This document shows positions 1 through 55,177 of a DNA stretch of 55,177 bases, in pieces. How positions within the stretch are numbered: the first letter of the stretch is position 1; each line of letters opens with the position of its first letter. Source of the stretch: a virus (Duplodnaviria > Heunggongvirae > Uroviricota > Caudoviricetes). Where the stretch lies: the IMG/VR virus record IMGVR_UViG_2541047719_000008. One strand, 5' to 3'. The position numbers and the translations under genes were made by a program. Below the pieces are notes generated by a model. The model was not told the origin of the DNA, searched no databases, and saw nothing but the letters and a program-made list of their open reading frames with translations.

Positions 1-720
1 ATGTCAAAGTTAAAAAATGAACCATTAGTAAGGGTATCAGAAGAAGACGGAATAGAAATAAGGAAGATCCAATATCCAGATAATACGATAGAAAGAGTTT
101 ATAAGCAGAAAGGTGTAATATTACCACGAATACCTTTAAAAGGCCGCTTTGTAGAACAATATGTGGCCTTACAGTTGCTGGATAAAGATCTTCGGAATGT
201 TATTGGTTGGGAGAATATAATAAAAAACATTTGTAATAACATTAATAGAGAACAACACTTTATTTATCCTGATTTAGAAAAGAATCTAATATTAAAGTCT
301 TTATTTATATCAAAAGTTGTTACTTACGGTAAGTGTTTTACAGAGGCGAAAGGGCGTCGATTCACATTGCAGAGAAAGCATGTGCCAGAAAAATACAGAG
401 ATTTACATGATTCTATTATGAATGTTAGACATAACTTTGCTGCCCATAAAGGTGAATTTGAATATGATCAATGCGGCTTGGTTTTAATATTGCCTGGGAC
501 CAAGAAAAAAAGGTGCTATCATATTTTTTCAGAACTCAATCAAATAAATTACGGTAATAATGAGGAAGATGATGAACGTTTTTTTATGTTATATGATTCA
601 CTGCGTAAAGTCATTAAAGAAAAACGAGATAAATTAATTGAAAAAATATACGCTGAAAAGATTCATACTCAAACAATGGAGTATTGGTTGAGCCGAACAG
701 GAAAAGAAACAGAGATTTAA
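1..720 (+). CDS. Hypothetical protein, AT-rich ORF at window edge (may be 5'-truncated)
   Basis: 239-aa ORF starting at base 1; lysine/asparagine-rich, visibly AT-rich compared with the neighbouring phage genes; no recognisable motif. Confidence 0.35.
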   Translation: MSKLKNEPLVRVSEEDGIEIRKIQYPDNTIERVYKQKGVILPRIPLKGRFVEQYVALQLLDKDLRNVIGWENIIKNICNNINREQHFIYPDLEKNLILKSLFISKVVTYGKCFTEAKGRRFTLQRKHVPEKYRDLHDSIMNVRHNFAAHKGEFEYDQCGLVLILPGTKKKRCYHIFSELNQINYGNNEEDDERFFMLYDSLRKVIKEKRDKLIEKIYAEKIHTQTMEYWLSRTGKETEI

Positions 721-996
721 TTTGTTCAGTATATAAAAGCTAATTTTTAAGGAGTAATTTTCAGATGATTAAAGCTGATTACATTGCGATAGGTACTCTA
801 CGACTAACTTTTCAACAAGAGTAAGGGGGTAATCAATTTTATTTGTATCAATACATTTCTTGGCGATAATGTTTTGATCTTATCGATTCATGTCATATGG
901 TCATTGGTAACGTCCGCTCTTGGTAAAGAGTGGACGCTCAGATTAGGTTTGGCATCTAATCATAGATGTGTCAGCTCACATCTAAGCTAATACATA

Positions 997-1191
997 TTAA
1001 TCAATCACTCCCGCAAATCTGTAAATCTTGTGTGATGCCCATTTATTTGGGCAGGATTTAATATCAGGATCTGGAAAGTCAGGCCTGTATTTCTGGCCAG
1101 TTCTCCTGTTTACGCTGTTCCAGCGAAGAACTGTCGATACTGAAACACCACAGAAATCGGCGACTTGTTTAGTTGTCATTAAGTTGTTCAT
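997..1191 (-). CDS. AlpA/excisionase-family helix-turn-helix DNA-binding protein
   Basis: 64 aa; TTKQVADFCGVSVSTVLRW followed by FPDP matches the AlpA/Xis-type HTH pattern; last gene of the minus-strand early-left operon. Confidence 0.55.
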   Translation of the reverse strand: MNNLMTTKQVADFCGVSVSTVLRWNSVNRRTGQKYRPDFPDPDIKSCPNKWASHKIYRFAGVID

Positions 1192-1811
1192 TACTTCACC
1201 TCCTGCGGCGGCTCCGGTAGCGGCATCCAGTGGGTTACTTTCGATGCCGGTTCTTCCCCATTGTCAGTAACTGCCCACCATTTGTTTCTCGAACAATCGT
1301 AATACCCTTCGAAGGTATCGCACTCAGTCCAGCCGTAAGACTTACCCCAACACCAAACATACTGTTTATCGTTCGGCATTCGCTCACTACAGCTTATCCA
1401 ACCATCCGGAGTTACCGGAGAGTTGCCCGACAGCTCGTTCAACTTATAAGTCTGGCTTACAGGTTCGGCACCATTAAGCATGGAGGCGCGGCAGGCGTTC
1501 CAGCCTTCATCAAAGCCGACTATGCCATTATTTAAAGACGGACGAGCATCTGGCACCATCGGCACTGGCTTGGCTATATATAGCGGCTGAACATACCAGC
1601 CCTTTGATAACCAACTGTCAGCAATGTTTTTACTCCTCGTTATTGCCGGAATACCTAAGCCATTTTCTGAATGCAGCCATGCCACCGGCTCCTCTTCTAG
1701 CGATGCCAGAGCAATTTCATAAGCACGGCGCTCAATATCGTCTCGAACCTCTAGGCTGCTGATTCGTTCTTTGATTTCTTTAATCAGTTCTTTATTGGTA
1801 AATGTGGTCAT
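1191..1811 (-). CDS. DUF551-domain phage protein
   Basis: C-terminal Trp-rich segment ending THWMPLPEPP is typical of DUF551; start overlaps the stop of the downstream gene. Confidence 0.55.
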   Translation of the reverse strand: MTTFTNKELIKEIKERISSLEVRDDIERRAYEIALASLEEEPVAWLHSENGLGIPAITRSKNIADSWLSKGWYVQPLYIAKPVPMVPDARPSLNNGIVGFDEGWNACRASMLNGAEPVSQTYKLNELSGNSPVTPDGWISCSERMPNDKQYVWCWGKSYGWTECDTFEGYYDCSRNKWWAVTDNGEEPASKVTHWMPLPEPPQEVK

Positions 1812-2173
1812 TATGCTCCAGCCTCCGGCGCTTTTGGCATTACTGCCCAGTGAGTGATATTGAAGTTTTCAAGGTCCCCGACCTGAAATGTCCACTGCCA
1901 TTCTCCGGTTTCTTTTTGTCCCCAGGTGTACCAGAGAGAACGCCAGCCAATCAGCCAGCCTTCTCCGTTAGCATCAAATAACAGAACACTTTCATTTGCT
2001 GGTGGCAGTTCAGCTGACACTGGTATTATTTTGTTTTCCAGTGCCGCACATTTAGCTTCAAGCGCGTCGAATTTACGTACCAGGTACTCAGCATTTGTTT
2101 CGTTCACTTTCAGATCTCGCGGTACACATTTCCCGCGAAGAAACCCTTCCATTTCGAAAACATTCATGCGCAT
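1811..2173 (-). CDS. DUF551-like small phage protein
   Basis: 120 aa with C-terminal W-rich motif ending ITHWAVMPKAP; translationally coupled to its neighbours. Confidence 0.45.
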   Translation of the reverse strand: MRMNVFEMEGFLRGKCVPRDLKVNETNAEYLVRKFDALEAKCAALENKIIPVSAELPPANESVLLFDANGEGWLIGWRSLWYTWGQKETGEWQWTFQVGDLENFNITHWAVMPKAPEAGA

Positions 2174-2727
2174 TTGCGTAACTCCGATAACTCGTTAAAA
2201 CGTTCCATAAACATCCCGTAGGCATGGCTAGGTGCCAGTGGAATCACGTTGAACATCTCTGTTGCCGGGATGCCTTCCAGTACAGGCCAGAAAGAGCCAT
2301 CATCAAGCCCGAGATCGCGGCGTTCGGTTGCCAGCATGATAAGATCGGCATATTTCACGGGCGTACTCATAACTGGGGGTAACCCGTATTTCTCACGGAT
2401 TACGGCGTCAATTTTTTCTTCCATCCGTTTATAGTCAGGAAGAAGGCGTTTCAGTGGAGCGGGAATATCCTGGCAATACGCTTCTGTTGCATCATGCATT
2501 AACGCTTCAAAAGCAAATTCCTGCGGCACCAGCTGGCTGCAAAGCACCGCATGTTGGGCGACACTGTAGAAGTGAGAAAGATGACCGGCAAAGCGGCAGA
2601 TATTTGAAAGGGAAACCGCGATATCGTTAATCACGATGTCGTCTTTATTTATCTTGTCATAATAAAAATGCTTCCCGGAAAAAGTTTTAATAAATGACAT
2701 TTTGTTCTCCACGTATATGCGCTGCAC
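2164..2727 (-). CDS. HD-domain phosphohydrolase (YfdR-like 5'-deoxynucleotidase)
   Basis: H..H...HD metal-binding pattern (HFYSVAQHAV ... LMHDATEAY); length and context match the CPS-53 yfdR family. Confidence 0.55.
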   Translation of the reverse strand: MQRIYVENKMSFIKTFSGKHFYYDKINKDDIVINDIAVSLSNICRFAGHLSHFYSVAQHAVLCSQLVPQEFAFEALMHDATEAYCQDIPAPLKRLLPDYKRMEEKIDAVIREKYGLPPVMSTPVKYADLIMLATERRDLGLDDGSFWPVLEGIPATEMFNVIPLAPSHAYGMFMERFNELSELRKCA

Positions 2728-2827
2728 CGCGCTGAGTTTGGGTAAAAGGAAGCCCTCACCATCCGGTGATTATTGAGTTAATTACGTTTCCATAAATGCC
2801 CCCGCAGGGGCATTTGCAGTAATGAAA

Positions 2828-3652
2828 TCAGGCGGTGAAAGTACCAATAAAGGTTTCTACTTTGCTGTCTTTGAATTTCTCAACAAGCAGATCACGAAAT
2901 TCGTTAGCCATATCTTCCTGCACCGCTTCCAGCTGAATAATGCGCAGAACCAGTACAGGACGATCGCCAGTGATAATGCTGAGGCGTAATTTAAACGGAC
3001 GTTCTTTCAGACCTTCAAACGGAACGCATTTAAATTCAAATGCCACTGGCATAATGTCTTTGGTCTTCGCTTCGACAGATTCCATCAGGGAGCGTTTGCC
3101 GCTGAAGTCATTATCTTCAAAATCAGCGGTCTGGTTTGCTTCAATCGTGATTTTACGGACTGCCGCAGCCGCTTTTGTTGCCTGAATGGTGTCACCATTA
3201 GCATCAAAGCCCACAAGGTAGTCGGCCCAGTCTTCAATCCATTCTGCCAGTGACTTCTGGGAGTTACGCTCGCCGTTAACAGACAACAGGGCAGAGAACG
3301 GTGCTGTCTTTTTCAGTTTGAGAGTGGCGGTGTTATCTGCGTGACCTGGTTCATCAATAGTACCCAGGTTAAGTACACTGACGGCACGCATATTATCAGC
3401 ATCGATAAAGCAGCGGGTGCCTTCATCTGCAAGATCTTTAGAATAACGGGTAAAGTCATCGATGCTGGCAGTGGAAAGCGCACCACGGAAACGGAAGCGA
3501 TTTAAATTAAATTTTTCCAGATCATGAATGCGGAAATTCTCAGGCAATGCCACAGCATCGGCACCAATATTACTGATAATTTCATTAACACCCTGAGCAG
3601 AAATAAGGGCATGGATTTGATTAATTGCGGTTGCGTCTAAGTTCTGAGACAT
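2828..3652 (-). CDS. DUF2303 (YfdQ-like) prophage protein
   Basis: 274-aa ORF recognised from memory as resembling the YfdQ family of CPS-53; strong RBS-like spacing upstream. Confidence 0.5.
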
Positions 3653-3717
3653 AATAAGTCCTCACTATATAAAGATATTCAGTGATGAGATAAATAATCA
3701 GTTAATTAAGAACGATA

Positions 3718-4080
3718 TTAATGACCTGCTGCGCGTAGTTTTCCGTCAGGTTCACCGGCAAGAGTCAGTAATTGTCCCTGGTCTTCCTGCAGAATAGTCA
3801 GGCGACCACCGCGATTGACATACATCGGCGTTTCGGTGGTGTCTTCTTCGGAAATTTTCCCGCGGTTAGTCGGGCGAACATATGAGAGTTTGTGTTTGAT
3901 TTTCACACGGTTCTCATCAAATGGTTCGATTTCCAGGTTGAGTGAGACCTTACCTTTGGTTTTCGTGTTCATCACACCGGAAGCGACTTCACTGAGAACT
4001 GCGCCGATTTTGGTTTCAAATACGCCGCCGTCCAGCTCCCCGATAAATGCCTGCACATCAGTACTGCGTTCGCTAGCCAT
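3718..4080 (-). CDS. Hypothetical early-left protein (start trimmed to internal Met MASERS)
   Basis: The long ORF to 4311 is GC-rich and low-complexity at its N-terminus; MASERSTDVQ with an upstream purine-rich RBS is the more plausible start. Confidence 0.4.
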   Translation of the reverse strand: MASERSTDVQAFIGELDGGVFETKIGAVLSEVASGVMNTKTKGKVSLNLEIEPFDENRVKIKHKLSYVRPTNRGKISEEDTTETPMYVNRGGRLTILQEDQGQLLTLAGEPDGKLRAAGH

Positions 4081-4710
4081 TTTGCTGCTCCTCATCATAT
4101 CGACCCTGCAAGGTCGGTTGGTTTCTCCACAAAACAGAGAAGAACACCTGCGGTGGCAGCCGCCCGGATGGATTGGGTTATGAGCCTGTCGTCCGGTGAT
4201 GCTCTTCTCTGTTTTGTAAAAAGAGCGGTACCAGCCGGAAGCAAGTGTACAAACTGGTACCGCCAAAGCAGTGGCTGTTGTGGTGGGGTTGTCACTCAGG
4301 CGTATGGTCAACCTGACAATCCGGTGTCCTCAACGGGGAAAGAGTAACCCCGCCATACTTACCGCCGCGCCATTTCGCGGATTACCACAACGCTGAGAGC
4401 ACTTAGCCAGTTACGGCACCACACTTTGTCGCGGCTCCATAAATGCCCTCATCGTTGCACCCTGGTCTCTTCCCAGGCGTCAAACCGGATCGCCACGCTG
4501 GTTAGGCGTCTTATCAGCATCATCATTGACTTGCACATTCCGGCTACCTGGTTTGTTTGCCCGAGCAAGAAGTGGATTGTCCCCTTTAACGTCCCCAGAC
4601 CGCTAACGACGCATGTGCCATACGCCGTGTTACAACCAAATTTTGTTTGAATCTTGCCTGCCTCATGTTTCTTTTGGATACATTATGTATCTCATGGGTA
4701 CATTGTCAAG

Positions 4711-4736
4711 TATAAAAAAACCTGCCGAAGCAGGTT
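4711..4736 (-). terminator. Rho-independent terminator downstream of the repressor gene
   Basis: Hairpin AACCTGC-CGAA-GCAGGTT; on the minus strand it is followed by a T-run (A-run 4714-4720 on plus), immediately 3' of the repressor stop. Confidence 0.55.
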
Positions 4737-4748
4737 CATAAATATTGA

Positions 4749-5423
4749 TTAGGCCTTTATTGTGTATCTTCTTGGTTTTCCCGAGAAAATCACTGTACCA
4801 ATTATAGAGCAATTACCGTTAATCTTAATGTAAGGCTCAGGCCAGTTTGGGTTTAATGCTTTGAGATAACGCTGTGTTCCATCTTCTATCAATCGCTTGA
4901 AGGTGGTTTCGCCTGTATCGTGCATCAATGCAATAACGTCGTCACCGTGGCAGGCAGGGACTTCGGGATCAACAAAAATCATGTCTCCAGGGCGGTACTC
5001 ATCAATCATTGAATCACCAATCACCCGCAAGATATAAGTCATTTCGCCACAGGGTACAGGGCAGGGATACGTTTCTGCTGTGCTCAAATCAACCTCAGAA
5101 TAGCCAACTTCTTTCCATGCTCCGGCCTGTACCCATGATATGACAGGGACTAACGTTATTTGTTTGTTAGTGATTGAAACATCAGGTTTTTTTGTGATGT
5201 TCGTTGTCTGGTGTTCTTGATCAAGCCATCCGACAGGCAGGTCGAAACATTTTTCGATGTGCCGTGCCATGCTGTCACCGATATTTTTAGTAGCGCCATC
5301 CCCCATAAACCTGCTGGTTTGGGTTGGCTCGCGATCAATCATGGTGGCAAAGGATGAATTTCCGCCAACACCATCTCTCAGTTTTCTGGCGTTAGACCGC
5401 CGGATGTCATGGATTGTTTTCAT
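4749..5423 (-). CDS. Prophage repressor, cI/LexA-like (HTH plus S24 peptidase domain)
   Basis: C-terminal VIGDSM ... PGD(M)IFVD matches the LexA/cI S24 self-cleaving domain; divergently arranged to a Cro-like gene. Confidence 0.75.
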   Translation of the reverse strand: MKTIHDIRRSNARKLRDGVGGNSSFATMIDREPTQTSRFMGDGATKNIGDSMARHIEKCFDLPVGWLDQEHQTTNITKKPDVSITNKQITLVPVISWVQAGAWKEVGYSEVDLSTAETYPCPVPCGEMTYILRVIGDSMIDEYRPGDMIFVDPEVPACHGDDVIALMHDTGETTFKRLIEDGTQRYLKALNPNWPEPYIKINGNCSIIGTVIFSGKPRRYTIKA

Positions 5424-5513
5424 AACGAAATTAAAACCTTTGTACCGATAAGGTACAAGTATCTTGAAGGTTCATTTCAATCATGTAATATGTATACCGG
5501 AGGTACATATTGT

Positions 5514-5714
5514 ATGAAAGCGTATTGGGACTCTTTAACCAAAGAACAGCAGGGCGAGTTGGCCGGAAAAGTTGGCTCAACACCTGGCTACTTACGGCTG
5601 GTTTTCAATGGTTATAAAAAAGCCAGTTTTGTGCTGGCGAAAAAACTTGAGCAATGCACGTCAGGTGCAATTACGAAATCTGACTTAAGACCGGATATCT
5701 ATCCGAAAGATTAA
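5514..5714 (+). CDS. Cro/YdaS-like HTH regulator
   Basis: 66 aa starting MKAYWDSL with GGAGG RBS upstream; divergent from the repressor. The tool ORF starts further upstream at 5409. Confidence 0.6.
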   Translation: MKAYWDSLTKEQQGELAGKVGSTPGYLRLVFNGYKKASFVLAKKLEQCTSGAITKSDLRPDIYPKD

Positions 5715-5745
5715 CAGAACACCTTCAATTTTTAACCACAGAACG

Positions 5746-6309
5746 ATGAGGCTAACCGTGGGTAAGTATCACTGGAAAGTAGAAAAACAGCCTGAGTGGT
5801 ACGTGAAAGCTGTCAGAAAAACTATCGCAGCGTTGCCGGGTGGTTACGCTGAAGCAGCTGACTGGCTGGATGTAACAGAGAACGCATTATTTAACCGCCT
5901 TCGTGCCGATGGCGATCAGATTTTCCCGCTGGGATGGGCAATGGTTTTACAGCGCGCGGCTGGCACTCACTACATTGCGGATGCTGTCGCACAGTCTGCT
6001 GGTGGGGTGTTCGTATCGCTTCCTGAAATTGAGGAAGTAGAGAACGCCGATATAAACCAGCGCCTGCTGGAAGTCATCGAACAGATCGGGAATTACTCAA
6101 AGCAGATTCGTTCGGCAATCGAAGATGGGGTCGTGGAGCCACACGAGCAGACAGCAATTAATGATGAGTTGTATCTGTCAATTTCGAAGCTCCAAGAGCA
6201 TGCAGCACTGGTCTACAAAATCTTTTGCGCTCCAGAAAAGAGTGACGCCCGCGAGTGTGCAGCTCCGGGCGTCGTGGCGTTTTGTGTCTGTGGAGAAACT
6301 AACGCATGA
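5746..6309 (+). CDS. Hypothetical regulator in CII/YdaT position
   Basis: 187 aa directly after cro; assignment by position only. Confidence 0.4.
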   Translation: MRLTVGKYHWKVEKQPEWYVKAVRKTIAALPGGYAEAADWLDVTENALFNRLRADGDQIFPLGWAMVLQRAAGTHYIADAVAQSAGGVFVSLPEIEEVENADINQRLLEVIEQIGNYSKQIRSAIEDGVVEPHEQTAINDELYLSISKLQEHAALVYKIFCAPEKSDARECAAPGVVAFCVCGETNA

Positions 6310-7142
6310 ACAGTTTAACGGCAAATAACCGTTTGTCGCAACAGCTGGTGGTCAGTGTCGCTGAACACCTGTTGTTACGGCATGAATGCAGATTACCAAA
6401 TTACCTGGCTGTAAGTAACCACAGAGAACTTTACCTGACTGTGGGGGGCGAGTTGTGCGGGAACTTAACCGCTGGTTTCGTGACGGAAGAGGGCTTTATG
6501 TCCATGTTATTCGTTGGGAACCAGAAACACAGCGCGTTATCTATCTTCGCAAAGACTACCCGCATGAGTGCTTTAGTCCTTTGTGGAAATTCAGGCGTGA
6601 TTTTGTTGAGTGTGAAGGACCACCAGCACATTGATTCTGCCATTCCGGGACGTTACACTGTTCAGGCACCTTATAAAGCGGGTGACGGGATTGGCGTCCT
6701 GGAAATGTTATCGGCGATATATGACGCGCCAGCGTCTTTTTTATCGTCTGCGTCTGTGCACACCCAAATTATGGTGGGCTGGACGGGGGCACCGAAAGGT
6801 GCGCCGGTTTCCGATAACGCCGGTTACGCCAACCCCGTTCAGTTCACCACCAGCGAAATTGGCGTTTCCGGTGGTGAAGGTAATTCACTGTTATCGGAGG
6901 CTGCCATCATGGCTACTGTCCCAGCCCTCACTCGTCTGAATGATGAAGACTTACATAAACTCAGTTATGTAACAACTGCACTACGTGCTCTGCGCAAGGT
7001 AACTCTTTCGGATCCGCAGGCGCATCAGGTTTTGGTAGAAACCCTTCTTAACTTGCAGGCTGAACGTATTCGTCTGGCGGATAAGGCTAATTTTCATATT
7101 CACCGTCTCCTGAATATCAGCGGAGGGCATCGTCATGCTTAA
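6306..7142 (+). CDS. Hypothetical protein of the replication region
   Basis: 278-aa ORF overlapping the stop of the upstream gene; no motif recognised. Confidence 0.35.
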   Translation: MNSLTANNRLSQQLVVSVAEHLLLRHECRLPNYLAVSNHRELYLTVGGELCGNLTAGFVTEEGFMSMLFVGNQKHSALSIFAKTTRMSALVLCGNSGVILLSVKDHQHIDSAIPGRYTVQAPYKAGDGIGVLEMLSAIYDAPASFLSSASVHTQIMVGWTGAPKGAPVSDNAGYANPVQFTTSEIGVSGGEGNSLLSEAAIMATVPALTRLNDEDLHKLSYVTTALRALRKVTLSDPQAHQVLVETLLNLQAERIRLADKANFHIHRLLNISGGHRHA

Positions 7143-7328
7143 TCCGTTGATCCTCAATATTTGCCGTTTGCTTCAGCGTAAAAAAACATCAATTCCTACA
7201 GTTGGGCAGTGGTACACCACGCCTGCAGGGCATGTTCTACGTGTTAGCCTGGTTGACCGTGAATGTCAGAAGGTGATTTGTGAACCGCTGGGCCGTAATT
7301 ACCGCATCAGTATGCCGCTTATAGCCTT

Positions 7329-8186
7329 TTGCTCCGGAAAAAACATGAAGCATCTCGGAGGTGCAGCATGAGTATGGAGCTGATGGTTAAAGCGATGAAA
7401 ATTCGAGTGGGTAATCCATTGCGAAAACTGGTTCTGATCAAGCTGGCTGATAATGCCAGCGATCAGGGTGAGTGCTGGCCCAGCTACCAGCATATTGCTG
7501 ACCAGTGCGAGATTAGCAAACGTTCTGTGATGAATCATATTGCGGCCCTTTGTGATTCCGGGCTGGTAAAAAAAGTCACCCGGAAAGGTGAAAAAGGTAA
7601 CTCAAGTAATATCTATCTCCTTCATCTTGATGGTGCAGGAGATTCACTAGGGGGTAGTGCAAATAATTCACTATCTGGTGCAGCAAATTCACCAGGTAGT
7701 GCAGGAGTTGCACCAGGGGGTGGTGCAGGAGATTCACCCAGAACCAGTCACTCTTTTGAACCAGTCAAAGAACCAGTCAATGAACCAATAGCTGTTGGTG
7801 CATCTGCTGATGAGTCTGTGCGAGTTCGTTCAAACCGACCGGAATACTCTCCGGAGTTTGAGCAGGCATGGCTGGCATACCCCAAACGTGCTGGTGGCAA
7901 TTCAAAATCTGCAGCCTTCAAAGCCTGGAAAGCCCGTTTGAATGAGGGGGTAAAACCCGAAACCATGCTGGAAGGTGTGAAACGCTACGCGGGCTGGGTA
8001 TCTGCGATGGGTAACAGCGGCACACAATTTGTGAAACAGGCTGTCACGTTCTTTGGTCCGGATCGTCATTTCGAAGAATCCTGGGAAGTTCCTGCGGTAT
8101 CTGCAGCCAGACGCGAGGACCCGTACTTCAAAGCCAGTTACGACAACGTGGACTACAGCCAGATCCCGGCAGGATTCAGGGGATAA
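7329..8186 (+). CDS. Putative replication initiation protein with N-terminal winged-helix domain
   Basis: N-terminal CWPSYQHIADQCEISKRSVMNHIAALCDSGLV is typical of phage replisome-organiser HTH domains; followed by a Gly/Ser-rich linker. Confidence 0.5.
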   Translation: MLRKKHEASRRCSMSMELMVKAMKIRVGNPLRKLVLIKLADNASDQGECWPSYQHIADQCEISKRSVMNHIAALCDSGLVKKVTRKGEKGNSSNIYLLHLDGAGDSLGGSANNSLSGAANSPGSAGVAPGGGAGDSPRTSHSFEPVKEPVNEPIAVGASADESVRVRSNRPEYSPEFEQAWLAYPKRAGGNSKSAAFKAWKARLNEGVKPETMLEGVKRYAGWVSAMGNSGTQFVKQAVTFFGPDRHFEESWEVPAVSAARREDPYFKASYDNVDYSQIPAGFRG

Positions 8187-8188
8187 TC

Positions 8189-8677
8189 ATGAGTCTTTTG
8201 AATGAAGTTCAGAAATTCATTGAAGCCCATCCGGGGTGTACTTCCGGAGACATTGCGGATGCTTTTGCAGGTTACTCACGGCAGCGCGTTCTGCAGTCTG
8301 CAAGCAAGTTACGTCAGAGTGGGCGTGTGGCTCACCGTTGTGAAGGATATACACGCAGACATTTCCCGCGCCTGACTGAGAGAGCGCAGGAGCCGGAACC
8401 ACAACCAGTTCGTGAAACCAGACCTGTGCGCAATTTCTATGTCGGCACTAACGATCCCCGGGTGATTTTGTGCCTGACCCACCAGGCTGAAGAACTGGAG
8501 TCCAGGGGCTTATACCGTCGTGCTGCAACCGTGTGGATGGCGGCATTCCGTGAAAGCCACTCCCAGCCAGAACGAAACAATTTTCTGGCACGTCGTGAGC
8601 GGTGCTTACGGAAAAGCAGCAAGCGCGCTGTATCGGGTGATGAGTGGTATCTGTCAGGGAATTACGTGGGGGCTTAA
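8189..8677 (+). CDS. PerC-like transcriptional activator domain protein
   Basis: AEELESRGLYRRAATVWMAAF matches the PerC-family signature seen in prophage nin regions. Confidence 0.45.
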   Translation: MSLLNEVQKFIEAHPGCTSGDIADAFAGYSRQRVLQSASKLRQSGRVAHRCEGYTRRHFPRLTERAQEPEPQPVRETRPVRNFYVGTNDPRVILCLTHQAEELESRGLYRRAATVWMAAFRESHSQPERNNFLARRERCLRKSSKRAVSGDEWYLSGNYVGA

Positions 8678-9330
8678 TGAGTAATAAATATTGCCAGGAG
8701 CTGGTGGAGCTGCGGAACAAACCAGCCCATGAACTGAAGGAAGTGGGCGATCAGTGGCGCACGCCGGATAACATTTTCTGGGGAATTAACACCCTGTTTG
8801 GCCCGTTTGTCCTGGATCTGTTTACTGACGGTGATAACGCCAAATGTACCGCGTATTACACGGCGGAAGACAACGCGCTGGCGCATGACTGGTCAGAACG
8901 TCTTGCGGAGCTTAAAGGTGCTGCCTTTGGTAATCCCCCATACAGCCGCGCCAGTCAGCATGAGGGGCAATACATCACCGGCATGCGTTACATCATGAAA
9001 CATGCCAGTGCCATGCGTGATAAAGGCGGGCGCTATGTTTTCCTGATCAAAGCTGCCACCAGCGAAGTGTGGTGGCCGGAAGATGCAGATCATATTGCTT
9101 TTATTCGCGGGCGTATTGGTTTTGAACTGCCTGCCTGGTTTATCCCGAAAGATGAGAAGCAGGTGCCGACAGGCGCTTTCTTCGCTGGTGCTATTGCTGT
9201 TTTCGACAAGACCTGGAAGGGACCGGCAATCAGCTACATCGGGCGCGATGAACTTGAGGCATGTGGTGAGGCGTTTCTGGCGCAGGTTCGCCAGCAGGCG
9301 GAAAAACTGGTCAGGGAGATGGCGGCATGA
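8644..9330 (+). CDS. Phage DNA N6-adenine methyltransferase (Dam family)
   Basis: GNPPYSR catalytic motif (NPPY/DPPY class). Alternative start at 8677 overlaps the upstream stop (TAATG). Confidence 0.8.
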   Translation: MVSVRELRGGLMSNKYCQELVELRNKPAHELKEVGDQWRTPDNIFWGINTLFGPFVLDLFTDGDNAKCTAYYTAEDNALAHDWSERLAELKGAAFGNPPYSRASQHEGQYITGMRYIMKHASAMRDKGGRYVFLIKAATSEVWWPEDADHIAFIRGRIGFELPAWFIPKDEKQVPTGAFFAGAIAVFDKTWKGPAISYIGRDELEACGEAFLAQVRQQAEKLVREMAA

Positions 9331-9653
9331 CGACTTTAACTCAATGCCAGCAGCAGGTGCTGGATATGCTGATTTCTTATCAGAAAGAACGTGGCTTCCC
9401 GCCAACCAATCAGGAGGTGGCAACCATGCTGGGATACCGTTCAGTGAATGCAGCGGTGGAGCATCTTCGCGCACTGGAGAAAAAAGGCGTCATCACGATA
9501 AAGCGTGGTGTGGCCCGGGGGATCACGCTTCATACCGTGGTGAAGGACGACGACAGCGAGGCGGTCGGGATTATCCGCTCACTGCTTGCCGGTGAGGAAA
9601 ACGCCAGGCTGCGTGCAGCCCACTGGTTACATGAGAGGGGCCTGAAAGTATGA
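9327..9653 (+). CDS. LexA-type winged-helix DNA-binding protein (N-domain only)
   Basis: LTQCQQQVLDMLISYQKERGFPPTNQEVATMLGYRSVNAAVEHLRALEKKG matches the LexA DNA-binding domain; no peptidase domain present. Confidence 0.6.
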   Translation: MTTLTQCQQQVLDMLISYQKERGFPPTNQEVATMLGYRSVNAAVEHLRALEKKGVITIKRGVARGITLHTVVKDDDSEAVGIIRSLLAGEENARLRAAHWLHERGLKV

Positions 9654-10045
9654 AGCTGATCCTGCCTTTTCCGCCCAGCGTGAACACGTACTGGCGACAC
9701 CCCAACAAAGGGGCGTTTGCTGGTAAGAGCCTGATAAGCGCGGCGGGGCGAAAATTCCAGAGCGCGGCGTGTGCAGCAATAGTTGAGCAGTTACGTCGTC
9801 TGCCAAAACCAACGTCGGCACCTGCTTCAGTGGAGATCGTGTTGTTTCCTCCGGATAACCGGATCCGCGATCTGGACAACTATAACAAGGCGCTGTTTGA
9901 CGCCCTGACCCACGCGGGTGTGTGGGAAGACGACAGTCAGGTGAAAAGAATGCTGGTGGAGTGGGGACCGGTTATCCCGGAGGGGAAGGTCGAGATCACT
10001 ATCAGTAAGTACGAAAAAGCGAGTTGCAAATTAGCAACTCGGTAA
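9650..10045 (+). CDS. rusA: Holliday junction resolvase RusA
   Basis: 131 aa with PPSVNTYWR ... RDLDNYNKALFDALT, closely matching RusA. Confidence 0.85.
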   Translation: MKLILPFPPSVNTYWRHPNKGAFAGKSLISAAGRKFQSAACAAIVEQLRRLPKPTSAPASVEIVLFPPDNRIRDLDNYNKALFDALTHAGVWEDDSQVKRMLVEWGPVIPEGKVEITISKYEKASCKLATR

Positions 10046-10195
10046 CGGAATTGAGCAACACCCTAAATTTGGGTATTACCTCGTTAAAGATACTGTATTT
10101 ATGAACAGTGTATCCTTGATAACTATTAAAAATCGCAGTAAGTTCATCCTGCATCAACGAAAAGGGAGTGCAGTCCCGCTCGTGGATAAAAATTT

Positions 10196-11023
10196 GTGGA
10201 GAAACCAATGAATCAGTTGCTTGTAATTGATGGCGTTTCTGTGCGCCAGTACTTCGAATCTAACTACTGTCTTAACGACCTTCAGAAAGCTGCTCTTCTT
10301 GCCGCTGGTGAGAATCGCTCCTCCCGTTCGCTGGAAGTTCACGAGTTTATGCGTCGTCCTGAAACGAAGGCTCTTGTGGAATTATTGGAAGAAGAAACTA
10401 CGGGAGATTCCCGTAGTATTCCTGTCATCACCATTCAGGGGCGCAATGGTGGGACGTATGTCTGTAAAGAGCTGGTCTATGCATATGCAATGTGGATCAG
10501 CCCGGCATTCAGCTTAAAAGTGATACGTACTTTTGATGCGCTTCATAATTCATCACCAGAAGAAACCACATCCGACAAAATTAAATCCGGGGTCATTCTG
10601 CTTGAATCAGCAGCAAAGACTCTAAATCTGTCAAACTCCTCGAAACTTGGTGCATACCAGAAATTATCAAAGGTAGCTGGTCTTCCTGAACTTATGCCGA
10701 TCTATGCCATTGATGCACCTGCTGATGCGCCAGATGGTTCAAGCCGCCCTACGCTGTCGCTGAGTGCACTGCTGAAGCAGTATGGTATCCGCCTGACGGC
10801 TAATCAGGCATATCACCAGATGGCGAAGCTGGGGATCGTTGAACAACGCGAACGATACAGTCGTACCGCGATTAACAACATCAAAAAATTCTGGTCGCTG
10901 ACCGCGAAAGGCTGCATGTTCGGCAAGAACATCACCAGTCCTGCAAATCCGCGCGAGACGCAGCCGCATTTCTTCGAATCCCGATTCCCTGAGCTGTTAA
11001 AGCTGCTCGATACCGTTCATTGA
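10196..11023 (+). CDS. KilA-N domain antirepressor-like protein
   Basis: N-terminal LVIDGVSVRQYFESNYCLNDLQKAA resembles KilA-N; typical nin-region gene. Confidence 0.45.
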   Translation: MEKPMNQLLVIDGVSVRQYFESNYCLNDLQKAALLAAGENRSSRSLEVHEFMRRPETKALVELLEEETTGDSRSIPVITIQGRNGGTYVCKELVYAYAMWISPAFSLKVIRTFDALHNSSPEETTSDKIKSGVILLESAAKTLNLSNSSKLGAYQKLSKVAGLPELMPIYAIDAPADAPDGSSRPTLSLSALLKQYGIRLTANQAYHQMAKLGIVEQRERYSRTAINNIKKFWSLTAKGCMFGKNITSPANPRETQPHFFESRFPELLKLLDTVH

Positions 11024-11024
11024 G

Positions 11025-12020
11025 GTGACCGTGAGAGCACTACTGACCCCTGAAATTGCCCCGCGTATGGGGATCGTATTGTTCAGACCAGGTTCAGAGC
11101 TGATGCCCTTGTTTATGCAGGGGCGTGTCCTGCTGGAGCCTGAGCCGGAACGTTATTCATCTTTCGCCAGTGGTGCCGTTCCGGCGGCATCACAACCGCT
11201 GGCGGATGATCCTGCCGTTCGGGCCGTGTTCCGCAATGAGGCAGTGATCCGTCGTGCTGGTGGCGTGGAATGTCTTGAAAGCTGGTTACTTCGTGAAAAA
11301 GGCTGCCAGTGGCCTCATTCCGACTGGCACAGCGAGAATATGACAACAATGCGACACGCTCCGGGCGCAATCCGTCTGTGCTGGCACTGCGATAACCAGC
11401 TGCGCGATCAGTTCACGGAACGGCTGGAATCAATGGCAACGGATAACTGTGCCCGCTGGGTGTTGTCTGTTGTGCGTCGGGATCTCGGTTTTGATGACAG
11501 TCATGTTGTGACAATGCAGGAACTGTGCTGGTGGCTGATTCGTAATGATCTGGCGGATGCCTTACCGGAAAGTGCAGCCCGTAAGGCACTGAGATTACCG
11601 AAGCCTGTTGTGCCGTCTGTTACCCGGGAAAGTGACCTTGTGCCTTCGGTTCCTGCCACCAGCATCATCCAGGATAAGGCGAAAAAGGTGCTGGCGCTGA
11701 AAGTGGATCCGGAGTCGCCGGAGTCTTTTATGTTACGCCCAAAACGTCACCGCTGGGTTAATGAAAAGTACACGCGCTGGGTTAAGACGCAGCCGTGCGC
11801 ATGTTGTGGAAAACCTGCTGATGATCCCCACCACCTGATAGGCCACGGTCAGGGGGGAATGGGTACAAAAGCGCATGACCTTTTTGTGTTGCCTTTGTGC
11901 AGAAAGCATCACGACGAGCTGCATGCGGATACCGTGGCATTTGAAGAGAAGTATGGCTCCCAGCTGGAGCTGATATTTCGTTTTATCGATCGTGCGCTGG
12001 CAATAGGCGTACTGGCGTAA
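11025..12020 (+). CDS. DUF968 (YdfU-like) protein with HNH-like Cys/His cluster
   Basis: C-terminal CACCGKP..DPHHL...H...C.KHH arrangement; sits immediately upstream of Q as in Qin-type prophages. Confidence 0.55.
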   Translation: MTVRALLTPEIAPRMGIVLFRPGSELMPLFMQGRVLLEPEPERYSSFASGAVPAASQPLADDPAVRAVFRNEAVIRRAGGVECLESWLLREKGCQWPHSDWHSENMTTMRHAPGAIRLCWHCDNQLRDQFTERLESMATDNCARWVLSVVRRDLGFDDSHVVTMQELCWWLIRNDLADALPESAARKALRLPKPVVPSVTRESDLVPSVPATSIIQDKAKKVLALKVDPESPESFMLRPKRHRWVNEKYTRWVKTQPCACCGKPADDPHHLIGHGQGGMGTKAHDLFVLPLCRKHHDELHADTVAFEEKYGSQLELIFRFIDRALAIGVLA

Positions 12021-12033
12021 GTGGAGAACGAGC

Positions 12034-12786
12034 ATGAACCTTGAAGCCTTACCAAAATATTACTCCCCAAAATCTCCAAAATTGAGTGATGACGCACCGG
12101 CGACAGGCTCTGGTGGTTTAACGATTACGGATGTGATGGCTGCGCAGGGGATGGTGCAATCGAAAGCACCGCTTGGGTTTGCCTTATTCCTGGCAAAAGT
12201 TGGTGTTCAGGATCCTCAGTTTGCGATTGAAGGTCTGCTCAATTACGCGATGGCACTGGATAACCCGACATTGAATAAATTGAGTGAAGAAACCCGGCTA
12301 CAGATTATTCCTTACCTTGTGAATTTTGCCTTTGCTGATTATTCCAGGTCTGCGGCAAGTAAGGCTCGTTGTGAGCATTGTGCTGGTACTGGATTTCATA
12401 ATGTATTGCGCGAAGTGGTGAAACACTCCAGAAGCGGGGAATCTGTTATCAAAGAAGAGTGGGTGAAGGAACTATGTCAGCATTGCCATGGTAAGGGAGA
12501 AGTCAGCACAGCGTGCAGAGGGTGTAAGGGTAAAGGTATTGTCCTGGATGAAAAAAGGACCCGGCTTCATGGCACACCTGTTTATAAGATTTGTGGGCGT
12601 TGCAATGGAAAACGGTTTAGTCGTTTACCAACCACACTGGCGCGGCATCATGTCCAGAAGCTGGTACCGGACCTGAGTGATTATCAGTGGTATAAAGGAT
12701 ATGCAAATGTCATTGATAAACTGGTTACAAAGTGCTGGCAGGAGGAATCTTACGCTGAAGCACAATTGAGAAAGGTGACGAGATAA
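12034..12786 (+). CDS. Late-gene antitermination protein Q (Qin/phage-21 type)
   Basis: 250 aa with Cys-rich zinc-binding region (CEHCAGTG ... CQHCHGKG ... CRGCKGKG ... CGRCNG); located before the lysis module. Confidence 0.75.
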   Translation: MNLEALPKYYSPKSPKLSDDAPATGSGGLTITDVMAAQGMVQSKAPLGFALFLAKVGVQDPQFAIEGLLNYAMALDNPTLNKLSEETRLQIIPYLVNFAFADYSRSAASKARCEHCAGTGFHNVLREVVKHSRSGESVIKEEWVKELCQHCHGKGEVSTACRGCKGKGIVLDEKRTRLHGTPVYKICGRCNGKRFSRLPTTLARHHVQKLVPDLSDYQWYKGYANVIDKLVTKCWQEESYAEAQLRKVTR

Positions 12787-12893
12787 GTGATTTTCGCCGA
12801 AGATGGCGACGTGATGCTTGCATTTTTCAAAAAATATGGATAAAATTTTTTCAACGATGGGCTTTGTATACCCGAAGTTAAGAAAAAGTAGAA

Positions 12894-12920
12894 AACCCGC
12901 TGATGAGCGGGTTTTTGTGC
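12894..12920 (+). terminator. Rho-independent terminator downstream of Q (tR'-like position)
   Basis: Hairpin AACCCGC-TGATGA-GCGGGTT followed by T-rich tract. Confidence 0.55.
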
Positions 12921-13208
12921 TTTAAATAGGGTAATAGAGATGTTGAATCTCATTACGGGATTCATGTTAGTTTACTTATTATTTATCGGGTGACTTTGTT
13001 TTTTGCCTGATGTTTAAAATGTTTTCTTCCAGTACAATGTCCATAGATACAATGAGTTTGCTTATTACATTATTAGCAGAGCTATTAAGGTCAAAGTACA
13101 GCATAAGCTTTTAAAGCCAATCAACCAGTCATCAAGACAGACGGGTTTATTCATGAAAACTCTCCATGTTTGATTCGATGGGGCTTGAAGTTAAAGCTTT
13201 AATATAGC

Positions 13209-13421
13209 TCATGAAAGGTAAACATTGGCAGCTGATGGTCCACGCAGGCCATTTATCCGGCAAAATTCCACGCGTAATCCGGTGGTAATTTCTTCTGCAT
13301 CGCGGAGATTGAGCGCTGAAACATGAAGCTGGACATCGATACGACCATTGGATGGGGTTATAAGACCTTTGCCGCTTTTGCCGTCAAAGGTTTTGAGAAT
13401 TCCTGTCATTTTACGGGACAA
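13209..13421 (-). CDS. cspF: Cold-shock-domain protein, CspF/CspH family
   Basis: 70 aa [36 protein letters not shown]...; CSD fold with the divergent RNP motifs typical of CspF/CspH. Confidence 0.75.
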
Positions 13422-13720
13422 AAAATTCCTTAATACTGATAACTTGGCGCACTATACACACGTTCCTGAAGAAAGCTATAGTTTTTTGATGGGGTTGAAG
13501 ATGGCTGGATGTCTAAAATAAACATTGCTTCATATGTTCAACTATGCGTTAATGATTGCGTCGGTTTGAAGAACAGACGATATACGAAGTAGTTTACTAA
13601 AGCAGTTCTCATTTCAGGTGTTATTCACTTATTCCTTCTTTGAGTCTCTCCAATTAAGTACGAAGTCGTTTCTGTTATACAAGCCATTTATGCCGAAAGG
13701 CTCAAGTTAAGGAATGTAGA

Positions 13721-13936
13721 ATGTCAAATAAAATGACTGGTTTAGTAAAATGGTTTAACGCTGATAAAGGTTTTGGCTTTATTTCTCCTGTTGATGGTAG
13801 TAAAGATGTGTTTGTGCATTTTTCTGCGATTCAGAATGATAATTATCGAACCTTATTTGAAGGTCAAAAGGTTACCTTCTCTGTAGAGAGTGGTGCTAAA
13901 GGTCCTGCAGCAGCAAATGTCATAATTACTGATTAA
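13721..13936 (+). CDS. cspB: Cold shock protein CspB-like
   Basis: 71 aa [38 protein letters not shown]...; canonical RNP1/RNP2 motifs; long AT-rich leader upstream. Confidence 0.8.
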
Positions 13937-14217
13937 AATTCATAGTTTGTCTGTATACGATAACGAAGAAGGCTGATGCCTGAGTGGAGATACAGACAGA
14001 GTGGTGAATATTGGATCTCTTTAATAAATAGTAAGGAGGTCCAATACATGAAACAATGGCCAGCATATTTGGCAATAACTTAATCAGGAAAAGTATGCTA
14101 ACCATTGTGGTGAAGTGCAGGTTTGCTGCATGAATAGTTTTACAGCAGAAGCTAACTGCTGGCATAGCAAAACAAAGTGCGTAAGTGGATGACTCCCACA
14201 AAAAGTACCACAATATT

Positions 14218-14243
14218 AAACCCGCTCAGGCGGGTTTTTTATT
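14218..14243. terminator. Hairpin terminator, possibly bidirectional
   Basis: AAACCCGC-TCAG-GCGGGTTTTTT; A-run before and T-run after the stem, so usable on either strand. Confidence 0.5.
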
Positions 14244-14299
14244 ATCTGCTTTAAATATGTTATTAAAATATAAAAAATACTTGTTACGAATAAAATCAA

Positions 14300-14521
14300 T
14301 CAAGCTACAGCTTTAAGATTTGTCTGGAATACTTTGTTGCAATGAGGGCAGATCAAAAGGGCACCTTTTTGTATTCTTGAAAAACTGTGTTCTGACTCTT
14401 GGGTGCAGTTTGGGCAGGAACATTTAACGAGATAATTACGGCGTGATTTTGAGTCTTTACGTTCTGACATAGGCTTTTCCTGTATAAATGGCCGTATACA
14501 GTACACTAAATATGAAAACAT
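14300..14521 (-). CDS. Small zinc-ribbon protein (YdfK/YnaE-like)
   Basis: Two CxxC pairs (CPNC ... CPHC); small moron between the csp genes and the holin. Confidence 0.4.
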   Translation of the reverse strand: MFSYLVYCIRPFIQEKPMSERKDSKSRRNYLVKCSCPNCTQESEHSFSRIQKGALLICPHCNKVFQTNLKAVA

Positions 14522-14688
14522 ATCTCGTATTATTATTTAACATATGATTTTCTTTTAAAATAATTACCCACATTTTTAATGTGTCTGTTTTTTAGCGCCG
14601 TTGAGAACAACGTTTGCTATAAAAACTACCCCATAGACTCCGATCTTTTCAAACATATTGCACCATCTGTGTACATCGGGGTGAGGAT

Positions 14689-14904
14689 ATGAAATCAATG
14701 GATAAGTTAACAACAGGTATCGCCTATGGCACATCGGCTGGTAATGCTGGTTTCTGGGCATTGCAGTTACTCGATAAAGTAACTCCGTCACAGTGGGCTG
14801 CAATCGGTGTGCTGGGTAGTCTGGTATTTGGCTTGCTGACGTACCTGACAAACCTTTATTTCAAGATTAAAGAAGACAAGCGTAAGGTTGCACGGGGAGA
14901 GTAA
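14689..14904 (+). CDS. Class II holin/pinholin (phage-21 S-like)
   Basis: 71 aa [26 protein letters not shown]... with two transmembrane segments and a charged C-terminus; near-identical to S21/EssQ-type holins. Confidence 0.8.
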
Positions 14905-15460
14905 TTCAATGACACAAAACTATGAACTGATTGTGAAAGGGATCCGCAATTTTGAGAATAAAGTTGCGGTAACTGTAGCATTAAGGGACAAAAAACGCTT
15001 TGACGGTGAAATTTTTGACCTGGACATCTCGCTGGACCGTGTTGAAGGTGCCGCGCTGGAGTTTTATGAGGCAGCAGCCAGAAGGAGCATCAGACAGGTC
15101 TTCCTGGAAGTTGCAGCCGGGTTATGTGAAGGGGATGAGCAGTCGCCGGAAAAGCGCCCCATAATTTTAGAGGCGCAGAATGTGTGGATAACCTACAAAG
15201 GAAAGCTACCGGGAAGAATTACTGGTTCTCTGAAGACGCCACCGACGGCATTGCGGTCAGAAAAAGATGATATTGAATCGCCCATTGAAAAACTGGAGGG
15301 CAGCGTCGCTGATCTGAATAAAAAATTGTCGGTGCTGATTCCTTCTGAAGATGAAAAAAAACGCCGCGATGAGCAGTTTGCGGCGTTTTACGATTATTGC
15401 ATTGAAGTTACTCGCAGGAATTTTGTGAAGATTTTTGAGGAGGGTAAATCTCTTCAGTAA
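14888..15460 (+). CDS. Hypothetical protein inserted between holin and endolysin
   Basis: 190-aa ORF with no recognised motif; overlaps the holin stop; occupies the position of a lysis-cassette moron. Confidence 0.4.
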
Positions 15461-15674
15461 GCTTAATGGCGGACGCTGCAATTAATTCAGGAAGGTCCGC
15501 AAGGTCATCTGTCAGTGGATATGATGAAAAATCGGCGGCAGTTCTGTTAAGAAGCGCTTTAACTAATTCCTTTTCCTTCTCCGGCAACAAGTTGATTAGG
15601 GCTACGACTGCTTGCCTGAGTGCGATTAAATCAGCAAAAGTTTGTTTTGGTAGATTTGTGTAATCCATAGTCAC
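15408..15674 (-). CDS. Hypothetical small protein (convergent, overlapping the previous ORF)
   Basis: 88-aa ORF on the opposite strand overlapping the 3' end of 14888-15460; could be spurious. Confidence 0.25.
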   Translation of the reverse strand: MTMDYTNLPKQTFADLIALRQAVVALINLLPEKEKELVKALLNRTAADFSSYPLTDDLADLPELIAASAIKLTEEIYPPQKSSQNSCE

Positions 15675-15781
15675 CTCTGTGTTTATCAGATTGACATCCT
15701 CCTCCCGCCAGTGCCCATCACTGGTGAGGTAAGATTTAACATATCCAGGGATTTGAAGCCGATAAATCCTGATAAATATCC

Positions 15782-16809
<1,028 letters not shown>

Positions 16810-17172
16810 ATTAATATTAAATCGGATTATTTTTAGCGCTGAATGTGAAATTTAAATAAAAAGGACTCTTCCATGAGTCAAAATCCTTGAAATCTTAAGG
16901 GTAAGATAAAAGGTCATTAGACAGAATGACACGTTTTATTAATAAATAAAGCTATTGTTTCATTCGTGTGTTTTTCTTTACAAAAGTAATCCTTGCTATG
17001 GTTGGTTAATCATGCGTTAATGGTGTTCTGGTTTGTTACAAAATTATCTGAAGCAGTCATTGTTATAAATTTATTATTTGTACCTCTTGAGATTTCCTTG
17101 TTGGTTTTTCTCTCTGATATTTTTTTTCGGACCATTCTGCCCAAGGGCTAACTTCTTCAAAAGGTAATAATG

Positions 17173-17385
17173 ATGTCTAACAAAATGACTGGTTTAGTGA
17201 AATGGTTTAACCCTGAAAAAGGTTTTGGTTTCATCACGCCGAAAGATGGTAGCAAAGATGTGTTTGTCCATTTCTCAGCTATTCAGAGCAACGATTTCAA
17301 AACGTTAACTGAGAATCAGGAAGTCGAATTTGGTATTGAGAACGGACCTAAAGGCCCCGCGGCTGTTCATGTAGTGGCACTTTGA
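17173..17385 (+). CDS. cspI: Cold shock protein CspI-like
   Basis: [45 protein letters not shown]...; near-identical to CspI by eye. Confidence 0.85.
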
Positions 17386-17590
17386 GGTAGAAAATATTAC
17401 AAACCATATTCACTTTAGATGCCCGTGTTGCCATGGTTCTCAGTATAGAACATCATCTTTTGATGTTTCTGACAGGAATCCTTTCGGGGCAAAATGTATC
17501 TTTTGTAAATCAATGATGATTACATTTGATAATATTTCACAATACTTAAATGTTAGCCGTCTGTCGTTAGATTTAAGAAAGTGAAAATGA

Positions 17591-17612
17591 AGGCTCCTTC
17601 GGGAGCTTTTTT
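17591..17612 (+). terminator. Rho-independent terminator
   Basis: GGCTCC-TTCG-GGAGCT followed by TTTTTTGC. Confidence 0.5.
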
Positions 17613-17617
17613 GCTTA

Positions 17618-17887
17618 GTGTCTAGTCGATGGATACTCACATATTACGGTAACATTATGAAAAAAATAATAGTTTTTTTTAACTCTGAACCAGCAATGGT
17701 AGTGCCAGTGATGACCGGAGTTAACACCATCATGCGTGAATATCCAAATGGCGAAACAACACACCTCACTGTAATGGCTGCAGGGTTTCCATCTCTGACC
17801 GGAGATCATAAAGTCATTTATGTAGCAGCGGATCGACATGTAACTTCAGAAGAAATTCTGGAAGCAGCAATGAGACTCTTGAATTGA
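17618..17887 (+). CDS. Hypothetical small protein
   Basis: ORF with likely internal start MKKIIVFF; position corresponds to small morons next to cspI in Qin-type prophages. Confidence 0.35.
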   Translation: MSSRWILTYYGNIMKKIIVFFNSEPAMVVPVMTGVNTIMREYPNGETTHLTVMAAGFPSLTGDHKVIYVAADRHVTSEEILEAAMRLLN

Positions 17888-18057
17888 TTTGATTCTAATG
17901 CATTGATAATAAATGATAATCATCTTTATCTGTTTGTGTGAAATTTAGACCGTCGTATGTTGATTATTGCGATGTTTCATCTTATCTTTTATACGTTTGC
18001 TCCATATAATTGACACTACTGTGTACCAGGAAAGTCATAACAGACTAAAAGAGGAAA

Positions 18058-18233
18058 TGATGAACATTGAAGAGTTAAAAACAAAAACAGAAGCAGATAT
18101 TTCTGAATATATAACAAAAAAAATCATTGAGCTTAAGAAAAAGACCGGGAAAGAAGTTACCAGTATCCAGTTTACTGCACGGGAAAAAATGACTGGTCTT
18201 GAAAGCTATGATATCAAGATTGATTTAATCTAG
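18058..18233 (+). CDS. gnsB: GnsA/GnsB-family protein
   Basis: MMNIEELKTKTEADISEYITKKIIELKKKTGKEVTSIQFTAREKMTGLESYDIKI matches the GnsB family. Confidence 0.7.
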
Positions 18234-18528
18234 TATGTTTATAGTATTAGCATCAATTTCTCATCAGATGCTATTCAACAATACAAATTACCCATAAACC
18301 TCGTTTTTACGGGGTTTTGTTATATTTAAACATTACCGAATAGATATAAATCTCGATTGTCGATGGTATTGGTTGTGTGACAATACCTAGTCTTTCCGGT
18401 ATGCCTGAAGAGAATACAAATGACAGATTATGTAAGGGAAACGCGCTGAAACTTTCACTCTTTCATGCTGAGTGATTTGACGTTATATTTTTAGCCGCAA
18501 GTGAAGAGCAAACGCATGGAGCGACAAA

Positions 18529-18735
18529 ATGCATAAAGATCAATACACTGATGCCCCCTCCCAGGAGCAGGTTCGTGTAAAAACTATGCTTAATAGCACC
18601 ATTTCGATGGGTTACCCGGATGTTGTAATTGCATGTATAGAACATCAAGTGTCTCTGGAAGCATTCAGGGCAATTGAGGCAGCGTTGGTGAAGCACGATA
18701 AGAATTCGAAGGATTATTCCTTGGTGGTTGACTGA
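18529..18735 (+). CDS. Hypothetical small protein
   Basis: 68-aa ORF, no motif recognised. Confidence 0.3.
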
Positions 18736-18985
18736 TCACCATAACTGCTAACCATTCAAACTATTTCACCTGTGACAGAGTCAATATCGCATTCTGTCAC
18801 TGTCAGGCTAATACAGAACTACAATTCAACTACTGCAATGCCTCGTAATTAGGTGAATTTACAATATCGTCCTGTTCGGATGCCAACTGCATTTCTGAGG
18901 ATAAGGCGTTTATGACTCACATATTTGTCCCACACGCTCGCCAGTCCTGTGCGGGGTGGGAGGGGAGGTAAAGAAACCGGGATAT

Positions 18986-19180
18986 TCATTCTTCATCACT
19001 TTTGATTGATGTATATGCTCTCTTTTCTGACGTTAGTCTCCGACGGCAGGCTTCAATGACCCAGGCTGAGAAATTCCCGGACCCTTTTTGATCAAGAGCG
19101 ATGTTAATTTGTTCAATCATTTGGTTAGGAAAGCGGATGTTGCGGGTTGTTGTTCTGCGGGTTCTGTTCTTCGTTGACAT
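18986..19180 (-). CDS. YlcI/YnfO-family (DUF3950) protein
   Basis: MSTKNRTRRTTTRNIRFPNQMIEQINIALDQKGSGNFSAWVIEACRRRL matches the YlcI/YnfO family; start trimmed to the internal Met. Confidence 0.6.
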   Translation of the reverse strand: MSTKNRTRRTTTRNIRFPNQMIEQINIALDQKGSGNFSAWVIEACRRRLTSEKRAYTSIKSDEE

Positions 19181-19349
19181 GAGGTTGTCCCGTATTCTGT
19201 GTTGCTGATTTGTATTGTCTGAAGTTGTTTTTACGTTAAGTTGATGCGGATCAATTAATACGATACCTGCGTCATAATTGATTATTTGACGTGGTTTGAT
19301 GGCGTACACGCACGTTGTGATATGTAGATGATAATTATTATCATTTTTC

Positions 19350-19416
19350 GGGTCCTTTCCGGCGATCCGACAGGTTACGGGGCGGCGACCTCGCGGTTTT
19401 TCGCTATTTATGAGAT
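19350..19416. other. Prophage cos site (cosQ-cosN-cosB), cosN = GGGCGGCGACCT
   Basis: GGGTCCTTTCCGGCGATCCGACAGGTTACG + GGGCGGCGACCT + CGCGGTTTTTCGCTATTTATGAG is the lambda cos sequence almost base for base, just upstream of Nu1. Confidence 0.85.
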
Positions 19417-19607
19417 TTTTTGAGGGGGTGGTTGTTGTTTAATTGTTTGGTATATCTAATTGATAAGTAAGGTGAAAATAAAATAAATACAACAACCTTA
19501 CGATGTGCTTTGATGTCATTAATGTGAAAAAATTAAATGATATCAAATGGTTTTGTAAAAACACATGGTTGTTGTATCGCTTTTTATCGATGACTTATGG
19601 AGAGGAG

Positions 19608-20114
19608 ATGGCCTTTTTATTGAATAAAAGTGATATGGCCTCCTCCATCGGTATCTCTGTTCAGGCATTTGATAAATGGGGCGTTCCTCCTGTCGAGCGT
19701 CGGGGGAGGGAAGTTTTTTATGACGTTAAAACTGTACTGGAGATAGATCGCGAGCGGCGACAACACAATCATAGAACACCTGATGACGGGGGCGATCTGG
19801 AGGAAAGGCTGCTTCGGGCCAGAGCTGAACTGACAGAAGAACAGGCCGTAGCTCAAAAACTTAAAAATCAGGTAACCGAAGGTAAGCTCATCGATTCAGA
19901 CTTCTGCGTTTTCGCCCTCAGCAAGCTGGCGATGGCATTGTCCAGTACGCTTGATTCTATTCCGTTATCCATGCAGCGACAGTTCCCGGATTTAACGCCA
20001 CGTCATCTTGACCATCTGAAAACCCTTATTGCGAAGGGCGCAAATCAGTGTGCGCGGGCAGGGGATAAATTACCGGATTTGCTGGATGAATATATCAGAG
20101 CAACAACTGAATAA
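19608..20114 (+). CDS. nu1: Terminase small subunit Nu1
   Basis: N-terminal winged HTH plus LSKLAMALSSTLDSIPLSMQRQFPDL; clear lambda Nu1 homolog; start chosen at MAFLLNK with GGAGAGGAG RBS. Confidence 0.85.
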   Translation: MAFLLNKSDMASSIGISVQAFDKWGVPPVERRGREVFYDVKTVLEIDRERRQHNHRTPDDGGDLEERLLRARAELTEEQAVAQKLKNQVTEGKLIDSDFCVFALSKLAMALSSTLDSIPLSMQRQFPDLTPRHLDHLKTLIAKGANQCARAGDKLPDLLDEYIRATTE

Positions 20115-22014
20115 TCTGATGGCTGCCGTTTCGGTTGCGCTGCAGCCTCTGGTCAGGGTTGTACCGATGACGGCAGTTGAATGGGCTGACCAGTATTATT
20201 ATCTGCCGAAAGAATCCTCATACGGTGACGGCGAATGGAAAACGCTGCCGTTCCAGATCGCCATCATGAACAGTATGGGGAATGATCAGGTCCGCACTGT
20301 TAATCTGATTAAATCTGCCCGTGTTGGCTATACAAAGATGTTGCTGGGGGTGGTCGGGTATTTTATTGAGCATAAATCCCGAAACAGTCTGCTTTTTCAG
20401 CCCACGGATTCTGCCGCTGAAGATTTTATGAAGTCTCACGTGGAGACGACGATTAGGGACGTGCCATGCCTGAAAGACCTTTCCCCATGGCTGGGTCGTA
20501 AACATCGTGATAATACCCTCACGCTGAAACGCTTTTCATCGGGCGTCGGTTTCTGGTGCCTGGGCGGCGCTGCCGCCAAAAACTACCGTGAAAAATCCGT
20601 GGATGTGGTCTGCTATGACGAACTTTCCTCGTTCGAACCGGATGTTGAAAAAGAGGGTTCGCCAACCCTGCTGGGGGATAAACGTATTGAGGGCTCTGTA
20701 TGGCCAAAATCCATTCGCGGCTCGACGCCTAAAATCAAAGGCTCCTGCCAGATCGAAAAAGCCGCTAACGAGTCGGCACATTTCATGCGTTTTTATGTGC
20801 CCTGCCCGCACTGTGGGGAGGCGCAGTATCTGAAATTTGGCGATGAATCCACGCCTTTTGGCCTTAAATGGGAGAAGGACAGCCCCGAAAGCGTTTTCTA
20901 CCTCTGTGAACATCATGGCTGCGTGATCCATCAGTCTGAGCTTGACCAGAGCAACGGGCGGTGGATCTGTGAAAACACGGGCATGTGGACCCGTGACGGC
21001 CTGATGTTTTTCAGCGCCCGGGGTGATGAAATTCCGCCGCCGCGCTCCATCACTTTCCATATCTGGACGGCGTACAGTCCGTTCACCACCTGGGTACAGA
21101 TAGTCTATGACTGGCTGGATGCACTGAAAGATCCCAACGGCCTGAAAACCTTTGTGAACACCACGCTGGGCGAGACCTACGAAGAGGCCGTGGGCGAAAA
21201 ACTCGATCACCAGGTACTGATTGATAAGGTCGTGCATTACACGGCGGCGGTGCCAGCCCGGGTGGTTTATCTGACGGCGGGCATTGACTCGCAGCGAAAC
21301 CGTTTTGAGATGTATGTCTGGGGATGGGCTCCGGGAGAGGAAGCCTTTCTGGTGGATAAAATCATCATTATGGGACGTCCCGATGAGGAAGAGACGCTGT
21401 TACGTGTGGATGCGGCGATCAACAAAAAATACCGCCATGCAGACGGAACCGAAATGACCATTTCCCGTGTCTGCTGGGACATCGGGGGTATCGATGGCGA
21501 AATCGTTTATCAGAGGTCAAAAAAACACGGTGTTTTCCGGGTGCTGCCGGTAAAAGGCGCATCTGTCTATGGCAAGCCGGTGATCACCATGCCAAAAACC
21601 CGCAATCAGCGGGGCGTGTATCTGTGTGAAGTGGGGACAGACACCGCAAAAGAAATTCTCTATGCCCGTATGAAAGCCGAGCCCACGCCTGCGGATGAAT
21701 CCACGTCGTATGCCATCCGTTTTCCTGATGATCCGGAGATTTTTTCGCAGACAGAGGCGCAGCAACTGGTCGCGGAAGAGCTTGTGGAGAAGTGGGAAAA
21801 AGGAAAGATGCGTCTGCTGTGGGATAACAAAAAGCGGCGTAACGAAGCGCTGGACTGCTTGGTGTATGCCTACGCGGCATTACGTGTGTCCGTGCAACGC
21901 TGGCAGCTTGATCTGGCTGTACTGGCAAAATCCCGGGAAGAAGAGACGACCCGGCCAACCCTTAAAGAACTGGCAGCGAAGCTGTCCGGAGGAGTGAATG
22001 GTTACAGTCGCTGA
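20086..22014 (+). CDS. A: Terminase large subunit A
   Basis: MNISEQQ ... TAVEWADQYYYLPKESSYGDGEWKTLPFQ ... KRIEGSVWPKSIRGSTPK; lambda gpA homolog along its whole length; overlaps the Nu1 3' end as in lambda. Confidence 0.9.
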   Translation: MNISEQQLNNLMAAVSVALQPLVRVVPMTAVEWADQYYYLPKESSYGDGEWKTLPFQIAIMNSMGNDQVRTVNLIKSARVGYTKMLLGVVGYFIEHKSRNSLLFQPTDSAAEDFMKSHVETTIRDVPCLKDLSPWLGRKHRDNTLTLKRFSSGVGFWCLGGAAAKNYREKSVDVVCYDELSSFEPDVEKEGSPTLLGDKRIEGSVWPKSIRGSTPKIKGSCQIEKAANESAHFMRFYVPCPHCGEAQYLKFGDESTPFGLKWEKDSPESVFYLCEHHGCVIHQSELDQSNGRWICENTGMWTRDGLMFFSARGDEIPPPRSITFHIWTAYSPFTTWVQIVYDWLDALKDPNGLKTFVNTTLGETYEEAVGEKLDHQVLIDKVVHYTAAVPARVVYLTAGIDSQRNRFEMYVWGWAPGEEAFLVDKIIIMGRPDEEETLLRVDAAINKKYRHADGTEMTISRVCWDIGGIDGEIVYQRSKKHGVFRVLPVKGASVYGKPVITMPKTRNQRGVYLCEVGTDTAKEILYARMKAEPTPADESTSYAIRFPDDPEIFSQTEAQQLVAEELVEKWEKGKMRLLWDNKKRRNEALDCLVYAYAALRVSVQRWQLDLAVLAKSREEETTRPTLKELAAKLSGGVNGYSR

Positions 22015-22204
22015 ACTGCAGGCGCTGCGTCAGGCGCGCCTTGATTTATTAACCGGTAAACGGGTGGTGTCTGTCCAGAAAGATGGTCGCAGAATTGAAT
22101 ATACGGCGGCTTCTCTGGATGAGCTTAACCGGGCTATCAATGATGCGGAGTCGGTACTGGGGACAACCCGACGTCGCCGTCGTCCGCTGGGAGTGAGGTT
22201 ATGA
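21998..22204 (+). CDS. W: Head-tail joining protein W
   Basis: 68 aa with LLTGKRVVSVQKDGRRIEYTAASL, matching lambda gpW. Confidence 0.8.
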   Translation: MVTVAELQALRQARLDLLTGKRVVSVQKDGRRIEYTAASLDELNRAINDAESVLGTTRRRRRPLGVRL

Positions 22205-23793
22205 AACGAACGCCTGTCCTGATTGATGTGAACGGTGTTCCGCTTCGTGAGAGTCTCAGCTACAACGGGGGCGGCGCAGGATTTGGCGGGCAAATGGCGG
22301 AGTGGTTGCCACCTGCGCAGAGTGCCGATGCGGCCCTGCTGCCCGCGTTGCGTCTGGGGAATGCCCGGGCAGATGATCTAGTGCGCAATAACGGAATAGC
22401 GGCTAATGCGGTTGCCCTGCATAAGGATCACATTGTCGGGCATATGTTTCTGATCAGCTACCGTCCGAACTGGCGCTGGCTGGGGATGCGGGAGACCGCA
22501 GCAAAAAGCTTTGTCGATGAGGTGGAGGCGGCCTGGTCGGAATACGCCGAAGGGATGTTTGGCGAGATCGACGTGGAAGGAAAACGCACGTTCACGGAAT
22601 TTATCCGTGAAGGTGTGGGCGTTCATGCGTTTAACGGCGAAATCTTTGTGCAGCCGGTCTGGGATACGGAAACCACGCAGTTATTCCGTACGCGTTTTAA
22701 AGCTGTGAGTCCGAAACGGGTGGACACGCCTGGACACGGTATGGGGAACCGTTTTCTGCGGGCCGGTGTGGAGGTCGATCGATATGGCCGTGCCGTCGCG
22801 TACCATATCTGTGAGGATGATTTTCCGTTCTCTGGTAGTGGACGATGGGAACGGATCCCGCGTGAACTTCCCACCGGGCGTCCGGCCATGCTGCATATTT
22901 TCGAGCCGGTGGAGGACGGGCAGACCCGTGGGGCTAATCAGTTTTACAGCGTCATGGAACGGCTGAAGATGCTCGATTCCCTGCAGGCAACACAGCTTCA
23001 GTCGGCCATAGTGAAGGCGATGTATGCAGCGACGATTGAAAGTGAACTTGATACCGAAAAGGCCTTTGAATATATCGCCGGCGCGCCACAGGAGCAGAAG
23101 GATAATCCGCTTATTAATATTCTGGAGAAGTTCTCCAGCTGGTATGACACGAATAACGTGACACTGGGCGGAGTCAAAATTCCGCACCTTTTCCCTGGTG
23201 ATGATCTGAAACTACAGACTGCGCAGGATTCAGACAATGGATTTTCTGCACTTGAACAGGCGCTGCTGCGGTATATCGCCGCCGGTCTTGGCGTTTCCTA
23301 CGAACAGTTGTCCCGTGATTACTCGAAGGTCAGTTACTCAAGTGCCCGCGCCTCCGCCAATGAGTCGTGGCGCTATTTTATGGGGCGGCGAAAATTTATT
23401 GCGGCCCGGCTGGCCACGCAGATGTTTTCCTGCTGGCTGGAAGAGGCACTTCTTCGGGGGATTATTCGTCCGCCACGGGCACGTTTTGATTTTTATCAGG
23501 CGCGATCAGCCTGGTCACGGGCAGAGTGGATTGGTGCCGGAAGAATGGCCATTGACGGGCTCAAGGAAGTCCAGGAATCAGTGATGCGCATTGAGGCCGG
23601 ACTGAGCACGTATGAGAAAGAGCTGGCGCTGATGGGCGAGGATTATCAGGACATTTTCCGCCAGCAGGTCAGGGAATCTGCAGAGCGGCAAAAAGCCGGA
23701 CTCTCACGTCCGGTGTGGATATCGCAGGCGTATCAGCAGCAGATAGCGGAGAGTCGCAGGCCGGAAGAGGAGACAACACCACGTGAGACGTAA
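22201..23793 (+). CDS. B: Portal protein B
   Basis: 530 aa at the lambda B position and of the right size; start overlaps the W stop. Confidence 0.85.
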   Translation: MKRTPVLIDVNGVPLRESLSYNGGGAGFGGQMAEWLPPAQSADAALLPALRLGNARADDLVRNNGIAANAVALHKDHIVGHMFLISYRPNWRWLGMRETAAKSFVDEVEAAWSEYAEGMFGEIDVEGKRTFTEFIREGVGVHAFNGEIFVQPVWDTETTQLFRTRFKAVSPKRVDTPGHGMGNRFLRAGVEVDRYGRAVAYHICEDDFPFSGSGRWERIPRELPTGRPAMLHIFEPVEDGQTRGANQFYSVMERLKMLDSLQATQLQSAIVKAMYAATIESELDTEKAFEYIAGAPQEQKDNPLINILEKFSSWYDTNNVTLGGVKIPHLFPGDDLKLQTAQDSDNGFSALEQALLRYIAAGLGVSYEQLSRDYSKVSYSSARASANESWRYFMGRRKFIAARLATQMFSCWLEEALLRGIIRPPRARFDFYQARSAWSRAEWIGAGRMAIDGLKEVQESVMRIEAGLSTYEKELALMGEDYQDIFRQQVRESAERQKAGLSRPVWISQAYQQQIAESRRPEEETTPRET

Positions 23794-25288
23794 TCTTTCA
23801 CACATTATTGCCGCAGCATTCAATGAACCGCTGCTTCTGGAGCCCGCCTATGCGCGGGTTTTCTTTTGCGCGCTCGGGCGCGAGATGGGGGCAGCAAGTC
23901 TTTCGGTACCACAACAACAGGTACAGCTTGATGCTCCCGGAATGCTGGCTGAAACGGACGAGTATATGGCCGGAGGTAAACGACCGGCCCGTGTTTACCG
24001 GGTGGTGAACGGTATTGCTGTACTGCCGGTGACCGGCACGCTGGTGCACCGGCTGGGTGGTATGCGGCCATTTTCCGGAATGACAGGCTATGACGGCATT
24101 GTCGCCTGTCTTCAGCAGGCAATGGCGGATAGCCAGGTGCGGGGCGTACTGCTGGACATTGACAGTCCGGGCGGGCAGGCCGCCGGCGCGTTTGACTGCG
24201 CTGACATGATTTACCGCCTCCGTCAGCAGAAGCCGGTCTGGGCACTGTGCAATGACACGGCCTGTTCTGCAGCCATGCTGCTGGCGTCGGCCTGCTCCCG
24301 ACGGCTGGTTACCCAGACATCCCGTATCGGCTCCATTGGCGTGATGATGAGCCATGTCAGCTATGCCGGTCATCTGGCGCAGGCCGGTGTGGATATCACG
24401 CTGATTTACTCAGGTGCGCACAAGGTGGATGGCAATCAGTTTGAAGCGTTGCCGGCAGAGGTTCGCCAGGACATGCAGCAGCGGATTGATGCGGCGCGCC
24501 GGATGTTTGCCGAAAAAGTGGCGATGTATACCGGTCTGTCTGTTGATGCCGTCACGGGAACAGAGGCTGCCGTTTTTGAAGGTCAGTCCGGCATTGAGGC
24601 CGGGCTGGCGGATGAATTAATCAATGCGTCGGATGCCATCAGTGTGATGGCCACGGCGCTGAACAGTAATGTCAGAGGAGGCACTATGCCGCAATTAACT
24701 GCAACGGAAGCCGCCGCGCAGGAGAACCAGCGAGTGATGGGGATCCTGACATGCCAGGAAGCGAAAGGACGTGAACAGCTTGCCACGATGCTGGCAGGAC
24801 AACAGGGCATGAGCGTTGAACAGGCCCGGGCGATTCTGGCCGCGGCGGCACCGCAGCAGCCGGTGGCATCCACGCAGAGTGAAGCCGATCGCATTATGGC
24901 GTGTGAAGAAGCGAACGGTCGTGAACAACTGGCGGCAACGCTGGCGGCGATGCCGGAGATGACGGTGGAAAAAGCCCGCCCGATCCTGGCTGCTTCACCG
25001 CAGGCGGATGCCGGACCATCACTCCGTGATCAGATCATGGCACTGGATGAGGCAAAAGGGGCTGAGGCGCAGGCTGAACAGCTGGCTGCCTGCCCGGGAA
25101 TGACAGTGGAGAGCGCCCGGGCTGTGCTGGCTGCGGGATCAGGTAAGGCAGAACCGGTCTCTGCATCCACAACCGCCATGTTTGAACATTTCATGGCGAA
25201 CCATTCACCGGCAGCGGTACAGGGTGGCGTGCCACAGACGTCAGCAGACGGTGATGCGGACGTGAAAATGCTCATGGCCATGCCATGA
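23783..25288 (+). CDS. C: Capsid assembly protease C with in-frame Nu3-like scaffold region
   Basis: S49/ClpP-like N-terminal domain; C-terminal part contains three tandem ~45-aa repeats, as expected for the nested scaffold. Confidence 0.85.
   Translation: MRRNLSHIIAAAFNEPLLLEPAYARVFFCALGREMGAASLSVPQQQVQLDAPGMLAETDEYMAGGKRPARVYRVVNGIAVLPVTGTLVHRLGGMRPFSGMTGYDGIVACLQQAMADSQVRGVLLDIDSPGGQAAGAFDCADMIYRLRQQKPVWALCNDTACSAAMLLASACSRRLVTQTSRIGSIGVMMSHVSYAGHLAQAGVDITLIYSGAHKVDGNQFEALPAEVRQDMQQRIDAARRMFAEKVAMYTGLSVDAVTGTEAAVFEGQSGIEAGLADELINASDAISVMATALNSNVRGGTMPQLTATEAAAQENQRVMGILTCQEAKGREQLATMLAGQQGMSVEQARAILAAAAPQQPVASTQSEADRIMACEEANGREQLAATLAAMPEMTVEKARPILAASPQADAGPSLRDQIMALDEAKGAEAQAEQLAACPGMTVESARAVLAAGSGKAEPVSASTTAMFEHFMANHSPAAVQGGVPQTSADGDADVKMLMAMP
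24720..25140. repeat. Three tandem in-frame ~135-bp repeats within C/Nu3
   Basis: Protein repeats CQEAKGREQLATMLAGQQGMSVEQARAILAAAAPQ / CEEANGREQLAATLAAMPEMTVEKARPILAASPQ / LDEAKGAEAQAEQLAACPGMTVESARAVLAAG. Confidence 0.5.
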
Positions 25289-25324
25289 AGTCAGTGCTGA
25301 CCATCAATAGGAGGTTTTTACAAT

Positions 25325-25672
25325 ATGGTGACGAAAACCATCACTGAACAGCGTGCGGAAGTACGTATTTTTGCCGGTAATGATCCGGCTCATACCGCCA
25401 CAGGCAGCAGCGGGATTTCCTCGCCAACACCGGCACTGACGCCCCTGATGCTGGATGAAGCCACCGGGAAACTGGTGGTCTGGGACGGACAGAAAGCCGG
25501 TAGTGCGGTTGGCATACTGGTACTGCCGCTTGAAGGTACAGAGACGGCGCTGACGTATTACAAGTCGGGAACCTTTGCGACGGAGGCAATCCACTGGCCT
25601 GAAAGTGTGGATGAACACAAAAAGGCCAACGCCTTTGCCGGCAGTGCCCTGAGTCACGCGGCGCTGCCGTAA
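25325..25672 (+). CDS. D: Head decoration protein D
   Basis: 115 aa with DPAHTAT ... TPLMLD ... VVWDG ... YKSGTF ... HWPESV, matching lambda gpD. Confidence 0.85.
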   Translation: MVTKTITEQRAEVRIFAGNDPAHTATGSSGISSPTPALTPLMLDEATGKLVVWDGQKAGSAVGILVLPLEGTETALTYYKSGTFATEAIHWPESVDEHKKANAFAGSALSHAALP

Positions 25673-25729
25673 CACGTTATCAGGCCACCGCGGTGGCCTG
25701 ACTGATTTCTGAATGAAAGGAACTGATTT

Positions 25730-25975
25730 ATGGGATTGTTTACGACCCGCCAGTTACTCGGTTATACCGAACAAAAAGTTAAATTTCGTGCGCTGTTTCT
25801 GGAGCTGTTTTTCCGCCGTACGGTGAATTTCCATACCGAAGAGGTGATGCTGGACAAAATTACCGGAAAAACGCCGGTGGCGGCCTATGTCTCCCCGGTT
25901 GTTGAAGGAAAAGTGCTGCGTCATCGTGGTGGTGAAACCCGCGTGTTGCGTCCGGGCTACGTCAAGCCGAAGCAC
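25730..25975 (+). pseudogene. E: Major capsid protein E, N-terminal fragment (interrupted by the inserted element)
   Basis: First ~82 codons match lambda gpE up to RPGYVKPKH, then the frame runs into unrelated sequence and stops at 26005. Confidence 0.85.
25965..25975. other. Left junction core repeat (attL-like) AGCCGAAGCAC
   Basis: 11-bp sequence at the point where E homology ends; an imperfect copy AGCCGAAACAC lies where E homology resumes (36698-36708). Confidence 0.55.
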
Positions 25976-26137
25976 TTAGCATGGCTTTCTGAGGCTTTCG
26001 TGTAGTTGCTGGTTTTTACACTTAATCTTTTGATAATAAAGAGTAAGTTTATCTGGCGCTTTCACTGGATTTTCCTCGTTATCTGTGTGTTGCAATCATC
26101 TCTGTATTGCAGCTTGTATTGCTTTTTGGGGCTAAAA

Positions 26138-27373
26138 ATGGCTGGCGAGAACAAACTGAGCGACAAAGCACTTAAAGGATATCTGGGGAAACCTAGAGAA
26201 AAGCAGATCACCATTGCTGATGGAAAGGGGCTTTCTATTCGTGTGAGTACCAAGGGGGCTGTGAGCTTTGTTTTCTTCTACAGGTTAGCAGGTGGCCGGG
26301 CTGCTCCGGTCTGGCTAACGTTGGGTAAATATCCTGATATGTCACTCAAACAGGCAAGGGAAAAGCGCGACGAGTGCCGTGGTTGGTTGGCTGACAAACG
26401 TGATCCGCGTATTCAGATTAAGATTCAGGCTGAAGAACGCTTAAAGCCGGTCACAGTGGAGGATGCACTAAATTACTGGTATGAAAATTACTGTAAGGTG
26501 CGTCGTAAAACTCATGCTGTAACGCTTGGCAGATTTCGAAAGCATATCTTTCCCTATATCGGTCATTTGCCCGTAAATGACACTCACCTATATGAATGGC
26601 TGGACTGTTTTGACCGAATTAAACGTAATGCACCAGTTATGGCGGCGTATGTTTTTTCTGACACTAAATTAGCTCTTCGTTTTTGTCGGGTACGCCAGTA
26701 CGCGACGTGTGATGCTTTAAAGGATTTGCGCATGAGTGATGTGGGGCAGATTGCAGGTAAGCGGGATCGGGTTCTGGATGAAGCCGAACTGGGCCAGCTC
26801 TGGAAGGCAATTTTTGTCGAGCCTGATTTAAAACTAATGTCTGAATACACGCGAAAAATGTTTGTGCTTTGTACAGTATTTGGATGTCGAATGAGTGAAG
26901 CCCGATTATCAGAATGGAGCGAATGGGATCTAGAAAGTTGGGTTTGGACTGTACCGAAAGATCACTCAAAAACTGGTGTTGAAATTGTCAGGCCAGTACC
27001 TGAAATTCTACGGCAGTGGGTAACGGATGTTCACGAAGAGACAAAACATACTGGTTATGTGCTGGGAAGTCTGCGAATTAGAGAAAGCGTAAGCAAGATT
27101 GGGGGGAAAATCGGTAAACGTTTGGGCCATGAAAAACAATGGTCACTACACGACCTTAGAAGAACGCTATCTACTCATCTAAGTGATCTCGGTGTTGAAT
27201 TTTATGTAGTAGAACAACTGTTAGGCCATGCGCTACCTGGCGTGGCAGGTGTTTACAACCGGAGTAAGTTTATGGCTAAAAAACTGGATGCTCTGGAACT
27301 CTGGACTACATATCTCAATAGCATCGCAGCTGCTGATTCAAAAGTGACAATCCTCAAACAAAAGGCTGGTTAG
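26138..27373 (+). CDS. int: Tyrosine integrase, P4-type
   Basis: N-terminal LSDKALKGYLGKP...GKGLSIRVS (P4-integrase N-domain) and C-terminal catalytic HDLRRT ... GH...Y motifs; start taken at MAGENK rather than the upstream ORF start at 26006. Confidence 0.85.
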   Translation: MAGENKLSDKALKGYLGKPREKQITIADGKGLSIRVSTKGAVSFVFFYRLAGGRAAPVWLTLGKYPDMSLKQAREKRDECRGWLADKRDPRIQIKIQAEERLKPVTVEDALNYWYENYCKVRRKTHAVTLGRFRKHIFPYIGHLPVNDTHLYEWLDCFDRIKRNAPVMAAYVFSDTKLALRFCRVRQYATCDALKDLRMSDVGQIAGKRDRVLDEAELGQLWKAIFVEPDLKLMSEYTRKMFVLCTVFGCRMSEARLSEWSEWDLESWVWTVPKDHSKTGVEIVRPVPEILRQWVTDVHEETKHTGYVLGSLRIRESVSKIGGKIGKRLGHEKQWSLHDLRRTLSTHLSDLGVEFYVVEQLLGHALPGVAGVYNRSKFMAKKLDALELWTTYLNSIAAADSKVTILKQKAG

Positions 27374-27374
27374 C

Positions 27375-27596
27375 ATGAAAAAAATGGCAATTGTTGATAA
27401 AAAGGGGCTGGAGTACATTCCTAACATTGACCGAATGATCCGTGAGAAAGAATGTCGGGAGCTAACCACTCTTGCGAACAGCACACGCTGGAAGCTTGAA
27501 AAGGAGGGGAAATTCCCCAAGCGAATCAAAATCGGATCTACGGCGGTGGCTTATAGACTCTCTGAGATTCAAGCTTGGATAAGAGGTGAATGGTAA
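27375..27596 (+). CDS. alpA: AlpA-family transcriptional regulator/excisionase
   Basis: 73 aa; REKECRELTTLANSTRWKLEKEGKFPKRIKIG...AYRLSEIQAWI matches the AlpA pattern; directly follows int. Confidence 0.75.
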   Translation: MKKMAIVDKKGLEYIPNIDRMIREKECRELTTLANSTRWKLEKEGKFPKRIKIGSTAVAYRLSEIQAWIRGEW

Positions 27597-27622
27597 GTTA
27601 GGGAGGTATTCCTCCCTATATC

Positions 27623-28306
27623 TTACAGGAAATTTTTTAAATCAGGGTTTTTTCCAAATGCGCTCTTATAATATACTGTTGCAATCTCGTTAAAAATAGT
27701 TTTTATATCATCGGTAACCACTATTGTTGCTACGCGCAAATCTTTTTGATATTCATTTAAATCTGGAGGGGTATAGTCCAATAGCGTTGATTTATCCAAG
27801 ATTAAATGTTCTAACATGGCATAGCGCTCAATCAATGTTTTATAAAAATGATATTGATTTTCACTGTTAGCATGTGCACAGTTTATTGCAAGTAAATACG
27901 TTATTTCATTATCTAGATGTGCACGGACAAGGCTTGTATAGGTTTTTTTACGATCTAGATCAAAGGGATGGTATCCAGCATTTTCATCAATGAACTTCAA
28001 TAGATGATATAATATTCTGAAGTAGCTTCCAAAAACAGCATCATGATTGTGCATCAGTGTATTAGTGTCTTTTAAAGAAACCAATCCATTCATCATTTTA
28101 TTAATTAACTCTGAGTAATTTGATTTTTTTCTAAGATCATTTAGAGCATTGTTATGTTGAGATAACATGAGAGAAAATGTTGATTCAAAAGATGATTGCT
28201 TTTTAGCAATTAATGCAACTAACACTGCTGTGCAAGTCCCGAGTGCCACGAAGAAATTTATAATGTTTGATGCAGTGAATACAGCATCGTCAGGAGTTGG
28301 AGTCAT
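27623..28306 (-). CDS. AT-rich cargo gene: hypothetical membrane-anchored protein, candidate abortive-infection/defence factor
   Basis: 227 aa on the opposite strand to int-alpA; one N-terminal hydrophobic helix; markedly AT-rich compared with its neighbours; no confident family assignment. Confidence 0.5.
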   Translation of the reverse strand: MTPTPDDAVFTASNIINFFVALGTCTAVLVALIAKKQSSFESTFSLMLSQHNNALNDLRKKSNYSELINKMMNGLVSLKDTNTLMHNHDAVFGSYFRILYHLLKFIDENAGYHPFDLDRKKTYTSLVRAHLDNEITYLLAINCAHANSENQYHFYKTLIERYAMLEHLILDKSTLLDYTPPDLNEYQKDLRVATIVVTDDIKTIFNEIATVYYKSAFGKNPDLKNFL

Positions 28307-28338
28307 TTGAATATCCTATTCAATAAAAATTAAAAAAA

Positions 28339-28533
28339 TTAGCCTTTAGGTTCTATACCTTTACGGCGAAGCTCAGCACGAACTAATTCTTTAATCCAAT
28401 TGGCCAAGCTCATTCCTTCCTGAGCTGCTGATTCAGCCATCTGTTCTTTGAGTTCAGGATTGATTCGGATCTGAAACGCAGGGGCTTTGCCGGCTCCTTT
28501 TGGCTGCTTATCTCTTTGAATTGTAGTTGACAT
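28339..28533 (-). CDS. Ribbon-helix-helix (CopG/Arc-type) DNA-binding protein
   Basis: 64 aa; APAFQIRINPELKEQMAESAAQEGMSLANWIKELVRAEL is a classic RHH beta-strand plus two helices. Confidence 0.65.
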   Translation of the reverse strand: MSTTIQRDKQPKGAGKAPAFQIRINPELKEQMAESAAQEGMSLANWIKELVRAELRRKGIEPKG

Positions 28534-28578
28534 GTGTGTACCTATTGCTTAGCATCAGTGTTGAATAGGTACACACAT
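28532..28578. promoter_or_regulatory. Perfect 15-bp inverted repeat (candidate operator) at the RHH gene start
   Basis: ATGTGTGTACCTATT ... 17 bp ... AATAGGTACACACAT, overlapping the RHH start codon, in the divergent intergenic region. Confidence 0.5.
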
Positions 28579-28669
28579 TAACATGATGTTATACCTATAA
28601 ACAACGCCCTAGGGTGCTCGCAACACACCTAGGGCGTCTAACCACAAACCGTTAACTGGAGTAACGACT

Positions 28670-29035
28670 ATGGCTGGAACACAGCATACCCAAACTCACC
28701 CTAAATTTATATACATCTTTCTGGCGCTACATCGCGATCGCATAGCAGATGGAGCAACTACGGTACATGTAGCCGCTGACACGCTGGTTGATGCGCGCAA
28801 GATGGTTAAGGAGATGGGCTATACTGCGGCTTTCTGGAAAGGGCGGGAAGAAAACACGCTGTTTATTCAGAAATGTGAAAACAATTTCATCTGGCGTTTT
28901 ATCGCCCTGAGTACGGCACAACCGCGCGTGATTACCATCGAGGCCACCAGCGAACAGGAAGCCCGCCAGCAATCCCCAACTGGCTGCGTGATGATATTCG
29001 CCGCCCGTATTCGTCAGGAGGTGTGCCATGAATGA
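28670..29035 (+). CDS. Hypothetical protein (first gene of the rightward operon of the element)
   Basis: 121-aa ORF; no motif recognised; true start may be internal. Confidence 0.4.
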   Translation: MAGTQHTQTHPKFIYIFLALHRDRIADGATTVHVAADTLVDARKMVKEMGYTAAFWKGREENTLFIQKCENNFIWRFIALSTAQPRVITIEATSEQEARQQSPTGCVMIFAARIRQEVCHE

Positions 29036-29252
29036 TCTTTATTTTAAAGTGCTGACACATGCTGAAAACGCGCTCGTTTGTGGCAAAAATATGCGAGAAA
29101 TCTTATCAACCTGGCTTGATGGGACAACAAATGCGGAACACGATGAACGGGATGCTAATTTAGCTGGAGCGTTAATTACGTTACTTGATCCTGTCATCAA
29201 AGAGCTGGATGAAGCTATAAAAATACACGACCAGAGCTATACCGGAGAATAA
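29028..29252 (+). CDS. Hypothetical protein
   Basis: 74-aa ORF overlapping the upstream stop. Confidence 0.4.
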   Translation: MNDLYFKVLTHAENALVCGKNMREILSTWLDGTTNAEHDERDANLAGALITLLDPVIKELDEAIKIHDQSYTGE

Positions 29253-29255
29253 AAA

Positions 29256-29543
29256 ATGAAAAATAAATTTTCTGGCTTTATTGCCAGCGGTCAAACTCAT
29301 TCAAAAATCAGCCTTGGGGATATTTTCAAAGATAGCTATGGCTATCGGGTAAAGATTATTTCGGTTGATGATCGTCGTGTCTCTTATTTGCGTGATGGTT
29401 ATGATTTTGAATGTGTTATGCCGCGTCAGCAGTTCGAAAGAGATTTCATTCTGGTAAAAAATTGCAAGACAGATAATCAGAGGCGTGCCGCAGGCTATAT
29501 CCGTAAAATTCGGGCAATGTTAGTTGCCGGAGGTAACAAATGA
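29256..29543 (+). CDS. Hypothetical protein
   Basis: 95-aa ORF immediately preceding and overlapping the primase start. Confidence 0.4.
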   Translation: MKNKFSGFIASGQTHSKISLGDIFKDSYGYRVKIISVDDRRVSYLRDGYDFECVMPRQQFERDFILVKNCKTDNQRRAAGYIRKIRAMLVAGGNK

Positions 29544-31360
29544 AACGTGCTCCGAACTTAAAATACCAACCGCGCGACAAAATGACGGAAGTCATCATTT
29601 TTGCTGGCAGTGATGCCTGGAGCCATGCAAAAGAATGGAATGAATGGGCAGGTAAGCATATTGCAGCAGATGATACACCACCAGTCATTCTGGGTACGGA
29701 ACAACTGGAAAACCTGGATGATATGCAAATTATCGATGAAGGCCGTCATTATGTGCGTGTTTATCGTGCCGGAAAGATTGCAGAGAAAAGTCTGACGAAG
29801 GTTGCGACATTACTTGCTATTGCAGGCGTAAAGGAAGCACGTTGTTACCGTAGCTTTGTTGATCGAGAGCCTGAAGACTGGACTCCGCGCCTTGTCGGCC
29901 TAAAAGCTGAAGCGGAGCATGGGGAAAGTCTGGTGATTGAACTGCCAGTGAAGAAGGCAGAGCGCAAAAATGACGAGCGTGCTTCATCTTTGGCGTTGAA
30001 TCAGATGGGGGCCAGCCAGCGCGGTGAAGTTCTCCTTGCACATTACGGCGGCGAACTGGCAATCAATGCCGACTCTGACACCGTTCATCATTACAACGGC
30101 GTTGTATGGGAGCCGGTTCAGGATAAAGAGTTACAGCGTGCTATGGCGCAGATTTTCATTGATGCGGAGATCAGCTATTCGCAGAACGCCATTAAATCGG
30201 CGGTAGATACCATGAAGTTAAGTTTGCCTGTAATGGGGAATACAGCCCGTAACCTGATTGGATTCAGTAACGGGGTATTTGATACCAGAACTGGTAATTT
30301 TCGGGAGCATAACAAAAACGACTGGTTGTTAATTGCCAGTGAATTACCTTTCAGCCCACCAGCAGAGGGGGAAACGCTGGCAACACATGCGCCGAATTTC
30401 TGGAAGTGGTTGCGCCGTTCGGTGGCTGAGAATGACCGCAAGGCAGATCGCGTACTGGCGGCATTATTCATGGTGCTGGCGAACCGGTACGACTGGCAGT
30501 TATTCATTGAGGTAACAGGGCCGGGGGGAAGTGGTAAAAGTGTGATGGCGGAGATTTGCACCATGCTGGCGGGTAAGGCGAATACAGTATCAGCAAGCAT
30601 GAAGGCGCTGGAAGATGCAAGGGAACGTGCGTTAGTGGTTGGCTTTTCGCTGATTATCATGCCGGATATGACCCGCTACGCTGGTGATGGGGCAGGGATT
30701 AAGGCCATTACAGGCGGTGACAAGGTGGCAATTGACCCGAAACACAAAGCCCCCTATTCAACGCGTATTCCGGCAGTAGTGCTGGCGGTTAACAATAACG
30801 CCATGTCATTCAGTGACCGCAGCGGGGGGATCTCACGTCGTCGGGTGATATTCAATTTTTCGGAAGTTGTACCGGAGAACGAACGCGATTCGATGCTGGC
30901 GGAAAAAATAGAAGGTGAGCTGGCGGTAGTGATTCGCCATCTGCTTACACGGTTTGCTGATCAGGACGAAGCCAGACGCCTGTTATATGAGCAGCAGAAA
31001 TCTGAAGAAGCACTGGCGATAAAGCGAGAGGGGGATTCGCTGGTGGACTTCTGCGGCTATCTCATGGCATCGGTAATGTGTGATGGCCTGTTAGTGGGTA
31101 ATGCTGAAATTGTGCCATTCAGCCCACGCAGGTATCTCTATCATGCCTATCTGGCTTATATGAGGGCACATGGGTTTGGTAAACCTGTAACACTGACGCG
31201 CTTCGGTAAAGATATGCCGGGGGCAATGGCGGAATATGGCAGGGAGTATATGAAACGGAAAACGAAGCACGGTTTGCGTTCAAACGTGACACTGACGGAG
31301 GAATCAGAAGACTGGATGCCATCATGTGTATCGGTCACTAATGACGATAGCAAAAATTAA
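29540..31360 (+). CDS. Primase/helicase replication initiator (P4-alpha / PICI Pri-Rep type)
   Basis: 606 aa with Walker A GPGGSGKS in the C-terminal half (D5/P4-primase-type NTPase); followed directly by an iteron array. Confidence 0.8.
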   Translation: MKRAPNLKYQPRDKMTEVIIFAGSDAWSHAKEWNEWAGKHIAADDTPPVILGTEQLENLDDMQIIDEGRHYVRVYRAGKIAEKSLTKVATLLAIAGVKEARCYRSFVDREPEDWTPRLVGLKAEAEHGESLVIELPVKKAERKNDERASSLALNQMGASQRGEVLLAHYGGELAINADSDTVHHYNGVVWEPVQDKELQRAMAQIFIDAEISYSQNAIKSAVDTMKLSLPVMGNTARNLIGFSNGVFDTRTGNFREHNKNDWLLIASELPFSPPAEGETLATHAPNFWKWLRRSVAENDRKADRVLAALFMVLANRYDWQLFIEVTGPGGSGKSVMAEICTMLAGKANTVSASMKALEDARERALVVGFSLIIMPDMTRYAGDGAGIKAITGGDKVAIDPKHKAPYSTRIPAVVLAVNNNAMSFSDRSGGISRRRVIFNFSEVVPENERDSMLAEKIEGELAVVIRHLLTRFADQDEARRLLYEQQKSEEALAIKREGDSLVDFCGYLMASVMCDGLLVGNAEIVPFSPRRYLYHAYLAYMRAHGFGKPVTLTRFGKDMPGAMAEYGREYMKRKTKHGLRSNVTLTEESEDWMPSCVSVTNDDSKN

Positions 31361-31373
31361 ACTTATGGAATAA

Positions 31374-31596
31374 CTGTTCACCACTGTTCACCCTGTCATA
31401 AATATCTTTTATATCAGTATATTATAGGGTGAACAGTTATTTATGAACTGTTCACCAAACTATTCACTGTTCACCTTTTTGATTGTTTATTGAGCTTCAA
31501 GGGTGAACAGTGGTGAACAGTTGGTGAATAGTTTTTGTGAAACTGTTCACCCATTAACATTATGAATTAAAAGAGAAAATATCAAAAGGTGAACAG
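31374..31596. repeat. Iteron array, candidate replication origin of the element
   Basis: At least nine copies of the 9-mer CTGTTCACC/GGTGAACAG in both orientations (e.g. 31374, 31384, 31428, 31448, 31467, 31502, 31512, 31543, 31588) in AT-rich non-coding DNA. Confidence 0.7.
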
Positions 31597-31647
31597 GTGA
31601 AGGGTTAAAACGCAAAAATTTTAATTTACTGCTGTGAGATAAAGCCT

Positions 31648-31893
31648 ATGACAGCGAAGCACACAAAAAAATCACAATCGCACGCCCTTGATTTGACGGA
31701 ACACTGGTTAAGGGTGTCGATAAAAATCATCGACCGCAACGCCGGGGAAGGATACGCGAAAGCACATCCCGAACTGATTAGCGCATTCATGACAACGGCG
31801 GCTGCAAACTTTGCCACTCTGACCGAACGGGAGATTGCTGAAGCGGAGGAAGTGGCAACAATCAATATTAAGTCCGGAGAGCAGGCAGCATGA
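31648..31893 (+). CDS. Hypothetical protein
   Basis: 81-aa ORF between the origin and ssb. Confidence 0.4.
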   Translation: MTAKHTKKSQSHALDLTEHWLRVSIKIIDRNAGEGYAKAHPELISAFMTTAAANFATLTEREIAEAEEVATINIKSGEQAA

Positions 31894-32339
31894 CGGCGCA
31901 AATATCAGTTTACGGGCGGTTGGTGGACGACCCGCAGACAAAACAGACCAGCAAGGGCACCCCCATGACGCTGGCGCGTATGGCGGTATCACTGCCCTGC
32001 AGTCAGTCGGATGACGGTCAGGCGACGATGTGGTTATCTGTCCTGGCGTTTGGCAGACAAGCCGACGCGCTGGCAAAGCATCACAAAGGCGAACTCCTGA
32101 GCGTGGCGGGTAATATGCAGGTGAGCCAGTGGACTGGACAGAACGGTGAAACGCGGCAGGGCTGGCAGGTTATCGCAGACAGCGTAATCAGTGCGCGAAC
32201 GGTGCGACCGGGCGGCAAAAAAGGTCAACAGGGTCAGGCTACTGACGCACTGAACAGAGCAAAACAACAGGCAGATCAGCAAGGAAGCCATCCACCAGTG
32301 GGAGATAATGAACAATGGGGAGATGATATTCCGTTTTAA
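31890..32339 (+). CDS. ssb: Single-stranded DNA-binding protein
   Basis: OB-fold-like N-terminus, Gly/Gln-rich linker and the canonical acidic tip DDIPF at the C-terminus. Confidence 0.75.
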   Translation: MTAQISVYGRLVDDPQTKQTSKGTPMTLARMAVSLPCSQSDDGQATMWLSVLAFGRQADALAKHHKGELLSVAGNMQVSQWTGQNGETRQGWQVIADSVISARTVRPGGKKGQQGQATDALNRAKQQADQQGSHPPVGDNEQWGDDIPF

Positions 32340-32550
32340 ATATTGCCAATAAAAAAGGCCGGAAAAAAATAAATTTTCCGGCATGCTACATAAATCCCGA
32401 CCAAAGGGAGTGAAGATATTAACACTAATTATCCGCGCTGAAGTTGTTATCCCAAAACTTTATACAACATTGCACTCGGTTGCATGTATTCGCATGACAA
32501 ATATCGGTGATAGCATATATCCACAATTATTTTTAATGAATGCAAAGAGG

Positions 32551-33597
32551 ATGCGTATGGTTGATTTATATTCGCCTACCCAGCTTGTACAGGTGGTTAA
32601 TGCTGTAGATGTACAAAAACAACTAAATGCGTTGTTTACCAGTTTGTTTTTTACTCGCTCGGTAATGTTTGAATCGCGCGATATTATTCTTGATACAATC
32701 GACGATCCAAATATCCCAATTGCAGCGTTTTGTTCTCCTATGGTGGGTAGTAAAGTTTCACGTGACGAAGGGTACGAATCAAAAACAATTCGTCCAGGCT
32801 ATATGAAGCCGAAAAGCAGCATTGATCCAAATAAGTTAGCTGTGCGCCCTGTTGGTGTATCACCTGAGCAATACAATGCTTTTGGAGCGCGTAATATTAA
32901 AGTTAAACAGGCGATTGTAAATCAGGCTAAAGCTATTCGTGCACGTATTGAATGGCTTGCCGTTCAGGCAATCACAACGGGGAAAAATATCATTGAGGGC
33001 GATGGTATTGAACGTTATGAGCTGGACTGGAATATTAAACCACAAAATATCATCACTCAGTCTGGCGGTGCTGAGTGGTCAGGTAAGGATAAAGAAACTT
33101 TTGATCCAAATGATGATATTGAGAGCTACGCAGAATTTAGTGAGGGCGTCACTAATATTATCATTATGGGCGGTAATGTATGGAAGAAATACCGTTCATT
33201 CAGAGCGATAAAAGAGGCTCTGGATACCCGTCGTGGTTCTAATTCCGAACTGGAAACGGCCCTTAAAGACCTTGGTGATTCGGTGAGTTTTAAAGGGTAT
33301 ATGGGCGATGTTGCGATTGTTGTTTACAGCGGGCGTTATACCGACGAGGACGGAACAGAAAAACATTTCCTTGATCCTGATTTGATGGTGCTTGGCAATA
33401 CGGCTCTTCAGGGGATTGTCGCCTATGGCGGTATTCAGGATCCGGAGCTAATCCGAATGGGGCTGACTAAAGCCGAACTTGCACCGAAAAACTATATTGT
33501 GCCTGGTGATCCGGCTATTGAATATGTGCAGACACATTCAGCACCACAGCCAATACCGGCCCGCATCAATCGTTTTGTTACCGTTCGCATTGGCTAA
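32551..33597 (+). CDS. Major capsid protein, lambda E-like paralog encoded by the inserted element
   Basis: Full-length homology to the split prophage E gene (RPGYMKPKS vs RPGYVKPKH; LDTRRGSNSELETALKDLG; YSGRYTDEDG; GDPAIEY). Start at MRMVDLY with AAAGAGG RBS; the tool ORF starts at 32383. Confidence 0.8.
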   Translation: MRMVDLYSPTQLVQVVNAVDVQKQLNALFTSLFFTRSVMFESRDIILDTIDDPNIPIAAFCSPMVGSKVSRDEGYESKTIRPGYMKPKSSIDPNKLAVRPVGVSPEQYNAFGARNIKVKQAIVNQAKAIRARIEWLAVQAITTGKNIIEGDGIERYELDWNIKPQNIITQSGGAEWSGKDKETFDPNDDIESYAEFSEGVTNIIIMGGNVWKKYRSFRAIKEALDTRRGSNSELETALKDLGDSVSFKGYMGDVAIVVYSGRYTDEDGTEKHFLDPDLMVLGNTALQGIVAYGGIQDPELIRMGLTKAELAPKNYIVPGDPAIEYVQTHSAPQPIPARINRFVTVRIG

Positions 33598-33606
33598 GGG
33601 GGAGCA

Positions 33607-33948
33607 ATGGCTACTCATTACACTGAACTCATGGCTGGCACTGAAGCACTGGTGACTACGCTGGGGATATTTTCAGCTAATAAAGGGGTAATTCCTGCAT
33701 TTACGCCACTGATGCAGGAAGATGCAACAGGTGCACTGGTAGTATGGGATGGTTCGAGCGTAGGTAAAGCGGTTTATGTTTCCGCTGTACAAATCGACAC
33801 CGCGAAAAAAACACAGGCTCAGGTCTATAAGACAGGTGTCTTAAATGTTGATGCTCTGAACTGGCCTGAGTCTGTTAAAGAACTGTCAGTAAAGGTTGCA
33901 GCGTTTGTTGGCTCAGGTATTTCTGTTCAGCCGCTGGCTCGTGTGTAA
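33607..33948 (+). CDS. Head decoration protein, lambda D-like paralog encoded by the inserted element
   Basis: 113 aa sharing TPLM, VVWDG, YK(T/S)G, NWPESV and AF(V/A)GS blocks with the prophage D protein. Confidence 0.75.
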   Translation: MATHYTELMAGTEALVTTLGIFSANKGVIPAFTPLMQEDATGALVVWDGSSVGKAVYVSAVQIDTAKKTQAQVYKTGVLNVDALNWPESVKELSVKVAAFVGSGISVQPLARV

Positions 33949-33959
33949 AGGGGGATACA

Positions 33960-34343
33960 ATGCAGAATGATTACAATGACCTTAAGCCAATTGCCGAAAT
34001 GATGTACCCGAATCAAGCTGTAGAGGAATTAAAAGCTATCGCTGACAAAATGTGTTTAAGCGAGCGCCTTGTTGATATGAATCAGGTGATGGAAATTACA
34101 ACCCTGAGTCGTCGTACACTGCTAAACCTTGAGGCTAGTGGAGAGTTCCCGGAGCGTGTGCAGGTTACGGAAGGGCGTAAGGCCTGGTATTTAAGTGAAG
34201 TGATCGACTGGATAAATAATATTCCTCGCGCTTCTGAATATTGCCGCGTACCTGTCCCAAAAAAGCCAGATGCGGCGCTATGCCTCAAGATTGAGCGTGT
34301 ACGCCGCAATGCACGGGATGGTCGCTATAAGCTGATTGGTTGA
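33960..34343 (+). CDS. AlpA-like HTH DNA-binding protein
   Basis: MEITTLSRRTLLNLEASGEFPERVQVTEGRKAWYLSEVIDWI matches the AlpA-type HTH; precedes the element's cos site. Confidence 0.5.
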   Translation: MQNDYNDLKPIAEMMYPNQAVEELKAIADKMCLSERLVDMNQVMEITTLSRRTLLNLEASGEFPERVQVTEGRKAWYLSEVIDWINNIPRASEYCRVPVPKKPDAALCLKIERVRRNARDGRYKLIG

Positions 34344-34369
34344 TGAAATTAGGGCCTGCTCTGGCTGGC

Positions 34370-34434
34370 GGGTCCTTTCCGGCGATCTGACAGGCTACGG
34401 GGCGTCAGGCGCGCGGGTTTTCGCTATTTATGAG
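34370..34434. other. Second, element-borne cos site with variant cosN (GGGCGTCAGGCG)
   Basis: GGGTCCTTTCCGGCGATCTGACAGGCTACG + GGGCGTCAGGCG + CGCGGGTTTTCGCTATTTATGAG aligns to the prophage cos at 19350-19416, with five substitutions in the 12-nt cohesive-end segment. Confidence 0.7.
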
Positions 34435-34535
34435 CATTTTAAGGGGACTGGTGGTGGTTTTGTTGTTCGCTATATCTGTATGAATAATAAGAGAAAAATA
34501 CAATCAATACACCAACCTGAAACAGTAATTAAGTT

Positions 34536-35087
34536 GTGGTATCAATGAAATTACACCTGATGAACAAAAAAAACATGGCAAAAAGTTGCCGTGTAAGCGC
34601 CACTGCGTTCGATAAGTGGGGAGTGATTCCCGTCGAGCGTAAGGGCCGTGAGGCGTTCTATGATGTTGCCAGTGTAATAGATAATCGGGTTAACAATGCA
34701 ATCAGCCAGATTACAAACGAAACGGGCGATATTGATGACGATGAACTTTTACGCGTCAGGATCAGATTACTGACAGCACAGGCAGAGGCGCAGGAGCTTA
34801 AAAACGAGCGCGAACGCGGCGACGTTATTGATACAGAGTTTTGTATGTATGTTCTTTCCAAACTGGCGAGTCAGATTTCATCTATCATGGACAGCCTGCC
34901 GCTTACCATGCAAAGGCGCTTCCCACAGATGACTCCGGCTATGCTGGATGGACTTAAAAAGGAAGTGGCTAAAGCCTGTAATGCCAGTGCCGGCGTTGCT
35001 GACAACCTCCCACAGATACTGGCTGATTATCTGATGGAAAGTACAGGAAACGTACCGGATAAGTTGCAGCTGAATAAGGATAAGTAA
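34536..35087 (+). CDS. Terminase small subunit, Nu1-like paralog encoded by the inserted element
   Basis: SATAFDKWGVIPVERKGREAFYDV ... YVLSKLASQISSIMDSLPLTMQRRFPQMTP parallels the prophage Nu1 (SVQAFDKWGVPPVERRGREVFYDV ... ALSKLAMALSSTLDSIPLSMQRQFPDLTP). Confidence 0.8.
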   Translation: MVSMKLHLMNKKNMAKSCRVSATAFDKWGVIPVERKGREAFYDVASVIDNRVNNAISQITNETGDIDDDELLRVRIRLLTAQAEAQELKNERERGDVIDTEFCMYVLSKLASQISSIMDSLPLTMQRRFPQMTPAMLDGLKKEVAKACNASAGVADNLPQILADYLMESTGNVPDKLQLNKDK

Positions 35088-35098
35088 CGTAGTACGCT

Positions 35099-35374
35099 AT
35101 GACTGAATCCGAACTACTGAAAGTAATCTGCCATGCTGGTGGAGTCAGCCACCAGCATGACGAACAGGCCACGCAGCCGGGCAGTGTCACCGCTGAAAAT
35201 TACGCTCGTGTGGTTGCTGAGGTTATGTGGCGTGACGGTATAGAACTGAACGGACAGGATTGCTTAGTCATCCGCACCAAAGTGCTGGCTATACTGGCAG
35301 CTAGGCGGAGGCAGGGACAACGCCAGAACGTTGCATCGTACCAGTGGAAGAAGCCTGACAGACTGCGGCGATAA
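35099..35374 (+). CDS. Hypothetical protein
   Basis: 91-aa ORF after the Nu1-like gene; no motif recognised. Confidence 0.35.
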   Translation: MTESELLKVICHAGGVSHQHDEQATQPGSVTAENYARVVAEVMWRDGIELNGQDCLVIRTKVLAILAARRRQGQRQNVASYQWKKPDRLRR

Positions 35375-35776
35375 CTCTTTGATTTTCTCGACGGCCCCAA
35401 AATGGGCCTTACCATAGCCAGCTAATAAATGAGCAAGCCTCAAAAGTGAGGTTTGTGGCCGTTTGGCCTATTCATATGCTAACTCGTTGATATTCCTGAC
35501 GACGCAAATTTACGCCTTGTGGCTGGTAGTCGAATTGCAAATTTGCAACTCGACTATGAAACTACAGGTAGTTTGGGTAGTAAAAGCAACACACTGATTT
35601 TGGGGCTTCTTCGCGATACCTAATATTATGGTATCGGTGGAAGAGATATCGTTTCTCATAGGTTAGCACCGAGGGCGGAGTTCCGCCCTCATCGAAAAAT
35701 TGCTTACGAGTCGTCAAAATAAATTAATCGACTGAGTATAATGATTAACTAATTGCTCGTGTTACTTCATTATACG

Positions 35777-36538
35777 TTATTTCCCATCTTTAAGGTTTAA
35801 CCAAGTGTTAATTAAAAAAAGAGCCATTGAGCCTGATAAATTTACTGCAAGTTCGGCATGCCTTGGGGATGGCTTAATTGATGAGCTGTTCGTTCCATGT
35901 GCATCACCGAGTTTATTACGAAGAGTACCTAACCCATTTACAACTGCAGAACAACCGCCGAGAATTTGTTTGAAGATATTTTCAGTATGTTGGTCGGCAG
36001 ATAGGTTAAGTTCTTTTGAAAGAGTTTTATAAAGCTCTGACATTTCAATATTTTTATTATTATACTGAATGCCCATATCATCAAGAATGTGTTTGCAAAC
36101 TGTTTCAAGAAGTGTTCTTGCGGAGGTTATCGCACCATCCGGATCTGTATGGCGCCGTTCAAGTGCTTTTATCCAAACGGCGTGGACTCCATCCTCGTTA
36201 AACTTTCTTAATACATCAGATATGTCTTCATCCGCTGGAGCTTTATTTTTCCCTTCTAGATAGTCCAGCATCGGCTGAAATGCCTTATAAATCAAATCTC
36301 TCCGGGGGGCATACTTTTCAGTCTTTTTTATAAATCCCCAAAATTCTTTTAGTGAGCGATTAGTTCTCACAAACTCTGGTAATAGCTGATGTAAAGGAGG
36401 ATTTTGTAAGAAATATGTTCTTAGAAGCAAATAATCATTATTAGCTTCATCCTGGGCTCCTGTAGCTCTTGCAATTAGTATGTTTTGAAGCGCTACTGCG
36501 CGCTCTAGGTCATTTTGAAGGGTATCTATAATATTCAT
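35777..36538 (-). CDS. AT-rich cargo gene: Abi_C-like (abortive infection C-terminal domain) protein
   Basis: 253 aa; C-terminal GTLRNKLGDAHG resembles the conserved R-N-x-x-G-x-A-H-G signature of Abi_C domains; opposite strand and AT-rich. Confidence 0.5.
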   Translation of the reverse strand: MNIIDTLQNDLERAVALQNILIARATGAQDEANNDYLLLRTYFLQNPPLHQLLPEFVRTNRSLKEFWGFIKKTEKYAPRRDLIYKAFQPMLDYLEGKNKAPADEDISDVLRKFNEDGVHAVWIKALERRHTDPDGAITSARTLLETVCKHILDDMGIQYNNKNIEMSELYKTLSKELNLSADQHTENIFKQILGGCSAVVNGLGTLRNKLGDAHGTNSSSIKPSPRHAELAVNLSGSMALFLINTWLNLKDGK

Positions 36539-36697
36539 AACAAATCTTTATTCACTTCATTTGTGGGTTGATAATTGAATGGTTTGTACATTGATTTCTG
36601 TGTATTGCAGTGTGTATTGCAACATAGCCATTCAGGTAGAGATTATGCTCTATTTTTCCTCTTATATCATTCACATACTTACACCATTGACTCATGT

Positions 36698-36708
36698 AGC
36701 CGAAACAC
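36698..36708. other. Right junction core repeat (attR-like) AGCCGAAACAC
   Basis: Imperfect copy of the left junction 11-mer, at the exact point where the E reading frame resumes. Confidence 0.55.
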
Positions 36709-37491
36709 GAATTTAATTACCAGCAGGCGGTTGAGCGCCTTCCTGGTGAAGATCCATCTCAACTGAACGATCCGGCTTACCGCCGTCTGCGTATCATTAC
36801 CGATAACCTCAAACAGGAAGAGCACGCGATTGTCCAGGTGGAAGAAATGCAGGCGGTAAATGCTGTGTTGTATGGCAAATACACCATGGAAGGAGACCAG
36901 TTCGAGAAAATTGAGGTCGATTTTGGCAGGTCGACGAAGAATAACATCACACAGGGTAGCGGTAAGGAATGGTCAAAACAGGATCGTGACACGTTCGATC
37001 CTACACATGATATTGACCTTTACTGCGACCAGGCCAGCGGTCTTGTGAATATTGCCATCATGGACGGTACCGTCTGGCGTCTGCTGAATGGTTTTAAGCT
37101 GTTTCGCGAAAAACTGGATACCCGTCGCGGTTCAAATTCACAACTCGAAACGGCAGTGAAAGATCTGGGCGCAGTGGTGTCCTTCAAGGGGTATTACGGC
37201 GATCTGGCTATTGTTGTGGCGAAAACGTCTTATATAGCAGAAGACGGTATCGAAAAACGTTATCTTCCAGATGGCATGCTGGTCCTGGGGAATACTGCTG
37301 CAGATGGGATCCGTTGTTACGGAGCCATTCAGGATGCGCAGGCGTTTTCCGAAGGTGTGGTGGCTTCTTCCCGTTATCCGAAACACTGGCTGACGGTGGG
37401 GGATCCTGCCCGTGAATTTACCATGACGCAGTCCGCACCGCTGATGGTGTTGCCGGACCCGGATGAGTTTGTGGTGGTACAGGTGAAATAA
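36700..37491 (+). pseudogene. E: Major capsid protein E, C-terminal fragment
   Basis: Frame opens after a TAG at 36697-36699 and reads PKHEFNYQQAVERLPGEDP ... DPAREFTMTQSAPLMVLPDPDEFVVVQVK, matching lambda gpE from about residue 80 to the end. Confidence 0.85.
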
Positions 37492-37542
37492 TCCGTGAGC
37501 GGGGGCGAAATGCCCCCGTGTCTTTTTTCACAGGGGGCTGAT

Positions 37543-37917
37543 ATGGCAACGAAAGAGCAAAATCTGAAACGGCTTGATGAACTGGCCCTGATTCTGGGGC
37601 GTGAGCCGGATATATCCGGGAGTGCCGCAGAGATAGCGCAGCGGGTGGCGGAATGGGAAGAGGAAATGCAGTCATCCGGCGATGATGTACAGGTTATGAA
37701 TATGGATATCCGGGAGCAGGAAACCGCGGCTCATGATGTTCGTGAGGAAACATCCGGCGCGTTAACGCGCATCAGAGTTCTGACCTGCCTCCATCTCTGT
37801 GGCATTGATGGTGAAACGGGGGAATCCGTTGAGCTTGCGGATGTTGGTCGGGTGATTCTGATTATGTCCTCAGATGCAAAAACACACGTTGATGGCGGAA
37901 TGGCTGTTTATGCGTGA
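37543..37917 (+). CDS. DNA packaging protein FI-like
   Basis: Acidic ~125-aa protein between E and FII; assigned mainly by position. Confidence 0.5.
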   Translation: MATKEQNLKRLDELALILGREPDISGSAAEIAQRVAEWEEEMQSSGDDVQVMNMDIREQETAAHDVREETSGALTRIRVLTCLHLCGIDGETGESVELADVGRVILIMSSDAKTHVDGGMAVYA

Positions 37918-38263
37918 TTTTCAGAATGCCTTTGATGCCGCCCTTGCCGGGGTGGACAGTACGATTGTTGAAGTGATGGGCATCAGTGCGCAGTTCACCT
38001 CCGGTGCACAGCGTGGCGGCGAGGTTCATGGCGTTTTTGACGATCCGGAGTCGCTGGGTTTTGCCAGTAGTGGGATCCGTATTGAAGGAAGCAACCCGTC
38101 ATTATTTGTGCTTACGGATACGGTTTGTGCTGTACGGCGTGGTGACACGCTGACCATTAACGGCGAGATATTCTGGGTGGATCGTGTTTCTCCGGATGAC
38201 GGAGGGAGTTGTTATCTCTGGCTCAACCGGGGGCAACCACCTGCCGTTAACCGTCGCCGCTGA
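37910..38263 (+). CDS. Head-tail joining protein FII
   Basis: GVFDDPES ... RGDTLTI ... FWVDRVSPDDGGSCYLWL ... PPAVNRRR, near-identical to lambda FII over the C-terminal half. Confidence 0.8.
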   Translation: MRDFQNAFDAALAGVDSTIVEVMGISAQFTSGAQRGGEVHGVFDDPESLGFASSGIRIEGSNPSLFVLTDTVCAVRRGDTLTINGEIFWVDRVSPDDGGSCYLWLNRGQPPAVNRRR

Positions 38264-38273
38264 AAGGGGATGT

Positions 38274-38852
38274 ATGGCCATAAAAGGTCTTGAGCAGGCC
38301 GTTGAAAACCTCAGTCGTATCAGCAAAACGGCGGTGCCGGGTGCCGCCGCAATGGCCATTAACCGCGTTGCTTCATCCGCGATATCGCAGTCGGCGTCAC
38401 AGGTTGCCCGTGAGACAAAGGTACGCCGGAAACTGGTAAAGGAAAGGGCCAGGCTGAAAAGGGCCACGGTCAAAAATCCGCAGGCCAGAATCAAAGTTAA
38501 CCGGGGGGATTTGCCCGTAATCAAGCTGGGTAATGCGCGGGTTGTCCTGTCCCGACGCAGGCGTCGTAAAAAGGGGCAGCGTTCAGCCCTGAAAGGTGGC
38601 GGCAGTGTGCTTGTGGTGGGAAACCGTCGTATTCCCGGCGCGTTTATTCAGCAACTGAAAAATGGCCGCTGGCATGTCATGCAGCGTGTGGCGGGGAAAA
38701 ACCGTTACCCCATTGATGTGGTGAAAATCCCGATGGCGGTGCCGCTTACCACGGCGTTTAAACAGAATATTGAGCGGATACGGCGTGAGCGTCTTCCGAA
38801 AGAGCTGGGCTATGCGCTGCAGCATCAACTGAGGATGGTAATAAAGCGATGA
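38274..38852 (+). CDS. Z: Tail completion protein Z
   Basis: MAIKGLEQAVENLSRISKTAVPGAAAMAINRVASS..., essentially lambda gpZ. Confidence 0.9.
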   Translation: MAIKGLEQAVENLSRISKTAVPGAAAMAINRVASSAISQSASQVARETKVRRKLVKERARLKRATVKNPQARIKVNRGDLPVIKLGNARVVLSRRRRRKKGQRSALKGGGSVLVVGNRRIPGAFIQQLKNGRWHVMQRVAGKNRYPIDVVKIPMAVPLTTAFKQNIERIRRERLPKELGYALQHQLRMVIKR

Positions 38853-39244
38853 AACATACTGAACTCCGAGCAGCCGTACTGGATGCACTGGAGAAGCATG
38901 ACACCGGGGCGACGCTTTTTGATGGTCGCCCCGCTGTTTTTGATGAGGAAGATTTTCCGGCAATTGCCGTTTATCTCACCAGCGCTGAATACACGGGCGA
39001 AGAGCTGGACAGCGATACCTGGCAGGCGGAGCTGCATATTGAAGTTTCCCTGCCTGCTCAGGTGCCGGATTCAGAGCTGGATTCGTGGATGGAGTCCCGG
39101 ATTTATCCGGTGATGAGCGATATCCCGGCACTGTCAGATTTGATCACCAGTATGGTGGCCAGTGGCTATGACTACCGACGCGACGATGATGCGGGCCTGT
39201 GGAGTTCAGCCGATCTGACTTATGTCATTACCTATGAAATGTGA
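38849..39244 (+). CDS. U: Tail terminator protein U
   Basis: 131 aa [17 protein letters not shown]..., matching lambda gpU. Confidence 0.85.
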
Positions 39245-39251
39245 GGACGAT

Positions 39252-39992
39252 ATGCCTGTACCAAATCCTACAATGCCGGTGAAAGGTGCCGGGACCACAC
39301 TGTGGGTTTATAAGGGGAACGGTGACCCTTATGCGAACCCGCTTTCAGACGTTGACTGGTCGCGTCTGGCAAAAGTTAAAGACCTGACACCCGGCGAACT
39401 GACCGCTGAGTCCTATGACGACAGCTATCTCGATGATGAAGATGCGGACTGGACTGCGACCGGGCAGGGGCAGAAATCAGCCGGAGATACCAGCTTCACG
39501 CTGGCGTGGATGCCCGGAGAGCAGGGGCAGCAGGCGCTGCTGGCGTGGTTTAATGAAGGTGATACCCGTGCCTATAAAATCCGCTTCCCGAACGGCACGG
39601 TCGATGTGTTCCGTGGCTGGGTCAGCAGTATCGGTAAAGCGGTGACGGCGAAGGAAGTGATCACCCGCACGGTGAAGGTCACCAATGTTGGACGCCCGTC
39701 GATGGCTGAAGATCGCAGTACGGTGACGGCAGCAACCGGCATGACGGTAACGCCAGCCAGTGCTTCCGTAGTGAAAGGGCAGAGCACCACGCTGACCGTG
39801 GCATTCCAGCCGGAAGGTGTAACCGACAAGAGCTTCCGTGCGGTGTCTGCGGATAAAACAAAAGCCACCGTGTCGGTCAGTGGTATGACCATCACCGTGA
39901 ACGGCGTTGCTGCAGGCAAGGTCAACATTCCGGTTGTATCCGGTAATGGTGAGTTTGCTGCGGTTGCAGAAATCACCGTCACCGCCAGTTAA
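39252..39992 (+). CDS. V: Major tail protein V
   Basis: [22 protein letters not shown]..., matching lambda gpV including the C-terminal Ig-like domain. Confidence 0.9.
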
Positions 39993-40007
39993 TCCGGAGA
40001 GTCAGCG

Positions 40008-40421
40008 ATGTTCCTGAAAACCGAATCATTTGAATATAACGGCGTGACCGTCACGCTTTCTGAACTGTCAGCCCTGCAGCGTATTGAGCATCTCGCCCTG
40101 ATGAAACAGCAGGCAGAATCCGACAGTAACCGGAAGTTTACTGTGGAAGACGTCATCAGAACCGGCGCTTTTGTGGTGGCGATGTCTCTGTGGCATAACC
40201 ATCCGAAGAAGACGCAGATGCCGTCCATGAATGAAGCCGTTAAACAGATTGAGCAGGAAGTGCTTACCACCTGGCCCACAGAGGCAATTTCTCATGCTGA
40301 AAACGTGGTGTACCGGCTGTCCGGTATGTATGAGTTTGTGGTGAATAATGCCCCTGAACAGGCAGAGGACGCCGGGCCTGCAGAGCCTGTTTCTGCGGGA
40401 AAGTGTTCGACGGTGAGCTGA
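40008..40421 (+). CDS. G: Tail assembly chaperone G
   Basis: Lambda gpG homolog ending just after the slippery heptamer. Confidence 0.85.
   Translation: MFLKTESFEYNGVTVTLSELSALQRIEHLALMKQQAESDSNRKFTVEDVIRTGAFVVAMSLWHNHPKKTQMPSMNEAVKQIEQEVLTTWPTEAISHAENVVYRLSGMYEFVVNNAPEQAEDAGPAEPVSAGKCSTVS
40397..40403 (+). promoter_or_regulatory. Programmed -1 ribosomal frameshift site (G GGA AAG) for the G-T fusion
   Basis: Heptamer GGGAAAG located at the G/T overlap exactly as in lambda. Confidence 0.7.
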
Positions 40422-40837
40422 GTTTTGCCCTGAAACTGGCGCGTGAGATGGGGCGACCCGACTGGCGCGCCATGCTTGCCGGGATGTCATCCACGGAGTA
40501 TGCCGACTGGCACCGTTTTTACAGTACCCATTATTTTCATGATGTTCTGCTGGATATGCACTTTTCCGGGCTGACGTACACCGTGCTCAGCCTGTTTTTC
40601 AGCGATCCGGATATGCATCCGCTGGATTTCAGTCTGCTGAACCGGCGCGAGGCTGACGAAGAGCCTGAAGATGATGTGCTGATGCAGAAAGCGGCAGGGC
40701 TTGCCGGAGGTGTCCGCTTTGGCCCGGACGGGAATGAAGTTATCCCTACTTCCCCGGATGTGGCGGACATGACGGAGGATGACGTAATGCTGATGACAGT
40801 ATCAGAAGGGATCGCAGGAGGAGTCCGGTATGGCTGA
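40403..40837 (+). CDS. T: Tail assembly protein T (expressed as G-T fusion by -1 frameshift)
   Basis: -1 frame ORF continuing from G; lambda gpT homolog. Confidence 0.8.
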   Translation: MFDGELSFALKLAREMGRPDWRAMLAGMSSTEYADWHRFYSTHYFHDVLLDMHFSGLTYTVLSLFFSDPDMHPLDFSLLNRREADEEPEDDVLMQKAAGLAGGVRFGPDGNEVIPTSPDVADMTEDDVMLMTVSEGIAGGVRYG

Positions 40838-43391
40838 ACCGGTAGGCGATCTGGTCGTTGATTTGAGTCTGGATGCGGCCAGATTTGACGAGCAGATGGC
40901 CAGAGTCAGGCGTCATTTTTCCGGTACGGAAAGTGATGCGAAAAAAACAGCGGCAGTCGTTGAACAGTCGCTGAGCCGACAGGCGCTGGCTGCACAGAAA
41001 GCGGGGATTTCCGTCGGGCAGTATAAAGCTGCCATGCGTATGCTGCCTGCGCAGTTCACTGACGTGGCCACGCAGCTTGCAGGCGGGCAAAGTCCGTGGC
41101 TGATCCTGCTGCAACAGGGTGGTCAGGTGAAGGACTCCTTCGGCGGGATGATCCCCATGTTCAGGGGGCTTGCCGGTGCGCTCACCCTGCCGATGGTCGG
41201 GGCCACCTCGCTGGCGGTGGCGACCGGTGCGCTGGCGTATGCCTGGTATCAGGGCAACTCAACCCTGTCCGATTTCAACAAAACGCTGGTCCTTTCCGGC
41301 AATCAGTCGGGGCTGACGGCAGATCGCATGCTGGTCCTGTCCAGAGCCGGGCAGGCGGCAGGGCTGACGTTTGACCAGACCAGCGAGTCACTCAGCGCAC
41401 TGGTTAAGGCGGGGGTAAGCGGTGAGGCTCAGATTGCGTCCATCAGCCAGAGTGTGGCGCGTTTCTCCTCTGCATCCAGCGTGGAGGTGGACAAGGTCGC
41501 TGAAGCCTTCGGGAAGCTGACCACAGACCCGACGTCGGGGCTGACGGCGATGGCACGCCAGTTCCATAACGTGACGGCGGAGCAGATTGCGTATGTTGCT
41601 CAGTTGCAGCGTTCCGGCGATGAAGCCGGGGCATTGCAGGCGGCGAACGAGGCCGCAACGAAAGGGTTTGATGACCAGACCCGCCGCCTGAAAGAGAACA
41701 TGGGCACGCTGGAGACCTGGGCAGACAGGACTGCGCGGGCCTTCAAATCCATGTGGGATGCGGTGCTGGATATTGGTCGTCCTGATACCGCGCAGGAGAT
41801 GCTGATTAAGGCAGAGGCTGCGTTTAAGAAAGCAGACGACATCTGGAATCTGCGCAAGGATGATTATTTTGTTAACGATGAAGCGCGGGCGCGTTACTGG
41901 GATGATCGTGAAAAGGCCCGTCTTGCGCTTGAAGCCGCCCGAAAGAAGGCTGAGCAGCAGACTCAACAGGACAAAAATGCGCAGCAGCAGAGCGATACCG
42001 AAGCGTCACGGCTGAAATATACCGAAGAGGCGCAGAAGGCTTACAAACGGCTGCAGACGCCGCTGGAGAAATATACCGCCCGTCAGGAAGAACTGAACAA
42101 GGCACTGAAAGACGGGAAAATCCTGCAGGCAGATTACAACACGCTGATGGCGGCGGCGAAAAAGGATTATGAAGCGACGCTGAAAAAGCCGAAACAGTCC
42201 GGCGTGAAGGTGTCTGTGGGCGATCGTCAGGAAGACAGTGCTCATGCTGCTCTGCTGACGCTTCAGGCAGAACTCCGGACGCTGGAGAAGCATGCCGGAG
42301 CAAATGAGAAAATCAGCCAGCAGCGCCGGGATTTGTGGAAGGCAGAAAGTCAGTTCGCGGTACTGGAGGAGGCGGCACAACGTCGCCAGCTGTCCGCACA
42401 GGAGAAATCCCTGCTGGCGCATAAAGATGAGACGCTGGAGTACAAACGCCAGCTGGCTGCACTTGGCGACAAGGTTACGTATCAGGAGCGCCTGAACGCG
42501 CTGGCGCAGCAGGCGGATAAATTCGCACAGCAGCAACGGGCAAAACGGGCCGCCATTGATGCGAAAAGCCGGGGGCTGACTGACCGGCAGGCAGAACGGG
42601 AAGCCACGGAACAGCGCCTGAAGGAACAGTATGGCGATAATCCGCTGGCGCTGAATAACGTCATGTCAGAGCAGAAAAAGACCTGGGCGGCTGAAGACCA
42701 GCTTCGCGGGAGCTGGATGGCAGGCCTGAAGTCCGGCTGGAGTGAGTGGGAAGAGAGCGCCACGGACAGTATGTCGCAGGTAAAAAGTGCAGCCACGCAG
42801 ACCTTTGATGGTATTGCACAGAATATGGCAGCGATGCTGACCGGCAGTGAGCAGAACTGGCGCAGCTTCACCCGTTCCGTGCTGTCCATGATGACAGAAA
42901 TTCTGCTTAAGCAGGCAATGGTGGGGATTGTCGGGAGTATCGGCAGCGCCATTGGCGGGGCTGTTGGTGGCGGCGCATCCGCGTCAGGCGGTACAGCCAT
43001 TCAGGCCGCTGCGGCGAAATTCCATTTTGCAACCGGAGGATTCACAGGAACCGGCGGCAAATATGAGCCAGCGGGGATTGTTCACCGTGGTGAATTTGTC
43101 TTCACGAAGGAGGCAACCAGCCGGATTGGCGTGGGGAATCTCTACCGGCTGATGCGCGGCTATGCCACCGGTGGTTATGTCGGTACACCGGGCAGTCTGG
43201 CTGACAGCCGGTCGCAGGCGTCCGGGACGTTTGAGCAGAATAACCATGTGGTGATTAACAACGACGGCACGAACGGGCAGATAGGTCCGGCTGCTCTGAA
43301 GGCGGTGTATGACATGGCCCGCAAGGGTGCCCGTGATGAAATTCAGACACAGATGCGTGATGGTGGCCTGTTCTCCGGAGGTGGACGATGA
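40830..43391 (+). CDS. H: Tail tape measure protein H
   Basis: 853 aa, lambda gpH-like throughout, including the C-terminal Gly-rich segment. Confidence 0.9.
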   Translation: MAEPVGDLVVDLSLDAARFDEQMARVRRHFSGTESDAKKTAAVVEQSLSRQALAAQKAGISVGQYKAAMRMLPAQFTDVATQLAGGQSPWLILLQQGGQVKDSFGGMIPMFRGLAGALTLPMVGATSLAVATGALAYAWYQGNSTLSDFNKTLVLSGNQSGLTADRMLVLSRAGQAAGLTFDQTSESLSALVKAGVSGEAQIASISQSVARFSSASSVEVDKVAEAFGKLTTDPTSGLTAMARQFHNVTAEQIAYVAQLQRSGDEAGALQAANEAATKGFDDQTRRLKENMGTLETWADRTARAFKSMWDAVLDIGRPDTAQEMLIKAEAAFKKADDIWNLRKDDYFVNDEARARYWDDREKARLALEAARKKAEQQTQQDKNAQQQSDTEASRLKYTEEAQKAYKRLQTPLEKYTARQEELNKALKDGKILQADYNTLMAAAKKDYEATLKKPKQSGVKVSVGDRQEDSAHAALLTLQAELRTLEKHAGANEKISQQRRDLWKAESQFAVLEEAAQRRQLSAQEKSLLAHKDETLEYKRQLAALGDKVTYQERLNALAQQADKFAQQQRAKRAAIDAKSRGLTDRQAEREATEQRLKEQYGDNPLALNNVMSEQKKTWAAEDQLRGSWMAGLKSGWSEWEESATDSMSQVKSAATQTFDGIAQNMAAMLTGSEQNWRSFTRSVLSMMTEILLKQAMVGIVGSIGSAIGGAVGGGASASGGTAIQAAAAKFHFATGGFTGTGGKYEPAGIVHRGEFVFTKEATSRIGVGNLYRLMRGYATGGYVGTPGSLADSRSQASGTFEQNNHVVINNDGTNGQIGPAALKAVYDMARKGARDEIQTQMRDGGLFSGGGR

Positions 43392-43717
43392 AGACCTTCC
43401 GCTGGAAAGTGAAACCCGGTATGGATGTGACATCGGCTCCTTCCGTCAGGGAGGTGCGCTTTGGTGATGGCTATTCCCAGCGTGCGCCTGCCGGGCTGAA
43501 CGCTGACCTGAAAACGTACAGCGTGACGCTGTCTGTCTCCCGTGAGGAGGCCACGGCGCTGGAGTCGTTTCTGGCTGAGCACGGGGGCTGGAAGGCCTTT
43601 CTGTGGACGCCGCCTTATGGTTACAGGCAGATAAAGGTGACCTGCGCAAAATGGTCGTCGCAGGTCAGTATGTTGCGTGTTGAGTTCAGCGCAGAGTTTA
43701 AACAGGTGGTGAACTGA
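43388..43717 (+). CDS. M: Tail tip protein M
   Basis: 109 aa matching lambda gpM. Confidence 0.9.
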   Translation: MKTFRWKVKPGMDVTSAPSVREVRFGDGYSQRAPAGLNADLKTYSVTLSVSREEATALESFLAEHGGWKAFLWTPPYGYRQIKVTCAKWSSQVSMLRVEFSAEFKQVVN

Positions 43718-44415
43718 TGCAGGATATCCGGCAGGAAACACTGAATGAATGCACCCGTGCGGAGCAGTCGGCCAGCGTGGTGCTCTGGGAAATCGACCTG
43801 ACCGAGGTAGGCGGGGATCGCTACTTTTTCTGCAATGAGCAGAACGAGAAAGGAGAGTCTGTCACCTGGCAGAGTCGGCAGTATCAGGCCTATCCCATTC
43901 AGGGGAGTGGATTTGAGATGAACGGCAAGGGCAGTGCTGCCCGTCCGACACTGACGGTTTCTAACCTGCACGGCATGGTCACGGGGATGGCGGAAGACCT
44001 GCAGAGTCTGGTCGGCGGAACGGTGGTCAGGCGTAAGGTTTACGCCCGTTTTCTGGATGCGGTGAACTTCGTCAACGGAAACAGCGACGCCGATCCGGAG
44101 CAGGAGGTGATCAGCCGCTGGCGCATCGAGCAGTGCAGCGAACTGAGTGCGGTCAGTGCCTCCTTTGTGTTGTCCACACCGACGGAAACGGACGGCGCTG
44201 TTTTTCCGGGACGTATCATGCTGGCCAACACCTGCACCTGGACCTATCGCGGCGATGAGTGCGGTTATCACGGTCCGGCGGTCGCGGATGAATATGACCA
44301 GCCAACGTCCGATATCACGAAGGATAAATGCAGCAAATGCCTGAGCGGTTGTAAGTTCCGCAATAACGTCGGCAACTTTGGCGGCTTCCTTTCCATTAAC
44401 AAACTTTCGCAGTAA
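43717..44415 (+). CDS. L: Tail tip protein L
   Basis: 232 aa matching lambda gpL, including the C-terminal Cys cluster. Confidence 0.9.
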   Translation: MQDIRQETLNECTRAEQSASVVLWEIDLTEVGGDRYFFCNEQNEKGESVTWQSRQYQAYPIQGSGFEMNGKGSAARPTLTVSNLHGMVTGMAEDLQSLVGGTVVRRKVYARFLDAVNFVNGNSDADPEQEVISRWRIEQCSELSAVSASFVLSTPTETDGAVFPGRIMLANTCTWTYRGDECGYHGPAVADEYDQPTSDITKDKCSKCLSGCKFRNNVGNFGGFLSINKLSQ

Positions 44416-44419
44416 TCCC

Positions 44420-45163
44420 ATGACAGAGACAGAATCAGCGATTCTGGCGCACGCCCGGCGATGTGCGCCAGCGGAGTCGTGCGGCTTCGTGGTAAGCACG
44501 CCGGAGGGGGAAAGATATTTCCCCTGCGTGAATATCTCCGGTGAGCCGGAGGAGTATTTCCGGATGGCTCCGGAGGACTGGCTGCAGGCAGAAATGCAGG
44601 GTGAGATTGTGGCGCTGGTCCACAGCCACCCCGGTGGTCTGCCCTGGCTGAGTGAGGCTGACCGGCGGCTGCAGGTGCAGAGTGATTTGCCGTGGTGGCT
44701 GGTTTGCCGGGGGGCGATTCATAAGTTCCGCTGTGTGCCGCATCTCACCGGGCGGCGCTTTGAGCACGGGGTGACGGACTGTTACACGCTGTTCCGGGAT
44801 GCTTATCATCTGGCGGGGATTGAGATGCCGGATTTTCATCGCGGGGATGACTGGTGGCGTCACGGTCAGAATCTCTATCTGGATAATCTGGAGGCCACAG
44901 GGCTGTATCAGGTGCCGTTGTCAGCGGCGCAGCCGGGCGATGTGCTGCTGTGCTGTTTTGGTTCATCGGTGCCGAATCATGCCGCCATTTACTGTGGTGA
45001 CGGCGAGCTGCTGCACCATATTCCTGAACAACTGAGCAAACGAGAGAGGTATACCGACAAATGGCAGCGACGCACACACTCCCTCTGGCGTCACCGGGCA
45101 TGGCACGCATCTGCCTTTACGGGGATTTACAACGATTTGGCCGCCGCATCGACCTTCGTGTGA
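44420..45163 (+). CDS. K: Tail tip assembly protein K (NlpC/P60-like)
   Basis: MTETESAILAHARRCAPAESCGFV ... HSHP matches lambda gpK; start trimmed to the internal Met. Confidence 0.85.
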   Translation: MTETESAILAHARRCAPAESCGFVVSTPEGERYFPCVNISGEPEEYFRMAPEDWLQAEMQGEIVALVHSHPGGLPWLSEADRRLQVQSDLPWWLVCRGAIHKFRCVPHLTGRRFEHGVTDCYTLFRDAYHLAGIEMPDFHRGDDWWRHGQNLYLDNLEATGLYQVPLSAAQPGDVLLCCFGSSVPNHAAIYCGDGELLHHIPEQLSKRERYTDKWQRRTHSLWRHRAWHASAFTGIYNDLAAASTFV

Positions 45164-45702
45164 AAACGGGGGCTGAAGCCATCCGGGCGCTGGCCACACA
45201 GCTCCCGGCGTTTCGTCAGAAACTGAATGAGGGCTGGTATCAGATACGGATTGCCGGGCGTGATGCAGGTGAAACCGAATTATCAGCTCGTCTTAATGAA
45301 CCGCTGGCGAATGGAGCAGTGATCCACATCGTGCCGCGTCTGGCAGGAGCCAAAAGTGGCGGTGTGTTTCAGGTAGTGCTGGGAGCTGCTGTTATGGCGG
45401 TTGCTATATGGATGCCGGGGGTAGGAATAATGGCGAGTAATCTGCTGTTTTCTCTCGGTGCCAGTATGACACTGGGTGGTGTTGCACAGATGCTGGCACC
45501 GAAAGCCAGAACTCCCCGTACGCAGGCAACGGATAACGGTAAGCAGAACACGTATTTCTCCTCACTGGATAACATGGTTGCCCAGGGCAATGTCCTGCCC
45601 GTTCTGTACGGTGAAATGCGCGTGGGGTCGCGGGTGATTTCGCAGGAAATCAGCACGGCAGATGAGGGGGATGGTGGTCAGGTTGTGGTGATTGGCCGCT
45701 GA
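45061..45702 (+). CDS. I: Tail tip assembly protein I
   Basis: MAATHTLPLASPGMARICLYGDLQRFGRRIDL..., lambda gpI homolog overlapping the K 3' end. Confidence 0.85.
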   Translation: MAATHTLPLASPGMARICLYGDLQRFGRRIDLRVKTGAEAIRALATQLPAFRQKLNEGWYQIRIAGRDAGETELSARLNEPLANGAVIHIVPRLAGAKSGGVFQVVLGAAVMAVAIWMPGVGIMASNLLFSLGASMTLGGVAQMLAPKARTPRTQATDNGKQNTYFSSLDNMVAQGNVLPVLYGEMRVGSRVISQEISTADEGDGGQVVVIGR

Positions 45703-45759
45703 TGCAAAATGTTTTATGTGAAACCGCCTGCGGGCGGTTTTGTCGTTTATGGAGTGTGA

Positions 45760-49161
<3,402 letters not shown>

Positions 49162-49179
49162 ATTTTATAACCCAGAACG

Positions 49180-49206
49180 GGCGTCAGAAATGACGCCTTT
49201 TTTATT
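49180..49206 (+). terminator. Rho-independent terminator after J
   Basis: GGCGTCA-GAAA-TGACGCC followed by TTTTTTATT. Confidence 0.6.
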
Positions 49207-49227
49207 GCAGAAAAGCGAGAGGTAATT

Positions 49228-49827
49228 ATGCGTAAATTATGTGCTGTTATTCTGTCTGCAGTAGTCTGGCTGGTCGCCGCTGGTACGCCAGCGAGTGCAG
49301 CAGAGCATCAGTCCACACTAAGCGGCGGGTATCTTCAGTCCCATACTGATATGCCCGGCAACGATGACCTGAAGGGCATTAACGTGAAATACCGTTATGA
49401 ATTTACGGACACGCTGGGGCTGGTGACGTCATTCAGCTATGCAGGAGACAAGAATCGCCAGATTACCCGTTACAGCGATACCCGCTGGCATGAAGATTCA
49501 GTGCGTAACCGCTGGTTCAGCGTGATGGCGGGGCCGTCTGTACGCGTGAATGAATGGTTCAGTGCTTATGCGATGACGGGTGTGGCTTACAGCCGTGTTT
49601 CGACGTTCTCCGGGGATTATCTCCGCGTAACTGACAACAAGGGGAAAACGCACGATGTGCTGACCGGAAGTGATGGCGGTCGCCACAGCAACACGTCTCT
49701 GGCGTGGGGGGCTGGCGTGCAGTTTAACCCGACCGAATCCGTGGCCATTGACCTTGCTTATGAAGGTTCCGGCAGTGGCGACTGGCGCACTGACGGTTTC
49801 ATCGTGGGTGTCGGTTATAAATTCTGA
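49228..49827 (+). CDS. lom: Outer membrane protein Lom (Ail/Lom family)
   Basis: Signal peptide then beta-barrel ending in YKF; matches lambda Lom. Confidence 0.85.
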
Positions 49828-49853
49828 TTAGCCAGGTAACACAGTGTTATGAC

Positions 49854-49882
49854 AGCCCGTCGGTTCAGGCGGGCTTTTTTGT
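49854..49882 (+). terminator. Rho-independent terminator after lom
   Basis: AGCCCG-TCGGTTCAGG-CGGGCT followed by TTTTTTG. Confidence 0.55.
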
Positions 49883-49885
49883 GGA

Positions 49886-52078
49886 GTGGATATGGCAGCA
49901 GTAAAAATCTCAGGTGTGCTGAAAGATGGTGCGGGAAAACCAATACAGAACTGCACTATTCAACTGAAGGCAAAGCGTAACAGCACCACGGTACTGGTGA
50001 ACACGGTGGCCTCTGAAAATCCGGATGAAGCCGGGCGTTACAGCATGGACGTTGAGTATGGCCAGTACAGCGTTATCCTGCTGGTTGAAGGTTTTCCGCC
50101 TTCACATGCCGGAACCATTACCGTCTATGAAGGTTCCAGACCAGGTACGCTGAATGATTTTCTCGGTGCCATGACGGAAGATGATGTCATGCCGGAGGCA
50201 TTGCGTCGTTTTGAGGAAATGGTGGAAGAAGCGGCACGCAACGCTGAAGCCGCCTCTCAGAGCGCAGCGGCGGCAAAGAAATCCGAAACTGCAGCGGCAT
50301 CATCGAAGAACGCGGCGAAAACCTCAGAAACGAATGCAGCTAACAGCGCACAGGCGGCAGCGGCCTCGCAGACTGCATCGGCAAACTCCGCAACAGCAGC
50401 TAAAAAATCAGAAACCAACGCGAAAAATAGCGAGACAGCCGCAAAGACGAGCGAAACCAACGCAAAGTCCAGCCAGACGGCAGCGAAGACCAGCGAAACG
50501 AATGCCAAAGCCAGTGAAACTGCGGCGAAAAGCAGTCAGGATGCAGCGGCCCAAAGCGAGAGTGCCGCAGCCAGTTCTGCAAGCGCGGCGGCTGCTTCTG
50601 CTACTGCATCAGCTAACAGTCAAAAAGCAGCAAAAACCAGTGAAACCAACGCAAAGGTGAGCGAAACAGCGGCTGCGAGCTCAGCGAAAGCATCGGCAGC
50701 AAGCCAGACGGCAGCTAAAGCAAGCGAAGATGCAGCCAGAGAGTACGCAAGCCAGGCTGCGGAGCCGTATAAATATGTCTTACAGCCGCTGCCTGATGTG
50801 TGGATACCATTTAACGATTCGCTGGATATGATTACGGGCTTTTCGCCATCATATAAAAAAATTGTTATTGGTGACGATGAAATAACGATGCCTGGCGACA
50901 AGATTGTTAAGTTTAAACGTGCATCGAAAGCAACCTATATTAACAAATCTGGTGTGCTGACAGAGGCTGCCATTGACGAGCCACGATTTGAACGTGATGG
51001 CCTGCTTATTGAGGGGCAAAGAACAAACTACATGCTCAATTCGGAAAGCCCTGCCAGTTGGGGGCGATCGTCAAATATGGATGTGCCCGAAACAGGGACG
51101 GATAATTTTGGTTTTACCTATGGAAAGTTTGTCTGCAACGATTCTCTGATTGGGCAAACCTCAGCCATTAATATGGCATCAATTGCTGCAACAAAGTCAG
51201 TTGATGTCTCAGGCGATAATAAACACGTGACAACCTCATGTCGTTTTAAAACAGAACTGCAGGTAAGGTTGCGTATCCGGTTTGATAAATATGACGGTAG
51301 CGCAACAACTTTTCTTGGTGATGCGTATATTGATACACAAACGCTTGAAATTAATATGACAGGCGGTGCTGCCTCAAGAATTACAGCGAGAGTCAGAAAG
51401 GACGAAGCTACCGGATGGATTTTTGCAGAGGCAACAATTCAGGCAATTGATGGGGAGTTAAAAATAGGCTCTCAGATACAGTATTCTCCTAAGCAGAGCG
51501 GGGCAACCGTATCTGGTGACTATATTTATCTGGCCACCCCACAAGTAGAAGATGGGCCTTGTGTATCATCTTTTATTATATCAGGAGCGACGGCGGCGAC
51601 CCGCGCAAGCGATATAGTTACAGTTCCAATTAAGAATAATCTTTATAATCTTCCTTTTACGGTTCTTTGTGAGGTACATAAGAACTGGTATAAAACGCCA
51701 AATGCAGCGCCACGTGTTTTTGATACCGGCGGTCATCAAACCGGAGCGGCTATTATTCTTGGCTTCGGTCGTTCAACAGATTACGACGGATTTCCTTATT
51801 GCGATATTGGAGGAGCTAACAGACGGGTAAACGAAAACGCATTGCTTGAAAAAATGGTTATGGGGATGCGTGTAAAGTCAGATCAGTCTACGTGCTCAGT
51901 AAGTAACGGGCGTATATCCAGCCAAACAAAAACCACATGGTCCTATATTCAGAACACCGCAATTATCCGTATTGGAGGCCAAACTACAGCCGGGTTACGT
52001 CATTTATTTGGTCATGTCAGGAATTTCAGAATATGGCACAAGGCATTGACTGATGCTCAGGTGGGGGAGTCAATCTAA
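49886..52078 (+). CDS. stf: Side tail fibre protein with divergent C-terminal receptor-binding region
   Basis: N-terminus MAAVKISGVLKDGAGKPIQNCTIQLKAKRNSTT... matches lambda Stf; central Ala/Ser/Thr-rich repeats; C-terminus is more AT-rich and ends ...RNFRIWHKALTDAQV, reminiscent of LamG-like lectin domains. Confidence 0.8.
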   Translation: MDMAAVKISGVLKDGAGKPIQNCTIQLKAKRNSTTVLVNTVASENPDEAGRYSMDVEYGQYSVILLVEGFPPSHAGTITVYEGSRPGTLNDFLGAMTEDDVMPEALRRFEEMVEEAARNAEAASQSAAAAKKSETAAASSKNAAKTSETNAANSAQAAAASQTASANSATAAKKSETNAKNSETAAKTSETNAKSSQTAAKTSETNAKASETAAKSSQDAAAQSESAAASSASAAAASATASANSQKAAKTSETNAKVSETAAASSAKASAASQTAAKASEDAAREYASQAAEPYKYVLQPLPDVWIPFNDSLDMITGFSPSYKKIVIGDDEITMPGDKIVKFKRASKATYINKSGVLTEAAIDEPRFERDGLLIEGQRTNYMLNSESPASWGRSSNMDVPETGTDNFGFTYGKFVCNDSLIGQTSAINMASIAATKSVDVSGDNKHVTTSCRFKTELQVRLRIRFDKYDGSATTFLGDAYIDTQTLEINMTGGAASRITARVRKDEATGWIFAEATIQAIDGELKIGSQIQYSPKQSGATVSGDYIYLATPQVEDGPCVSSFIISGATAATRASDIVTVPIKNNLYNLPFTVLCEVHKNWYKTPNAAPRVFDTGGHQTGAAIILGFGRSTDYDGFPYCDIGGANRRVNENALLEKMVMGMRVKSDQSTCSVSNGRISSQTKTTWSYIQNTAIIRIGGQTTAGLRHLFGHVRNFRIWHKALTDAQVGESI
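50250..50750. repeat. Low-complexity repeat region within stf (AAKTSETNAK-type repeats)
   Basis: Repeated KTSETNAK / KSSQTAAK / KASETAAK units in the protein; the ORFs called on other frames and on the opposite strand here are artefacts. Confidence 0.5.
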
Positions 52079-52359
52079 TGAAAGATTTAACACTCAAATT
52101 TCCCGACAGGGCCGACTTTTCGGCCTTTATGGAGAGCATTGGCTATTATGATGACGAGTTGATGCAGGATGATATTCTTATTGACGTGATAGGTAACGTG
52201 TACAAAGAAACCGGAGAACTGACTGAAGATGGCGAACCGGTATGTGTTAAGGAAGACGGATATTTTGTAAACGTGCGCATCATTAATGATTCGCAAATAT
52301 CGTCATTATTCGATGAATACGTGGTTGCTGTTGAGCATCAACTTCGTGGCTGGATGTGA
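52078..52359 (+). CDS. Hypothetical protein, possible tail fibre assembly factor
   Basis: 93-aa ORF translationally coupled to stf (start overlaps the stf stop); function inferred from position only. Confidence 0.35.
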   Translation: MKDLTLKFPDRADFSAFMESIGYYDDELMQDDILIDVIGNVYKETGELTEDGEPVCVKEDGYFVNVRIINDSQISSLFDEYVVAVEHQLRGWM

Positions 52360-52368
52360 GGAAGAAAA

Positions 52369-53409
52369 ATGGCTACATCGACAGTAATTCCTGATGACAT
52401 CAAAACGCTAAAATCCGACGTTAGCAAATTAAAAAACGATCAAGGAAGCTACGCAACAAAATTATATGTAGACAGCAAAGATGAAATCGTTGGTGACTGG
52501 TCTGCTTCATGGTATCAGCAGGTATTGCCAACTAGCGGAGCTATATTTGGGAGAAAACTCCGCTCAACTCACAGGACGGCAGGTGTTGAGGATGCGTATT
52601 GCGAACTATACCTCAAAAAATGGATAGACAGTCCAGGTAACGCAATGGCGCGCCTTAACCTGAACGATAACGGGACAAACATTTGCTGGGACTTTACCAA
52701 CCTTTATGGCGGTACGATGATTTTTCCCGGTGACAGCGGATACCTCAAAATGGGTAACTGCCTTATGTCATACAGCAAGCGTGGAAGTAACGCGCTTATT
52801 AAATTTGATTACACCGACACATTACAGATCAAATATGCCAATCATGGGTCAACCATGACATTAAACACACAGGGAACCGCTTATGCTGGTGTTACTGCTC
52901 AATTGTGGGGCAACTCCAGCCGTCCTGTTGTTTATGAAGTCGGTGTTGATGGTGGCGCTTATATGTTCTATGCGCAAAAAAATACCGATAACACCTATAT
53001 GTTAAGCGTTAATGGTGCATGTCATGCCACCGCATTTAACCAGCATTCCGACCGGGATCTGAAAGACAACATTCAGGTGATCGATAATGCAACCGACCGC
53101 ATCCGTAAAATGAACGGCTATACATACACGCTTAAAGAAAACGGTATGCCCTATGCTGGTGTCATTGCACAGGAAGCTCTGGAAGCAATCCCAGAAGTTG
53201 TAGGTTCCGCAATGAAATATCAGGACGGTGCAAGCGGATCGGAAGGTGAAGAAGGTGAACGTTATTACACAGTAGATTATTCTGGTGTTACTGGCTTGCT
53301 TGTTCAGGTAGCCAGAGAGTCAGACGACAGAATAACAGCACTGGAAGAAGAAAACGCAGAATTAAGACAAAGATTATTTGCAATTGAGGCGGCGCTTGCG
53401 TCTAAATAA
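52369..53409 (+). CDS. Second tail fibre/spike protein with C-terminal S74-type intramolecular chaperone domain
   Basis: C-terminal SDRDLKDNIQVIDNATDRIRKMNGYTYTL ... YAGVIAQE followed by a coiled-coil tail, characteristic of self-cleaving chaperone domains of phage fibres. Confidence 0.6.
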   Translation: MATSTVIPDDIKTLKSDVSKLKNDQGSYATKLYVDSKDEIVGDWSASWYQQVLPTSGAIFGRKLRSTHRTAGVEDAYCELYLKKWIDSPGNAMARLNLNDNGTNICWDFTNLYGGTMIFPGDSGYLKMGNCLMSYSKRGSNALIKFDYTDTLQIKYANHGSTMTLNTQGTAYAGVTAQLWGNSSRPVVYEVGVDGGAYMFYAQKNTDNTYMLSVNGACHATAFNQHSDRDLKDNIQVIDNATDRIRKMNGYTYTLKENGMPYAGVIAQEALEAIPEVVGSAMKYQDGASGSEGEEGERYYTVDYSGVTGLLVQVARESDDRITALEEENAELRQRLFAIEAALASK

Positions 53410-53415
53410 TATCAA

Positions 53416-53438
53416 GGGGCCGAGCGCCCCGTTTTATT
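53416..53438 (+). terminator. Hairpin terminator after the second fibre gene
   Basis: GGGGC-CGAGC-GCCCC followed by GTTTTATT. Confidence 0.45.
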
Positions 53439-53745
53439 GGGTAGGATGAAAATGGATATAACACCTTTCCTTCATGCGCTTTGTGCTGTGGCTGCGCAGC
53501 TACTGGTTGGTCTTTTTACCGGGAACTGGGCTTACGGGGCGATAGCCGGTTGTACGTTCTTCATTGCGCGTGAACACACCCAGGCGGAATATCGCTGGAT
53601 TGAAATGTTTGGGCATGGCAAGAGGATTAACATGCCGTGGTGGGGCGGTTTTGATCCGCGCGTGTGGGATGTGGCAAGCCTGATGGATTTTGCTGTGCCG
53701 GTGGTGGCGTGTCTGCTGGTCTGGCTGTTGGTTAATCGTGGGTGA
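53437..53745 (+). CDS. Hypothetical small membrane protein
   Basis: 102 aa with two hydrophobic helices; function unknown. Confidence 0.4.
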   Translation: MGRMKMDITPFLHALCAVAAQLLVGLFTGNWAYGAIAGCTFFIAREHTQAEYRWIEMFGHGKRINMPWWGGFDPRVWDVASLMDFAVPVVACLLVWLLVNRG

Positions 53746-53972
53746 AAAAAGGTGAGCTGTATATGCAACGGAGGAAGAAACCCCGTTGCTGGAAGCCTGG
53801 AAAAAGTATCGGGTGTTGCTGAACCGTGTTGATACGTCAACTGCACAGGATATTGAATGGCCAGCACTGCCGTAGGGTAAAACATATAAATTCTATAATT
53901 AGATGTATCTTTCCATTTACGGCAAGGAAGGGGGCTTGGAAGACGTAAAGCATCTCACACCGAGATTATTTT

Positions 53973-54563
53973 TTATATGTCAGGTGTCTGAAGTTTTGCT
54001 TTGGCTCTTAAAATGGTTTGCCGCGAGGTTTTGAATTCCCGGGCAATGGCACTTATACTTACACCTGACTTAATTCGTTCGAATACCACCTGTTTCTGTT
54101 CTTCATTTAACACAGGTGGTCGACCAAAACGTTTCCCTGCGCCCCGGGCTCTTACTATCCCGGAATGAGTGCGTTCAAGTAAAAGGTCTCGTTCAAATTC
54201 AGCGACTGCTGAAATTACTTGCATCATCATTTTTCCTGTTGGACTGGTCAGGTCAATGCCCCCCAATGCTAAGCAATGCACTCTGATACCTGTTTCGGTC
54301 AGTTGTTCCACTGTTTTCCTGATATCCATTGCATTACAACCAAGGCGATCCAGTTTTGTCACAATCAATTGATCACCACATTTCAGGCGAGCAAGCAACC
54401 GGTTAAAACCAGGACGCTCACTGGTTGCTGCTGAGCCGCTAATGTGTTCTTCGATTATTTGCTGAGGTTTGATTTTAAAGCCTGCACTTTCGATTTCCCG
54501 GCGTTGATTTTCGGTGGTCTGATCCAGAGTTGATATCCGACAGTAAGCAAAAATTCGAGACAT
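53973..54563 (-). CDS. pin: Serine recombinase, DNA invertase (Pin/Hin/Gin family)
   Basis: 196 aa starting [20 protein letters not shown] with catalytic Ser near the N-terminus and a C-terminal HTH; matches the Pin-type invertases of E. coli cryptic prophages. Confidence 0.85.
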
Positions 54564-54943
54564 AGTGAGACTCTATACGAAATTGGTGTACATATCATAA
54601 TGCATATCCAAAAATTATTTCGCTTATTATTGCACATATTTGTATGTATACGTTCGAAAATAAACAAATTCGGATGCAGTCCCGTAATTTTGGTGTAACC
54701 TAAAATCGATTTTTTGAAAAATGGCTTTAACTCGGTTTGTTTTTCGAACTCCGGGCGGACTCGAGAAAGACGAATAATAGTGTTGTATGTTGTTTTAGCC
54801 AGATTTCAATTTGTTTGGTCTTGGAAAAGTGGAGCAAAAAGTTGTTAAAGTGGAAAAATGGTAAAAAAAGTAGGTTGTTGCGGAATAACGTAGTTGTTGA
54901 TATTTTTTAATGCATTGAAAAATTATTTTTCAGGGGGTGTTTA

Positions 54944-55177
54944 TTACACTTTACCATTTAAATTTTGGTTGTCTTTAAGAACTGATATCGCTGTTTGTAA
55001 TAATTCTTTGTTATCCAGCCATGACTTTTTCTTTATGTTTCCTTCAATGTAATCAAGCAATGTTCTGGTATTGATAGGTCTTCCCTGTTTTGCCACTTCC
55101 ACGACAGCATCTCCCAGGATAATTCTGACTTCAGGAAGCTGCGCGGGGAACCACTTTAGGGTGTCATTTGATTTCAT
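54944..55177 (-). CDS. Hypothetical protein (start codon at the last three bases of the window)
   Basis: 77-aa ORF; AT-rich; no motif recognised. Confidence 0.3.
   Translation of the reverse strand: MKSNDTLKWFPAQLPEVRIILGDAVVEVAKQGRPINTRTLLDYIEGNIKKKSWLDNKELLQTAISVLKDNQNLNGKV

What the first reader, a model, noticed from the sequence alone, without database searches (positions are those of the whole stretch)
29540..31600. Primase/helicase followed by a dense iteron array: autonomous replication origin of the element
A 606-aa protein with a Walker A motif (GPGGSGKS), typical of P4-alpha/PICI Pri-Rep initiators, is followed by at least nine copies of CTGTTCACC/GGTGAACAG in both orientations within ~220 bp of AT-rich DNA. 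Primase followed by iterons is the hallmark replicon of P4-like and PICI satellites and supports the element being an independently replicating satellite rather than a piece of the prophage.
Basis: partly seen in the sequence, partly recalled or inferred. Interest (0 to 1): 0.55.

Follow-up and report, generated by a model that had tools for sequence, protein, structure and literature searches.

The report
Known satellite replicon: helicase-initiator plus iteron origin
This is the replication module of an already described phage satellite embedded in a prophage capsid gene: a P4-alpha-type helicase/origin-binding protein followed by its array of binding sites. It is real but ordinary, apart from the protein lacking a recognisable primase.

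Summary
ORF 29540-31360 encodes 606 aa with Walker A GPGGSGKS. The 287-bp, 67% AT gap after it carries nine exact CTGTTCACC copies (5 on +, 4 on -) plus three degenerate ones, at 31374-31604.

The protein matches P4 alpha only from residue 149: D5_N, SF3 helicase and a C-terminal winged-helix origin-binding domain (PDB 1KA8, E 2e-24). TGTTCACC is the 'ori type 1 repeat' annotated in P4. In relatives the downstream repeat changes together with the wing of the C-terminal domain, so this protein very probably binds the array.

The module is already known. The protein is 605/606 identical, and the origin region 320/321 identical, to HE-PICI Eco567.11capE (Tommasini 2023), a satellite inserted in a lambdoid prophage capsid gene. 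EcCICFT073, whose pri-ori was shown to drive plasmid replication (Fillol-Salom 2018), has the same gene order and site layout.

One correction: alpha's Zn-ribbon and Toprim primase modules are absent. In their place is a ~130-aa domain with no profile hit and no conserved acidic residue, so 'primase' is unsupported and priming probably needs the host.

Verdict: interpretation supported, already known, low interest.

The parts
29540..31360 (+). pri/rep gene: 606-aa replication initiator (helicase plus origin-binding protein)
   Evidence: ORF. Pfam D5_N, DUF5906 and Pox_D5. 50.6% identity to P4 alpha over aa 149-596. 605/606 identical to the 11capE protein.
29540..29929 (+). N-terminal domain (aa 1-~130), alpha/beta fold of unknown function, sitting where P4 alpha has its Zn-ribbon and Toprim primase
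30026..30415 (+). D5_N domain (aa 163-292)
   Evidence: Pfam PF08706, E 1.4e-13.
30515..30841 (+). SF3 helicase P-loop core (aa 326-434). Walker A GPGGSGKS at 30518-30541. Candidate Walker B (LIIMPD) and arginine finger (SRRR) follow.
   Evidence: Pfam DUF5906 and PPV_E1_C. Match to SaPI primase-helicase 7OLA, E 2.6e-10. Paired arginines at this position in P4 alpha are noted in PMC2777425. The Walker B and Arg-finger assignments are my reading of the sequence.
31028..31321 (+). C-terminal winged-helix origin-binding domain (aa 497-594)
   Evidence: PDB 1KA8 (P4 alpha origin-binding domain), E 1.9e-24 over aa 498-594. Pfam Pox_D5. The wing segment changes together with the iteron type.
31374..31604 (.). 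Iteron array: 9 exact and 3 degenerate CTGTTCACC sites in four groups
   Evidence: The octamer equals the P4 'ori type 1 repeat'. Sites are conserved and spacers diverge across six genera.
31393..31427 (.). AT-rich spacer 1 (80% AT), candidate DNA-unwinding element
   Evidence: [quoted passage not shown]
31476..31501 (.). AT-rich spacer 2 (73% AT)
31552..31587 (.). AT-rich spacer 3 (83% AT), similar to the AT-rich core of the P4 crr repeat (TGAA(A)TTAAAAGAGAAAA)
29256..29543 (+). DUF4222 gene whose stop overlaps the pri start (ATGA). The same pairing occurs in EcCICFT073 and 11capE.
31648..31893 (+). Small conserved ORF (81 aa, phrog_1231) directly after the origin
   Evidence: A small ORF occupies the same position in EcCICFT073 and 11capE.
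31890..32339 (+). Satellite-encoded SSB ending in the tail DDIPF
   Evidence: Pfam SSB. Translation.
25965..25974 (+). attL identity block AGCCGAAGCA inside the prophage major capsid gene
   Evidence: It matches the att block listed for E_Phage_cap_E_80 HE-PICIs.
36697..36706 (+). attR block AGCCGAAACA, the right end of the satellite
   Evidence: The flank 'ttgactcatgt' matches the published attR context.

Best explanation
The region is the replication zone of a helper-embedded phage-inducible chromosomal island (HE-PICI of the capE site group, satellite about 25965-36706). Once the satellite's rightward operon is expressed, the 606-aa protein probably binds the TGTTCACC sites at 31374-31604 through its C-terminal winged-helix domain. 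Same-strand sites 10-11 bp apart, about one helical turn, and inverted pairs flanking 73-83% AT spacers would let several protomers gather. The D5_N/SF3 helicase part would then assemble as a self-loading ring on one of the AT-rich spacers and unwind it. The protein lacks P4 alpha's Zn-ribbon and Toprim primase, so primers most likely come from the host primase. The ~130-aa N-terminal domain and the satellite's own SSB (DDIPF tail) are candidate links to the host replisome. Shown here: gene and site anatomy, homology, iteron identity with P4, co-variation of wing and iteron, near-identity with 11capE. Taken from the literature: pri-ori of the homologous EcCICFT073 replicates a plasmid. Inferred: binding, melting site, helicase loading, source of primers.
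For: Domain hits D5_N, DUF5906 and Pox_D5. 1KA8 match, E 1.9e-24. 50.6% identity to P4 alpha over helicase and origin-binding domain. TGTTCACC is annotated as the P4 ori type 1 repeat in both ori and crr, and crr lies directly after alpha. In 30 or so relatives the repeat directly after the gene tracks the wing sequence of the C-terminal domain, not overall identity. TGTTCACC goes with KRKTKHGxRSNVTL in the window and related genera, and with KRHTKQGIQTNLTL in P4 at only 50% identity. TGTCTACC, TGTCCGCC, TGTCCACC, TGTGCACC and TCTCTACC go with different wings in proteins 73-80% identical elsewhere. Across six genera the sites are invariant in position and orientation while the spacers diverge. 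EcCICFT073 has the same order DUF4222-pri-ori-small ORF-SSB, a Pri 44% identical over its full length, and CTGTCTACC sites in the same layout. Its pri-ori supports plasmid maintenance, and deleting pri or ori abolishes or reduces it (PMC6092414). The replicon is 605/606 aa and 320/321 nt identical to 11capE, which its authors describe as having its own primase and origin.
Against: No experiment exists on this element's own replicon. In the published induction experiment the composite prophage plus satellite replicated before the satellite excised, so some satellite replication is passive. In P4 the block directly after alpha is the cis-required crr, not the initiation site, so by strict analogy initiation could lie elsewhere. 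The melting site among the three AT-rich spacers is not determined. The source of primers is unknown.
Confidence: 0.85

Rival explanations
1. The array is only a crr-like cis-acting enhancer, as in P4, and replication starts at a separate origin elsewhere in the satellite or inside the pri gene (P4 is said to have a second origin inside alpha; this is from my memory).
For: The position directly after the alpha homologue, and the internal organisation, resemble P4 crr. The two ~95-bp window units align with the 120-bp crr repeats, including the AT-rich core and the terminal GGTGAACAG-GTGAAC pair.
Against: No second cluster of TGTTCACC exists in the satellite. All nine octamer copies between the att sites lie at 31375-31595. 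In relatives no copies lie within 2.5 kb upstream. In EcCICFT073 pri plus the downstream region is enough for plasmid maintenance, and deleting that region reduces it.
Confidence: 0.08
2. The protein is a true primase-helicase, as the first reader and the database name say. The N-terminal domain would be a minimal Toprim primase, making the replicon independent of host DnaG as P4 is.
Confidence: 0.15
3. The repeats mainly regulate rather than initiate: they would act as an operator for the downstream SSB/late operon, as copy-number control by handcuffing, or as a packaging (TerS) site.
For: The array lies between pri and the next co-oriented genes. The satellite encodes a TerS. Iteron arrays in plasmids commonly serve both initiation and copy control (general knowledge).
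Against: No sigma-70-like promoter or intrinsic terminator is found in 31200-31950. The repeat changes together with the Pri wing, not with TerS. The same octamer is the alpha-binding origin repeat of P4. Copy control would add to origin function, not replace it.
Confidence: 0.05
4. The replicon is a decaying remnant, and the embedded satellite is copied only passively as part of the helper prophage.
For: The composite replicates before the satellite excises. Many database entries for the N-terminal part of this protein are partial or fused.
Against: The ORF is intact and 605/606 identical to 11capE. At least 80% of the 3.4-kb replication module is covered in 71 complete E. coli genomes. Sites are conserved across genera while spacers drift, and wing and iteron change together. 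Both patterns imply selection.
Confidence: 0.03

Closest known systems
HE-PICI Eco567.11capE of E. coli NRG857c (Tommasini, Mageeney & Williams 2023, PMC10111431)
   Same: Same element type and same replicon. Pri is 605/606 aa identical and the origin region 320/321 nt identical. It has the same insertion in, and co-orientation with, a lambda-E-type capsid gene, the same att context and the same zone order of integration, Bro, replication and late genes.
   Different: The accessory cargo differs: AbiC-like and Abi genes here, HEPN and DUF262 genes in NRG857c. The att core differs (AGCCGAAGCA here, AACCCAAGCA in NRG857c). The paper states that the satellite has a primase and an origin but never mentions iterons (0 occurrences).
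EcCICFT073 pri-ori replicon (Fillol-Salom et al. 2018, PMC6092414)
   Same: Same gene order: YlcI/YnfO, Icd-like, DUF4222, pri, ori, small ORF, SSB, capsid, decoration. Pri is 44% identical over its full length, N-domain included. The origin layout is the same: two direct sites just after the stop codon, an AT-rich spacer, then inverted and direct groups. Function was shown experimentally.
   Different: The iteron is CTGTCTACC/CTCTCTACC, not CTGTTCACC, and the wing of the C-terminal domain differs (RKVKGVTQTN against KRKTKHGLRSN). EcCICFT073 is integrated in the chromosome between ycfD and phoQ, not inside a prophage.
Satellite phage P4: alpha protein with ori and crr
   Same: D5_N, SF3 helicase and winged-helix origin-binding domain are 50.6% identical, with a match to 1KA8. 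The type 1 iteron TGTTCACC is identical. An iteron block sits directly after the gene, and its sequence resembles the crr repeats.
   Different: Alpha is 777 aa with a Zn-ribbon (30-66) and Toprim (210-299) primase, both absent here. P4 has two separated clusters, ori and crr, about 4.7 kb apart by the annotated coordinates, whereas this satellite has one. P4 has a terminator between alpha and crr, and none is detected here. The satellite lacks sid, psu and delta and instead carries lambda-type capsid, decoration and TerS genes.
SaPI Pri-Rep/ori of Gram-positive PICIs (self-loading helicases; PDB 7OLA)
   Same: An origin with iteron sets flanking an AT-rich region lies directly 3' of the initiator gene. 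The SF3-type core aligns with 7OLA at E 2.6e-10.
   Different: Similarity is distant and limited to aa 238-441. The DNA-binding domain and iterons differ. SaPI replication genes are transcribed from a divergent regulatory region.

Membership tests
P4 alpha-type initiators (primase, SF3 helicase, winged-helix origin binder) | D5_N plus SF3 helicase core with Walker A | tested here: met
   Pfam D5_N 1.4e-13 and DUF5906 1.3e-10. GPGGSGKS at aa 327-334. 50.6% identity to alpha.
P4 alpha-type initiators (primase, SF3 helicase, winged-helix origin binder) | C-terminal winged-helix origin-binding domain | tested here: met
   1KA8, E 1.9e-24, aa 498-594. Pox_D5.
P4 alpha-type initiators (primase, SF3 helicase, winged-helix origin binder) | Cognate type 1 iterons (TGTTCACC) in cis | tested here: met
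   Nine exact copies next to the gene. The octamer equals the P4 annotated type 1 repeat. Physical binding cannot be tested with these tools.
P4 alpha-type initiators (primase, SF3 helicase, winged-helix origin binder) | N-terminal Zn-ribbon plus Toprim (DnaG-type) primase domain | tested here: not met
   Present in alpha and in L011. Absent here at E<=10. hhalign E 0.17. No conserved acidic residues.
P4 alpha-type initiators (primase, SF3 helicase, winged-helix origin binder) | Bipartite cis elements: ori plus a distant crr | tested here: not met
   The satellite has a single cluster. P4 has clusters at 4314-4585 and 9310-9413.
Gram-negative PICI Pri-ori replicon | Origin directly 3' of pri, with iteron sets flanking AT-rich DNA | tested here: met
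   Definition in PMC6092414.
Gram-negative PICI Pri-ori replicon | Unidirectional int-alpA-...-pri-ori-late gene organisation, with homology to a reference PICI Pri | tested here: met
   44% identity to EcCICFT073 Pri over its full length.
Gram-negative PICI Pri-ori replicon | pri-ori segment drives autonomous replication | not testable with these tools
   Shown for EcCICFT073 only. It needs cloning of 29256-31650.
Helper-embedded PICI (HE-PICI), E_Phage_cap_E_80 site group | [quoted passage not shown] | tested here: met
   The capsid gene is split into an N-terminal fragment ending about 26005 and a C-terminal fragment after 36706. att blocks at 25965 and 36697. Published att contexts.
Helper-embedded PICI (HE-PICI), E_Phage_cap_E_80 site group | Replication zone homologous to the founder 11capE | tested here: met
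   605/606 aa and 320/321 nt identical.
DnaG/Toprim primases | Conserved catalytic glutamate and DxD, plus a zinc-binding domain | tested here: not met
   Family alignments show A-G where E-G would be expected and no DxD. No acidic column is conserved. No Zn-ribbon.
DnaG/Toprim primases | Toprim fold | tested here: inconclusive

The most novel reading that the evidence does not exclude
The so-called primases of this large Gram-negative PICI/HE-PICI group may not be primases. The ~130-aa N-terminal domain is a non-catalytic, exchangeable module. It replaces the Zn-ribbon/Toprim primase on two unrelated helicase chassis (P4-alpha-type SF3 and DUF927). It may couple a self-loading satellite helicase to the host primase or replisome. 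If so, these satellites depend on DnaG, unlike P4. Separately, the wing of the origin-binding domain may read the three variable central bases of the TGTnnnCC iteron.
Probability: 0.45. Interest if true: 0.4.

Novelty: already known. Interest (0 to 1): 0.2.

Why it matters
The result confirms that the 10.7-kb insert in the prophage capsid gene is a self-contained satellite with its own initiator and origin. That helps annotate the window correctly: the prophage is a helper-satellite composite. The replicon type was defined experimentally in 2018, and this particular allele was published in 2023, so there is no discovery here. Three modest additions are worth recording. First, the iteron equals the P4 type 1 repeat, which links PICI and P4 replicons directly. 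Second, a natural series of wing and iteron specificity classes could guide origin-specificity or incompatibility experiments. Third, the database name 'DNA primase family protein' is probably wrong for this protein group, which raises the testable question of how these satellites are primed.

Tried and rejected
- A literature search for the octamer TGTTCACC returned only unrelated primer sequences. The P4 GenBank annotation was used instead.
- The N-domain could not be tied to Toprim by sequence: hhalign of the whole A1 alignment matched only the D5_N columns, the trimmed profile against alpha-type N-termini gave E 0.17, and Pfam at E<=10 gave nothing.
- Foldseek against the PDB found nothing below E 0.15. 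The afdb50 library was unavailable.
- The promoter and terminator scan of 31200-31950 found nothing.
- There is no DnaA box inside the array, no tRNA in the window, and no Rfam family at gathering score in the satellite, so no C4/isrK-type immunity RNA was detected.
- I considered and rejected that the array is the satellite's pac/cos site or a TerS target, because the repeat changes together with the Pri wing.
- I considered and rejected filing the protein as a full P4 alpha orthologue, because the primase module and the bipartite ori/crr are not met.
- I did not use the second structure job on the full-length protein, because homology already settles the helicase and origin-binding domains.
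Full report
**Observation**

The ORF 29540-31360 (+) encodes 606 aa. The Walker A motif GPGGSGKS is at aa 327-334, nt 30518-30541.

The 287-bp gap before the next ORF (31648) holds nine exact copies of CTGTTCACC:
- + strand: 31374, 31384, 31448, 31467, 31543.
- - strand: 31428, 31502, 31512, 31588.
- Degenerate copies: 31460-31468, 31523-31531 and 31596-31604.

About 0.4 exact copies would be expected in the whole window. The octamer occurs 12 times against 1.76 expected, and none of 100 shuffles reaches that number.

Neighbouring same-strand copies are 10-11 bp apart. The sites fall into four groups separated by spacers of 35, 26 and 36 bp that are 80%, 73% and 83% AT. The whole gap is 67% AT, against 50% for the gene.

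**What the protein is**

Pfam gives D5_N (aa 163-292), DUF5906, which is the SF3 P-loop core (326-434), and Pox_D5 (497-592), all above the curated cut-offs. NCBIfam gives only TIGR01613 'primase_Cterm', below its cut-off.

Against solved structures the best match is 1KA8, the origin-binding domain of phage P4 alpha protein (E 1.9e-24, aa 498-594). Next is the SaPI primase-helicase 7OLA over the helicase core.

tblastn against phage genomes finds P4 alpha at 50.6% identity, but only from residue 149 onward. P4 alpha (777 aa) has a Zn-ribbon (30-66) and a Toprim domain (210-299) ahead of D5_N. A published description of alpha gives the same picture: a DnaG-type primase domain, an SF3 helicase and a C-terminal winged-helix domain (PMC2777425).

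**What the repeats are**

The GenBank record of P4 annotates 16 'ori type 1 repeats' in ori and in crr. Eleven of them are exactly TGTTCACC. The window's iteron is therefore the P4 type 1 iteron with one extra conserved base.

In P4 the block directly after alpha is crr (4291-4590, alpha ends at 4636). The window's array can be read as two ~95-bp units. These align with the two 120-bp crr repeats, including the AT-rich core TGAA(A)TTAAAAGAGAAAA and the terminal GGTGAACAG-GTGAAC pair. Unlike P4, the satellite has only this one cluster.

**Comparative evidence that the protein reads the array**

A scan of one genome per species returned 72 loci encoding relatives. Wherever the gene is complete, a repeat array lies directly after the stop codon. 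Its core sequence varies as follows:

| Iteron | Where found | Wing of the C-terminal domain |
|---|---|---|
| TGTTCACC | Window, Raoultella, Pluralibacter, Kluyvera, Citrobacter, Klebsiella | KRKTKHGxRSNVTL |
| TGTTCACC | P4 (only 50% identical overall) | KRHTKQGIQTNLTL |
| TGTCTACC | E. ruysiae, Kluyvera georgiana, Enterobacter hormaechei | different; 75-80% identical elsewhere |
| TGTCCGCC, TGTCCACC | Serratia | different; 73-74% identical elsewhere |
| TGTGCACC | Proteus | different |
| TCTCTACC | Symbiopectobacterium | different |

The iteron type follows a short segment of the C-terminal domain that I take to be the β-hairpin wing. It does not follow overall relatedness. In winged-helix domains the recognition helix and the wing are the DNA-contacting elements.

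An alignment of the TGTTCACC-class origins from seven loci in six genera shows all site positions and orientations conserved while the spacers diverge. Together these results make binding of the array by this protein the strongly preferred reading. Binding itself was not, and cannot be, tested here.

**What the element is, and what is already published**

The region lies in a 10.7-kb insert flanked by AGCCGAAGCA (25965) and AGCCGAAACA (36697). The insert sits inside a lambda-E-type major capsid gene of a lambdoid prophage. It encodes an integrase, an AlpA-like HTH protein, AbiC-like, YlcI/YnfO, Icd-like and DUF4222 proteins, the 606-aa protein, a small ORF, an SSB, its own capsid and decoration proteins, a TerS and an Abi protein.

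This is the helper-embedded PICI configuration described by Tommasini, Mageeney and Williams (PMC10111431). Compared with their founder element Eco567.11capE (CP001855 1199333-1210409), the protein is 605/606 identical and the origin region 320/321 identical. [quoted passage not shown] That rule, and the demonstration that EcCICFT073 pri-ori supports plasmid maintenance while deletions of pri or ori do not, come from Fillol-Salom et al. 2018 (PMC6092414). I fetched EcCICFT073. It has the same order DUF4222-pri-ori-small ORF-SSB, a Pri 44% identical over its full length, and CTGTCTACC/CTCTCTACC sites in the same layout.

At least 80% of the 3.4-kb module is covered in 71 of 5426 complete E. coli genomes, and partial matches occur in 1699.

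**The 'primase' label**

Residues 1-148 have no counterpart in alpha and no Pfam or NCBIfam hit, even at E<=10. The evidence on this domain is as follows:
- An AlphaFold model built from 28 homologues is confident up to about aa 120 and shows a four-stranded α/β domain.
- Foldseek finds nothing significant.
- A profile comparison with alpha-type N-termini gives E 0.17.
- A profile search of 1.84 billion representatives finds only 135 clusters. The domain is at the N-terminus of every full-length protein found, and the ten checked by Pfam fuse it either to the D5_N/SF3/Pox_D5 chassis or to DUF927 helicases.
- Across 26 diverse members no acidic residue is conserved. The position expected for the Toprim glutamate is A-G or x-G, and there is no DxD.

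An Enterobacter protein (L011) that is 80% identical in the helicase and origin-binding domain carries the P4-type Zn-ribbon and Toprim instead. Serratia relatives carry a third, unrelated N-module. All three join at the same ALNQMGASQRGEVLLA junction.

So the N-terminus is an exchangeable module. In this protein it is probably not catalytic. I put roughly 15% on its being an unconventional primase.

**Mechanism proposed**

After induction, the rightward satellite transcript yields the initiator. Its winged-helix domain occupies the 9-12 sites. The SF3 ring self-loads at an AT-rich spacer and unwinds it. Host primase and Pol III then take over, and the satellite SSB (DDIPF tail) coats the single strands.

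The anatomy, homology and co-variation are shown here. Origin function is taken from EcCICFT073. Loading, the melting site and priming are inferred. While the satellite is still embedded, it is also copied passively with the helper.

**Negative checks**

Nothing in the array contradicts the proposal:
- No sigma-70 promoter or intrinsic terminator consensus is found in or around it.
- It contains no DnaA box.
- No Rfam family is detected in the satellite.

**Verdict**

The finding is real and its interpretation is essentially right. It is already known: the exact replicon was published with 11capE, and the replicon type was characterised in EcCICFT073 and P4. The points added here are small. 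They are the identity with the P4 type 1 iteron, the crr-like organisation of a single composite origin, the wing-iteron specificity classes, and the likely absence of primase activity. Interest is low (0.2).

Noticed in passing
window 25730-26005 and 36707-37491, with the satellite at 25965-36706: The satellite interrupts the lambdoid prophage's major capsid (E-type) gene, is co-oriented with it, and carries its own capsid (32383/32557-33597) and decoration (33607-33948) genes. This is the published HE-PICI configuration, not a new one.
   Followed up: yes
window 29540-29929; loci L011, L012-L015; proteins P0073-P0200: The N-terminal ~130-aa domain of the initiator is an exchangeable module. 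It is found on two unrelated helicase chassis (D5_N/SF3 and DUF927). Its place is taken by a Zn-ribbon/Toprim primase in L011 and by a third unrelated module in Serratia. No acidic residue is conserved across the family.
   Followed up: partly
window 27623-28306 (-) and 35777-36538 (-); L076 9537-11253: Near-identical copies of the satellite carry different defence-type cargo at the same two positions: AbiC-like and Abi here, HEPN plus DUF262 in NRG857c, TIR or DUF2971 in other strains.
   Followed up: no
window 31890-32339: The satellite's own SSB ends in the tail DDIPF, the motif I recall as the canonical host-protein-binding tail of E. coli SSB, so it could engage host replisome partners.
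   Followed up: no
whole window: DnaA-box-like 9-mers (TTATCCACA, up to 1 mismatch) number 29 against 13 expected, and no shuffle reaches 29. None lies in the iteron array.
   Followed up: no
phage record LR881103.1 (Escherichia phage vB_KppS-Ant, 16.5 kb): A record deposited as an induced prophage encodes a 74%-identical full-length initiator. It is probably a PICI-type satellite filed as a phage.
   Followed up: no
window 29256-29543: A DUF4222 gene overlaps the initiator start (ATGA). The pairing is conserved in EcCICFT073 and 11capE. P4 has ORF106 (DUF5375), which I recall as the copy-number gene cnr, at the same position. A regulator role is conceivable but untested.
   Followed up: no
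window 32383-33597: The mechanical ORF for the satellite capsid protein is 404 aa, but RefSeq annotates a 346-aa product starting about 174 nt downstream.
   Followed up: no

What the first reader, a model, noticed from the sequence alone, without database searches (positions are those of the whole stretch)
32551..33948. The inserted element encodes its own paralogs of capsid protein E and decoration protein D
ORF 32551-33597 is homologous along its whole length to the split prophage E, and ORF 33607-33948 is homologous to prophage D (shared TPLM, VVWDG, YKSG, WPESV blocks). The element has no portal, protease, large terminase or tail genes. It therefore appears to supply only the capsid shell and rely on the helper for everything else. 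Because an ~11 kb genome would suit a smaller shell, its capsid protein may specify a different capsid size. This differs from the size-redirection mechanisms I know for P4 (external scaffold Sid) and SaPIs (CpmAB), and from capsid-forming PICIs, which carry a complete HK97-type head module.
Basis: partly seen in the sequence, partly recalled or inferred. Interest (0 to 1): 0.88.

Follow-up and report, generated by a model that had tools for sequence, protein, structure and literature searches.

The report
Known satellite carrying own capsid genes
The inserted 10.7 kb element is a published kind of phage satellite (a "helper-embedded PICI") that sits inside its helper prophage's capsid gene. 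It carries its own diverged capsid and decoration genes, a known but functionally unexplained feature that I could show is a conserved, satellite-specific gene pair.

Summary
ORF 33607-33948 is a lambda-D-type decoration protein. They are 41-48% and 45% identical to the helper prophage's E and D, so they are not a duplication or an assembly artefact.

The finding is not new. The element is the "11capE" type of helper-embedded PICI (Tommasini et al. 2023, PMC10111431). The E/D-like pair was noted in the model PICI EcCICFT073 as c1499/c1500 (Fillol-Salom et al. 2018, PMC6092414; c1499 is PDB 3BQW). In that study, deleting either gene changed neither transfer nor interference, and all packaged DNA was phage-sized. 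This argues against the proposed size redirection. A satellite capsid homologue that does resize heads is already known (SaPIbov5 Ccm).

New here:
- The satellite E'/D' pairs form one deep clade found only in satellites; no phage among 50,697 records exceeds 42% identity.
- The gene order is always inverted (E' then D').
- Both genes are under strong purifying selection (dN/dS 0.02-0.15).
- D' has its own N-terminal signature.
- Some relatives add a C-like protease gene.

The pair probably builds shells on helper parts. Its exact role remains untested.

The parts
25325..25672 (+). Helper prophage head decoration gene D (phage-21 SHP type)
   Evidence: 45% identical to D'. PDB 1TD0/1TD3 is the best solved match to D', and its printed alignment shows the same residue blocks as helper D. 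It lies upstream of E, as in all phages examined.
25730..25975 (+). N-terminal fragment of the helper major capsid gene E (codons 1-82), ending in the attL core AGCCGAAGCAC (25965-25975)
   Evidence: Sequence read. Rejoining with 36709-37491 gives an intact 342-aa E. RefSeq annotates the same split in other genomes.
26138..27596 (+). Satellite integration module: tyrosine integrase (26138-27373) and AlpA (27375-27596)
   Evidence: Pfam Arm-DNA-bind_3, Phage_integrase and Phage_AlpA. A doubled TGTATTGCAG motif at 26099 and 36597 flanks the ends.
27623..28533 (-). Accessory slot: AbiC-like protein (27623-28306) and a small RHH protein (28339-28533)
   Evidence: Pfam putAbiC 2.8e-16; HicB/RHH. 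PADLOC gives weak AbiC/AbiP matches. The slot holds TIR or DUF2971 genes in close relatives.
28670..32339 (+). Replication zone: Icd-like, DUF4222, D5-type primase-helicase (29540-31360), ori iterons (31363-31551), SSB (31890-32339)
   Evidence: Pfam D5_N, DUF5906, Pox_D5 and SSB. Iteron families D7 and D16.
32557..33597 (+). E': satellite-lineage major capsid protein (346 aa)
   Evidence: Pfam Phage_cap_E 8e-41. PDB 3BQW 1e-120 and lambda gpE 3e-76. 55% identical to EcCICFT073 c1499. dN/dS 0.02-0.07. Falls in the satellite-only clade.
33607..33948 (+). D': satellite-lineage head decoration protein (113 aa), starting 9 nt after the E' stop
   Evidence: Pfam HDPD 4.5e-15. 54% identical to EcCICFT073 c1500. 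Satellite-specific N-terminal and C-terminal signatures. dN/dS 0.05-0.15.
33960..34343 (+). Second AlpA-like regulator
   Evidence: Pfam Phage_AlpA 7.5e-9; phrog_2790.
34369..34518 (+). Satellite cos site
   Evidence: 78% identical over 150 nt to the helper cos at 19349-19498. The cosN-like 12-mer is GGGCGTCAGGCG, versus GGGCGGCGACCT in the helper.
34545..35374 (+). Nu1-like small terminase TerS' (34545-35087) and a conserved 91-aa ORF (35099-35374)
   Evidence: Pfam Phage_Nu1 1e-24. 48% identical to the helper Nu1 over nearly the full length. No similarity to the 144-aa CFT073 protein in the equivalent position, which I take to be RppA by its length and position. The 91-aa ORF is 54% identical to a CFT073 ORF.
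35777..36538 (-). AbiJ-like abortive-infection gene (accessory)
   Evidence: Pfam Abi_C 1.3e-23. PADLOC AbiJ 2e-21.
36698..37491 (+). attR core AGCCGAAACAC (36698-36708) followed by the C-terminal part of helper gene E (36709-37491)
   Evidence: The repeat unit from attL to attR is 10,733 bp.

Best explanation
The region is the late zone of a helper-embedded phage-inducible chromosomal island (HE-PICI) of the published '11capE' type. It is integrated by its tyrosine integrase at codon ~80 of the helper prophage's capsid gene E, and it is co-oriented with the helper late operon.

E' and D' are functional structural proteins of an old, satellite-specific lineage of the lambda E/D families.

Most likely mechanism (inferred, not shown):
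1. After helper induction, the satellite genes are expressed. Read-through from the helper late operon is plausible.
2. E' polymerises into shells on the helper's portal (B) and protease/scaffold (C/Nu3).
3. D' trimers cement the E' lattice.
4. The satellite's own Nu1-like TerS' recruits the helper large terminase (A) to the satellite cos.
5. The helper supplies head completion and tails.

By analogy with EcCICFT073, the shell is probably helper-sized (T=7) and filled with about four 10.7-kb units. The module then works as an independent, partly redundant capsid supply rather than as a size switch.
For: Identity of the element:
- The gene order is int-alpA-accessory-DUF4222-primase-ori-SSB-E'-D'-cos-terS'.
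- It is flanked by the core AGCCGAA[G/A]CAC within a split E gene.
- The same arrangement is annotated in other E. coli genomes.
- It is described in PMC10111431.

Functional proteins:
- E' dN/dS is 0.065 at dS 0.135. It stays 79-87% identical at the protein level while synonymous sites are saturated. D' dN/dS is 0.05-0.15.
- 83 alignment columns have the same majority residue (in at least 85% of sequences) in both the satellite and the phage groups, and there are no domain-scale indels.
- The fold matches 3BQW and lambda gpE.

Satellite lineage:
- The NJ tree splits all proteins at least 52% identical to E' from the phage E proteins.
- Every sampled subclade sits in an int-alpA-primase satellite with the order E'->D' and a gap of about 9 nt. 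Every phage locus has D->E.
- The best match among 50,697 phage records is 42%.

Shell-forming role:
- D' always travels with E'.
- D' has a clade-specific N-terminus. That is the segment which in lambda staples D to the E-loop and N-arm of E (PMC5701804).
- fis-site relatives add a C-like S49 protease/scaffold gene after D'.

Not a backup for the split gene:
- The pair is also present in chromosomal PICIs.
- It is present in an HE-PICI that splits the portal gene while the helper D and E stay intact.

Helper-sized packaging: the EcCICFT073 data.

Read-through: no strong + strand terminator lies between attL and E'.
Against: - No experiment exists on this element. Tommasini et al. could not detect virions of the 50icd/11capE pair.
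- In EcCICFT073, deleting c1499 or c1500 gave no phenotype. Any structural role is therefore dispensable or redundant under laboratory conditions.
- A 100% identical copy of the element sits in a helper whose A, B, C and D proteins are only 54-65% identical to those here. E' would have to work with divergent portals and scaffolds.
- A relative is embedded in P2-like prophages whose capsid protein belongs to another family.
- Incorporation of E'/D' into particles has never been shown.
Confidence: 0.55

Rival explanations
1. E' (with D') forms, or forces, a smaller shell (T=4 or T=3) that fits one or two 10.7-kb satellite units and excludes the helper genome. The analogy is SaPIbov5 Ccm.
For: - A satellite capsid-protein homologue that resizes heads exists: Ccm.
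- The Pasteurella PICI PmCI172 encodes a capsid homologue and makes small heads.
- The satellite has its own cos, so cos-to-cos monomers are possible.
- E' is an independent lineage with 12 clade-discriminating positions.
Against: - In EcCICFT073 with lambda, all packaged DNA was phage-sized, and deleting c1499 or c1500 changed neither interference nor transfer.
- E' has no insertion or deletion relative to phage E that would suggest altered geometry.
- By my own estimate from the P4/P2 and SaPI1/80alpha genome ratios of about 0.35, a T=4 lambda-type head would hold about 17 kb. That fits neither one unit (10.7 kb) nor two (21.4 kb) well.
Confidence: 0.15
2. Interference or poisoning. E' and/or D' co-assemble with helper E/D, or compete for helper portal and scaffold, so that helper capsid production is lowered. 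They would be anti-helper weapons rather than building blocks of satellite particles.
For: - PICIs typically interfere with their helpers.
- The EcCICFT073 deletions were tested only while Rpp was present. Rpp alone blocks lambda, so a second, masked interference layer is not excluded.
- E' keeps the family-invariant interface positions.
Against: - A poison would not need a cognate, co-evolving decoration protein or a C-like protease.
- No phenotype was seen on lambda plaques.
- The element already splits helper E, and it carries TerS' and cos for packaging competition.
Confidence: 0.15
3. Backup copy. E' merely replaces the helper E gene that the insertion interrupts, so that capsids can be made before or without satellite excision. 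Tommasini et al. proposed this idea.
For: - The insertion splits E.
- E' lies downstream in the same orientation, with no strong terminator between.
- The idea is stated in PMC10111431.
Against: - The same E'D' lineage occurs in PICIs at chromosomal sites (CFT073 next to phoQ; Salmonella; fis site).
- It occurs in an HE-PICI that splits the portal gene while helper D and E are intact.
- It occurs in P2-like prophages.
- D is not interrupted, yet D' is always carried.
- The lineage is old and is not derived from current helpers.
Confidence: 0.1
4. Decaying hitch-hikers. E' and D' are non-functional remnants of an old capture of helper late genes.
For: No phenotype of the c1499/c1500 deletions.
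Against: - dN/dS is 0.02-0.15.
- The ORFs are intact in every locus examined.
- Tight E'-D' coupling is conserved across genera.
- About 395 of 5,426 complete E. coli genomes carry this sub-lineage with at least 80% coverage.
Confidence: 0.03

Closest known systems
HE-PICI Eco567.11capE of E. coli NRG857c (Tommasini, Mageeney & Williams 2023, PMC10111431)
   Same: [quoted passage not shown]
- It carries its own E-family capsid gene.
- It has the four zones (integration, accessory/Bro, replication, late) and a doubled motif near the att sites.
   Different: - In this window the helper has phage-21-type head genes, whereas the helper in strain AST216, which carries an identical copy of the element, has lambda-type head genes.
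- I did not align the window directly to the NRG857c sequence.
- The paper does not analyse the lineage, gene order or selection of E'/D'.
EcCICFT073 c1499/c1500 (Fillol-Salom et al. 2018, PMC6092414; c1499 = PDB 3BQW)
   Same: - A Gram-negative PICI with a capsid gene followed by a head-decoration gene in the same order and spacing.
- E' is 55% and D' is 54% identical to them. Both fall in the same satellite clade.
   Different: - EcCICFT073 is integrated in the chromosome next to phoQ.
- It uses Rpp rather than a Nu1-like TerS.
- It has a small RHH-like ORF coupled upstream of the capsid gene that the window's element lacks.
SaPIbov5 Ccm (capsid-protein homologue that redirects head size)
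   Same: A satellite-encoded HK97-fold paralogue of the helper capsid protein in a cos-packaged satellite.
   Different: - Ccm is 23% identical to its helper's capsid protein and has no decoration partner.
- It converts prolate heads into small isometric heads.
- No size change is known for the lambda-type E' proteins.
Capsid-forming PICIs (cf-PICI, e.g. EcCIEDL933)
   Same: - The same int-alpA-rep backbone.
- The satellite encodes capsid proteins.
   Different: - cf-PICIs encode a complete head and packaging set: capsid protein, protease, portal, connectors, TerS, TerL and HNH.
- This element has only E', D', TerS' and cos.
- The fis-site relatives with E'-D'-S49 protease look like an intermediate grade on a different (lambda-type) capsid family.
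P4 (Sid/Psu) and SaPI1 (CpmA/CpmB)
   Same: Satellites of temperate phages that depend on helper heads and tails. P4 Psu also decorates capsids.
   Different: - Those satellites use external or internal scaffolds to resize helper-protein shells.
- No Sid, Psu or Cpm homologue is present here.

Membership tests
Gram-negative PICI (Fillol-Salom 2018) | Inward-facing integrase followed by alpA at the left end | tested here: met
   int 26138-27373 and alpA 27375-27596, both on the + strand.
Gram-negative PICI (Fillol-Salom 2018) | Own primase/replicase with an adjacent iteron origin | tested here: met
   D5_N/DUF5906/Pox_D5 protein at 29540-31360. Iterons at 31363-31551 directly downstream.
Gram-negative PICI (Fillol-Salom 2018) | Size of about 10-20 kb, flanked by att repeats, with no lysis or tail genes | tested here: met
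   The unit is 10,733 bp between the cores at 25965-25975 and 36698-36708. No tail or lysis domains were found.
Gram-negative PICI (Fillol-Salom 2018) | Means of hijacking helper packaging (cos and/or terS/rpp) | tested here: met
   The cos site is 78% identical to the helper cos, and there is a Nu1-like TerS'.
Gram-negative PICI (Fillol-Salom 2018) | Induction, replication and high-frequency transfer by a helper phage | not testable with these tools
   This needs induction and transduction experiments. For the published relative, excision after composite replication was shown but virions were not detected.
Helper-embedded PICI (Tommasini 2023) | [quoted passage not shown] | tested here: met
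   Helper E is split at codon 82, and rejoining restores a 342-aa ORF. The flanks are A, W, B, C, D upstream and FI-H downstream.
Helper-embedded PICI (Tommasini 2023) | Integrase belongs to the single HE-PICI clade, E:Phage_cap_E subclade | tested here: inconclusive
   No integrase tree was built. The integrase is 82-100% identical to those of other elements found split in E (L001, L002, L006, L007), and the site matches 'Phage_cap_E_80'.
Capsid-forming PICI | Encodes portal, protease, head-tail connectors, TerL and HNH in addition to the capsid protein | tested here: not met
   None of these domains is found in any ORF of the element.
Lambda E / D capsid protein families | Full-length match to Phage_cap_E / HDPD with the family-invariant residues and fold | tested here: met
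Ccm-type size-redirecting capsid paralogue | Causes satellite-sized capsids | not testable with these tools
   The only data are on the 55%-identical c1499. There, packaged DNA was phage-sized and the deletion had no phenotype.
P4-like satellite | Sid external scaffold, Psu, delta and an alpha primase | tested here: not met
   No Pfam or PHROG match to Sid, Psu or delta. Only the D5-type primase is shared in kind.

The most novel reading that the evidence does not exclude
The satellite-specific E'/D' pair (plus a C-like protease in some relatives) could be a 'shell-only' capsid module. It would build satellite-owned heads on a stolen helper portal, possibly of a different size with the natural helper. 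That would be a lambda-type intermediate grade between classical PICIs, which steal whole heads, and cf-PICIs, which steal only tails. The negative EcCICFT073 results would then reflect redundancy with the laboratory helpers used.
Probability: 0.15. Interest if true: 0.7.

Novelty: already known. Interest (0 to 1): 0.3.

Why it matters
The finding re-discovers a published configuration, so it does not open a new field. It does point at a real loose end. [quoted passage not shown]

It is strongly constrained, has an inverted gene order, and has its own D' attachment segment. That makes "functionless capture" untenable and sharpens the experiment needed: which capsid protein is in the particles, and in what head size, with the natural embedded helper.

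Tried and rejected
- **Duplication or assembly artefact.** Rejected: 41-48% protein identity, no long DNA repeat, and GC about 45% in the element versus 55-60% in the helper head genes.
- **Recent capture from a sequenced phage.** Rejected: the best of 50,697 phage records is 42% identical.
- **Backup for the interrupted gene as the general rationale.** Rejected on context: chromosomal PICIs, a portal-splitting HE-PICI and P2-embedded copies all carry E'D'.
- **Rpp-type packaging as in EcCICFT073.** Rejected: TerS' has no similarity to the 144-aa CFT073 protein in the equivalent position, which I take to be RppA by its length and position. It is a full-length Nu1 homologue.
- **Regulatory RNAs (C4/isrK) in the element.** No Rfam match at E <= 0.01.
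- **PADLOC scan of E'/D'.** No defence-system match.
- **The genome-contig scan.** It mostly returned phage E loci and lambda contamination, and only four loci of the satellite clade. Contexts of the other subclades had to be fetched one by one.
- **Literature searches for a later functional study of PICI E/D homologues.** Nothing was found beyond the 2018, 2019 and 2023 papers.
- **Genome-length arithmetic to discriminate T numbers.** It was inconclusive.
Full report
**What is in the window**

The window is a lambdoid prophage late operon. It reads Nu1 19503-20114, A, W, B 22201-23793, C 23783-25288 and D 25325-25672, then FI, FII, Z, U, V, G, T and H from about 37500 onward.

The major capsid gene E is split.
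- Codons 1-82 lie at 25730-25975.
- The remainder lies at 36709-37491.
- The two junctions share the core AGCCGAA[G/A]CAC.
- The inserted unit is 10,733 bp. Its GC content is about 45%, versus 55-60% in the flanking head genes.

**Gene content of the insert**

| Coordinates | Strand | Feature |
|---|---|---|
| 26138-27373 | + | tyrosine integrase |
| 27375-27596 | + | AlpA |
| 27623-28306 | - | AbiC-like protein |
| 28339-28533 | - | small RHH protein |
| 28670-29035 | + | Icd-like protein |
| 29256-29543 | + | DUF4222 |
| 29540-31360 | + | D5-type primase-helicase |
| 31363-31551 | + | iterons |
| 31890-32339 | + | SSB |
| 32557-33597 | + | E' |
| 33607-33948 | + | D' |
| 33960-34343 | + | second AlpA-like protein |
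| 34369-34518 | + | cos site, 78% identical to the helper cos at 19349-19498, with a different 12-mer at the nicking site |
| 34545-35087 | + | Nu1-like small terminase, 48% identical to the helper Nu1 |
| 35099-35374 | + | conserved 91-aa ORF |
| 35777-36538 | - | AbiJ-like gene |

No portal, protease, large terminase, connector, tail or lysis gene is present.

**Check of the observation**

E' matches Pfam Phage_cap_E over its whole length (8e-41). D' matches HDPD (4.5e-15).

E' is 41% and 48% identical to the two fragments of helper E. D' is 45% identical to helper D. At the DNA level only 21-26 nt patches are shared.

An AlphaFold2 model of E' (pLDDT 76, pTM 0.79) superposes on PDB 3BQW (TM 0.91) and on the lambda gpE crystal structure 7SJ5 (TM 0.88).

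There are three small corrections.
- The real start of E' is most likely ATG 32557, which has AGAGGA at the right distance. RefSeq uses it too.
- The fourth shared block reads YKTG in D'.
- The element also supplies cos and a small terminase, not only shell proteins.

**It is already described**

A full-text search led to Tommasini, Mageeney & Williams 2023 (PMC10111431).
- They coin the name helper-embedded PICI.
- They report 201 further copies in the same site in E and 290 in other late genes.
- The site name, Phage_cap_E_80, fits the split at codon ~80 seen here.

The E. coli genome collection supports this.
- The element is 100% identical in five complete genomes, and 40 genomes have at least 80% of it.
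- In the two relatives whose annotation I fetched, the element lies between two major-capsid pseudogene fragments. Most other listed hits show a second major-capsid annotation under the match, consistent with the same split.
- The window itself is from strain K56-43-un.

The capsid plus decoration pair was noted earlier in the model PICI EcCICFT073 as c1499 and c1500 (Fillol-Salom et al. 2018, PMC6092414).
- The crystal structure 3BQW, "putative capsid protein of prophage (E. coli CFT073)", is the best PDB match to E' (1e-120).
- I take 3BQW to be c1499, from its source strain, its length (351 aa) and its similarity to the CFT073 gene.
- E' is 55% identical to c1499, and D' is 54% identical to c1500.

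In EcCICFT073, deletion of c1499 or c1500 did not change transfer by the resident helper. It did not relieve interference with lambda either.

DNA extracted from particles after induction of a lambda lysogen carrying the island was all phage-sized, "ruling out" capsid size redirection. The authors state that they found no phenotype for c1499. Dokland's review repeats this. It also describes SaPIbov5 Ccm, a satellite-encoded capsid-protein homologue that does resize heads.

The proposed mechanism is therefore neither unprecedented nor supported for the closest studied relative. Two caveats remain.
- Those tests used lambda, phi80 and one resident prophage, on a protein only 55% identical to E'.
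- Rpp was present, and Rpp alone blocks lambda.

**What I could add**

1. Lineage.
   - A database search with E' gives a block of proteins at 52-100% identity, then a drop to about 41%.
   - In an NJ tree these two sets are separated by the deepest split.
   - I fetched genomic context for every major branch of the high-identity set.
   - The loci were the Kluyvera, Superficieibacter, Cedecea and Kosakonia loci, CFT073, and Salmonella, E. coli, Lelliottia, an ENA assembly and Edwardsiella loci.
   - Most sit in full int-alpA-(DUF4222)-primase or AAA_25 replicase satellites.
   - For three of them (the Kluyvera, Superficieibacter and CFT073 stretches) only part of the satellite backbone was seen in the DNA examined.
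   - None has a phage head module around E'.
   - The 41% set sits in complete phage head modules.
   - Among 50,697 phage records the best match to E' is lambda at 42%.
2. Gene order.
   - All satellites have E' then D', with D' starting about 9 nt after the E' stop (overlapping by 1 nt in one Salmonella element).
   - All phages have D then E. This is a shared derived character of the satellite module.
3. Selection.
   - For the closest unsaturated pair, dN/dS is 0.065 for E' and 0.145 for D'.
   - Across genera, synonymous sites are saturated while E' stays 79-87% identical.
4. E' conservation.
   - 83 alignment columns have the same majority residue (in at least 85% of sequences) in both clades.
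   - These include PGY.KPK, DTRRGSNS, VSFKGY.GD and GDPA.E.
   - There are no domain-scale indels.
   - 12 positions discriminate the clades.
5. D' signature.
   - D' has a satellite-specific N-terminus (M.T.Y.EL.AGT[EQ].L.TTL) in place of the phage ..AG[NS]DPAHTA motif.
   - It also has a satellite-specific C-terminal SVQPL.
   - In lambda, the N-terminal strand of gpD pairs with the E-loop and N-arm of gpE (PMC5701804).
   - A clade-specific staple therefore suggests that D' is matched to an E' lattice. This is an inference.
6. Added protease.
   - Two fis-site PICIs carry E'-D' followed by a 413-447 aa S49 (C-like) protease gene.
   - That gene only makes sense in procapsid assembly.
7. Not a backup.
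   - An Edwardsiella HE-PICI with E'D' splits the portal gene while helper D and E remain intact.
   - Chromosomal PICIs carry the pair too. "Backup for the split gene" cannot be the general explanation.
8. Helper breadth.
   - A 100% identical copy of the element lies in a helper with lambda-type A/B/C/D proteins that are only 54-65% identical to those in this window (phage-21 type).
   - A Salmonella relative is inserted in the sheath gene and in the terminase gene of P2-like prophages. At least one of these has a P2-type capsid gene.

**Most likely mechanism**

Shown:
- The element is a PICI embedded in helper gene E.
- E' and D' are intact, selected, satellite-lineage members of the lambda E and D families.
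- The element has its own cos and Nu1-like TerS.

Inferred:
- E' assembles shells on helper portal and scaffold.
- D' cements them.
- TerS' directs the helper's gpA to the satellite cos.
- The helper supplies completion proteins and tails.
- Expression may start by read-through from the helper late operon, since no strong + strand terminator lies between attL and E'.
- Head size is probably that of the helper, with about four 10.7-kb units (42.9 kb) per head, by analogy with EcCICFT073.

I give this 0.55. The rivals are size redirection (0.15), interference (0.15), backup only (0.10) and vestigial genes (0.03).

**Verdict**

The open question, what the conserved satellite E'/D' pair is for, remains real and testable. 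This justifies a modest rather than a minimal score.

Noticed in passing
L083 3100-14200 and L084 2500-14400 (Salmonella enterica assemblies): The same E'D'-bearing satellite (E' = P0020) is inserted in two different late genes of P2-like prophages. In L083 it lies in the tail sheath gene. In L084 it lies in the large terminase gpP gene. The core is about TAAAC(C)AGAC. The L084 prophage has a P2-type capsid gene, not lambda E. The abstract of the published HE-PICI survey describes sites only in cognates of lambda late genes.
   Followed up: partly
L089 9001-11752; L090 9001-11659: PICIs adjacent to the fis gene (the published fis-site type) in Lelliottia and an ENA assembly carry E'-D' followed by a 413-447 aa Peptidase_S49 (lambda C-like protease/scaffold) gene. 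This is a fuller lambda-type head module than in the window.
   Followed up: no
L092 1-14626 (Edwardsiella tarda): An HE-PICI with E'D' splits the helper portal gene, while the helper's own D and E are intact just downstream.
   Followed up: no
L003 463-669; L085 8777-9001; L087 8729-9001; L092 8789-9001: A 68-90 aa ORF with an RHH-like motif (GGVSVYISPDIV..AL) overlaps the start of E' (TAATG) in the c1499-type subclades. It is missing in the window's subclade, where a 174-nt leader (32383-32556) precedes E'.
   Followed up: partly
window 34369-34518 vs 19349-19498: The satellite cos is 78% identical to the helper cos but has a different 12-mer at the nick site (GGGCGTCAGGCG vs GGGCGGCGACCT). 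Close relatives (99.2% identity) share the element only up to about window 34435, inside cos. This suggests recombination breakpoints there.
   Followed up: partly
window 27623-28306 and 35777-36538 (minus strand): Two abortive-infection-like genes (AbiC-like, AbiJ-like) occupy the accessory slots. The first slot holds TIR-domain or DUF2971 genes in otherwise near-identical elements.
   Followed up: partly
L001 (E. coli AST216) vs window 19500-25700: An element 100% identical to the one in the window sits in a helper whose terminase, portal, protease and D proteins are only 54-65% identical to those here (lambda-type vs phage-21-type heads). The tail genes are 91-99% identical. The helpers are mosaic, and the satellite crosses head types.
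   Followed up: partly
L016-L031, L054, L058, L059, L068-L079 (genome-contig hits): Many short contigs in assemblies of unrelated organisms (Bradyrhizobium, Kitasatospora, Paenibacillus, Akkermansia MAG and others) encode a lambda-type E. Where flanks are available, the head and tail gene identities match a lambda-type prophage. This is almost certainly laboratory lambda contamination of those assemblies.
   Followed up: no
window 26099-26122 and 36597-36620: A doubled motif T(C/G)TGTATTGCAG..TGTATTGC lies just inside both ends of the element. It probably corresponds to the 'doubled DNA motif' (integrase arm sites) mentioned for HE-PICIs.
   Followed up: no
L091 3000-19000 (E. coli): A prophage combines a lambda-type head module (A, W, B, C, D, E, FI, FII) with a P2-type contractile tail and baseplate.
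   Followed up: no

What the first reader, a model, noticed from the sequence alone, without database searches (positions are those of the whole stretch)
34370..35087. Element-borne cos site with altered cosN plus its own Nu1-like small terminase
A second copy of the cosQ-cosN-cosB region lies inside the element, ~15 kb from the prophage cos. The flanks are conserved (GGGTCCTTTCCGGCGATC.GACAGG.TACG and CGCGG.TTTTCGCTATTTATGAG) but the 12-nt cohesive-end segment is GGGCGTCAGGCG instead of GGGCGGCGACCT. Directly downstream is a Nu1-like gene whose HTH region differs from the prophage Nu1. A private cos and small terminase could redirect the helper large terminase to package element DNA, and the different cohesive ends would keep element and helper genomes from annealing to each other.
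Basis: partly seen in the sequence, partly recalled or inferred. Interest (0 to 1): 0.82.

Follow-up and report, generated by a model that had tools for sequence, protein, structure and literature searches.

The report
Satellite's own cos site and small terminase
A 10.7-kb phage satellite sitting inside its helper prophage's capsid gene carries its own DNA-packaging start site and its own small terminase; this type of satellite is already known, so the finding adds an uncharacterised packaging variant and an unusual sticky-end sequence that turns out to be a natural polymorphism.

Summary
A second lambda-type cos lies at 34370-34434, 15,020 bp downstream of the prophage cos (19350-19414). Its flanks are almost identical to the prophage's, but 5 of the 12 cohesive-end bases differ (GGGCGTCAGGCG vs GGGCGGCGACCT). 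A full-length Nu1-family small terminase gene follows at 34545-35087.

The carrier is a helper-embedded PICI (window 25976-36698) of the published '11capE' type, inserted in lambda-like gene E. That paper said the element lacks terS; this variant has one.

The satellite terminase (TerS_sat) and its own cosB (R-like sites at bp 51-59 and 110-118) form a conserved cassette under purifying selection. The cassette is found in hundreds of E. coli PICIs, in the slot where EcCICFT073 carries rpp. It most likely directs the helper large terminase to satellite DNA.

The altered 12-mer is not tied to this cassette:
- The cassette occurs with four different 12-mers.
- The variant 12-mer occurs in TerS-less sister satellites and in a lambda-like phage head module.
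- Terminases about 99% identical serve three different 12-mers.

However, in 8 of 8 gene-E composites checked, the helper has the canonical 12-mer and the satellite the variant. This is unexplained.

Verdict: a new variant of a known kind, of moderate interest.

The parts
25976..36698 (+). Helper-embedded PICI (10,723 bp) inserted in the prophage major capsid gene E. Gene order: int, alpA, AbiC-like (-), Icd-like, DUF4222, primase, SSB, E-like capsid, D-like decoration, AlpA-like HTH, cos, TerS, PHROG-1561 ORF, Abi_C (-).
   Evidence: RefSeq annotation of the 100% identical locus in E. coli K56-43-un shows a split capsid gene. The att core AGCCGAA(G/A)CAC lies at 25965-25975 and 36688-36698. 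The element matches the published HE-PICI class (PMC10111431).
34370..34399 (+). Satellite cosQ-like heptamer GGGTCCT (34370-34376) plus the spacer up to the left nick position (…CTACG).
   Evidence: 27 of 30 bases are identical to helper 19350-19379, and similarity begins exactly here. GGGTCCTTTCC is invariant in all related loci that matched the pattern; the O157:H7 PICI differs here.
34400..34411 (+). Presumed 12-nt cohesive-end segment of the satellite cosN, GGGCGTCAGGCG (variant allele).
   Evidence: It aligns base for base with the helper/lambda GGGCGGCGACCT and differs at 5 of 12 positions. It is the majority allele in this satellite lineage: 49 of 59 scorable sequences. Cleavage at these positions is inferred, not shown.
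34412..34433 (+). Conserved right flank of cosN (bp 13-34, CGCGGGTTTTCGCTATTTATGA). cosB cassettes are exchanged just to the right of it.
   Evidence: Similarity breakpoints between sister elements fall at bp 33-41.
34434..34544 (+). Satellite cosB. R3-like GGTGGTGGT at 34450-34458 (invariant block 34449-34464). Inverted R2-like GGTTGGTGT at 34509-34517 (invariant block 34510-34521). Weaker R1-like AGTTGTGGT at 34532-34540.
   Evidence: Phylogenetic footprint across 15 distinct satellite sequences. The positions (bp 51-59 and 110-118) are identical to the helper's GGTTGTTGT sites. No IHF consensus was found between R3 and R2.
34545..35087 (+). Satellite small terminase (TerS_sat), Nu1 family, 180 aa (175 aa if translation starts at 34560).
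   Evidence: Pfam PF07471 1e-24 and PHROG 57 9e-53. 48% identical to the helper Nu1 and 35% to lambda Nu1, collinear through the C-terminal region. dN/dS 0.06-0.32. RefSeq names it 'terminase small subunit' WP_000766228.1.
35099..35374 (+). 91-aa ORF of unknown function (PHROG 1561) that accompanies the Rpp/TerS slot in PICIs.
   Evidence: 55% identical to the ORF downstream of rppA in EcCICFT073. Found downstream of cos/TerS in related loci.
33960..34343 (+). 127-aa AlpA-like helix-turn-helix protein immediately upstream of cos.
   Evidence: Pfam PF05930 7.5e-9 and PHROG 2790. PDB 8c3t AlpA 2e-9. Conserved (94-100% identity in all but one locus, 79% in L036) upstream of cos in nearly all loci of this satellite lineage.
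19350..19607 (+). Helper prophage cos: cosQ, canonical cosN 19380-19391 (GGGCGGCGACCT), and cosB with GGTTGTTGT at 19430 (+), 19489 (-) and 19567 (+).
   Evidence: All four GGTTGTTGT copies in the window lie at 19145-19575, against 0.41 expected.
19608..20114 (+). Helper small terminase (Nu1 family, 168 aa).
   Evidence: Pfam PF07471 1e-20 and PHROG 57/1790.
20086..22014 (+). Helper large terminase (gpA-like), the enzyme presumed to cut and package satellite DNA.
   Evidence: RefSeq annotation. 66% identical to lambda-type TerL. The satellite encodes no TerL.

Best explanation
The region is the packaging module of a helper-embedded PICI. It consists of a lambda-type cosQ-cosN, a satellite-specific cosB, and a satellite-specific full-length Nu1-family small terminase (TerS_sat).

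Proposed mechanism:
1. After the composite is induced and the satellite has excised and replicated, TerS_sat binds the R3/R2-like sites of the satellite cosB through its winged-HTH domain.
2. It brings the helper's large terminase to the adjacent cosN.
3. The large terminase nicks at the conserved TACG|G…|CGCG junctions, producing 12-nt ends GGGCGTCAGGCG, and translocates satellite concatemer DNA into helper-built proheads.
4. Packaging ends at a downstream satellite cos, using the conserved cosQ. By arithmetic this is probably four units, about 43 kb, per lambda-size head.

The cassette is functionally the cos-system counterpart of the SaPI small terminase, and it occupies the slot where EcCICFT073 carries Rpp. 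The variant 12-mer is one of several natural cosN alleles that lambda-type large terminases tolerate, and it is independent of the TerS/cosB cassette.

Shown: sequence anatomy, family membership, conservation, selection, module distribution, allele distribution. Inferred: DNA binding, TerL recruitment, cleavage positions, number of units packaged.
For: Anatomy and family.

Private cosB:
- Satellite cosB has invariant R3/R2 blocks across 15 distinct sequences while the surrounding bases vary.
- The blocks sit at exactly the helper's positions (bp 51-59, 110-118), but read GGTGGTGGT/GGTTGGTGT instead of GGTTGTTGT.
- The recognition helix co-varies: SATAFDKW in all satellites, SVQAFDKW in phages.

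Selection: dN/dS is 0.06-0.32, with 0-4 non-synonymous against up to 20 synonymous changes in residues 1-50.

Independence from the helper's small terminase:
- The identical protein WP_000766228.1 is embedded in helpers with lambda-type Nu1/cosB.
- No TerL is encoded in the satellite.
- No deposited phage has a TerS more than 47% identical.
- Every relative at 86% identity or more lies in a satellite context.

Distribution and position:
- The cassette occurs in chromosomal PICIs (O157:H7) and in a portal-inserted HE-PICI.
- TerS_sat-type C-terminal DNA is present in 613 of 5,426 complete E. coli genomes.
- It is positionally equivalent to rppA, with the same flanking genes and replacement boundaries about 37 bp right of cosN.

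Tolerance of cosN alleles:
- Phage contigs with 98.8-99.5% identical TerL and about 98% identical Nu1 carry three different 12-mers.
- L004 is a complete cos-Nu1-A-W-B-C-D-E module carrying the variant.
- The cassette occurs with four different 12-mers.
- Published view: TerL endonuclease is not highly sequence-specific and is positioned by TerS-cosB (PMC9026076).
Against: - No experiment exists for this element. The authors of the HE-PICI paper could not detect virions from their composite.
- The C-terminal, presumed TerL-binding, part of TerS_sat is only 42% identical to the helper Nu1 and 29% to lambda Nu1.
- The same allele sits in helpers whose TerLs are 66% identical overall and roughly half identical over the first 48 residues (my count on the alignment). 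Direct binding to both is therefore unproven.
- No IHF consensus lies between R3 and R2 of the satellite cosB, and R1 is poorly conserved.
- No promoter-like site lies nearby, so expression must depend on read-through transcription.
- One relative (L139) is frameshifted.
- Sister satellites manage without any TerS.
Confidence: 0.68

Rival explanations
1. Rpp-like bridging or poisoning. TerS_sat does not bind TerL itself. Instead it forms mixed oligomers with the helper's own small terminase, whose C-terminus supplies TerL. The mixed complex recognises the satellite cosB and no longer recognises the helper cosB, so one protein both redirects packaging and interferes with the helper.
For: - TerS_sat occupies the rpp slot.
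- Its central oligomerisation region is the part best conserved with both lambda Nu1 (57%) and the helper Nu1 (52%), while the C-terminal part is the least conserved (29-42%) and the most variable among satellite alleles.
- The same allele lives in helpers with two different TerL/Nu1 types.
- Rpp is thought to derive from TerS (PMC6739421).
Against: - Unlike Rpps (139-154 aa, no TerL-binding tail; PMC9026076), TerS_sat keeps the whole C-terminal region, including the LPxxLxxY motif shared with lambda and helper Nu1.
- There is no detectable sequence relationship to RppA (blastp E = 6.4; hhalign E = 0.067), and a Nu1 profile does not hit the Rpp chain in the PDB.
Confidence: 0.25
2. The altered 12-mer is an adaptive, element-private cohesive end that works together with the private TerS to keep satellite and helper DNA from joining.
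For: - In 8 of 8 gene-E composites the helper has GGGCGGCGACCT and the satellite GGGCGTCAGGCG.
- The variant is the majority allele in this satellite lineage (49 of 59 scorable sequences), but appeared in only about 3 of 120 loci in a generic cos scan.
- The 12-mer stays constant while at least 9 left-flank and 9 right-flank haplotypes reassort around it.
Against: - The TerS/cosB cassette occurs with four 12-mers, including the canonical one.
- The variant occurs in TerS-less satellites and in a lambda-like phage.
- A portal-embedded HE-PICI shares the canonical 12-mer with its helper.
- The satellite backbone is about 99% identical among carriers, so the high frequency may reflect common descent.
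- No mechanism by which end-joining between helper and satellite would cost fitness has been shown.
Confidence: 0.12
3. Mismatched resident. The satellite's cos is matched to other lambda-like phages that carry the same 12-mer (L004-type). The resident prophage's terminase cuts it poorly, so the resident is a landing site rather than the packaging helper.
For: Phage-context cos sites with GGGCGTCAGGCG exist (L004, L039, L055). Virions could not be detected from the published composite.
Against: - L004's TerL is 98.8-99.5% identical to TerLs that serve the canonical and GGGCGGAAGGCG ends, so there is no sign of a specialised nuclease.
- All eight gene-E-embedded satellites examined would then be mismatched.
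Confidence: 0.1
4. Inert relic. cos and Nu1 were captured together from a phage ('late gene capture') and no longer function.
For: HE-PICIs and PICIs do capture helper late genes. One frameshifted copy exists. TerS-less sisters exist.
Against: - Strong purifying selection acts on the gene.
- The R3/R2 sites and recognition helix are invariant.
- The cassette is carried by hundreds of genomes on several backbones.
- The clade has satellite-specific features: a 13-aa C-terminal tail and an AT-for-VQ change in the recognition helix.
Confidence: 0.05

Closest known systems
HE-PICI '11capE' in prophage 50icd of E. coli NRG857c (Tommasini, Mageeney & Williams 2023, PMC10111431)
   Same: Same class and the same integration site in the lambda-like capsid gene E. 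Same co-orientation with the late operon, same size (about 11 kb) and same zone order. It carries its own E-like capsid gene and a cos-like region where other PICIs have cos.
   Different: The paper states that 11capE lacks terS and shares 258 bp at 90% identity with the helper cos. That fits the lambda-cosB, TerS-less sister type seen in EC-10; I did not fetch NRG857c itself. The window element has a different cosB (about 75% identical to its helper's over about 150 nt) and a full-length TerS. The paper does not discuss the 12-mer.
EcCICFT073 Rpp system (Fillol-Salom 2018 and 2019, PMC6092414 and PMC6739421; Murialdo & Feiss 2022, PMC9026076)
   Same: Same gene order: capsid, decoration, small ORF, cos, [specificity gene], PHROG-1561 ORF. 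cosQ/cosN resemble the helper's while cosB is private. The logic is the same: helper terminase is redirected to satellite cos.
   Different: - The slot holds a 175-180 aa Nu1-family TerS with the C-terminal region, not a 139-154 aa Rpp without it.
- There is no detectable sequence similarity to RppA.
- cosB has R3 plus an inverted R2 (and a weak R1) rather than a single proposed R3.
- There is one cos instead of two.
- EcCICFT073 cos1 has the canonical 12-mer.
SaPI small terminase TerS_S (for example SaPI1/SaPIbov1), from my own knowledge
   Same: A satellite-encoded TerS homologue pairs with the helper's TerL to package satellite DNA preferentially.
   Different: Those elements use pac/headful packaging, come from Gram-positive hosts, belong to an unrelated TerS family, and have a separate Ppi protein to block the helper TerS.
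Lambda versus phage 21 packaging specificity (cognate Nu1-cosB pairs)
   Same: The architecture is the same (R3, R2 inverted, R1, downstream of a shared cosN). Specificity is set by a few recognition-helix residues and R-site bases.
   Different: Here one member of the pair is an orphan TerS on a satellite without its own TerL.
cos mimicry by P4, SaPIbov5 and the TerS-less sister HE-PICIs
   Same: They carry a helper-like cosQ/cosN.
   Different: Those elements rely on the helper's TerS recognising a copied cosB. The window element has its own cosB and TerS.

Membership tests
Phage Nu1-family small terminase (Pfam PF07471) | Sequence match above the curated threshold | tested here: met
   87.5 bits against a cut-off of 30; PHROG 57 E = 9e-53 over the full length.
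Phage Nu1-family small terminase (Pfam PF07471) | Three-part layout: N-terminal winged-HTH, central oligomerisation region, C-terminal TerL-binding region | tested here: met
   Collinear with lambda Nu1 residues 3-180 and helper Nu1 residues 5-167, including the LPxxLxxY C-terminal motif. This was tested by sequence only; no structure was computed.
Phage Nu1-family small terminase (Pfam PF07471) | Gene lies just downstream of cos and just upstream of its partner large terminase gene | tested here: not met
   It is downstream of cos, but no TerL follows it. The next genes are a 91-aa ORF and an Abi gene. It is an orphan TerS.
Lambda-type cos site | cosQ heptamer and its spacing to cosN | tested here: met
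   GGGTCCT lies 30 nt before the 12-mer, the same as in the helper.
Lambda-type cos site | cosN: conserved nick-flanking bases and a 12-bp staggered-cut segment | tested here: inconclusive
   The flanks TACG and CGCGG are conserved and positions 1-5 of the 12-mer are identical, but positions 6, 8, 9, 10 and 12 differ. Natural alleles exist with near-identical terminases. Cleavage itself cannot be tested here.
Lambda-type cos site | cosB with R3 - IHF site - inverted R2 - R1 | tested here: inconclusive
   R3 and inverted R2 are present, conserved, and at the helper's positions. R1 is weak. No IHF consensus with one mismatch or fewer was found.
Helper-embedded PICI (HE-PICI) | Tyrosine integrase plus AlpA, primase/ori and late zone; inserted in and co-oriented with a helper late gene; short att identity block | tested here: met
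   Gene E is split at 25975/36699, with the core AGCCGAA(G/A)CAC.
Rpp (redirecting phage packaging) proteins | 139-154 aa, TerS-like wHTH, no TerL-binding C-terminus, sequence related to RppA/B/C | tested here: not met
   The protein is 175-180 aa and has the C-terminal region. blastp against CFT073 RppA gives E = 6.4, hhalign gives E = 0.067, and the Rpp chain is not hit in the PDB.
Rpp (redirecting phage packaging) proteins | Forms a heterodimer with the helper TerS | not testable with these tools
   Needs two-hybrid, pull-down or complex-structure prediction.
SaPI-type satellite small terminase (works-like comparison) | Satellite TerS uses the helper TerL to package satellite DNA | not testable with these tools
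   Inferred only from the absence of a satellite TerL and the conservation of the cassette.

The most novel reading that the evidence does not exclude
The gene-E-embedded satellite lineage may actively maintain a cohesive-end sequence different from that of every helper it resides in (8 of 8 composites). Cohesive-end alleles would then act as compatibility groups that prevent helper-satellite end joining or hybrid chromosomes.

For example, a molecule started at the satellite cos and terminated at the next helper cos of an unexcised composite would have non-complementary ends.

Together with this, an orphan full-length TerS able to work with two divergent large terminases would be a third route to cos redirection, distinct from cos mimicry and from Rpp.
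Probability: 0.15. Interest if true: 0.65.

Novelty: new variant of a known kind. Interest (0 to 1): 0.5.

Why it matters
Four ways for satellites to get packaged have been characterised:
- copying the helper cos;
- the SaPI pac-type TerS together with Ppi;
- Rpp;
- the fully autonomous cf-PICI machinery.

A lambda-system satellite with its own full-length Nu1-type TerS and matched cosB, sitting in the slot where Rpp sits, would be an uncharacterised fifth arrangement. It is common: TerS_sat-type genes occur in about 11% of complete E. coli genomes, including O157:H7.

Sister elements that differ only in this cassette (Rpp, TerS or nothing) form a natural swap series. They could be used to ask where Rpp came from and how TerL is positioned at cosN, both of which Fillol-Salom 2019 and Murialdo & Feiss 2022 left open.

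The analysis also corrects the impression that gene-E HE-PICIs lack terS. It shows that the 12-base lambda cohesive end is polymorphic in nature under near-identical terminases.

Tried and rejected
- PDB sequence search with TerS_sat alone gave no hit at E <= 1. A Nu1 profile hits only lambda TerS chains, and lambda Nu1 was in the profile, so this is not independent evidence.
- Searches of GTDB species representatives with TerS_sat peptides and with a satellite-cosB DNA pattern found nothing. Host range beyond E. coli therefore remains unknown.
- A literature search for the variant 12-mers returned only unrelated papers. The HE-PICI paper's supplements contain no mention of Nu1, terS or cos.
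- I looked for co-variation between TerS_sat C-terminal alleles and helper TerL type. The window allele occurs with both TerL types and another allele occurs with lambda-type TerL, so there is no signal either way.
- I looked for a second cos, as EcCICFT073 has; there is none.
- I looked for an IHF site in the satellite cosB (none) and for a local promoter (none).
- I considered that the 127-aa HTH protein upstream of cos might be the Rpp equivalent. It is AlpA-like and has no similarity to the corresponding CFT073 ORF.
- I did not run structure prediction or the large protein-database searches, because family assignment was already unambiguous.
Full report
**1. Observation**

The window holds two lambda-type cos sites on the same strand, 15,020 bp apart: 19350-19414 and 34370-34434. 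A 65-nt pattern from cosQ to TATGAG, with the 12-mer left free, matches only these two places, where shuffles give none. In a pairwise alignment, similarity starts exactly at GGGTCCT and continues about 150 nt into cosB. The 12-nt segment at the position of the lambda cohesive end is GGGCGGCGACCT in the prophage and GGGCGTCAGGCG in the element. That is 5 of 12 mismatches against 4 of 53 in the flanks (Fisher p = 0.008).

The ORF that follows (34545 or 34560 to 35087) is a full-length Nu1-family small terminase. It matches Pfam PF07471 at 87.5 bits and PHROG 57 at 9e-53. It is 48% identical to the prophage Nu1 and 35% identical to lambda Nu1, collinear to the C-terminus.

**2. What carries it**

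The locus is 100% identical to E. coli K56-43-un, where RefSeq annotates a lambda-like major capsid gene split by an inserted element. That element encodes an integrase, AlpA, two Abi proteins, an Icd-like protein, a primase, SSB, its own E-like capsid and D-like decoration proteins, an AlpA-like HTH protein, 'terminase small subunit' and a small ORF.

The att core AGCCGAA(G/A)CAC lies at 25965-25975 and 36688-36698, giving an element of 10,723 bp.

This is the helper-embedded PICI (HE-PICI) class described by Tommasini, Mageeney and Williams (PMC10111431), specifically their most frequent site in gene E. Those authors wrote that their prototype, 11capE, lacks terS and shares 258 bp at 90% identity with its helper's cos.

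**3. Sister elements show a cassette structure**

Many E. coli genomes carry elements 99% identical to this one up to window positions ~34432-34440, just right of cosN, and then diverge. In strain EC-10 the sister element has the same variant 12-mer, followed by a lambda-type cosB (R3/I1/R2/R1-like) and no TerS gene at all. That matches the published description of 11capE; I did not fetch NRG857c itself.

Across IMG/VR and E. coli genomes, the same satellite backbone carries at least three kinds of module to the right of cosN:
- a lambda-type cosB with no TerS;
- a lambda-type cosB with a Nu1 homologue about 72% identical to lambda's;
- the window-type cosB with TerS_sat.

The window-type cassette also occurs on other backbones:
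- a chromosomal PICI next to phoQ in O157:H7 (TerS 88% identical);
- an HE-PICI inserted in the portal gene of a lambda-type prophage in EC93 (TerS 83% identical).

I compared the O157:H7 PICI with EcCICFT073, which sits at the same chromosomal site. The two are 94% identical up to about 37 bp right of cosN. A 792-bp cosB+terS segment then replaces the 664-bp cosB+rppA segment, and similarity resumes afterwards. The ORF downstream of rppA is 55% identical to window 35099-35374. TerS_sat therefore occupies the Rpp slot of the experimentally studied E. coli PICIs.

**4. Is the cassette functional?**

Among 13 distinct full-length alleles, dN/dS is 0.06-0.32. Residues 1-50 show 0-4 non-synonymous against up to 20 synonymous differences.

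The recognition helix reads SATAFDKW in every satellite and SVQAFDKW in every related phage Nu1.

In 15 distinct satellite cosB sequences, two blocks are invariant while their surroundings vary: TGGTGGTGGTTTTGTT (bp 50-65 from the cohesive-end start) and CACCAACCTGAA (inverted). The R1-like site is variable.

The cores GGTGGTGGT (bp 51-59) and inverted GGTTGGTGT (bp 110-118) lie at exactly the positions of the helper's GGTTGTTGT sites. The first of them coincides with lambda R3 (bp 50-65; PMC9026076). All four GGTTGTTGT copies in the window lie at 19145-19575, three of them in the helper cosB, against 0.41 expected by chance.

No deposited phage has a TerS more than 47% identical to TerS_sat. 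Every relative at 86% identity or more in IMG/VR sits in a satellite context with no TerL downstream.

DNA of TerS_sat-type C-termini is present in 613 of 5,426 complete E. coli genomes. The window allele region is in 121 genomes.

Together these results indicate a working, satellite-specific DNA-recognition module.

**5. How it probably works**

The satellite has no large terminase, so cutting and translocation must come from the helper's gpA-like enzyme (20086-22014).

The simplest model is the SaPI logic transposed to a cos system. TerS_sat binds the satellite's R3/R2 sites, recruits helper TerL, and TerL nicks the adjacent cosN. Packaging ends at a later satellite cos using the conserved cosQ. 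Four 10.7-kb units (42.9 kb) would fit a lambda-size head. This is arithmetic plus the published behaviour of EcCICFT073, not a result.

One difficulty is that the identical TerS_sat protein is embedded both in the window-type helper and in lambda-type helpers. Their TerLs are 66% identical overall and roughly half identical over the N-terminal 48 residues (my count on the alignment). The C-terminal segment of TerS_sat is only 29-42% identical to either cognate Nu1 and is the most variable part among satellite alleles. The central oligomerisation region, by contrast, is 52-57% identical to both.

This leaves room for an Rpp-like alternative in which TerS_sat forms mixed oligomers with the helper's Nu1, which then supplies TerL.

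TerS_sat is nevertheless not an Rpp:
- It is 175-180 aa, against 139-154 aa for Rpps.
- It keeps the C-terminal region.
- It has no detectable similarity to RppA.

**6. The altered cohesive end**

An exact scan of IMG/VR found 53 loci with the variant.

Pooled with the earlier loci, the tally showed several natural alleles:

| 12-mer | Loci |
|---|---|
| GGGCGGCGACCT (canonical) | 93 |
| GGGCGGAAGGCG | 7 |
| GGGCGGCGTCCG | 7 |
| GGGCGGCAGCGT | 7 |
| Four other 12-mers | 1 each |

The variant GGGCGTCAGGCG appeared in only about 3 of the 120 generic-scan loci. All but one allele keep GGGCG at positions 1-5 and vary to the right; the exception begins GGGCT.

Phage contigs whose TerL is 98.8-99.5% identical and whose Nu1 is about 98% identical carry three different 12-mers. 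One of them, L004, has the satellite's variant in front of a complete Nu1-A-W-B-C-D-E module. This fits the published view that the TerL nuclease is not highly sequence-specific and is positioned by TerS-cosB.

I then sampled the satellite lineage without bias, anchoring on the end of the upstream HTH gene. This gave 49 variant, 7 canonical, 2 GGGCGGAAGGCG and 1 GGGCGGCTGACG. The window-type cosB/TerS cassette occurs with all four alleles.

The 12-mer and the TerS cassette therefore assort independently, and the variant is not private to the element.

**7. What remains odd**

In all eight gene-E composites examined, the helper has the canonical 12-mer and the satellite the variant. The eight are this window, EC-10, WP8-S17-ESBL-12, STEC711, KMi006, E203449, 09A19CPO009 and GPEC709. 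They include satellites whose cosB is a near copy of the helper's.

Within the variant carriers, at least 9 left-flank and 9 right-flank haplotypes reassort around an unchanged 12-mer.

This could reflect common descent of a recently expanded backbone, or recombination at cos restricted to partners with matching ends. It could also reflect selection for ends that cannot anneal to the helper's.

The portal-embedded HE-PICI of EC93 shares the canonical 12-mer with its helper, so mismatch is not a general rule for embedded satellites. I rate an adaptive role as possible but unlikely (about 0.15).

**8. Novelty**

Several things were already known:
- The element class and its cos-like region are published.
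- PGAP already names the gene 'terminase small subunit'.
- Fillol-Salom et al. 2018 noted terS homologues in some Gram-negative PICIs.

What appears undescribed in the searchable literature:
- Gene-E HE-PICIs exist in TerS-bearing and TerS-less forms.
- A full-length Nu1-type TerS with its own R sites fills the Rpp slot in many E. coli PICIs.
- The lambda cohesive-end sequence is polymorphic under near-identical terminases.

The list of characterised packaging strategies in Alqurainy et al. does not include a cos-type satellite TerS. I therefore classify this as a new variant of a known kind, of moderate interest.

**9. Caveats**

- IMG/VR loci are mostly prophage predictions from E. coli isolates and are not independent samples.
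- Allele counts are inflated for the variant by the targeted scan.
- Searches of GTDB representatives found no relatives, so host range is unknown.
- No binding, cleavage or transfer has been measured for this element.

Noticed in passing
window 35099-35374: A 91-aa ORF (PHROG 1561, no Pfam hit) follows the TerS. It is 55% identical to the ORF downstream of rppA in EcCICFT073, and it is present downstream of cos in both TerS-bearing and TerS-less relatives. It may be a conserved but uncharacterised partner of the packaging slot.
   Followed up: partly
L187 1-4200 (CFT073) vs L191 5900-10400 (O157:H7): Sister PICIs at the same chromosomal site differ by a clean replacement of cosB+rppA (664 bp) with cosB+terS (792 bp). 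The replacement starts about 37 bp right of cosN and ends at an inverted second cos (cos2). The specificity cassette is thus bracketed by two inverted cos copies in those elements; the window element has only one cos.
   Followed up: partly
L187 ~2615-2627 vs window 34450-34458 and 34509-34517: EcCICFT073 cos1 has ACACCACCACCAC at bp 53-65, the proposed Rpp R3 position. The TerS-type cosB has GGTGGTGGT (the reverse complement of ACCACCACC) at bp 51-59 and ACACCAACC at bp 110-118. This may hint at a shared origin of the Rpp-type and TerS-type cosB.
   Followed up: no
window 31363-31600: Iterated inverted motif GGTGAACAGTT…AACTGTTCACC just downstream of the primase gene, where PICI replication origins are reported.
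   Followed up: no
window 26099-26122 and 36597-36620: A 24-nt doubled motif (TCTSTGTATTGCAG..TGTATTGC) lies just inside both ends of the element. It is probably the doubled att-flanking motif that the HE-PICI paper mentions as unique to these elements.
   Followed up: no
window 27623-28306 (-) and 35777-36538 (-): Two abortive-infection genes (putAbiC PF16872; Abi_C PF14355) lie on the opposite strand. At the first of these positions, sister elements carry TIR or DUF2971 genes instead; near the right end they carry DUF2971, HEPN/DUF262 or other genes. These look like variable defence-cargo positions.
   Followed up: partly
L192 (E. coli EC93) 7107-19607: An HE-PICI is inserted in the portal gene B of a lambda-type prophage. 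It carries a TerS_sat allele (83% identical) and the satellite cosB, but the canonical 12-mer, the same as its helper.
   Followed up: partly
window 19145-19153: A fourth copy of the helper R-site nonamer GGTTGTTGT lies 235 nt upstream of the helper cosN, outside cosB.
   Followed up: no
window 34459-34508: There is no IHF consensus (one mismatch or fewer) between R3 and R2 of the satellite cosB, whereas the helper has two candidates in the same interval. The satellite interval is AT-rich and partly conserved (TATGAAT).
   Followed up: partly
TerS_sat residues 163-175 (window 35046-35084): All satellite TerS alleles end in a 13-aa tail (GNVPDKLQLNKDK and variants) that is absent from lambda and helper Nu1. 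In one relative (L139) the gene is frameshifted to 151 aa.
   Followed up: no

What the first reader, a model, noticed from the sequence alone, without database searches (positions are those of the whole stretch)
35527..35690. Nested 30-bp palindrome and GC-rich hairpin in the ~400-bp non-coding stretch before the Abi_C-like gene
TAGTCGA-ATTGCAAATTTGCAA-CTCGACTA (35527-35556) has a perfectly palindromic core TTGCAAATTTGCAA inside near-perfect outer arms. About 115 bp further on there is a GC-rich hairpin GAGGGCGG-AGTT-CCGCCCTC (35671-35690) with no U-tract. The region encodes no ORF, so these are likely a regulator binding site and/or a structured RNA controlling the cargo gene or packaging genes.
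Basis: seen in the sequence. Interest (0 to 1): 0.35.

Follow-up and report, generated by a model that had tools for sequence, protein, structure and literature searches.

The report
Conserved palindrome array ending satellite operon
The two hairpin-forming repeats are real and belong to a conserved, undescribed non-coding region that closes the packaging operon of a phage satellite sitting inside a prophage; it does not control the neighbouring Abi gene, and its function is inferred, not shown.

Summary
Both inverted repeats are at the stated coordinates and are not chance. The 402-bp gap (35375-35776) lies downstream of two convergent genes, a 91-aa gene (p91) and Abi_C, so it is not "before" Abi_C. 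The setting is an ~11-kb helper-embedded PICI satellite inserted in the prophage capsid gene E.

The stretch 35480-35690 is conserved at 74-81% identity in 714 of 5426 complete E. coli genomes. It follows a p91 homologue at the right end of PICIs and capsid-forming PICIs that have no Abi_C. Homology stops at the 3' edge of the GC hairpin, where the cargo begins.

It is not the satellite cos site (that is at 34369-34434). It matches no Rfam family and is not a canonical terminator.

The region is built of modules: an IHF consensus plus a variable palindrome. Related modules match an internal segment of phage roi/ant/rha genes at 88-100%. The 20-bp heart of the finding's palindrome recurs inside KilA-N antirepressor genes and next to the helper's own KilA-N gene.

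The excess palindromes run through their centres, which favours DNA dyads over RNA hairpins. Best reading (confidence 0.4): a cis-acting DNA platform for IHF and dimeric binding proteins. A structured 3'-UTR remains a serious rival.

The parts
35099..35374 (+). p91, a 91-aa gene of unknown function (phrog_1561). Its stop codon TAA (35372-35374) is the first three bases of the first module.
   Evidence: A same-strand homologue lies 88-834 nt upstream of 89 of 94 core copies.
35372..35408 (.). Module M1: IHF consensus (TAACTCTTTGATT on the + strand, which reads WATCAANNNNTTR on the - strand) plus the palindrome GGCCC-CAAAAT-GGGCC (35393-35408).
   Evidence: The module matches a Rha-family regulator gene of Hafnia phage Meifeng (87% over 39 nt, E = 1e-3).
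35434..35468 (.). Two short inverted repeats: CAAGCCTCAAAAGTGAGGTTTG and GGCCGTTTGGCC.
35480..35529 (.). Module M2: IHF consensus TAACTCGTTGATA (35480-35492), the imperfect palindrome CGCAAATTTACG (35503-35514), and GCTGGTAG (35522-35529), which is one base away from the Chi sequence GCTGGTGG present here in most relatives.
35527..35556 (.). The finding's 30-bp palindrome (H2). The conserved heart is GA(G/A)TTGCA-N4-TGCAACTC at 35532-35551.
   Evidence: Seven of its 8 pairs never vary in 44 sequences. The same 20-mer lies inside KilA-N genes and at 10021-10040 in the helper prophage.
35559..35581 (.). ACTAC / GTAG repeat cluster: AAACTAC, GTAGTTT and GGGTAGT. Most relatives carry 9 extra bases here (GGAAACTAC).
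   Evidence: The column opposite G varies C to T in 15 of 43 sequences.
35588..35657 (.). Degenerate third module (AACACACTGATTTT) with two inverted repeats: CGATACC-N9-GGTATCG (35614-35636) and GAAGAGATATCGTTTCTC (35640-35657).
   Evidence: These are helices 6 and 7, which show a few two-sided changes.
35671..35690 (.). The finding's GC-rich inverted repeat (H7). It is the last conserved feature; homology to other PICIs ends at about 35690/35691, where the Abi_C cargo begins.
35691..35776 (-). Segment specific to this cargo, downstream of the Abi_C stop codon. It contains the inverted repeat GTATAATGA ... TCATTATAC (35736-35775).
   Evidence: No homology to the Abi_C-less PICIs compared (L002-L004).
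35777..36538 (-). Abi_C / AbiJ-like cargo gene, convergent with the satellite operon.
34369..34434 (+). The satellite's own lambda-type cos. It lies outside the finding and is listed because it excludes the cos explanation.
   Evidence: 88% identity over 66 nt to the helper cos at 19349-19414.

Best explanation
The two inverted repeats are dyad-symmetric DNA sites within a conserved non-coding 'right-end array' of E. coli phage satellites (PICIs and capsid-forming PICIs). The array starts at the stop codon of the last late gene (p91). It ends where the variable cargo or the attachment-site arm begins.

Structure. The array is made of modules, each an IHF-binding consensus next to a short palindrome whose sequence differs from module to module. 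After the modules comes a more uniform core of about 120-210 bp, which holds the finding's palindrome and GC repeat.

Proposed mechanism (inferred). IHF bends the DNA at the modules. Dimeric DNA-binding proteins occupy the palindromes. Together they form a nucleoprotein block at the end of the satellite's packaging operon. Candidate binding proteins are helper-phage antirepressor-family proteins (Roi / Rha / KilA-N), whose own genes carry the same sequences, or the neighbouring basic protein p91.

Possible roles. Such a block could work as a boundary between the operon and the convergent or variable cargo. It could equally work as a decoy or sensor for helper proteins.

Shown: the anatomy, the conservation, the linkage to p91, the similarity to phage roi/ant/rha and KilA-N gene segments, and the through-centre symmetry. 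Inferred: every binding event and the biological role.
For: Conservation.
- 714 of 5426 complete E. coli genomes carry 35480-35690 at 74-81% identity or better.
- The element always lies at the right end of PICIs or capsid-forming PICIs, with different integration sites and different terminases.
- The core is at least as conserved as the adjacent coding gene: median identity 0.94 against 0.835.

Linkage to p91.
- 89 of 94 core copies follow a p91 homologue.

IHF consensus.
- 45 copies in one orientation in 30.7 kb of representative regions, against 0.47 expected.
- Two perfect copies 108 bp apart in the window.
- The conserved and variable positions follow the consensus pattern: TAA, four variable bases, then TTGAT.

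Link to helper antirepressor genes.
- Modules match only roi / anti-repressor / Rha / KilA genes, in 107 phage records at 88-100% over 28-53 nt.
- The window's M1 matches a Rha-family gene.
- The heart of H2 lies inside KilA-N genes, where it encodes SELQICNS.
- The same 20-mer lies about 175 bp upstream of the helper's own KilA-N gene, which lacks it internally.

DNA rather than RNA.
- The excess of palindromes is at central gaps of 0-2 nt: 58 observed against 21.5 in shuffles. At the loop sizes a hairpin needs (3-4 nt) it is 16 against 11.7.
- H2 is invariant in sequence, not merely in pairing.
- G.T and A.C mismatches are equally frequent, 85 against 91.
- The window lineage's only change in H2 is an A.C mismatch on the + strand.
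Against: - No binding was tested, and there are no transcript data.
- Some features fit RNA on the + strand. C-to-U changes opposite G keep pairing in the ACTAC helix (15 sequences). Two-sided changes occur in helices 1, 6, 7 and 9. In most relatives H7 is followed by a U-rich tail. The fold z-scores are strongly negative.
- Only 26 of 59 p91 loci with enough downstream sequence carry the core, so the core is not obligatory.
- The gap and mismatch statistics are noisy and the sequences are related to one another.
- The idea that Roi or Rha binds its own gene next to an IHF site rests on my memory of Clerget & Boccard 1996 and Henthorn & Friedman 1995. Neither paper could be opened.
- The model of p91 is of low confidence (pLDDT 58) and p91 has no known relatives.
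Confidence: 0.4

Rival explanations
1. Structured RNA. The region is the 3' untranslated end of the satellite late operon (+ strand). It folds into a string of independent hairpins that terminate transcription, protect the mRNA from exonucleases, or act as antisense to helper roi/ant/rha mRNAs, because the modules lie antisense to those genes.
For: - Strong fold z-scores.
- 89.7% of cells are paired, against 33-43% when the partners are slid, and the covariation score exceeds all 500 shuffles.
- G.U-compatible changes on the + strand in the ACTAC helix and in H6/H7.
- In relatives H7 is a 10-12-bp GC stem followed by TTACTTATTG.
- In the two phage loci inspected (roi of HK629, antirepressor of phi330) the module lies antisense to the gene; modules share one orientation within the arrays.
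Against: - No Rfam family matches, even at E <= 10.
- No promoter or canonical terminator is found in the window, and in the window H7 has no U-tract.
- The finding's palindrome shows no informative covariation; its only change breaks the + strand pair.
- The helix AGTAAG/CTTACT is broken in the window lineage.
- The palindrome excess sits at central gaps too small for hairpin loops.
- There is no G.T over A.C bias overall.
- The tool's own caveat applies: related sequences can exceed the shuffles without any structure.
Confidence: 0.3
2. Recombination joint. The palindromes, with nearby Chi sequences and short stretches of homology to helper genes, mark places where modules and cargo are exchanged. 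Any conservation reflects spread by recombination rather than a regulatory role.
For: - PICI homology ends exactly at H7, where the cargo starts.
- In the helper prophage, homology to mEp460/SfII-type phages ends at the first base of the H2-like palindrome (query 1-372, which is window 10021).
- Chi occurs at about 0.8-1.2 per kb per strand in these regions; by my own knowledge of E. coli this is several-fold above the genome average.
- Chi sits immediately 5' of H2 in most relatives.
- The core is tandemly duplicated in four loci.
Against: - Two junctions are anecdotal.
- Palindromes of 20-30 bp are short for hairpin-nuclease attack (my own knowledge).
- The Chi next to H2 is mutated in the window (GCTGGTAG).
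- This explanation does not account for the conserved IHF consensus pattern, or for the fact that each module keeps a perfect dyad.
Confidence: 0.15
3. Inert debris. The region consists of decaying fragments of antirepressor genes picked up from helper phages, with no present function.
For: - Modules are homologous to coding segments of roi/ant/rha.
- The - strand of one array keeps an open frame of 18-aa repeats resembling the Rha motif.
Against: - Only the same segment of about 50 bp is present, repeated in tandem, with sharp edges.
- The dyads are as good as or better than in the phage genes: CCCCCATTGGGGG in the array against CCACCATTGGGGG in HK629 roi.
- The core is as conserved as the neighbouring gene and has no significant match in the phage collection (at E <= 10 only chance-level hits).
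Confidence: 0.1
4. Packaging site. The region is the satellite's cos or pac site, recognised by its own small terminase.
For: It lies just downstream of the terS gene, and GGGCGG in H7 resembles the start of the lambda cohesive end.
Against: - A lambda-like cos with cosQ and nicking-site flanks lies upstream of terS at 34369-34434.
- No lambda cohesive-end match with up to 2 mismatches lies in the gap.
- The same core is shared by satellites with unrelated terminases: Nu1-type, and P27-type with HNH.
Confidence: 0.03

Closest known systems
IHF-linked internal segment of phage rha / roi / ant genes. Rha and Roi proteins block phage growth in IHF-deficient hosts (Henthorn & Friedman 1995; Clerget & Boccard 1996; cited from memory, not read here).
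   Same: Nucleotide identity of 88-100% over 28-53 nt between satellite modules and codons of about 38-58 of these genes. Both carry the IHF consensus followed by a short palindrome.
   Different: In phages it is a single copy inside a coding sequence. In satellites it is non-coding, repeated 2-8 times in tandem, antisense to the operon, and joined to a satellite-specific core.
BIME-1 / RIP elements of E. coli: extragenic REP palindromes flanking an IHF site at operon ends (my own knowledge).
   Same: Extragenic position, at the 3' ends of or between convergent genes. Clusters of short palindromes combined with an IHF site.
   Different: REP similarity was not tested here. These modules are confined to satellites and phage antirepressor genes. 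No chromosome-wide dispersal was seen.
Lambda cosB and attP: nucleoprotein sites in which IHF bends DNA between protein-binding repeats.
   Same: IHF sites interspersed with protein-binding repeats near the end of a mobile element.
   Different: The satellite's cos and att arm motifs were located elsewhere: 34369-34434, and 36601-36620 with 26103-26122.
Antisense control of antirepressor genes: P1/P7 C4 RNA and P22 sar (a C4/IsrK pair is present in this helper at 6666-6854).
   Same: The targets would be antirepressor-family genes. The modules are antisense to them if the satellite operon reads through.
   Different: No Rfam match. The complementarity is to an internal coding segment, not to the ribosome-binding region. 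No transcript is known.
Plasmid centromere arrays such as F sopC: tandem units of about 43 bp, each holding an inverted repeat (my own knowledge).
   Same: Tandem units of about 50 bp, each with one dyad.
   Different: Here the dyads differ in sequence from unit to unit, and no partition genes are present.

Membership tests
Lambda-type cos site | A cosN nicking sequence with conserved flanks and cosQ, placed upstream of the small terminase gene. | tested here: not met
   No match with up to 2 mismatches in 35375-35776. The homologous cos is at 34369-34434.
Any curated RNA family (Rfam 15) | A score at or above the family's gathering threshold. | tested here: not met
   No hit in the region at gathering thresholds. 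At E <= 10 there are only eukaryotic noise hits far below threshold.
Intrinsic (Rho-independent) terminator | A GC-rich stem followed directly by a T-run. | tested here: not met
   The scan finds none in the gap. H7 is followed by ATCGAAAAA on the + strand and GGTGCTAAC on the - strand. Relatives have a partly T-rich tail.
IHF binding site | A match to WATCAANNNNTTR. | tested here: met
   35372-35384 and 35480-35492. There is about 100-fold enrichment in related regions.
IHF binding site | Actual binding and bending by IHF. | not testable with these tools
   Needs EMSA or footprinting.
Rha/Roi-gene internal module | Nucleotide similarity to the segment of rha/roi/ant genes that carries the IHF consensus and palindrome. 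| tested here: met
   The window's M1 gives 87% over 39 nt, E = 1e-3. Related modules give 88-100% in 107 phage records, under roi / antirepressor / Rha / KilA gene annotations wherever the record is annotated. The finding's own core (H2-H7) has no such match.
Type III toxin-antitoxin RNA repeats | Near-identical tandem repeats immediately upstream of the toxin gene, separated from it by a terminator. | tested here: not met
   The region is downstream of Abi_C. The units are only 72-86% alike over 14-39 nt. The element occurs without Abi_C.
tRNA / tmRNA-like attachment remnant | Detectable tRNA or tmRNA structure. | tested here: not met
   ARAGORN finds none in 35000-37000.
Helper-embedded PICI (the context, after Tommasini et al. 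2023, PMC10111431) | A satellite integrated in, and co-oriented with, a prophage late gene, with the doubled TGTATTGC motif flanking the attachment site. | tested here: met
   Capsid gene E is split around an int ... Abi_C block. The motif pairs are at 26103/26115 and 36601/36613. The paper was read.
REP / BIME | Similarity to the REP consensus. | not tested
   The resemblance is architectural only.

The most novel reading that the evidence does not exclude
Phage satellites carry a multi-specific array of short cis-elements copied from the antirepressor-family genes (roi, rha, ant, kilA-N) of many possible helper phages. Each element is an IHF site plus an operator-like dyad. The array would act as a sensor or decoy for those helper proteins or, if transcribed, as a multi-target antisense RNA. 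Either would be a previously unrecognised channel of satellite-helper cross-talk, sitting beside the cargo hotspot.
Probability: 0.2. Interest if true: 0.8.

Novelty: new variant of a known kind. Interest (0 to 1): 0.5.

Why it matters
Gram-negative PICIs are studied for their integrase, AlpA, primase, Rpp/terminase and cos functions. In the papers I could read, the non-coding right end is not mentioned. Here it proves to be conserved about as well as the neighbouring gene and present in roughly one in eight complete E. coli genomes. It lies exactly at the border of the slot where defence genes are carried. It is also built from sequences shared with helper antirepressor genes. If it binds IHF and helper proteins, it would give a handle on two open questions: how satellites sense or blunt their helpers, and what defines the cargo hotspot. 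If it is only a terminator or stabiliser region, it is still a useful landmark for annotating satellite ends.

Tried and rejected
- cos site: rejected.
- Rfam at gathering and at permissive thresholds: nothing.
- tRNA or tmRNA: none.
- Promoter/terminator scan: nothing in the gap.
- Three or four 108-bp tandem units: the alignment is weak and only the 5' module is shared.
- p91 function: no Pfam, NCBIfam, PADLOC or PDB relative. The AlphaFold model was too poor (pLDDT 58) to justify a fold search.
- p91 is not Rpp: the Rpp structures are said to be deposited, yet the PDB search gave no hit.
- One-genome-per-species scan for p91: a single Shigella locus, so the family is essentially confined to Escherichia.
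- Core against the phage collection: no significant match.
- The core as a decayed KilA-N gene: only the 20-bp palindrome is shared.
- CsrA-sponge idea: only two GGA motifs in the window region (by eye).
- Literature search by sequence strings: only unrelated papers.
- The two 1990s Rha/Roi papers could not be opened.
- A look for EcCICFT073 in CFT073 landed on the icd prophage instead and was dropped.
- G.T versus A.C strand-bias test: dominated by noise, inconclusive.

Full report
**Observation**

The sequence shows TAGTCGAATTGCAAATTTGCAACTCGACTA at 35527-35556 and GAGGGCGGAGTTCCGCCCTC at 35671-35690, as reported. The repeat finder scores the first as a palindrome with 16-nt arms that are 94% complementary. 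It scores the second as 9-nt arms that are 100% complementary, 2 nt apart. No T-run follows the GC repeat on either strand.

The 20-bp heart of the palindrome is expected 0.03 times per window and is found twice. The whole 402-nt gap folds much better than shuffled sequence, with z = -5.5 on the + strand and -9.0 on the - strand.

**Context**

RefSeq annotation of an identical copy and domain searches show that the window is a lambdoid prophage whose major capsid gene E is split by an ~11-kb satellite. The satellite's genes, in order, are:
- integrase, AlpA-like regulator, putAbiC, Icd-like, DUF4222;
- D5-type primase and SSB;
- its own E-like capsid and D-like decoration genes;
- a second AlpA-like gene;
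- a Nu1-type small terminase;
- a 91-aa gene (p91, phrog_1561);
- the 402-bp gap;
- a convergent Abi_C/AbiJ-like gene.

This is the helper-embedded PICI configuration described by Tommasini, Mageeney and Williams (PMC10111431). Their doubled TGTATTGC motif is present at 26103/26115 and 36601/36613. The gap is therefore downstream of both flanking genes, not upstream of Abi_C.

**What it is not**

- It is not the packaging site. The helper cos is at 19349-19414, and a homologous satellite cos lies upstream of the satellite terS at 34369-34434.
- No Rfam family matches.
- There is no tRNA-like gene.
- No promoter or canonical terminator is predicted in the gap.

**Conservation**

- Forty-one complete E. 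coli genomes carry the gap at 99% identity or more.
- 714 of 5426 genomes carry 35480-35690 at 74-81% identity or better.
- Three divergent examples were inspected: a PICI next to clpS, a PICI next to phoQ, and a capsid-forming PICI next to thiM with an HK97-type head module, HNH and P27-type terminase. In each the element follows a p91 homologue, and none has Abi_C.
- Alignment shows that homology begins at about 35480 and stops at the 3' edge of the GC repeat. The window's downstream sequence is cargo-specific.
- In 94 copies from viral contigs, 89 have p91 upstream on the same strand.
- The reverse does not hold: only 26 of 59 p91 loci with enough downstream sequence carry the core.
- The core is at least as conserved as the neighbouring coding gene, with median identity 0.94 against 0.835.
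- The core has no significant match among 50,697 phage records, and no open paper contains its sequence.

**Anatomy**

Downstream of p91, satellites carry 0.3-0.9 kb of repeated modules of about 50 nt. Each module reads as follows:
- TAA, four variable bases, then TTGAT(A/T). On the other strand this is the IHF consensus WATCAANNNNTTR.
- Then TTYCGRAAAC.
- Then a palindrome of 11-14 bp that differs between modules, for example CTGCAATGCAG, CCCCCATTGGGGG, CCTCAATTTGAGG or ACGCAAAATTGCGT.
- Then a purine-rich stretch with TCGG.

The IHF consensus occurs 45 times in one orientation in 30.7 kb, against 0.47 expected. The window has two perfect copies 108 bp apart, the first overlapping the p91 stop codon. 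The finding's palindrome and GC repeat belong to the more uniform core that follows the modules.

**Link to helper genes**

Individual modules match an internal segment of phage roi, anti-repressor, Ant, KilA and Rha-family genes at 88-100% identity over 28-53 nt, on the opposite strand. This holds in 107 phage records and some phage-plasmids, and the matches fall under no other kind of annotated gene.

In HK629 Roi the segment encodes GVIRNPPMVVFEKINNLG, within the Rha-like N-terminal region. The window's first module matches a Rha-family gene of a Hafnia phage.

Separately, the heart of the finding's palindrome, GAGTTGCA-N4-TGCAACTC, occurs in many true prophage contigs inside KilA-N domain genes. 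There it encodes SELQICNS. In this window's helper it sits at 10021-10040, at the end of rusA. That is about 175 bp upstream of a KilA-N gene that lacks it internally, and just before a LexA-box-like sequence. Beyond those 20 bp the core is not a decayed KilA-N gene.

**DNA or RNA?**

For RNA on the + strand:
- 89.7% of the cells of a hand-drawn hairpin model are paired, against 33-43% when the partners are slid. The covariation score exceeds all shuffles.
- C-to-U changes opposite G preserve pairing in one helix.
- In most relatives the GC repeat is followed by a partly U-rich tail.

Against RNA and for DNA:
- The finding's palindrome never varies, except for one change in the window lineage. 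That change gives A.C on the + strand.
- One proposed helix is broken in the window lineage.
- Overall, G.T and A.C mismatches are equally common (a noisy test).
- Among dyads with at least 6 contiguous pairs, the excess over shuffles lies at central gaps of 0, 1 and 2 nt: 20, 21 and 17 observed against 8.0, 7.5 and 6.0. At gaps of 3-4 nt, which a hairpin needs, it is 7 and 9 against 5.7 and 6.0. Complementarity running through the centre is what a symmetric DNA site needs and what a hairpin cannot use.
- Palindromes that differ between modules while each stays symmetric can be explained by operators of different specificity. This would mimic RNA covariation.

**Interpretation**

I rank the explanations as follows.

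1. A cis-acting DNA platform (confidence 0.4). IHF sites plus dyad sites for dimeric proteins form a block at the end of the satellite's packaging operon. The likely partners are helper antirepressor-family proteins or p91. The role is unresolved: a boundary against convergent or variable cargo, or a decoy or sensor for helper proteins. Binding and role are inferred only.
2. A structured 3'-UTR (0.3).
3. A recombination joint (0.15). It is supported by two junctions that coincide with these palindromes and by the Chi density.
4. Inert debris (0.1).
5. A packaging site (0.03).

My recollection that Rha and Roi are harmful to phage growth without IHF, and that IHF and Roi sites lie in roi, fits the module. 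I could not check it.

**Verdict**

The feature is a real, conserved, apparently undescribed satellite element. Its architecture resembles known IHF-plus-palindrome elements, so I call it a new variant of a known kind. Interest is moderate, because the function remains untested.

Noticed in passing
window 25730-37491: An ~11-kb satellite (int 26006-27373 to about 36690) is inserted in, and co-oriented with, the prophage major capsid gene E. The N-terminal fragment is at 25730-26005 and the C-terminal fragment runs to 37491. This is a helper-embedded PICI of the '11capE' kind. Unlike the published 11capE, which is described as lacking terS, it encodes a Nu1-type small terminase.
   Followed up: partly
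window 34369-34434 versus 19349-19414: The satellite cos shares cosQ and the nicking-site flanks with the helper cos (88% over 66 nt). Its 12-nt cohesive-end segment, however, is GGGCGTCAGGCG instead of the helper's GGGCGGCGACCT. This raises the question of whether the helper large terminase cuts it.
   Followed up: no
window 35130-35161: Two Chi sequences in inverted orientation (35135-35142 on + and 35149-35156 on -) lie inside the p91 coding sequence and form a 13-bp hairpin. Other p91 alleles encode different residues at this position.
   Followed up: no
window 10019-10112: In the helper prophage an H2-like palindrome ends the rusA gene, at the point where homology to mEp460/SfII-type phages stops. 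It is followed by AACACCCTAAATTTGGGT, which resembles part of the satellite core, and by the LexA-box-like TACTGTATTTATGAACAGTG upstream of a KilA-N gene (10196-11023). This suggests an SOS-controlled antirepressor.
   Followed up: partly
window 27623-28306 and 35777-36538: The satellite carries two abortive-infection-type genes, both on the - strand: a putAbiC near the integrase and an Abi_C/AbiJ-like gene at the right end.
   Followed up: no
window 6666-6854; 13560-13999; 17026-17431: Rfam hits in the helper prophage: an IsrK plus C4 antisense RNA pair inside the Ash-family ORF 6306-7142, and two full-length cspA thermoregulator elements.
   Followed up: no
L011, L022, L039, L061: The satellite core is duplicated in tandem, with copies about 434 bp apart. 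The second copy has a degenerate first module.
   Followed up: no
L126 3275-3760 (- strand): The module array keeps an open reading frame of in-frame 18-aa repeats (R-x-P ... I-N-x-L-G), which echoes the Rha/Roi motif. No start codon or gene call supports it.
   Followed up: partly
L003 7300-7450, L107, L139, L146 (right ends of related satellites): Near the attachment-site arm there is a 22-26-bp palindrome of the type CCGATATGGGGATCCCCATATCGG. In several of these elements (e.g. L003, L139, L146) it is flanked by Chi on one side and reverse-Chi on the other.
   Followed up: no

What the first reader, a model, noticed from the sequence alone, without database searches (positions are those of the whole stretch)
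35777..36538. Second AT-rich cargo gene at the other end of the element, with an Abi_C-like motif
This 253-aa minus-strand ORF sits immediately inside the right junction. Its C-terminus contains GTLRNKLGDAHG, which resembles the conserved R-N-x-x-G-x-A-H-G signature I associate with Abi_C (abortive infection C-terminal) domains. With 27623-28306 it gives the element one defence-like cargo gene at each end.
Basis: partly seen in the sequence, partly recalled or inferred. Interest (0 to 1): 0.6.

Follow-up and report, generated by a model that had tools for sequence, protein, structure and literature searches.

The report
HEPN (Abi_C) defence gene on satellite
The gene is a real, intact member of the Abi_C/HEPN family of ribonuclease-type anti-phage proteins, carried as swappable cargo at the edge of a known kind of phage satellite that sits inside its helper prophage's capsid gene; it is a sound but fairly ordinary finding.

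Summary
Observation confirmed. Window 35777-36538 (-) is an intact 253-aa ORF. It contains GTLRNKLGDAHG, has 38% GC (prophage flanks 55-56%), and starts 160 bp inside the right junction.

Residues 1-97 form a separate helical bundle with no Pfam or specific structural match. So this is not AbiJ in the strict sense, and it carries no extra effector domain.

The gene has no conserved neighbour in 80 species-level loci.

The surrounding element is a known helper-embedded PICI ('11capE' type). In sister elements the same slot holds a second Abi_C allele, GmrSD_N+HEPN, a TIR protein or DUF3892.

Most likely mechanism (inferred, not tested): a stand-alone HEPN RNase that aborts infection by competing phages. 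RefSeq already calls it 'abortive infection family protein'. Verdict: new member of a known kind, modest interest.

The parts
35777..36538 (-). Abi_C/HEPN family gene, 253 aa plus stop; RefSeq WP_001021158.1 'abortive infection family protein'
   Evidence: ORF; Pfam Abi_C E=1.3e-23; RefSeq annotation
36248..36538 (-). N-terminal helical domain, residues 1-97; conserved within the subfamily, no known family or specific fold match; presumed regulatory or sensor module (inference)
35780..36241 (-). HEPN domain, about residues 100-253; wider than the Pfam Abi_C match at 168-243
35894..35920 (-). Catalytic-type HEPN motif R207-N208-K-L-G-D212-A-H214-G215
   Evidence: Coordinates; D212 and H214 invariant, R207/N208/G215 >=90% conserved in 71 homologues; same spacing as SadR RNEYGDAH, whose R, N and H are essential (PMC13590631)
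36642..36670 (-). Weak sigma-70-like promoter candidate upstream of the gene (ATGATA-17-CATAAT, 9/12)
   Evidence: the number of such sites in the region equals the shuffle expectation, so this is only a candidate
36698..36708 (.). attR core (AGCCGAAACAC) inside the split lambda-E-like major capsid gene
   Evidence: capsid reading frame resumes '..PKHEFNYQQAVERLPGEDP'; RefSeq annotates the capsid fragments as pseudogenes
25965..25975 (.). attL core (AGCCGAAGCAC) ending the N-terminal capsid fragment (...PGYVKPKH)
25976..36697 (+). Helper-embedded PICI satellite (11capE type) that carries the gene: integrase, HTH, putAbiC(-), Icd-like, DUF4222, D5 primase, SSB, own capsid E and D homologues, AlpA-like, Nu1-like TerS, 91-aa ORF, Abi_C(-)
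   Evidence: described as a class in PMC10111431
27623..28306 (-). Second reverse-strand cargo gene at the other end of the element (putAbiC family)
   Evidence: Pfam PF16872 E=2.8e-16; replaced by other genes in sister elements
36599..36621 (.). Doubled TGTGTATTGCAG motif between the gene and attR; a GTATTGCA copy also lies near attL (26104). Probably integrase arm sites, not an RNA antitoxin array
   Evidence: PMC10111431 mentions a doubled DNA motif unique to HE-PICI attP

Best explanation
The gene encodes a stand-alone, two-domain protein. The C-terminal half is a HEPN-fold domain of the Abi_C type with an intact R-N-x3-D-A-H ribonuclease motif. A family-specific N-terminal helical bundle (residues 1-97) is presumed to hold the nuclease in check or to sense infection. 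The gene is carried as interchangeable cargo in the att-proximal slot of a helper-embedded PICI satellite and is transcribed against the satellite's main operons. Most likely the protein is made in the lysogen, is activated when a competing phage infects, and degrades RNA. That aborts the infection and protects the clonal population, and with it the satellite and its helper prophage. Shown here: family membership, fold, conservation of catalytic residues, absence of a partner gene, and the cargo-slot context. Inferred: RNase activity, dimerisation, infection-triggered activation, and the anti-phage phenotype.
For: - Family: Pfam Abi_C 83 bits against a cut-off of 24. PADLOC AbiJ profile E=2e-21 over its C-terminal part.
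- Catalytic residues: D212 and H214 invariant; R207, N208 and G215 >=90% conserved in 71 homologues that are down to 35% identical.
- Precedent: SadR is a 266-aa Abi_C protein with RNEYGDAH. It degrades ssRNA and blocks phages and plasmids, and it loses both activities in R225A, N226A and H232A (PMC13590631). AbiJ of Lactococcus is the founding Abi_C abortive-infection protein (PMC13064643).
- Stand-alone unit: no neighbour family is shared by more than 3 of 80 species-level loci within 3 kb. The small ORFs next to close homologues have no counterpart here.
- Context of close homologues: the att-proximal end of PICI/cfPICI-like satellites next to fis; a SIR2-containing island; beside a type I restriction-modification system and a P2-like prophage.
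- Cargo slot: in sister HE-PICIs the same slot carries a second Abi_C allele, GmrSD_N+HEPN_RiboL-PSP, TIR_2-DUF3298 or DUF3892.
- Published precedent for the location: PICI anti-phage genes are reported next to the attachment site (PMC10085698).
Against: - No experiment exists on this protein or this subfamily; activity and phenotype are extrapolated from SadR and AbiJ.
- Sequence relation of its N-terminal half to SadR was not tested (no SadR sequence was available).
- The N-terminal domain differs from AbiJ: the PADLOC AbiJ profile matches only positions 162-274 of 281.
- The promoter evidence is no better than chance, so expression in the lysogen is assumed.
- A crude search for integrases and restriction genes around distant homologues found few (8 of 80). 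That test was insensitive, but it means a general link to mobile or defence islands is shown only for the enterobacterial relatives.
- How a lone, constitutively made RNase avoids killing its host is unexplained.
Confidence: 0.7

Rival explanations
1. It is the toxin of an addiction (toxin-antitoxin) module. Its role would be to stabilise the satellite-prophage composite by killing cells that lose it, not to defend against phages. An antitoxin would be encoded elsewhere or as an RNA.
Against: No MNT or other conserved neighbour exists in this locus or in 80 others. No Rfam hit was found. The only tandem repeat is a 1.9-copy 12-mer that also occurs at attL and fits integrase arm sites. The slot is filled by unrelated defence-type genes (TIR, GmrSD_N+HEPN) in sister elements.
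Confidence: 0.1
2. It is a satellite life-cycle factor that interferes with the helper phage, for example by cutting helper late transcripts to favour satellite packaging. It would not be a defence against unrelated phages.
For: Satellites commonly encode helper-interference functions. The gene sits beside the satellite's packaging genes (Nu1-like TerS, own capsid and decoration genes).
Against: It is transcribed opposite to all core satellite genes. It is absent from about three quarters of elements with the same integrase: 41 of 175 genomes. Full-length homologues at 50-71% identity occur in many phyla, on plasmids and in loci with no shared neighbouring gene.
Confidence: 0.08
3. The HEPN domain is not a general RNase. 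It would be either a narrow-specificity nuclease (for example tRNA anticodon cleavage, as recalled for some HEPN defence proteins) or a non-catalytic nucleotide- or protein-binding module.
For: HEPN domains include non-catalytic members (sacsin and Roquin are among the top structural hits) and highly specific nucleases. HepS, a prophage HEPN protein solved bound to the lambda J tail tip, is also a hit.
Against: The full R-N-x3-D-A-H motif is under strong conservation, which argues for catalysis. The closest characterised relative by motif, SadR, degrades ssRNA and total RNA non-specifically in vitro.
Confidence: 0.1

Closest known systems
SadR of Staphylococcus aureus (Abi_C-domain defensive RNase; PMC13590631)
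   Same: Single gene of similar size (266 vs 253 aa). Abi_C domain near the C-terminus. Motif RNEYGDAH against RNKLGDAH, with identical spacing (five residues between N and H, the modal class in that paper). No recognised N-terminal Pfam domain (the 'no NTD' type, 2,257 of 2,815 Abi_C proteins). Located next to a mobile-element integration site.
   Different: Gram-positive host and SCCmec/rlmH context rather than a phage satellite. Sequence relation of the N-terminal halves was not tested here. RNase, dimer and defence data exist for SadR only.
AbiJ (Abi-859) of Lactococcus lactis; AbiJ models of PADLOC and DefenseFinder
   Same: C-terminal Abi_C/HEPN domain (PADLOC AbiJ E=2.2e-21). Single-gene abortive-infection system.
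   Different: The match covers only profile positions 162-274 of 281. No AbiJ_NTD family is detected in the N-terminal half. The mechanism of AbiJ itself is still unknown (PMC13064643).
Taranis (Vibrio cholerae integron cassette with an Abi_C domain; bioRxiv 10.1101/2024.07.02.601686)
   Same: Abi_C-containing single-gene anti-phage system in Gammaproteobacteria, found near integrases in Klebsiella and Burkholderia.
   Different: The Taranis N-terminus is reported as distantly related to AbiJ_NTD5; this protein shows no such match. No direct sequence comparison was possible.
HEPN/MNT toxin-antitoxin pairs and the type III system AbiV
   Same: HEPN fold and Rx4-6H type motif.
   Different: No MNT gene, no conserved partner and no RNA repeat array. 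This protein also has an extra 97-residue N-terminal domain.
Defence cargo of PICI and P4-like satellites (hotspots next to att/int; PMC9122126, PMC10085698) and the HE-PICI 11capE (PMC10111431)
   Same: The element is an 11capE-type helper-embedded PICI: same integrase (98.9% DNA identity to NRG 857C), same capsid-E insertion site and same gene order. The gene occupies an att-proximal variable slot, as reported for PICI defence genes.
   Different: The HE-PICI paper describes the non-hypothetical genes as unidirectional. In its main text, 'abortive' does not occur and 'defense' occurs only in a cited title. The type element carries GmrSD_N+HEPN_RiboL-PSP in this slot, not Abi_C.

Membership tests
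Pfam Abi_C (PF14355) | Score above the curated gathering threshold over most of the model | tested here: met
   83.3 bits against 24; model positions 2-82 of 83; residues 168-243. All 71 aligned homologues also match.
HEPN superfamily | All-alpha HEPN helical-bundle fold | tested here: met
HEPN superfamily | Rx4-6H catalytic motif, conserved across relatives | tested here: met
   R207-NKLGDA-H214 (six residues between R and H). H214 invariant and R207 >=90% conserved in 71 sequences.
HEPN superfamily | Ribonuclease activity dependent on the motif; dimeric active site | not testable with these tools
   Needs biochemistry.
AbiJ sensu stricto (L. lactis Abi-859 architecture) | Full-length similarity, including an AbiJ-type N-terminal domain | tested here: not met
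   The PADLOC AbiJ profile is matched only at positions 162-274 of 281. The N-terminal 128 residues hit no Pfam family at E<=10.
SadR-type Abi_C defensive RNase | R-N-x-x-G-D-A-H motif in an Abi_C domain of a ~250-270 aa single-gene protein | tested here: met
   RNKLGDAH at 207-214 of 253 aa, against RNEYGDAH at 225-232 of 266 aa.
SadR-type Abi_C defensive RNase | Homology over the N-terminal half; anti-phage and anti-plasmid phenotype | not tested
   No SadR sequence could be obtained (the paper's supplements are not held). The phenotype needs experiments.
HEPN/MNT type II/VII toxin-antitoxin | Adjacent minimal nucleotidyltransferase antitoxin gene | tested here: not met
   The nearest ORFs are unrelated and non-conserved. 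No neighbour family is shared by more than 3 of 80 loci.
Type III toxin-antitoxin (AbiV/AbiF/ToxIN-like) | Tandem-repeat antitoxin RNA next to the toxin gene | tested here: not met
   The only array is 1.9 copies of a 12-mer that also occurs at attL. Rfam gives no relevant hit. Homologue loci have different upstream sequences.
Satellite (PICI) defence-cargo hotspot | Position next to the att site in which related elements carry different, mostly defence-type genes | tested here: met
   Of 175 E. coli genomes with this integrase, the junction slot holds this Abi_C in 41, GmrSD_N+HEPN_RiboL-PSP in 31, TIR_2-DUF3298 in 16, a hypothetical gene plus DUF3892 in 16, and a second Abi_C allele in 4.

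The most novel reading that the evidence does not exclude
The conserved 97-residue N-terminal helical bundle is a previously undescribed sensor or auto-inhibitory domain. It defines a distinct Abi_C subfamily that has spread horizontally across many phyla. In a helper-embedded satellite it would be tuned to spare the helper lambdoid phage while firing on competitors, perhaps by sensing phage recombination proteins (single-strand annealing proteins), which are the escape loci reported for AbiJ and SadR. That would make this a tractable E. coli/lambda model for how lone HEPN nucleases are triggered.
Probability: 0.2. Interest if true: 0.5.

Novelty: new member of a known kind. Interest (0 to 1): 0.3.

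Why it matters
The finding adds a clean Gram-negative example, approachable with lambda genetics, to the Abi_C/HEPN defence family. That family's only mechanistic data found here come from one S. aureus protein. The finding also shows that helper-embedded PICIs have att-proximal slots that exchange defence-type cargo (Abi_C, TIR, GmrSD_N+HEPN), as ordinary PICIs and P4-like satellites do. So a satellite lodged inside a prophage capsid gene may also arm the lysogen against other phages. None of this overturns current ideas. Its value is as annotation and as a candidate for routine phage-challenge testing.

Tried and rejected
- **Partner gene or RNA.** The small ORFs flanking homologues have no counterpart here. 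The neighbour clustering was negative. Rfam and TRF were negative.
- **Promoter and terminator.** The scan is no better than shuffled sequence.
- **Link to mobile or defence genes around distant homologues.** Single-sequence tblastn was too insensitive to conclude anything.
- **The search for related loci.** The 71-sequence alignment failed because it has no sufficiently conserved stretch. The search was redone with 12 closer sequences.
- **SadR sequence.** An attempt to retrieve it from the paper's supplements failed. The reference for 'Abi_C in Klebsiella PICIs' could not be retrieved either.
- **Phage collection.** There are no close homologues in deposited phage genomes: best 56% identity over 58% of the protein, in unannotated faecal contigs.

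Full report
**1. The observation**

The ORF exists exactly as described: window 35777..36538, minus strand, ATG start, 253 aa.
- The string GTLRNKLGDAHG is at residues 204-215. The core RNKLGDAHG maps to 35894-35920.
- The gene is AT-rich. GC is 0.382 and GC3 is 0.287, against 0.446 for the whole inserted element and 0.548/0.565 for the prophage DNA on either side.
- The right junction is 160 bp upstream of the start codon. The left and right att cores are AGCCGAAGCAC (25965-25975) and AGCCGAAACAC (36698-36708). They split a lambda-E-like major capsid gene after '...PGYVKPKH'.

**2. What the protein is**

Domain and family matches:
- Pfam gives one significant family, Abi_C (PF14355): E=1.3e-23, 83.3 bits against a gathering score of 24, over residues 168-243.
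- The PADLOC AbiJ profile matches at E=2.2e-21, but only through its C-terminal part (profile 162-274 of 281).
- NCBIfam has nothing above threshold.
- RefSeq already annotates the protein (WP_001021158.1) as 'abortive infection family protein'. The window is identical to E. coli K56-43-un, NZ_CP053079.

Size and conservation of the family:
- The word-indexed search returned 5746 proteins at E<=0.001.
- The exhaustive search returned 3440 50%-identity clusters, 437 of them below 1e-30.
- Most hits are ~250 aa and align end to end. A minority share only residues ~95-250, or carry ~130-residue N-terminal extensions.
- In a 71-sequence alignment reaching 35% identity, P54, E145, D212 and H214 are invariant. 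R207, N208, G215, R128, D132, P133, G135, A136, T138, R141 and K149 are at least 90% conserved.

Structure:
- The AlphaFold2 model is confident (pLDDT 93.8, pTM 0.81) and all-alpha.
- HEPN proteins from defence and toxin systems follow: AbiA 10.0, SO_3166 HepN toxin 9.7, LsoA 9.0, HEPN/MNT toxin 8.3, Csm6 8.1, prophage HepS 8.0 and AbiV 6.9.
- R207-x6-H214 fits the HEPN Rx4-6H motif.

The N-terminal domain:
- Residues 1-97 fold confidently when modelled without the C-terminal half.
- They match no Pfam family even at E<=10.
- So there is no second effector domain. The protein is not an AbiJ in the full-length sense.

**3. Experimental precedent**

- A 2026 paper characterises SadR, a 266-aa S. 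aureus Abi_C protein with the motif RNEYGDAH.
  - It degrades ssRNA and total RNA, and runs at about twice its monomer mass on native PAGE.
  - It lowers plating of several phages by 10-10,000-fold and reduces plasmid transformation.
  - It loses RNase and defence activity in R225A, N226A and H232A (PMC13590631).
- The motif here, RNKLGDAH, has the same spacing. In that paper's scheme the protein falls in the largest class, 'no NTD' (2,257 of 2,815).
- AbiJ of Lactococcus is the founding member, but its mechanism is still unknown (PMC13064643).
- Escape mutants for both AbiJ and SadR map to phage single-strand annealing proteins. This is a lead for the trigger, not evidence about this protein.
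- An Abi_C cassette from the Vibrio cholerae integron (Taranis) also defends against phages. The same preprint states that Abi_C systems were identified in Klebsiella PICIs.

**4. Is it a stand-alone unit?**

- In this window the gene has no co-oriented neighbour. Upstream lies the att junction; downstream lies 400 bp of non-coding DNA.
- The small ORFs next to close homologues have no counterpart here.
- In 80 loci from different species (50-71% identity), no ORF family within 3 kb is shared by more than three loci.
- Rfam finds nothing relevant. The only tandem repeat is 1.9 copies of TGTGTATTGCAG, a motif also present at attL and best read as integrase arm sites.
- So there is no MNT-type antitoxin and no type III RNA array.

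**5. Context**

The surrounding 10.7-kb element carries, in order:
- integrase and an HTH regulator;
- putAbiC (reverse strand);
- an Icd-like gene, DUF4222, a D5-type primase and SSB;
- its own capsid-E and decoration-D homologues;
- an AlpA-like regulator, a Nu1-like small terminase and a 91-aa ORF;
- Abi_C (reverse strand).

This is the published 'helper-embedded PICI' of the 11capE type.
- It is integrated in the capsid gene of a lambdoid helper prophage (PMC10111431).
- Its integrase is 98.9% identical in DNA to that of the type strain NRG 857C.
- That paper calls the non-hypothetical genes unidirectional. In its main text 'abortive' does not occur, and 'defense' occurs only in a cited title.

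Among 5426 complete E. coli genomes, 175 carry this integrase. The exact Abi_C gene is in 41 of them, always 100% identical and always abutting the split capsid gene. It occurs inside helper prophages with different alleles of the portal, protease and FI genes.

What the slot between the AlpA-like gene and attR holds:

| Cargo at the capsid junction | Genomes |
|---|---|
| This Abi_C allele | 41 |
| GmrSD_N/DUF262 + HEPN_RiboL-PSP (type element NRG 857C) | 31 |
| TIR_2-DUF3298 protein | 16 |
| 228-aa hypothetical + DUF3892 | 16 |
| Second Abi_C allele (57% aa identity to this one) | 4 |

The remaining genomes with this integrase, about 67, were not sampled. The slot after the integrase is also variable: putAbiC here, and a 178-aa hypothetical, DUF2971 or a 467-aa hypothetical elsewhere.

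Close homologues in other Enterobacterales occupy comparable positions:
- the att-proximal end of PICI/cfPICI-like satellites next to fis in Klebsiella and Enterobacter;
- a SIR2-containing island in K. pneumoniae;
- beside a type I restriction system and a P2-like prophage in Serratia.

This agrees with the published statement that PICI anti-phage genes sit next to the attachment site (PMC10085698). Full-length relatives at 50% identity or more occur in Proteobacteria, Desulfobacterota, Chloroflexota, Acidobacteriota, Campylobacter, Cyanobacteria, Planctomycetota and candidate phyla, and on plasmids. That spread points to frequent horizontal transfer.

**6. Mechanism**

Best-supported reading (confidence about 0.7): a stand-alone HEPN ribonuclease, produced in the lysogen, that is activated on infection by a competing phage and degrades RNA to abort that infection.
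- Shown: family, fold, conserved catalytic residues, lack of a partner gene, and the cargo-slot context.
- Inferred: RNase activity, dimerisation, the trigger, the role of the N-terminal domain and the phenotype.

Rivals:
- an addiction toxin (0.1);
- a helper-interference factor of the satellite (0.08);
- a narrow-specificity or non-catalytic HEPN protein (0.1).

The evidence for and against each is in the rival section of this report.

**7. Verdict**

- The gene is a new, uncharacterised member of a known and already annotated family, on a known type of element.
- Two modestly new points emerge: this Abi_C subfamily has its own conserved N-terminal domain, and helper-embedded PICIs have defence-type cargo slots.
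- Interest: 0.3.

Noticed in passing
window 25965-36708: The whole insert is a helper-embedded PICI of the published 11capE type. It splits the lambda-E-like major capsid gene of a lambdoid prophage (fragments 25730-25975 and 36700-37491) and carries its own capsid-E (32383-33597) and decoration-D (33607-33948) homologues. It is found in 175 of 5426 complete E. coli genomes by integrase, and inside helper prophages with different alleles of the portal, protease and FI genes.
   Followed up: partly
window 34344-36697; L021 20031-22406; L022 20508-22550; L023 8824-10971; L024 8894-10843: The slot between the AlpA-like regulator and attR is a cargo hotspot. It holds this Abi_C (41 genomes), GmrSD_N+HEPN_RiboL-PSP (31), TIR_2-DUF3298 (16), a hypothetical gene plus DUF3892 (16), or a second Abi_C allele at 57% aa identity (4). 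About 67 further elements were not sampled. The HE-PICI paper does not discuss this.
   Followed up: partly
window 27374-28660; L021 13035-13571; L022 12985-13806; L025 1715-3118: A second variable slot lies just after the integrase and HTH genes. It holds putAbiC (PF16872) here, and a 178-aa hypothetical, a DUF2971 protein or a 467-aa hypothetical in sister elements.
   Followed up: partly
window 34536-35374: The Nu1-like small terminase gene and the following 91-aa ORF (no family hit) are annotated only in this Abi_C-carrying variant (L001, L002), not in the other five sister elements inspected. They may have arrived with the Abi_C gene as one block, or may mark a variant that redirects packaging.
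   Followed up: no
window 26104-26111, 36599-36621: GTATTGCA-containing repeats lie close to both att cores (doubled as TGTGTATTGCAG x1.9 at the right end). They are probably integrase arm-type sites and may correspond to the 'doubled DNA motif unique to HE-PICIs' mentioned in PMC10111431.
   Followed up: partly
window 35375-35776: A 400-bp non-coding gap lies between the convergent TerS operon and the Abi_C gene. It contains a perfect GC-rich hairpin (GAGGGCGGAGTTCCGCCCTC, 35671-35690) with no T-run on either strand, and a palindrome TTGCAAATTTGCAA (35535-35548). There is no Rfam match and the function is unknown (terminator, cos-related or regulatory).
   Followed up: partly
L013 5408-7765: A metagenome contig places a P4-type integrase directly next to the 68%-identical Abi_C homologue and the packaging genes of a capsid-forming PICI-like element. 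In the genome locus L012, fis occupies that side instead. This fits sequencing of an excised circular or tandem form, with the Abi_C gene adjacent to attP.
   Followed up: no
L026-L105: Full-length homologues keep 50-71% identity across very distant phyla, including Campylobacter, Chloroflexota, Acidobacteriota, Cyanobacteria, Planctomycetota and candidate phyla radiation MAGs. This implies unusually wide and recent horizontal spread of a single-gene unit.
   Followed up: partly
L008 7912-9930: In K. pneumoniae the 86%-identical homologue lies 70 bp downstream of a co-oriented 672-aa gene with no Pfam hit, in an island that also has a SIR2_2 protein and IS fragments. Whether that gene works together with Abi_C there was not examined.
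   Followed up: no
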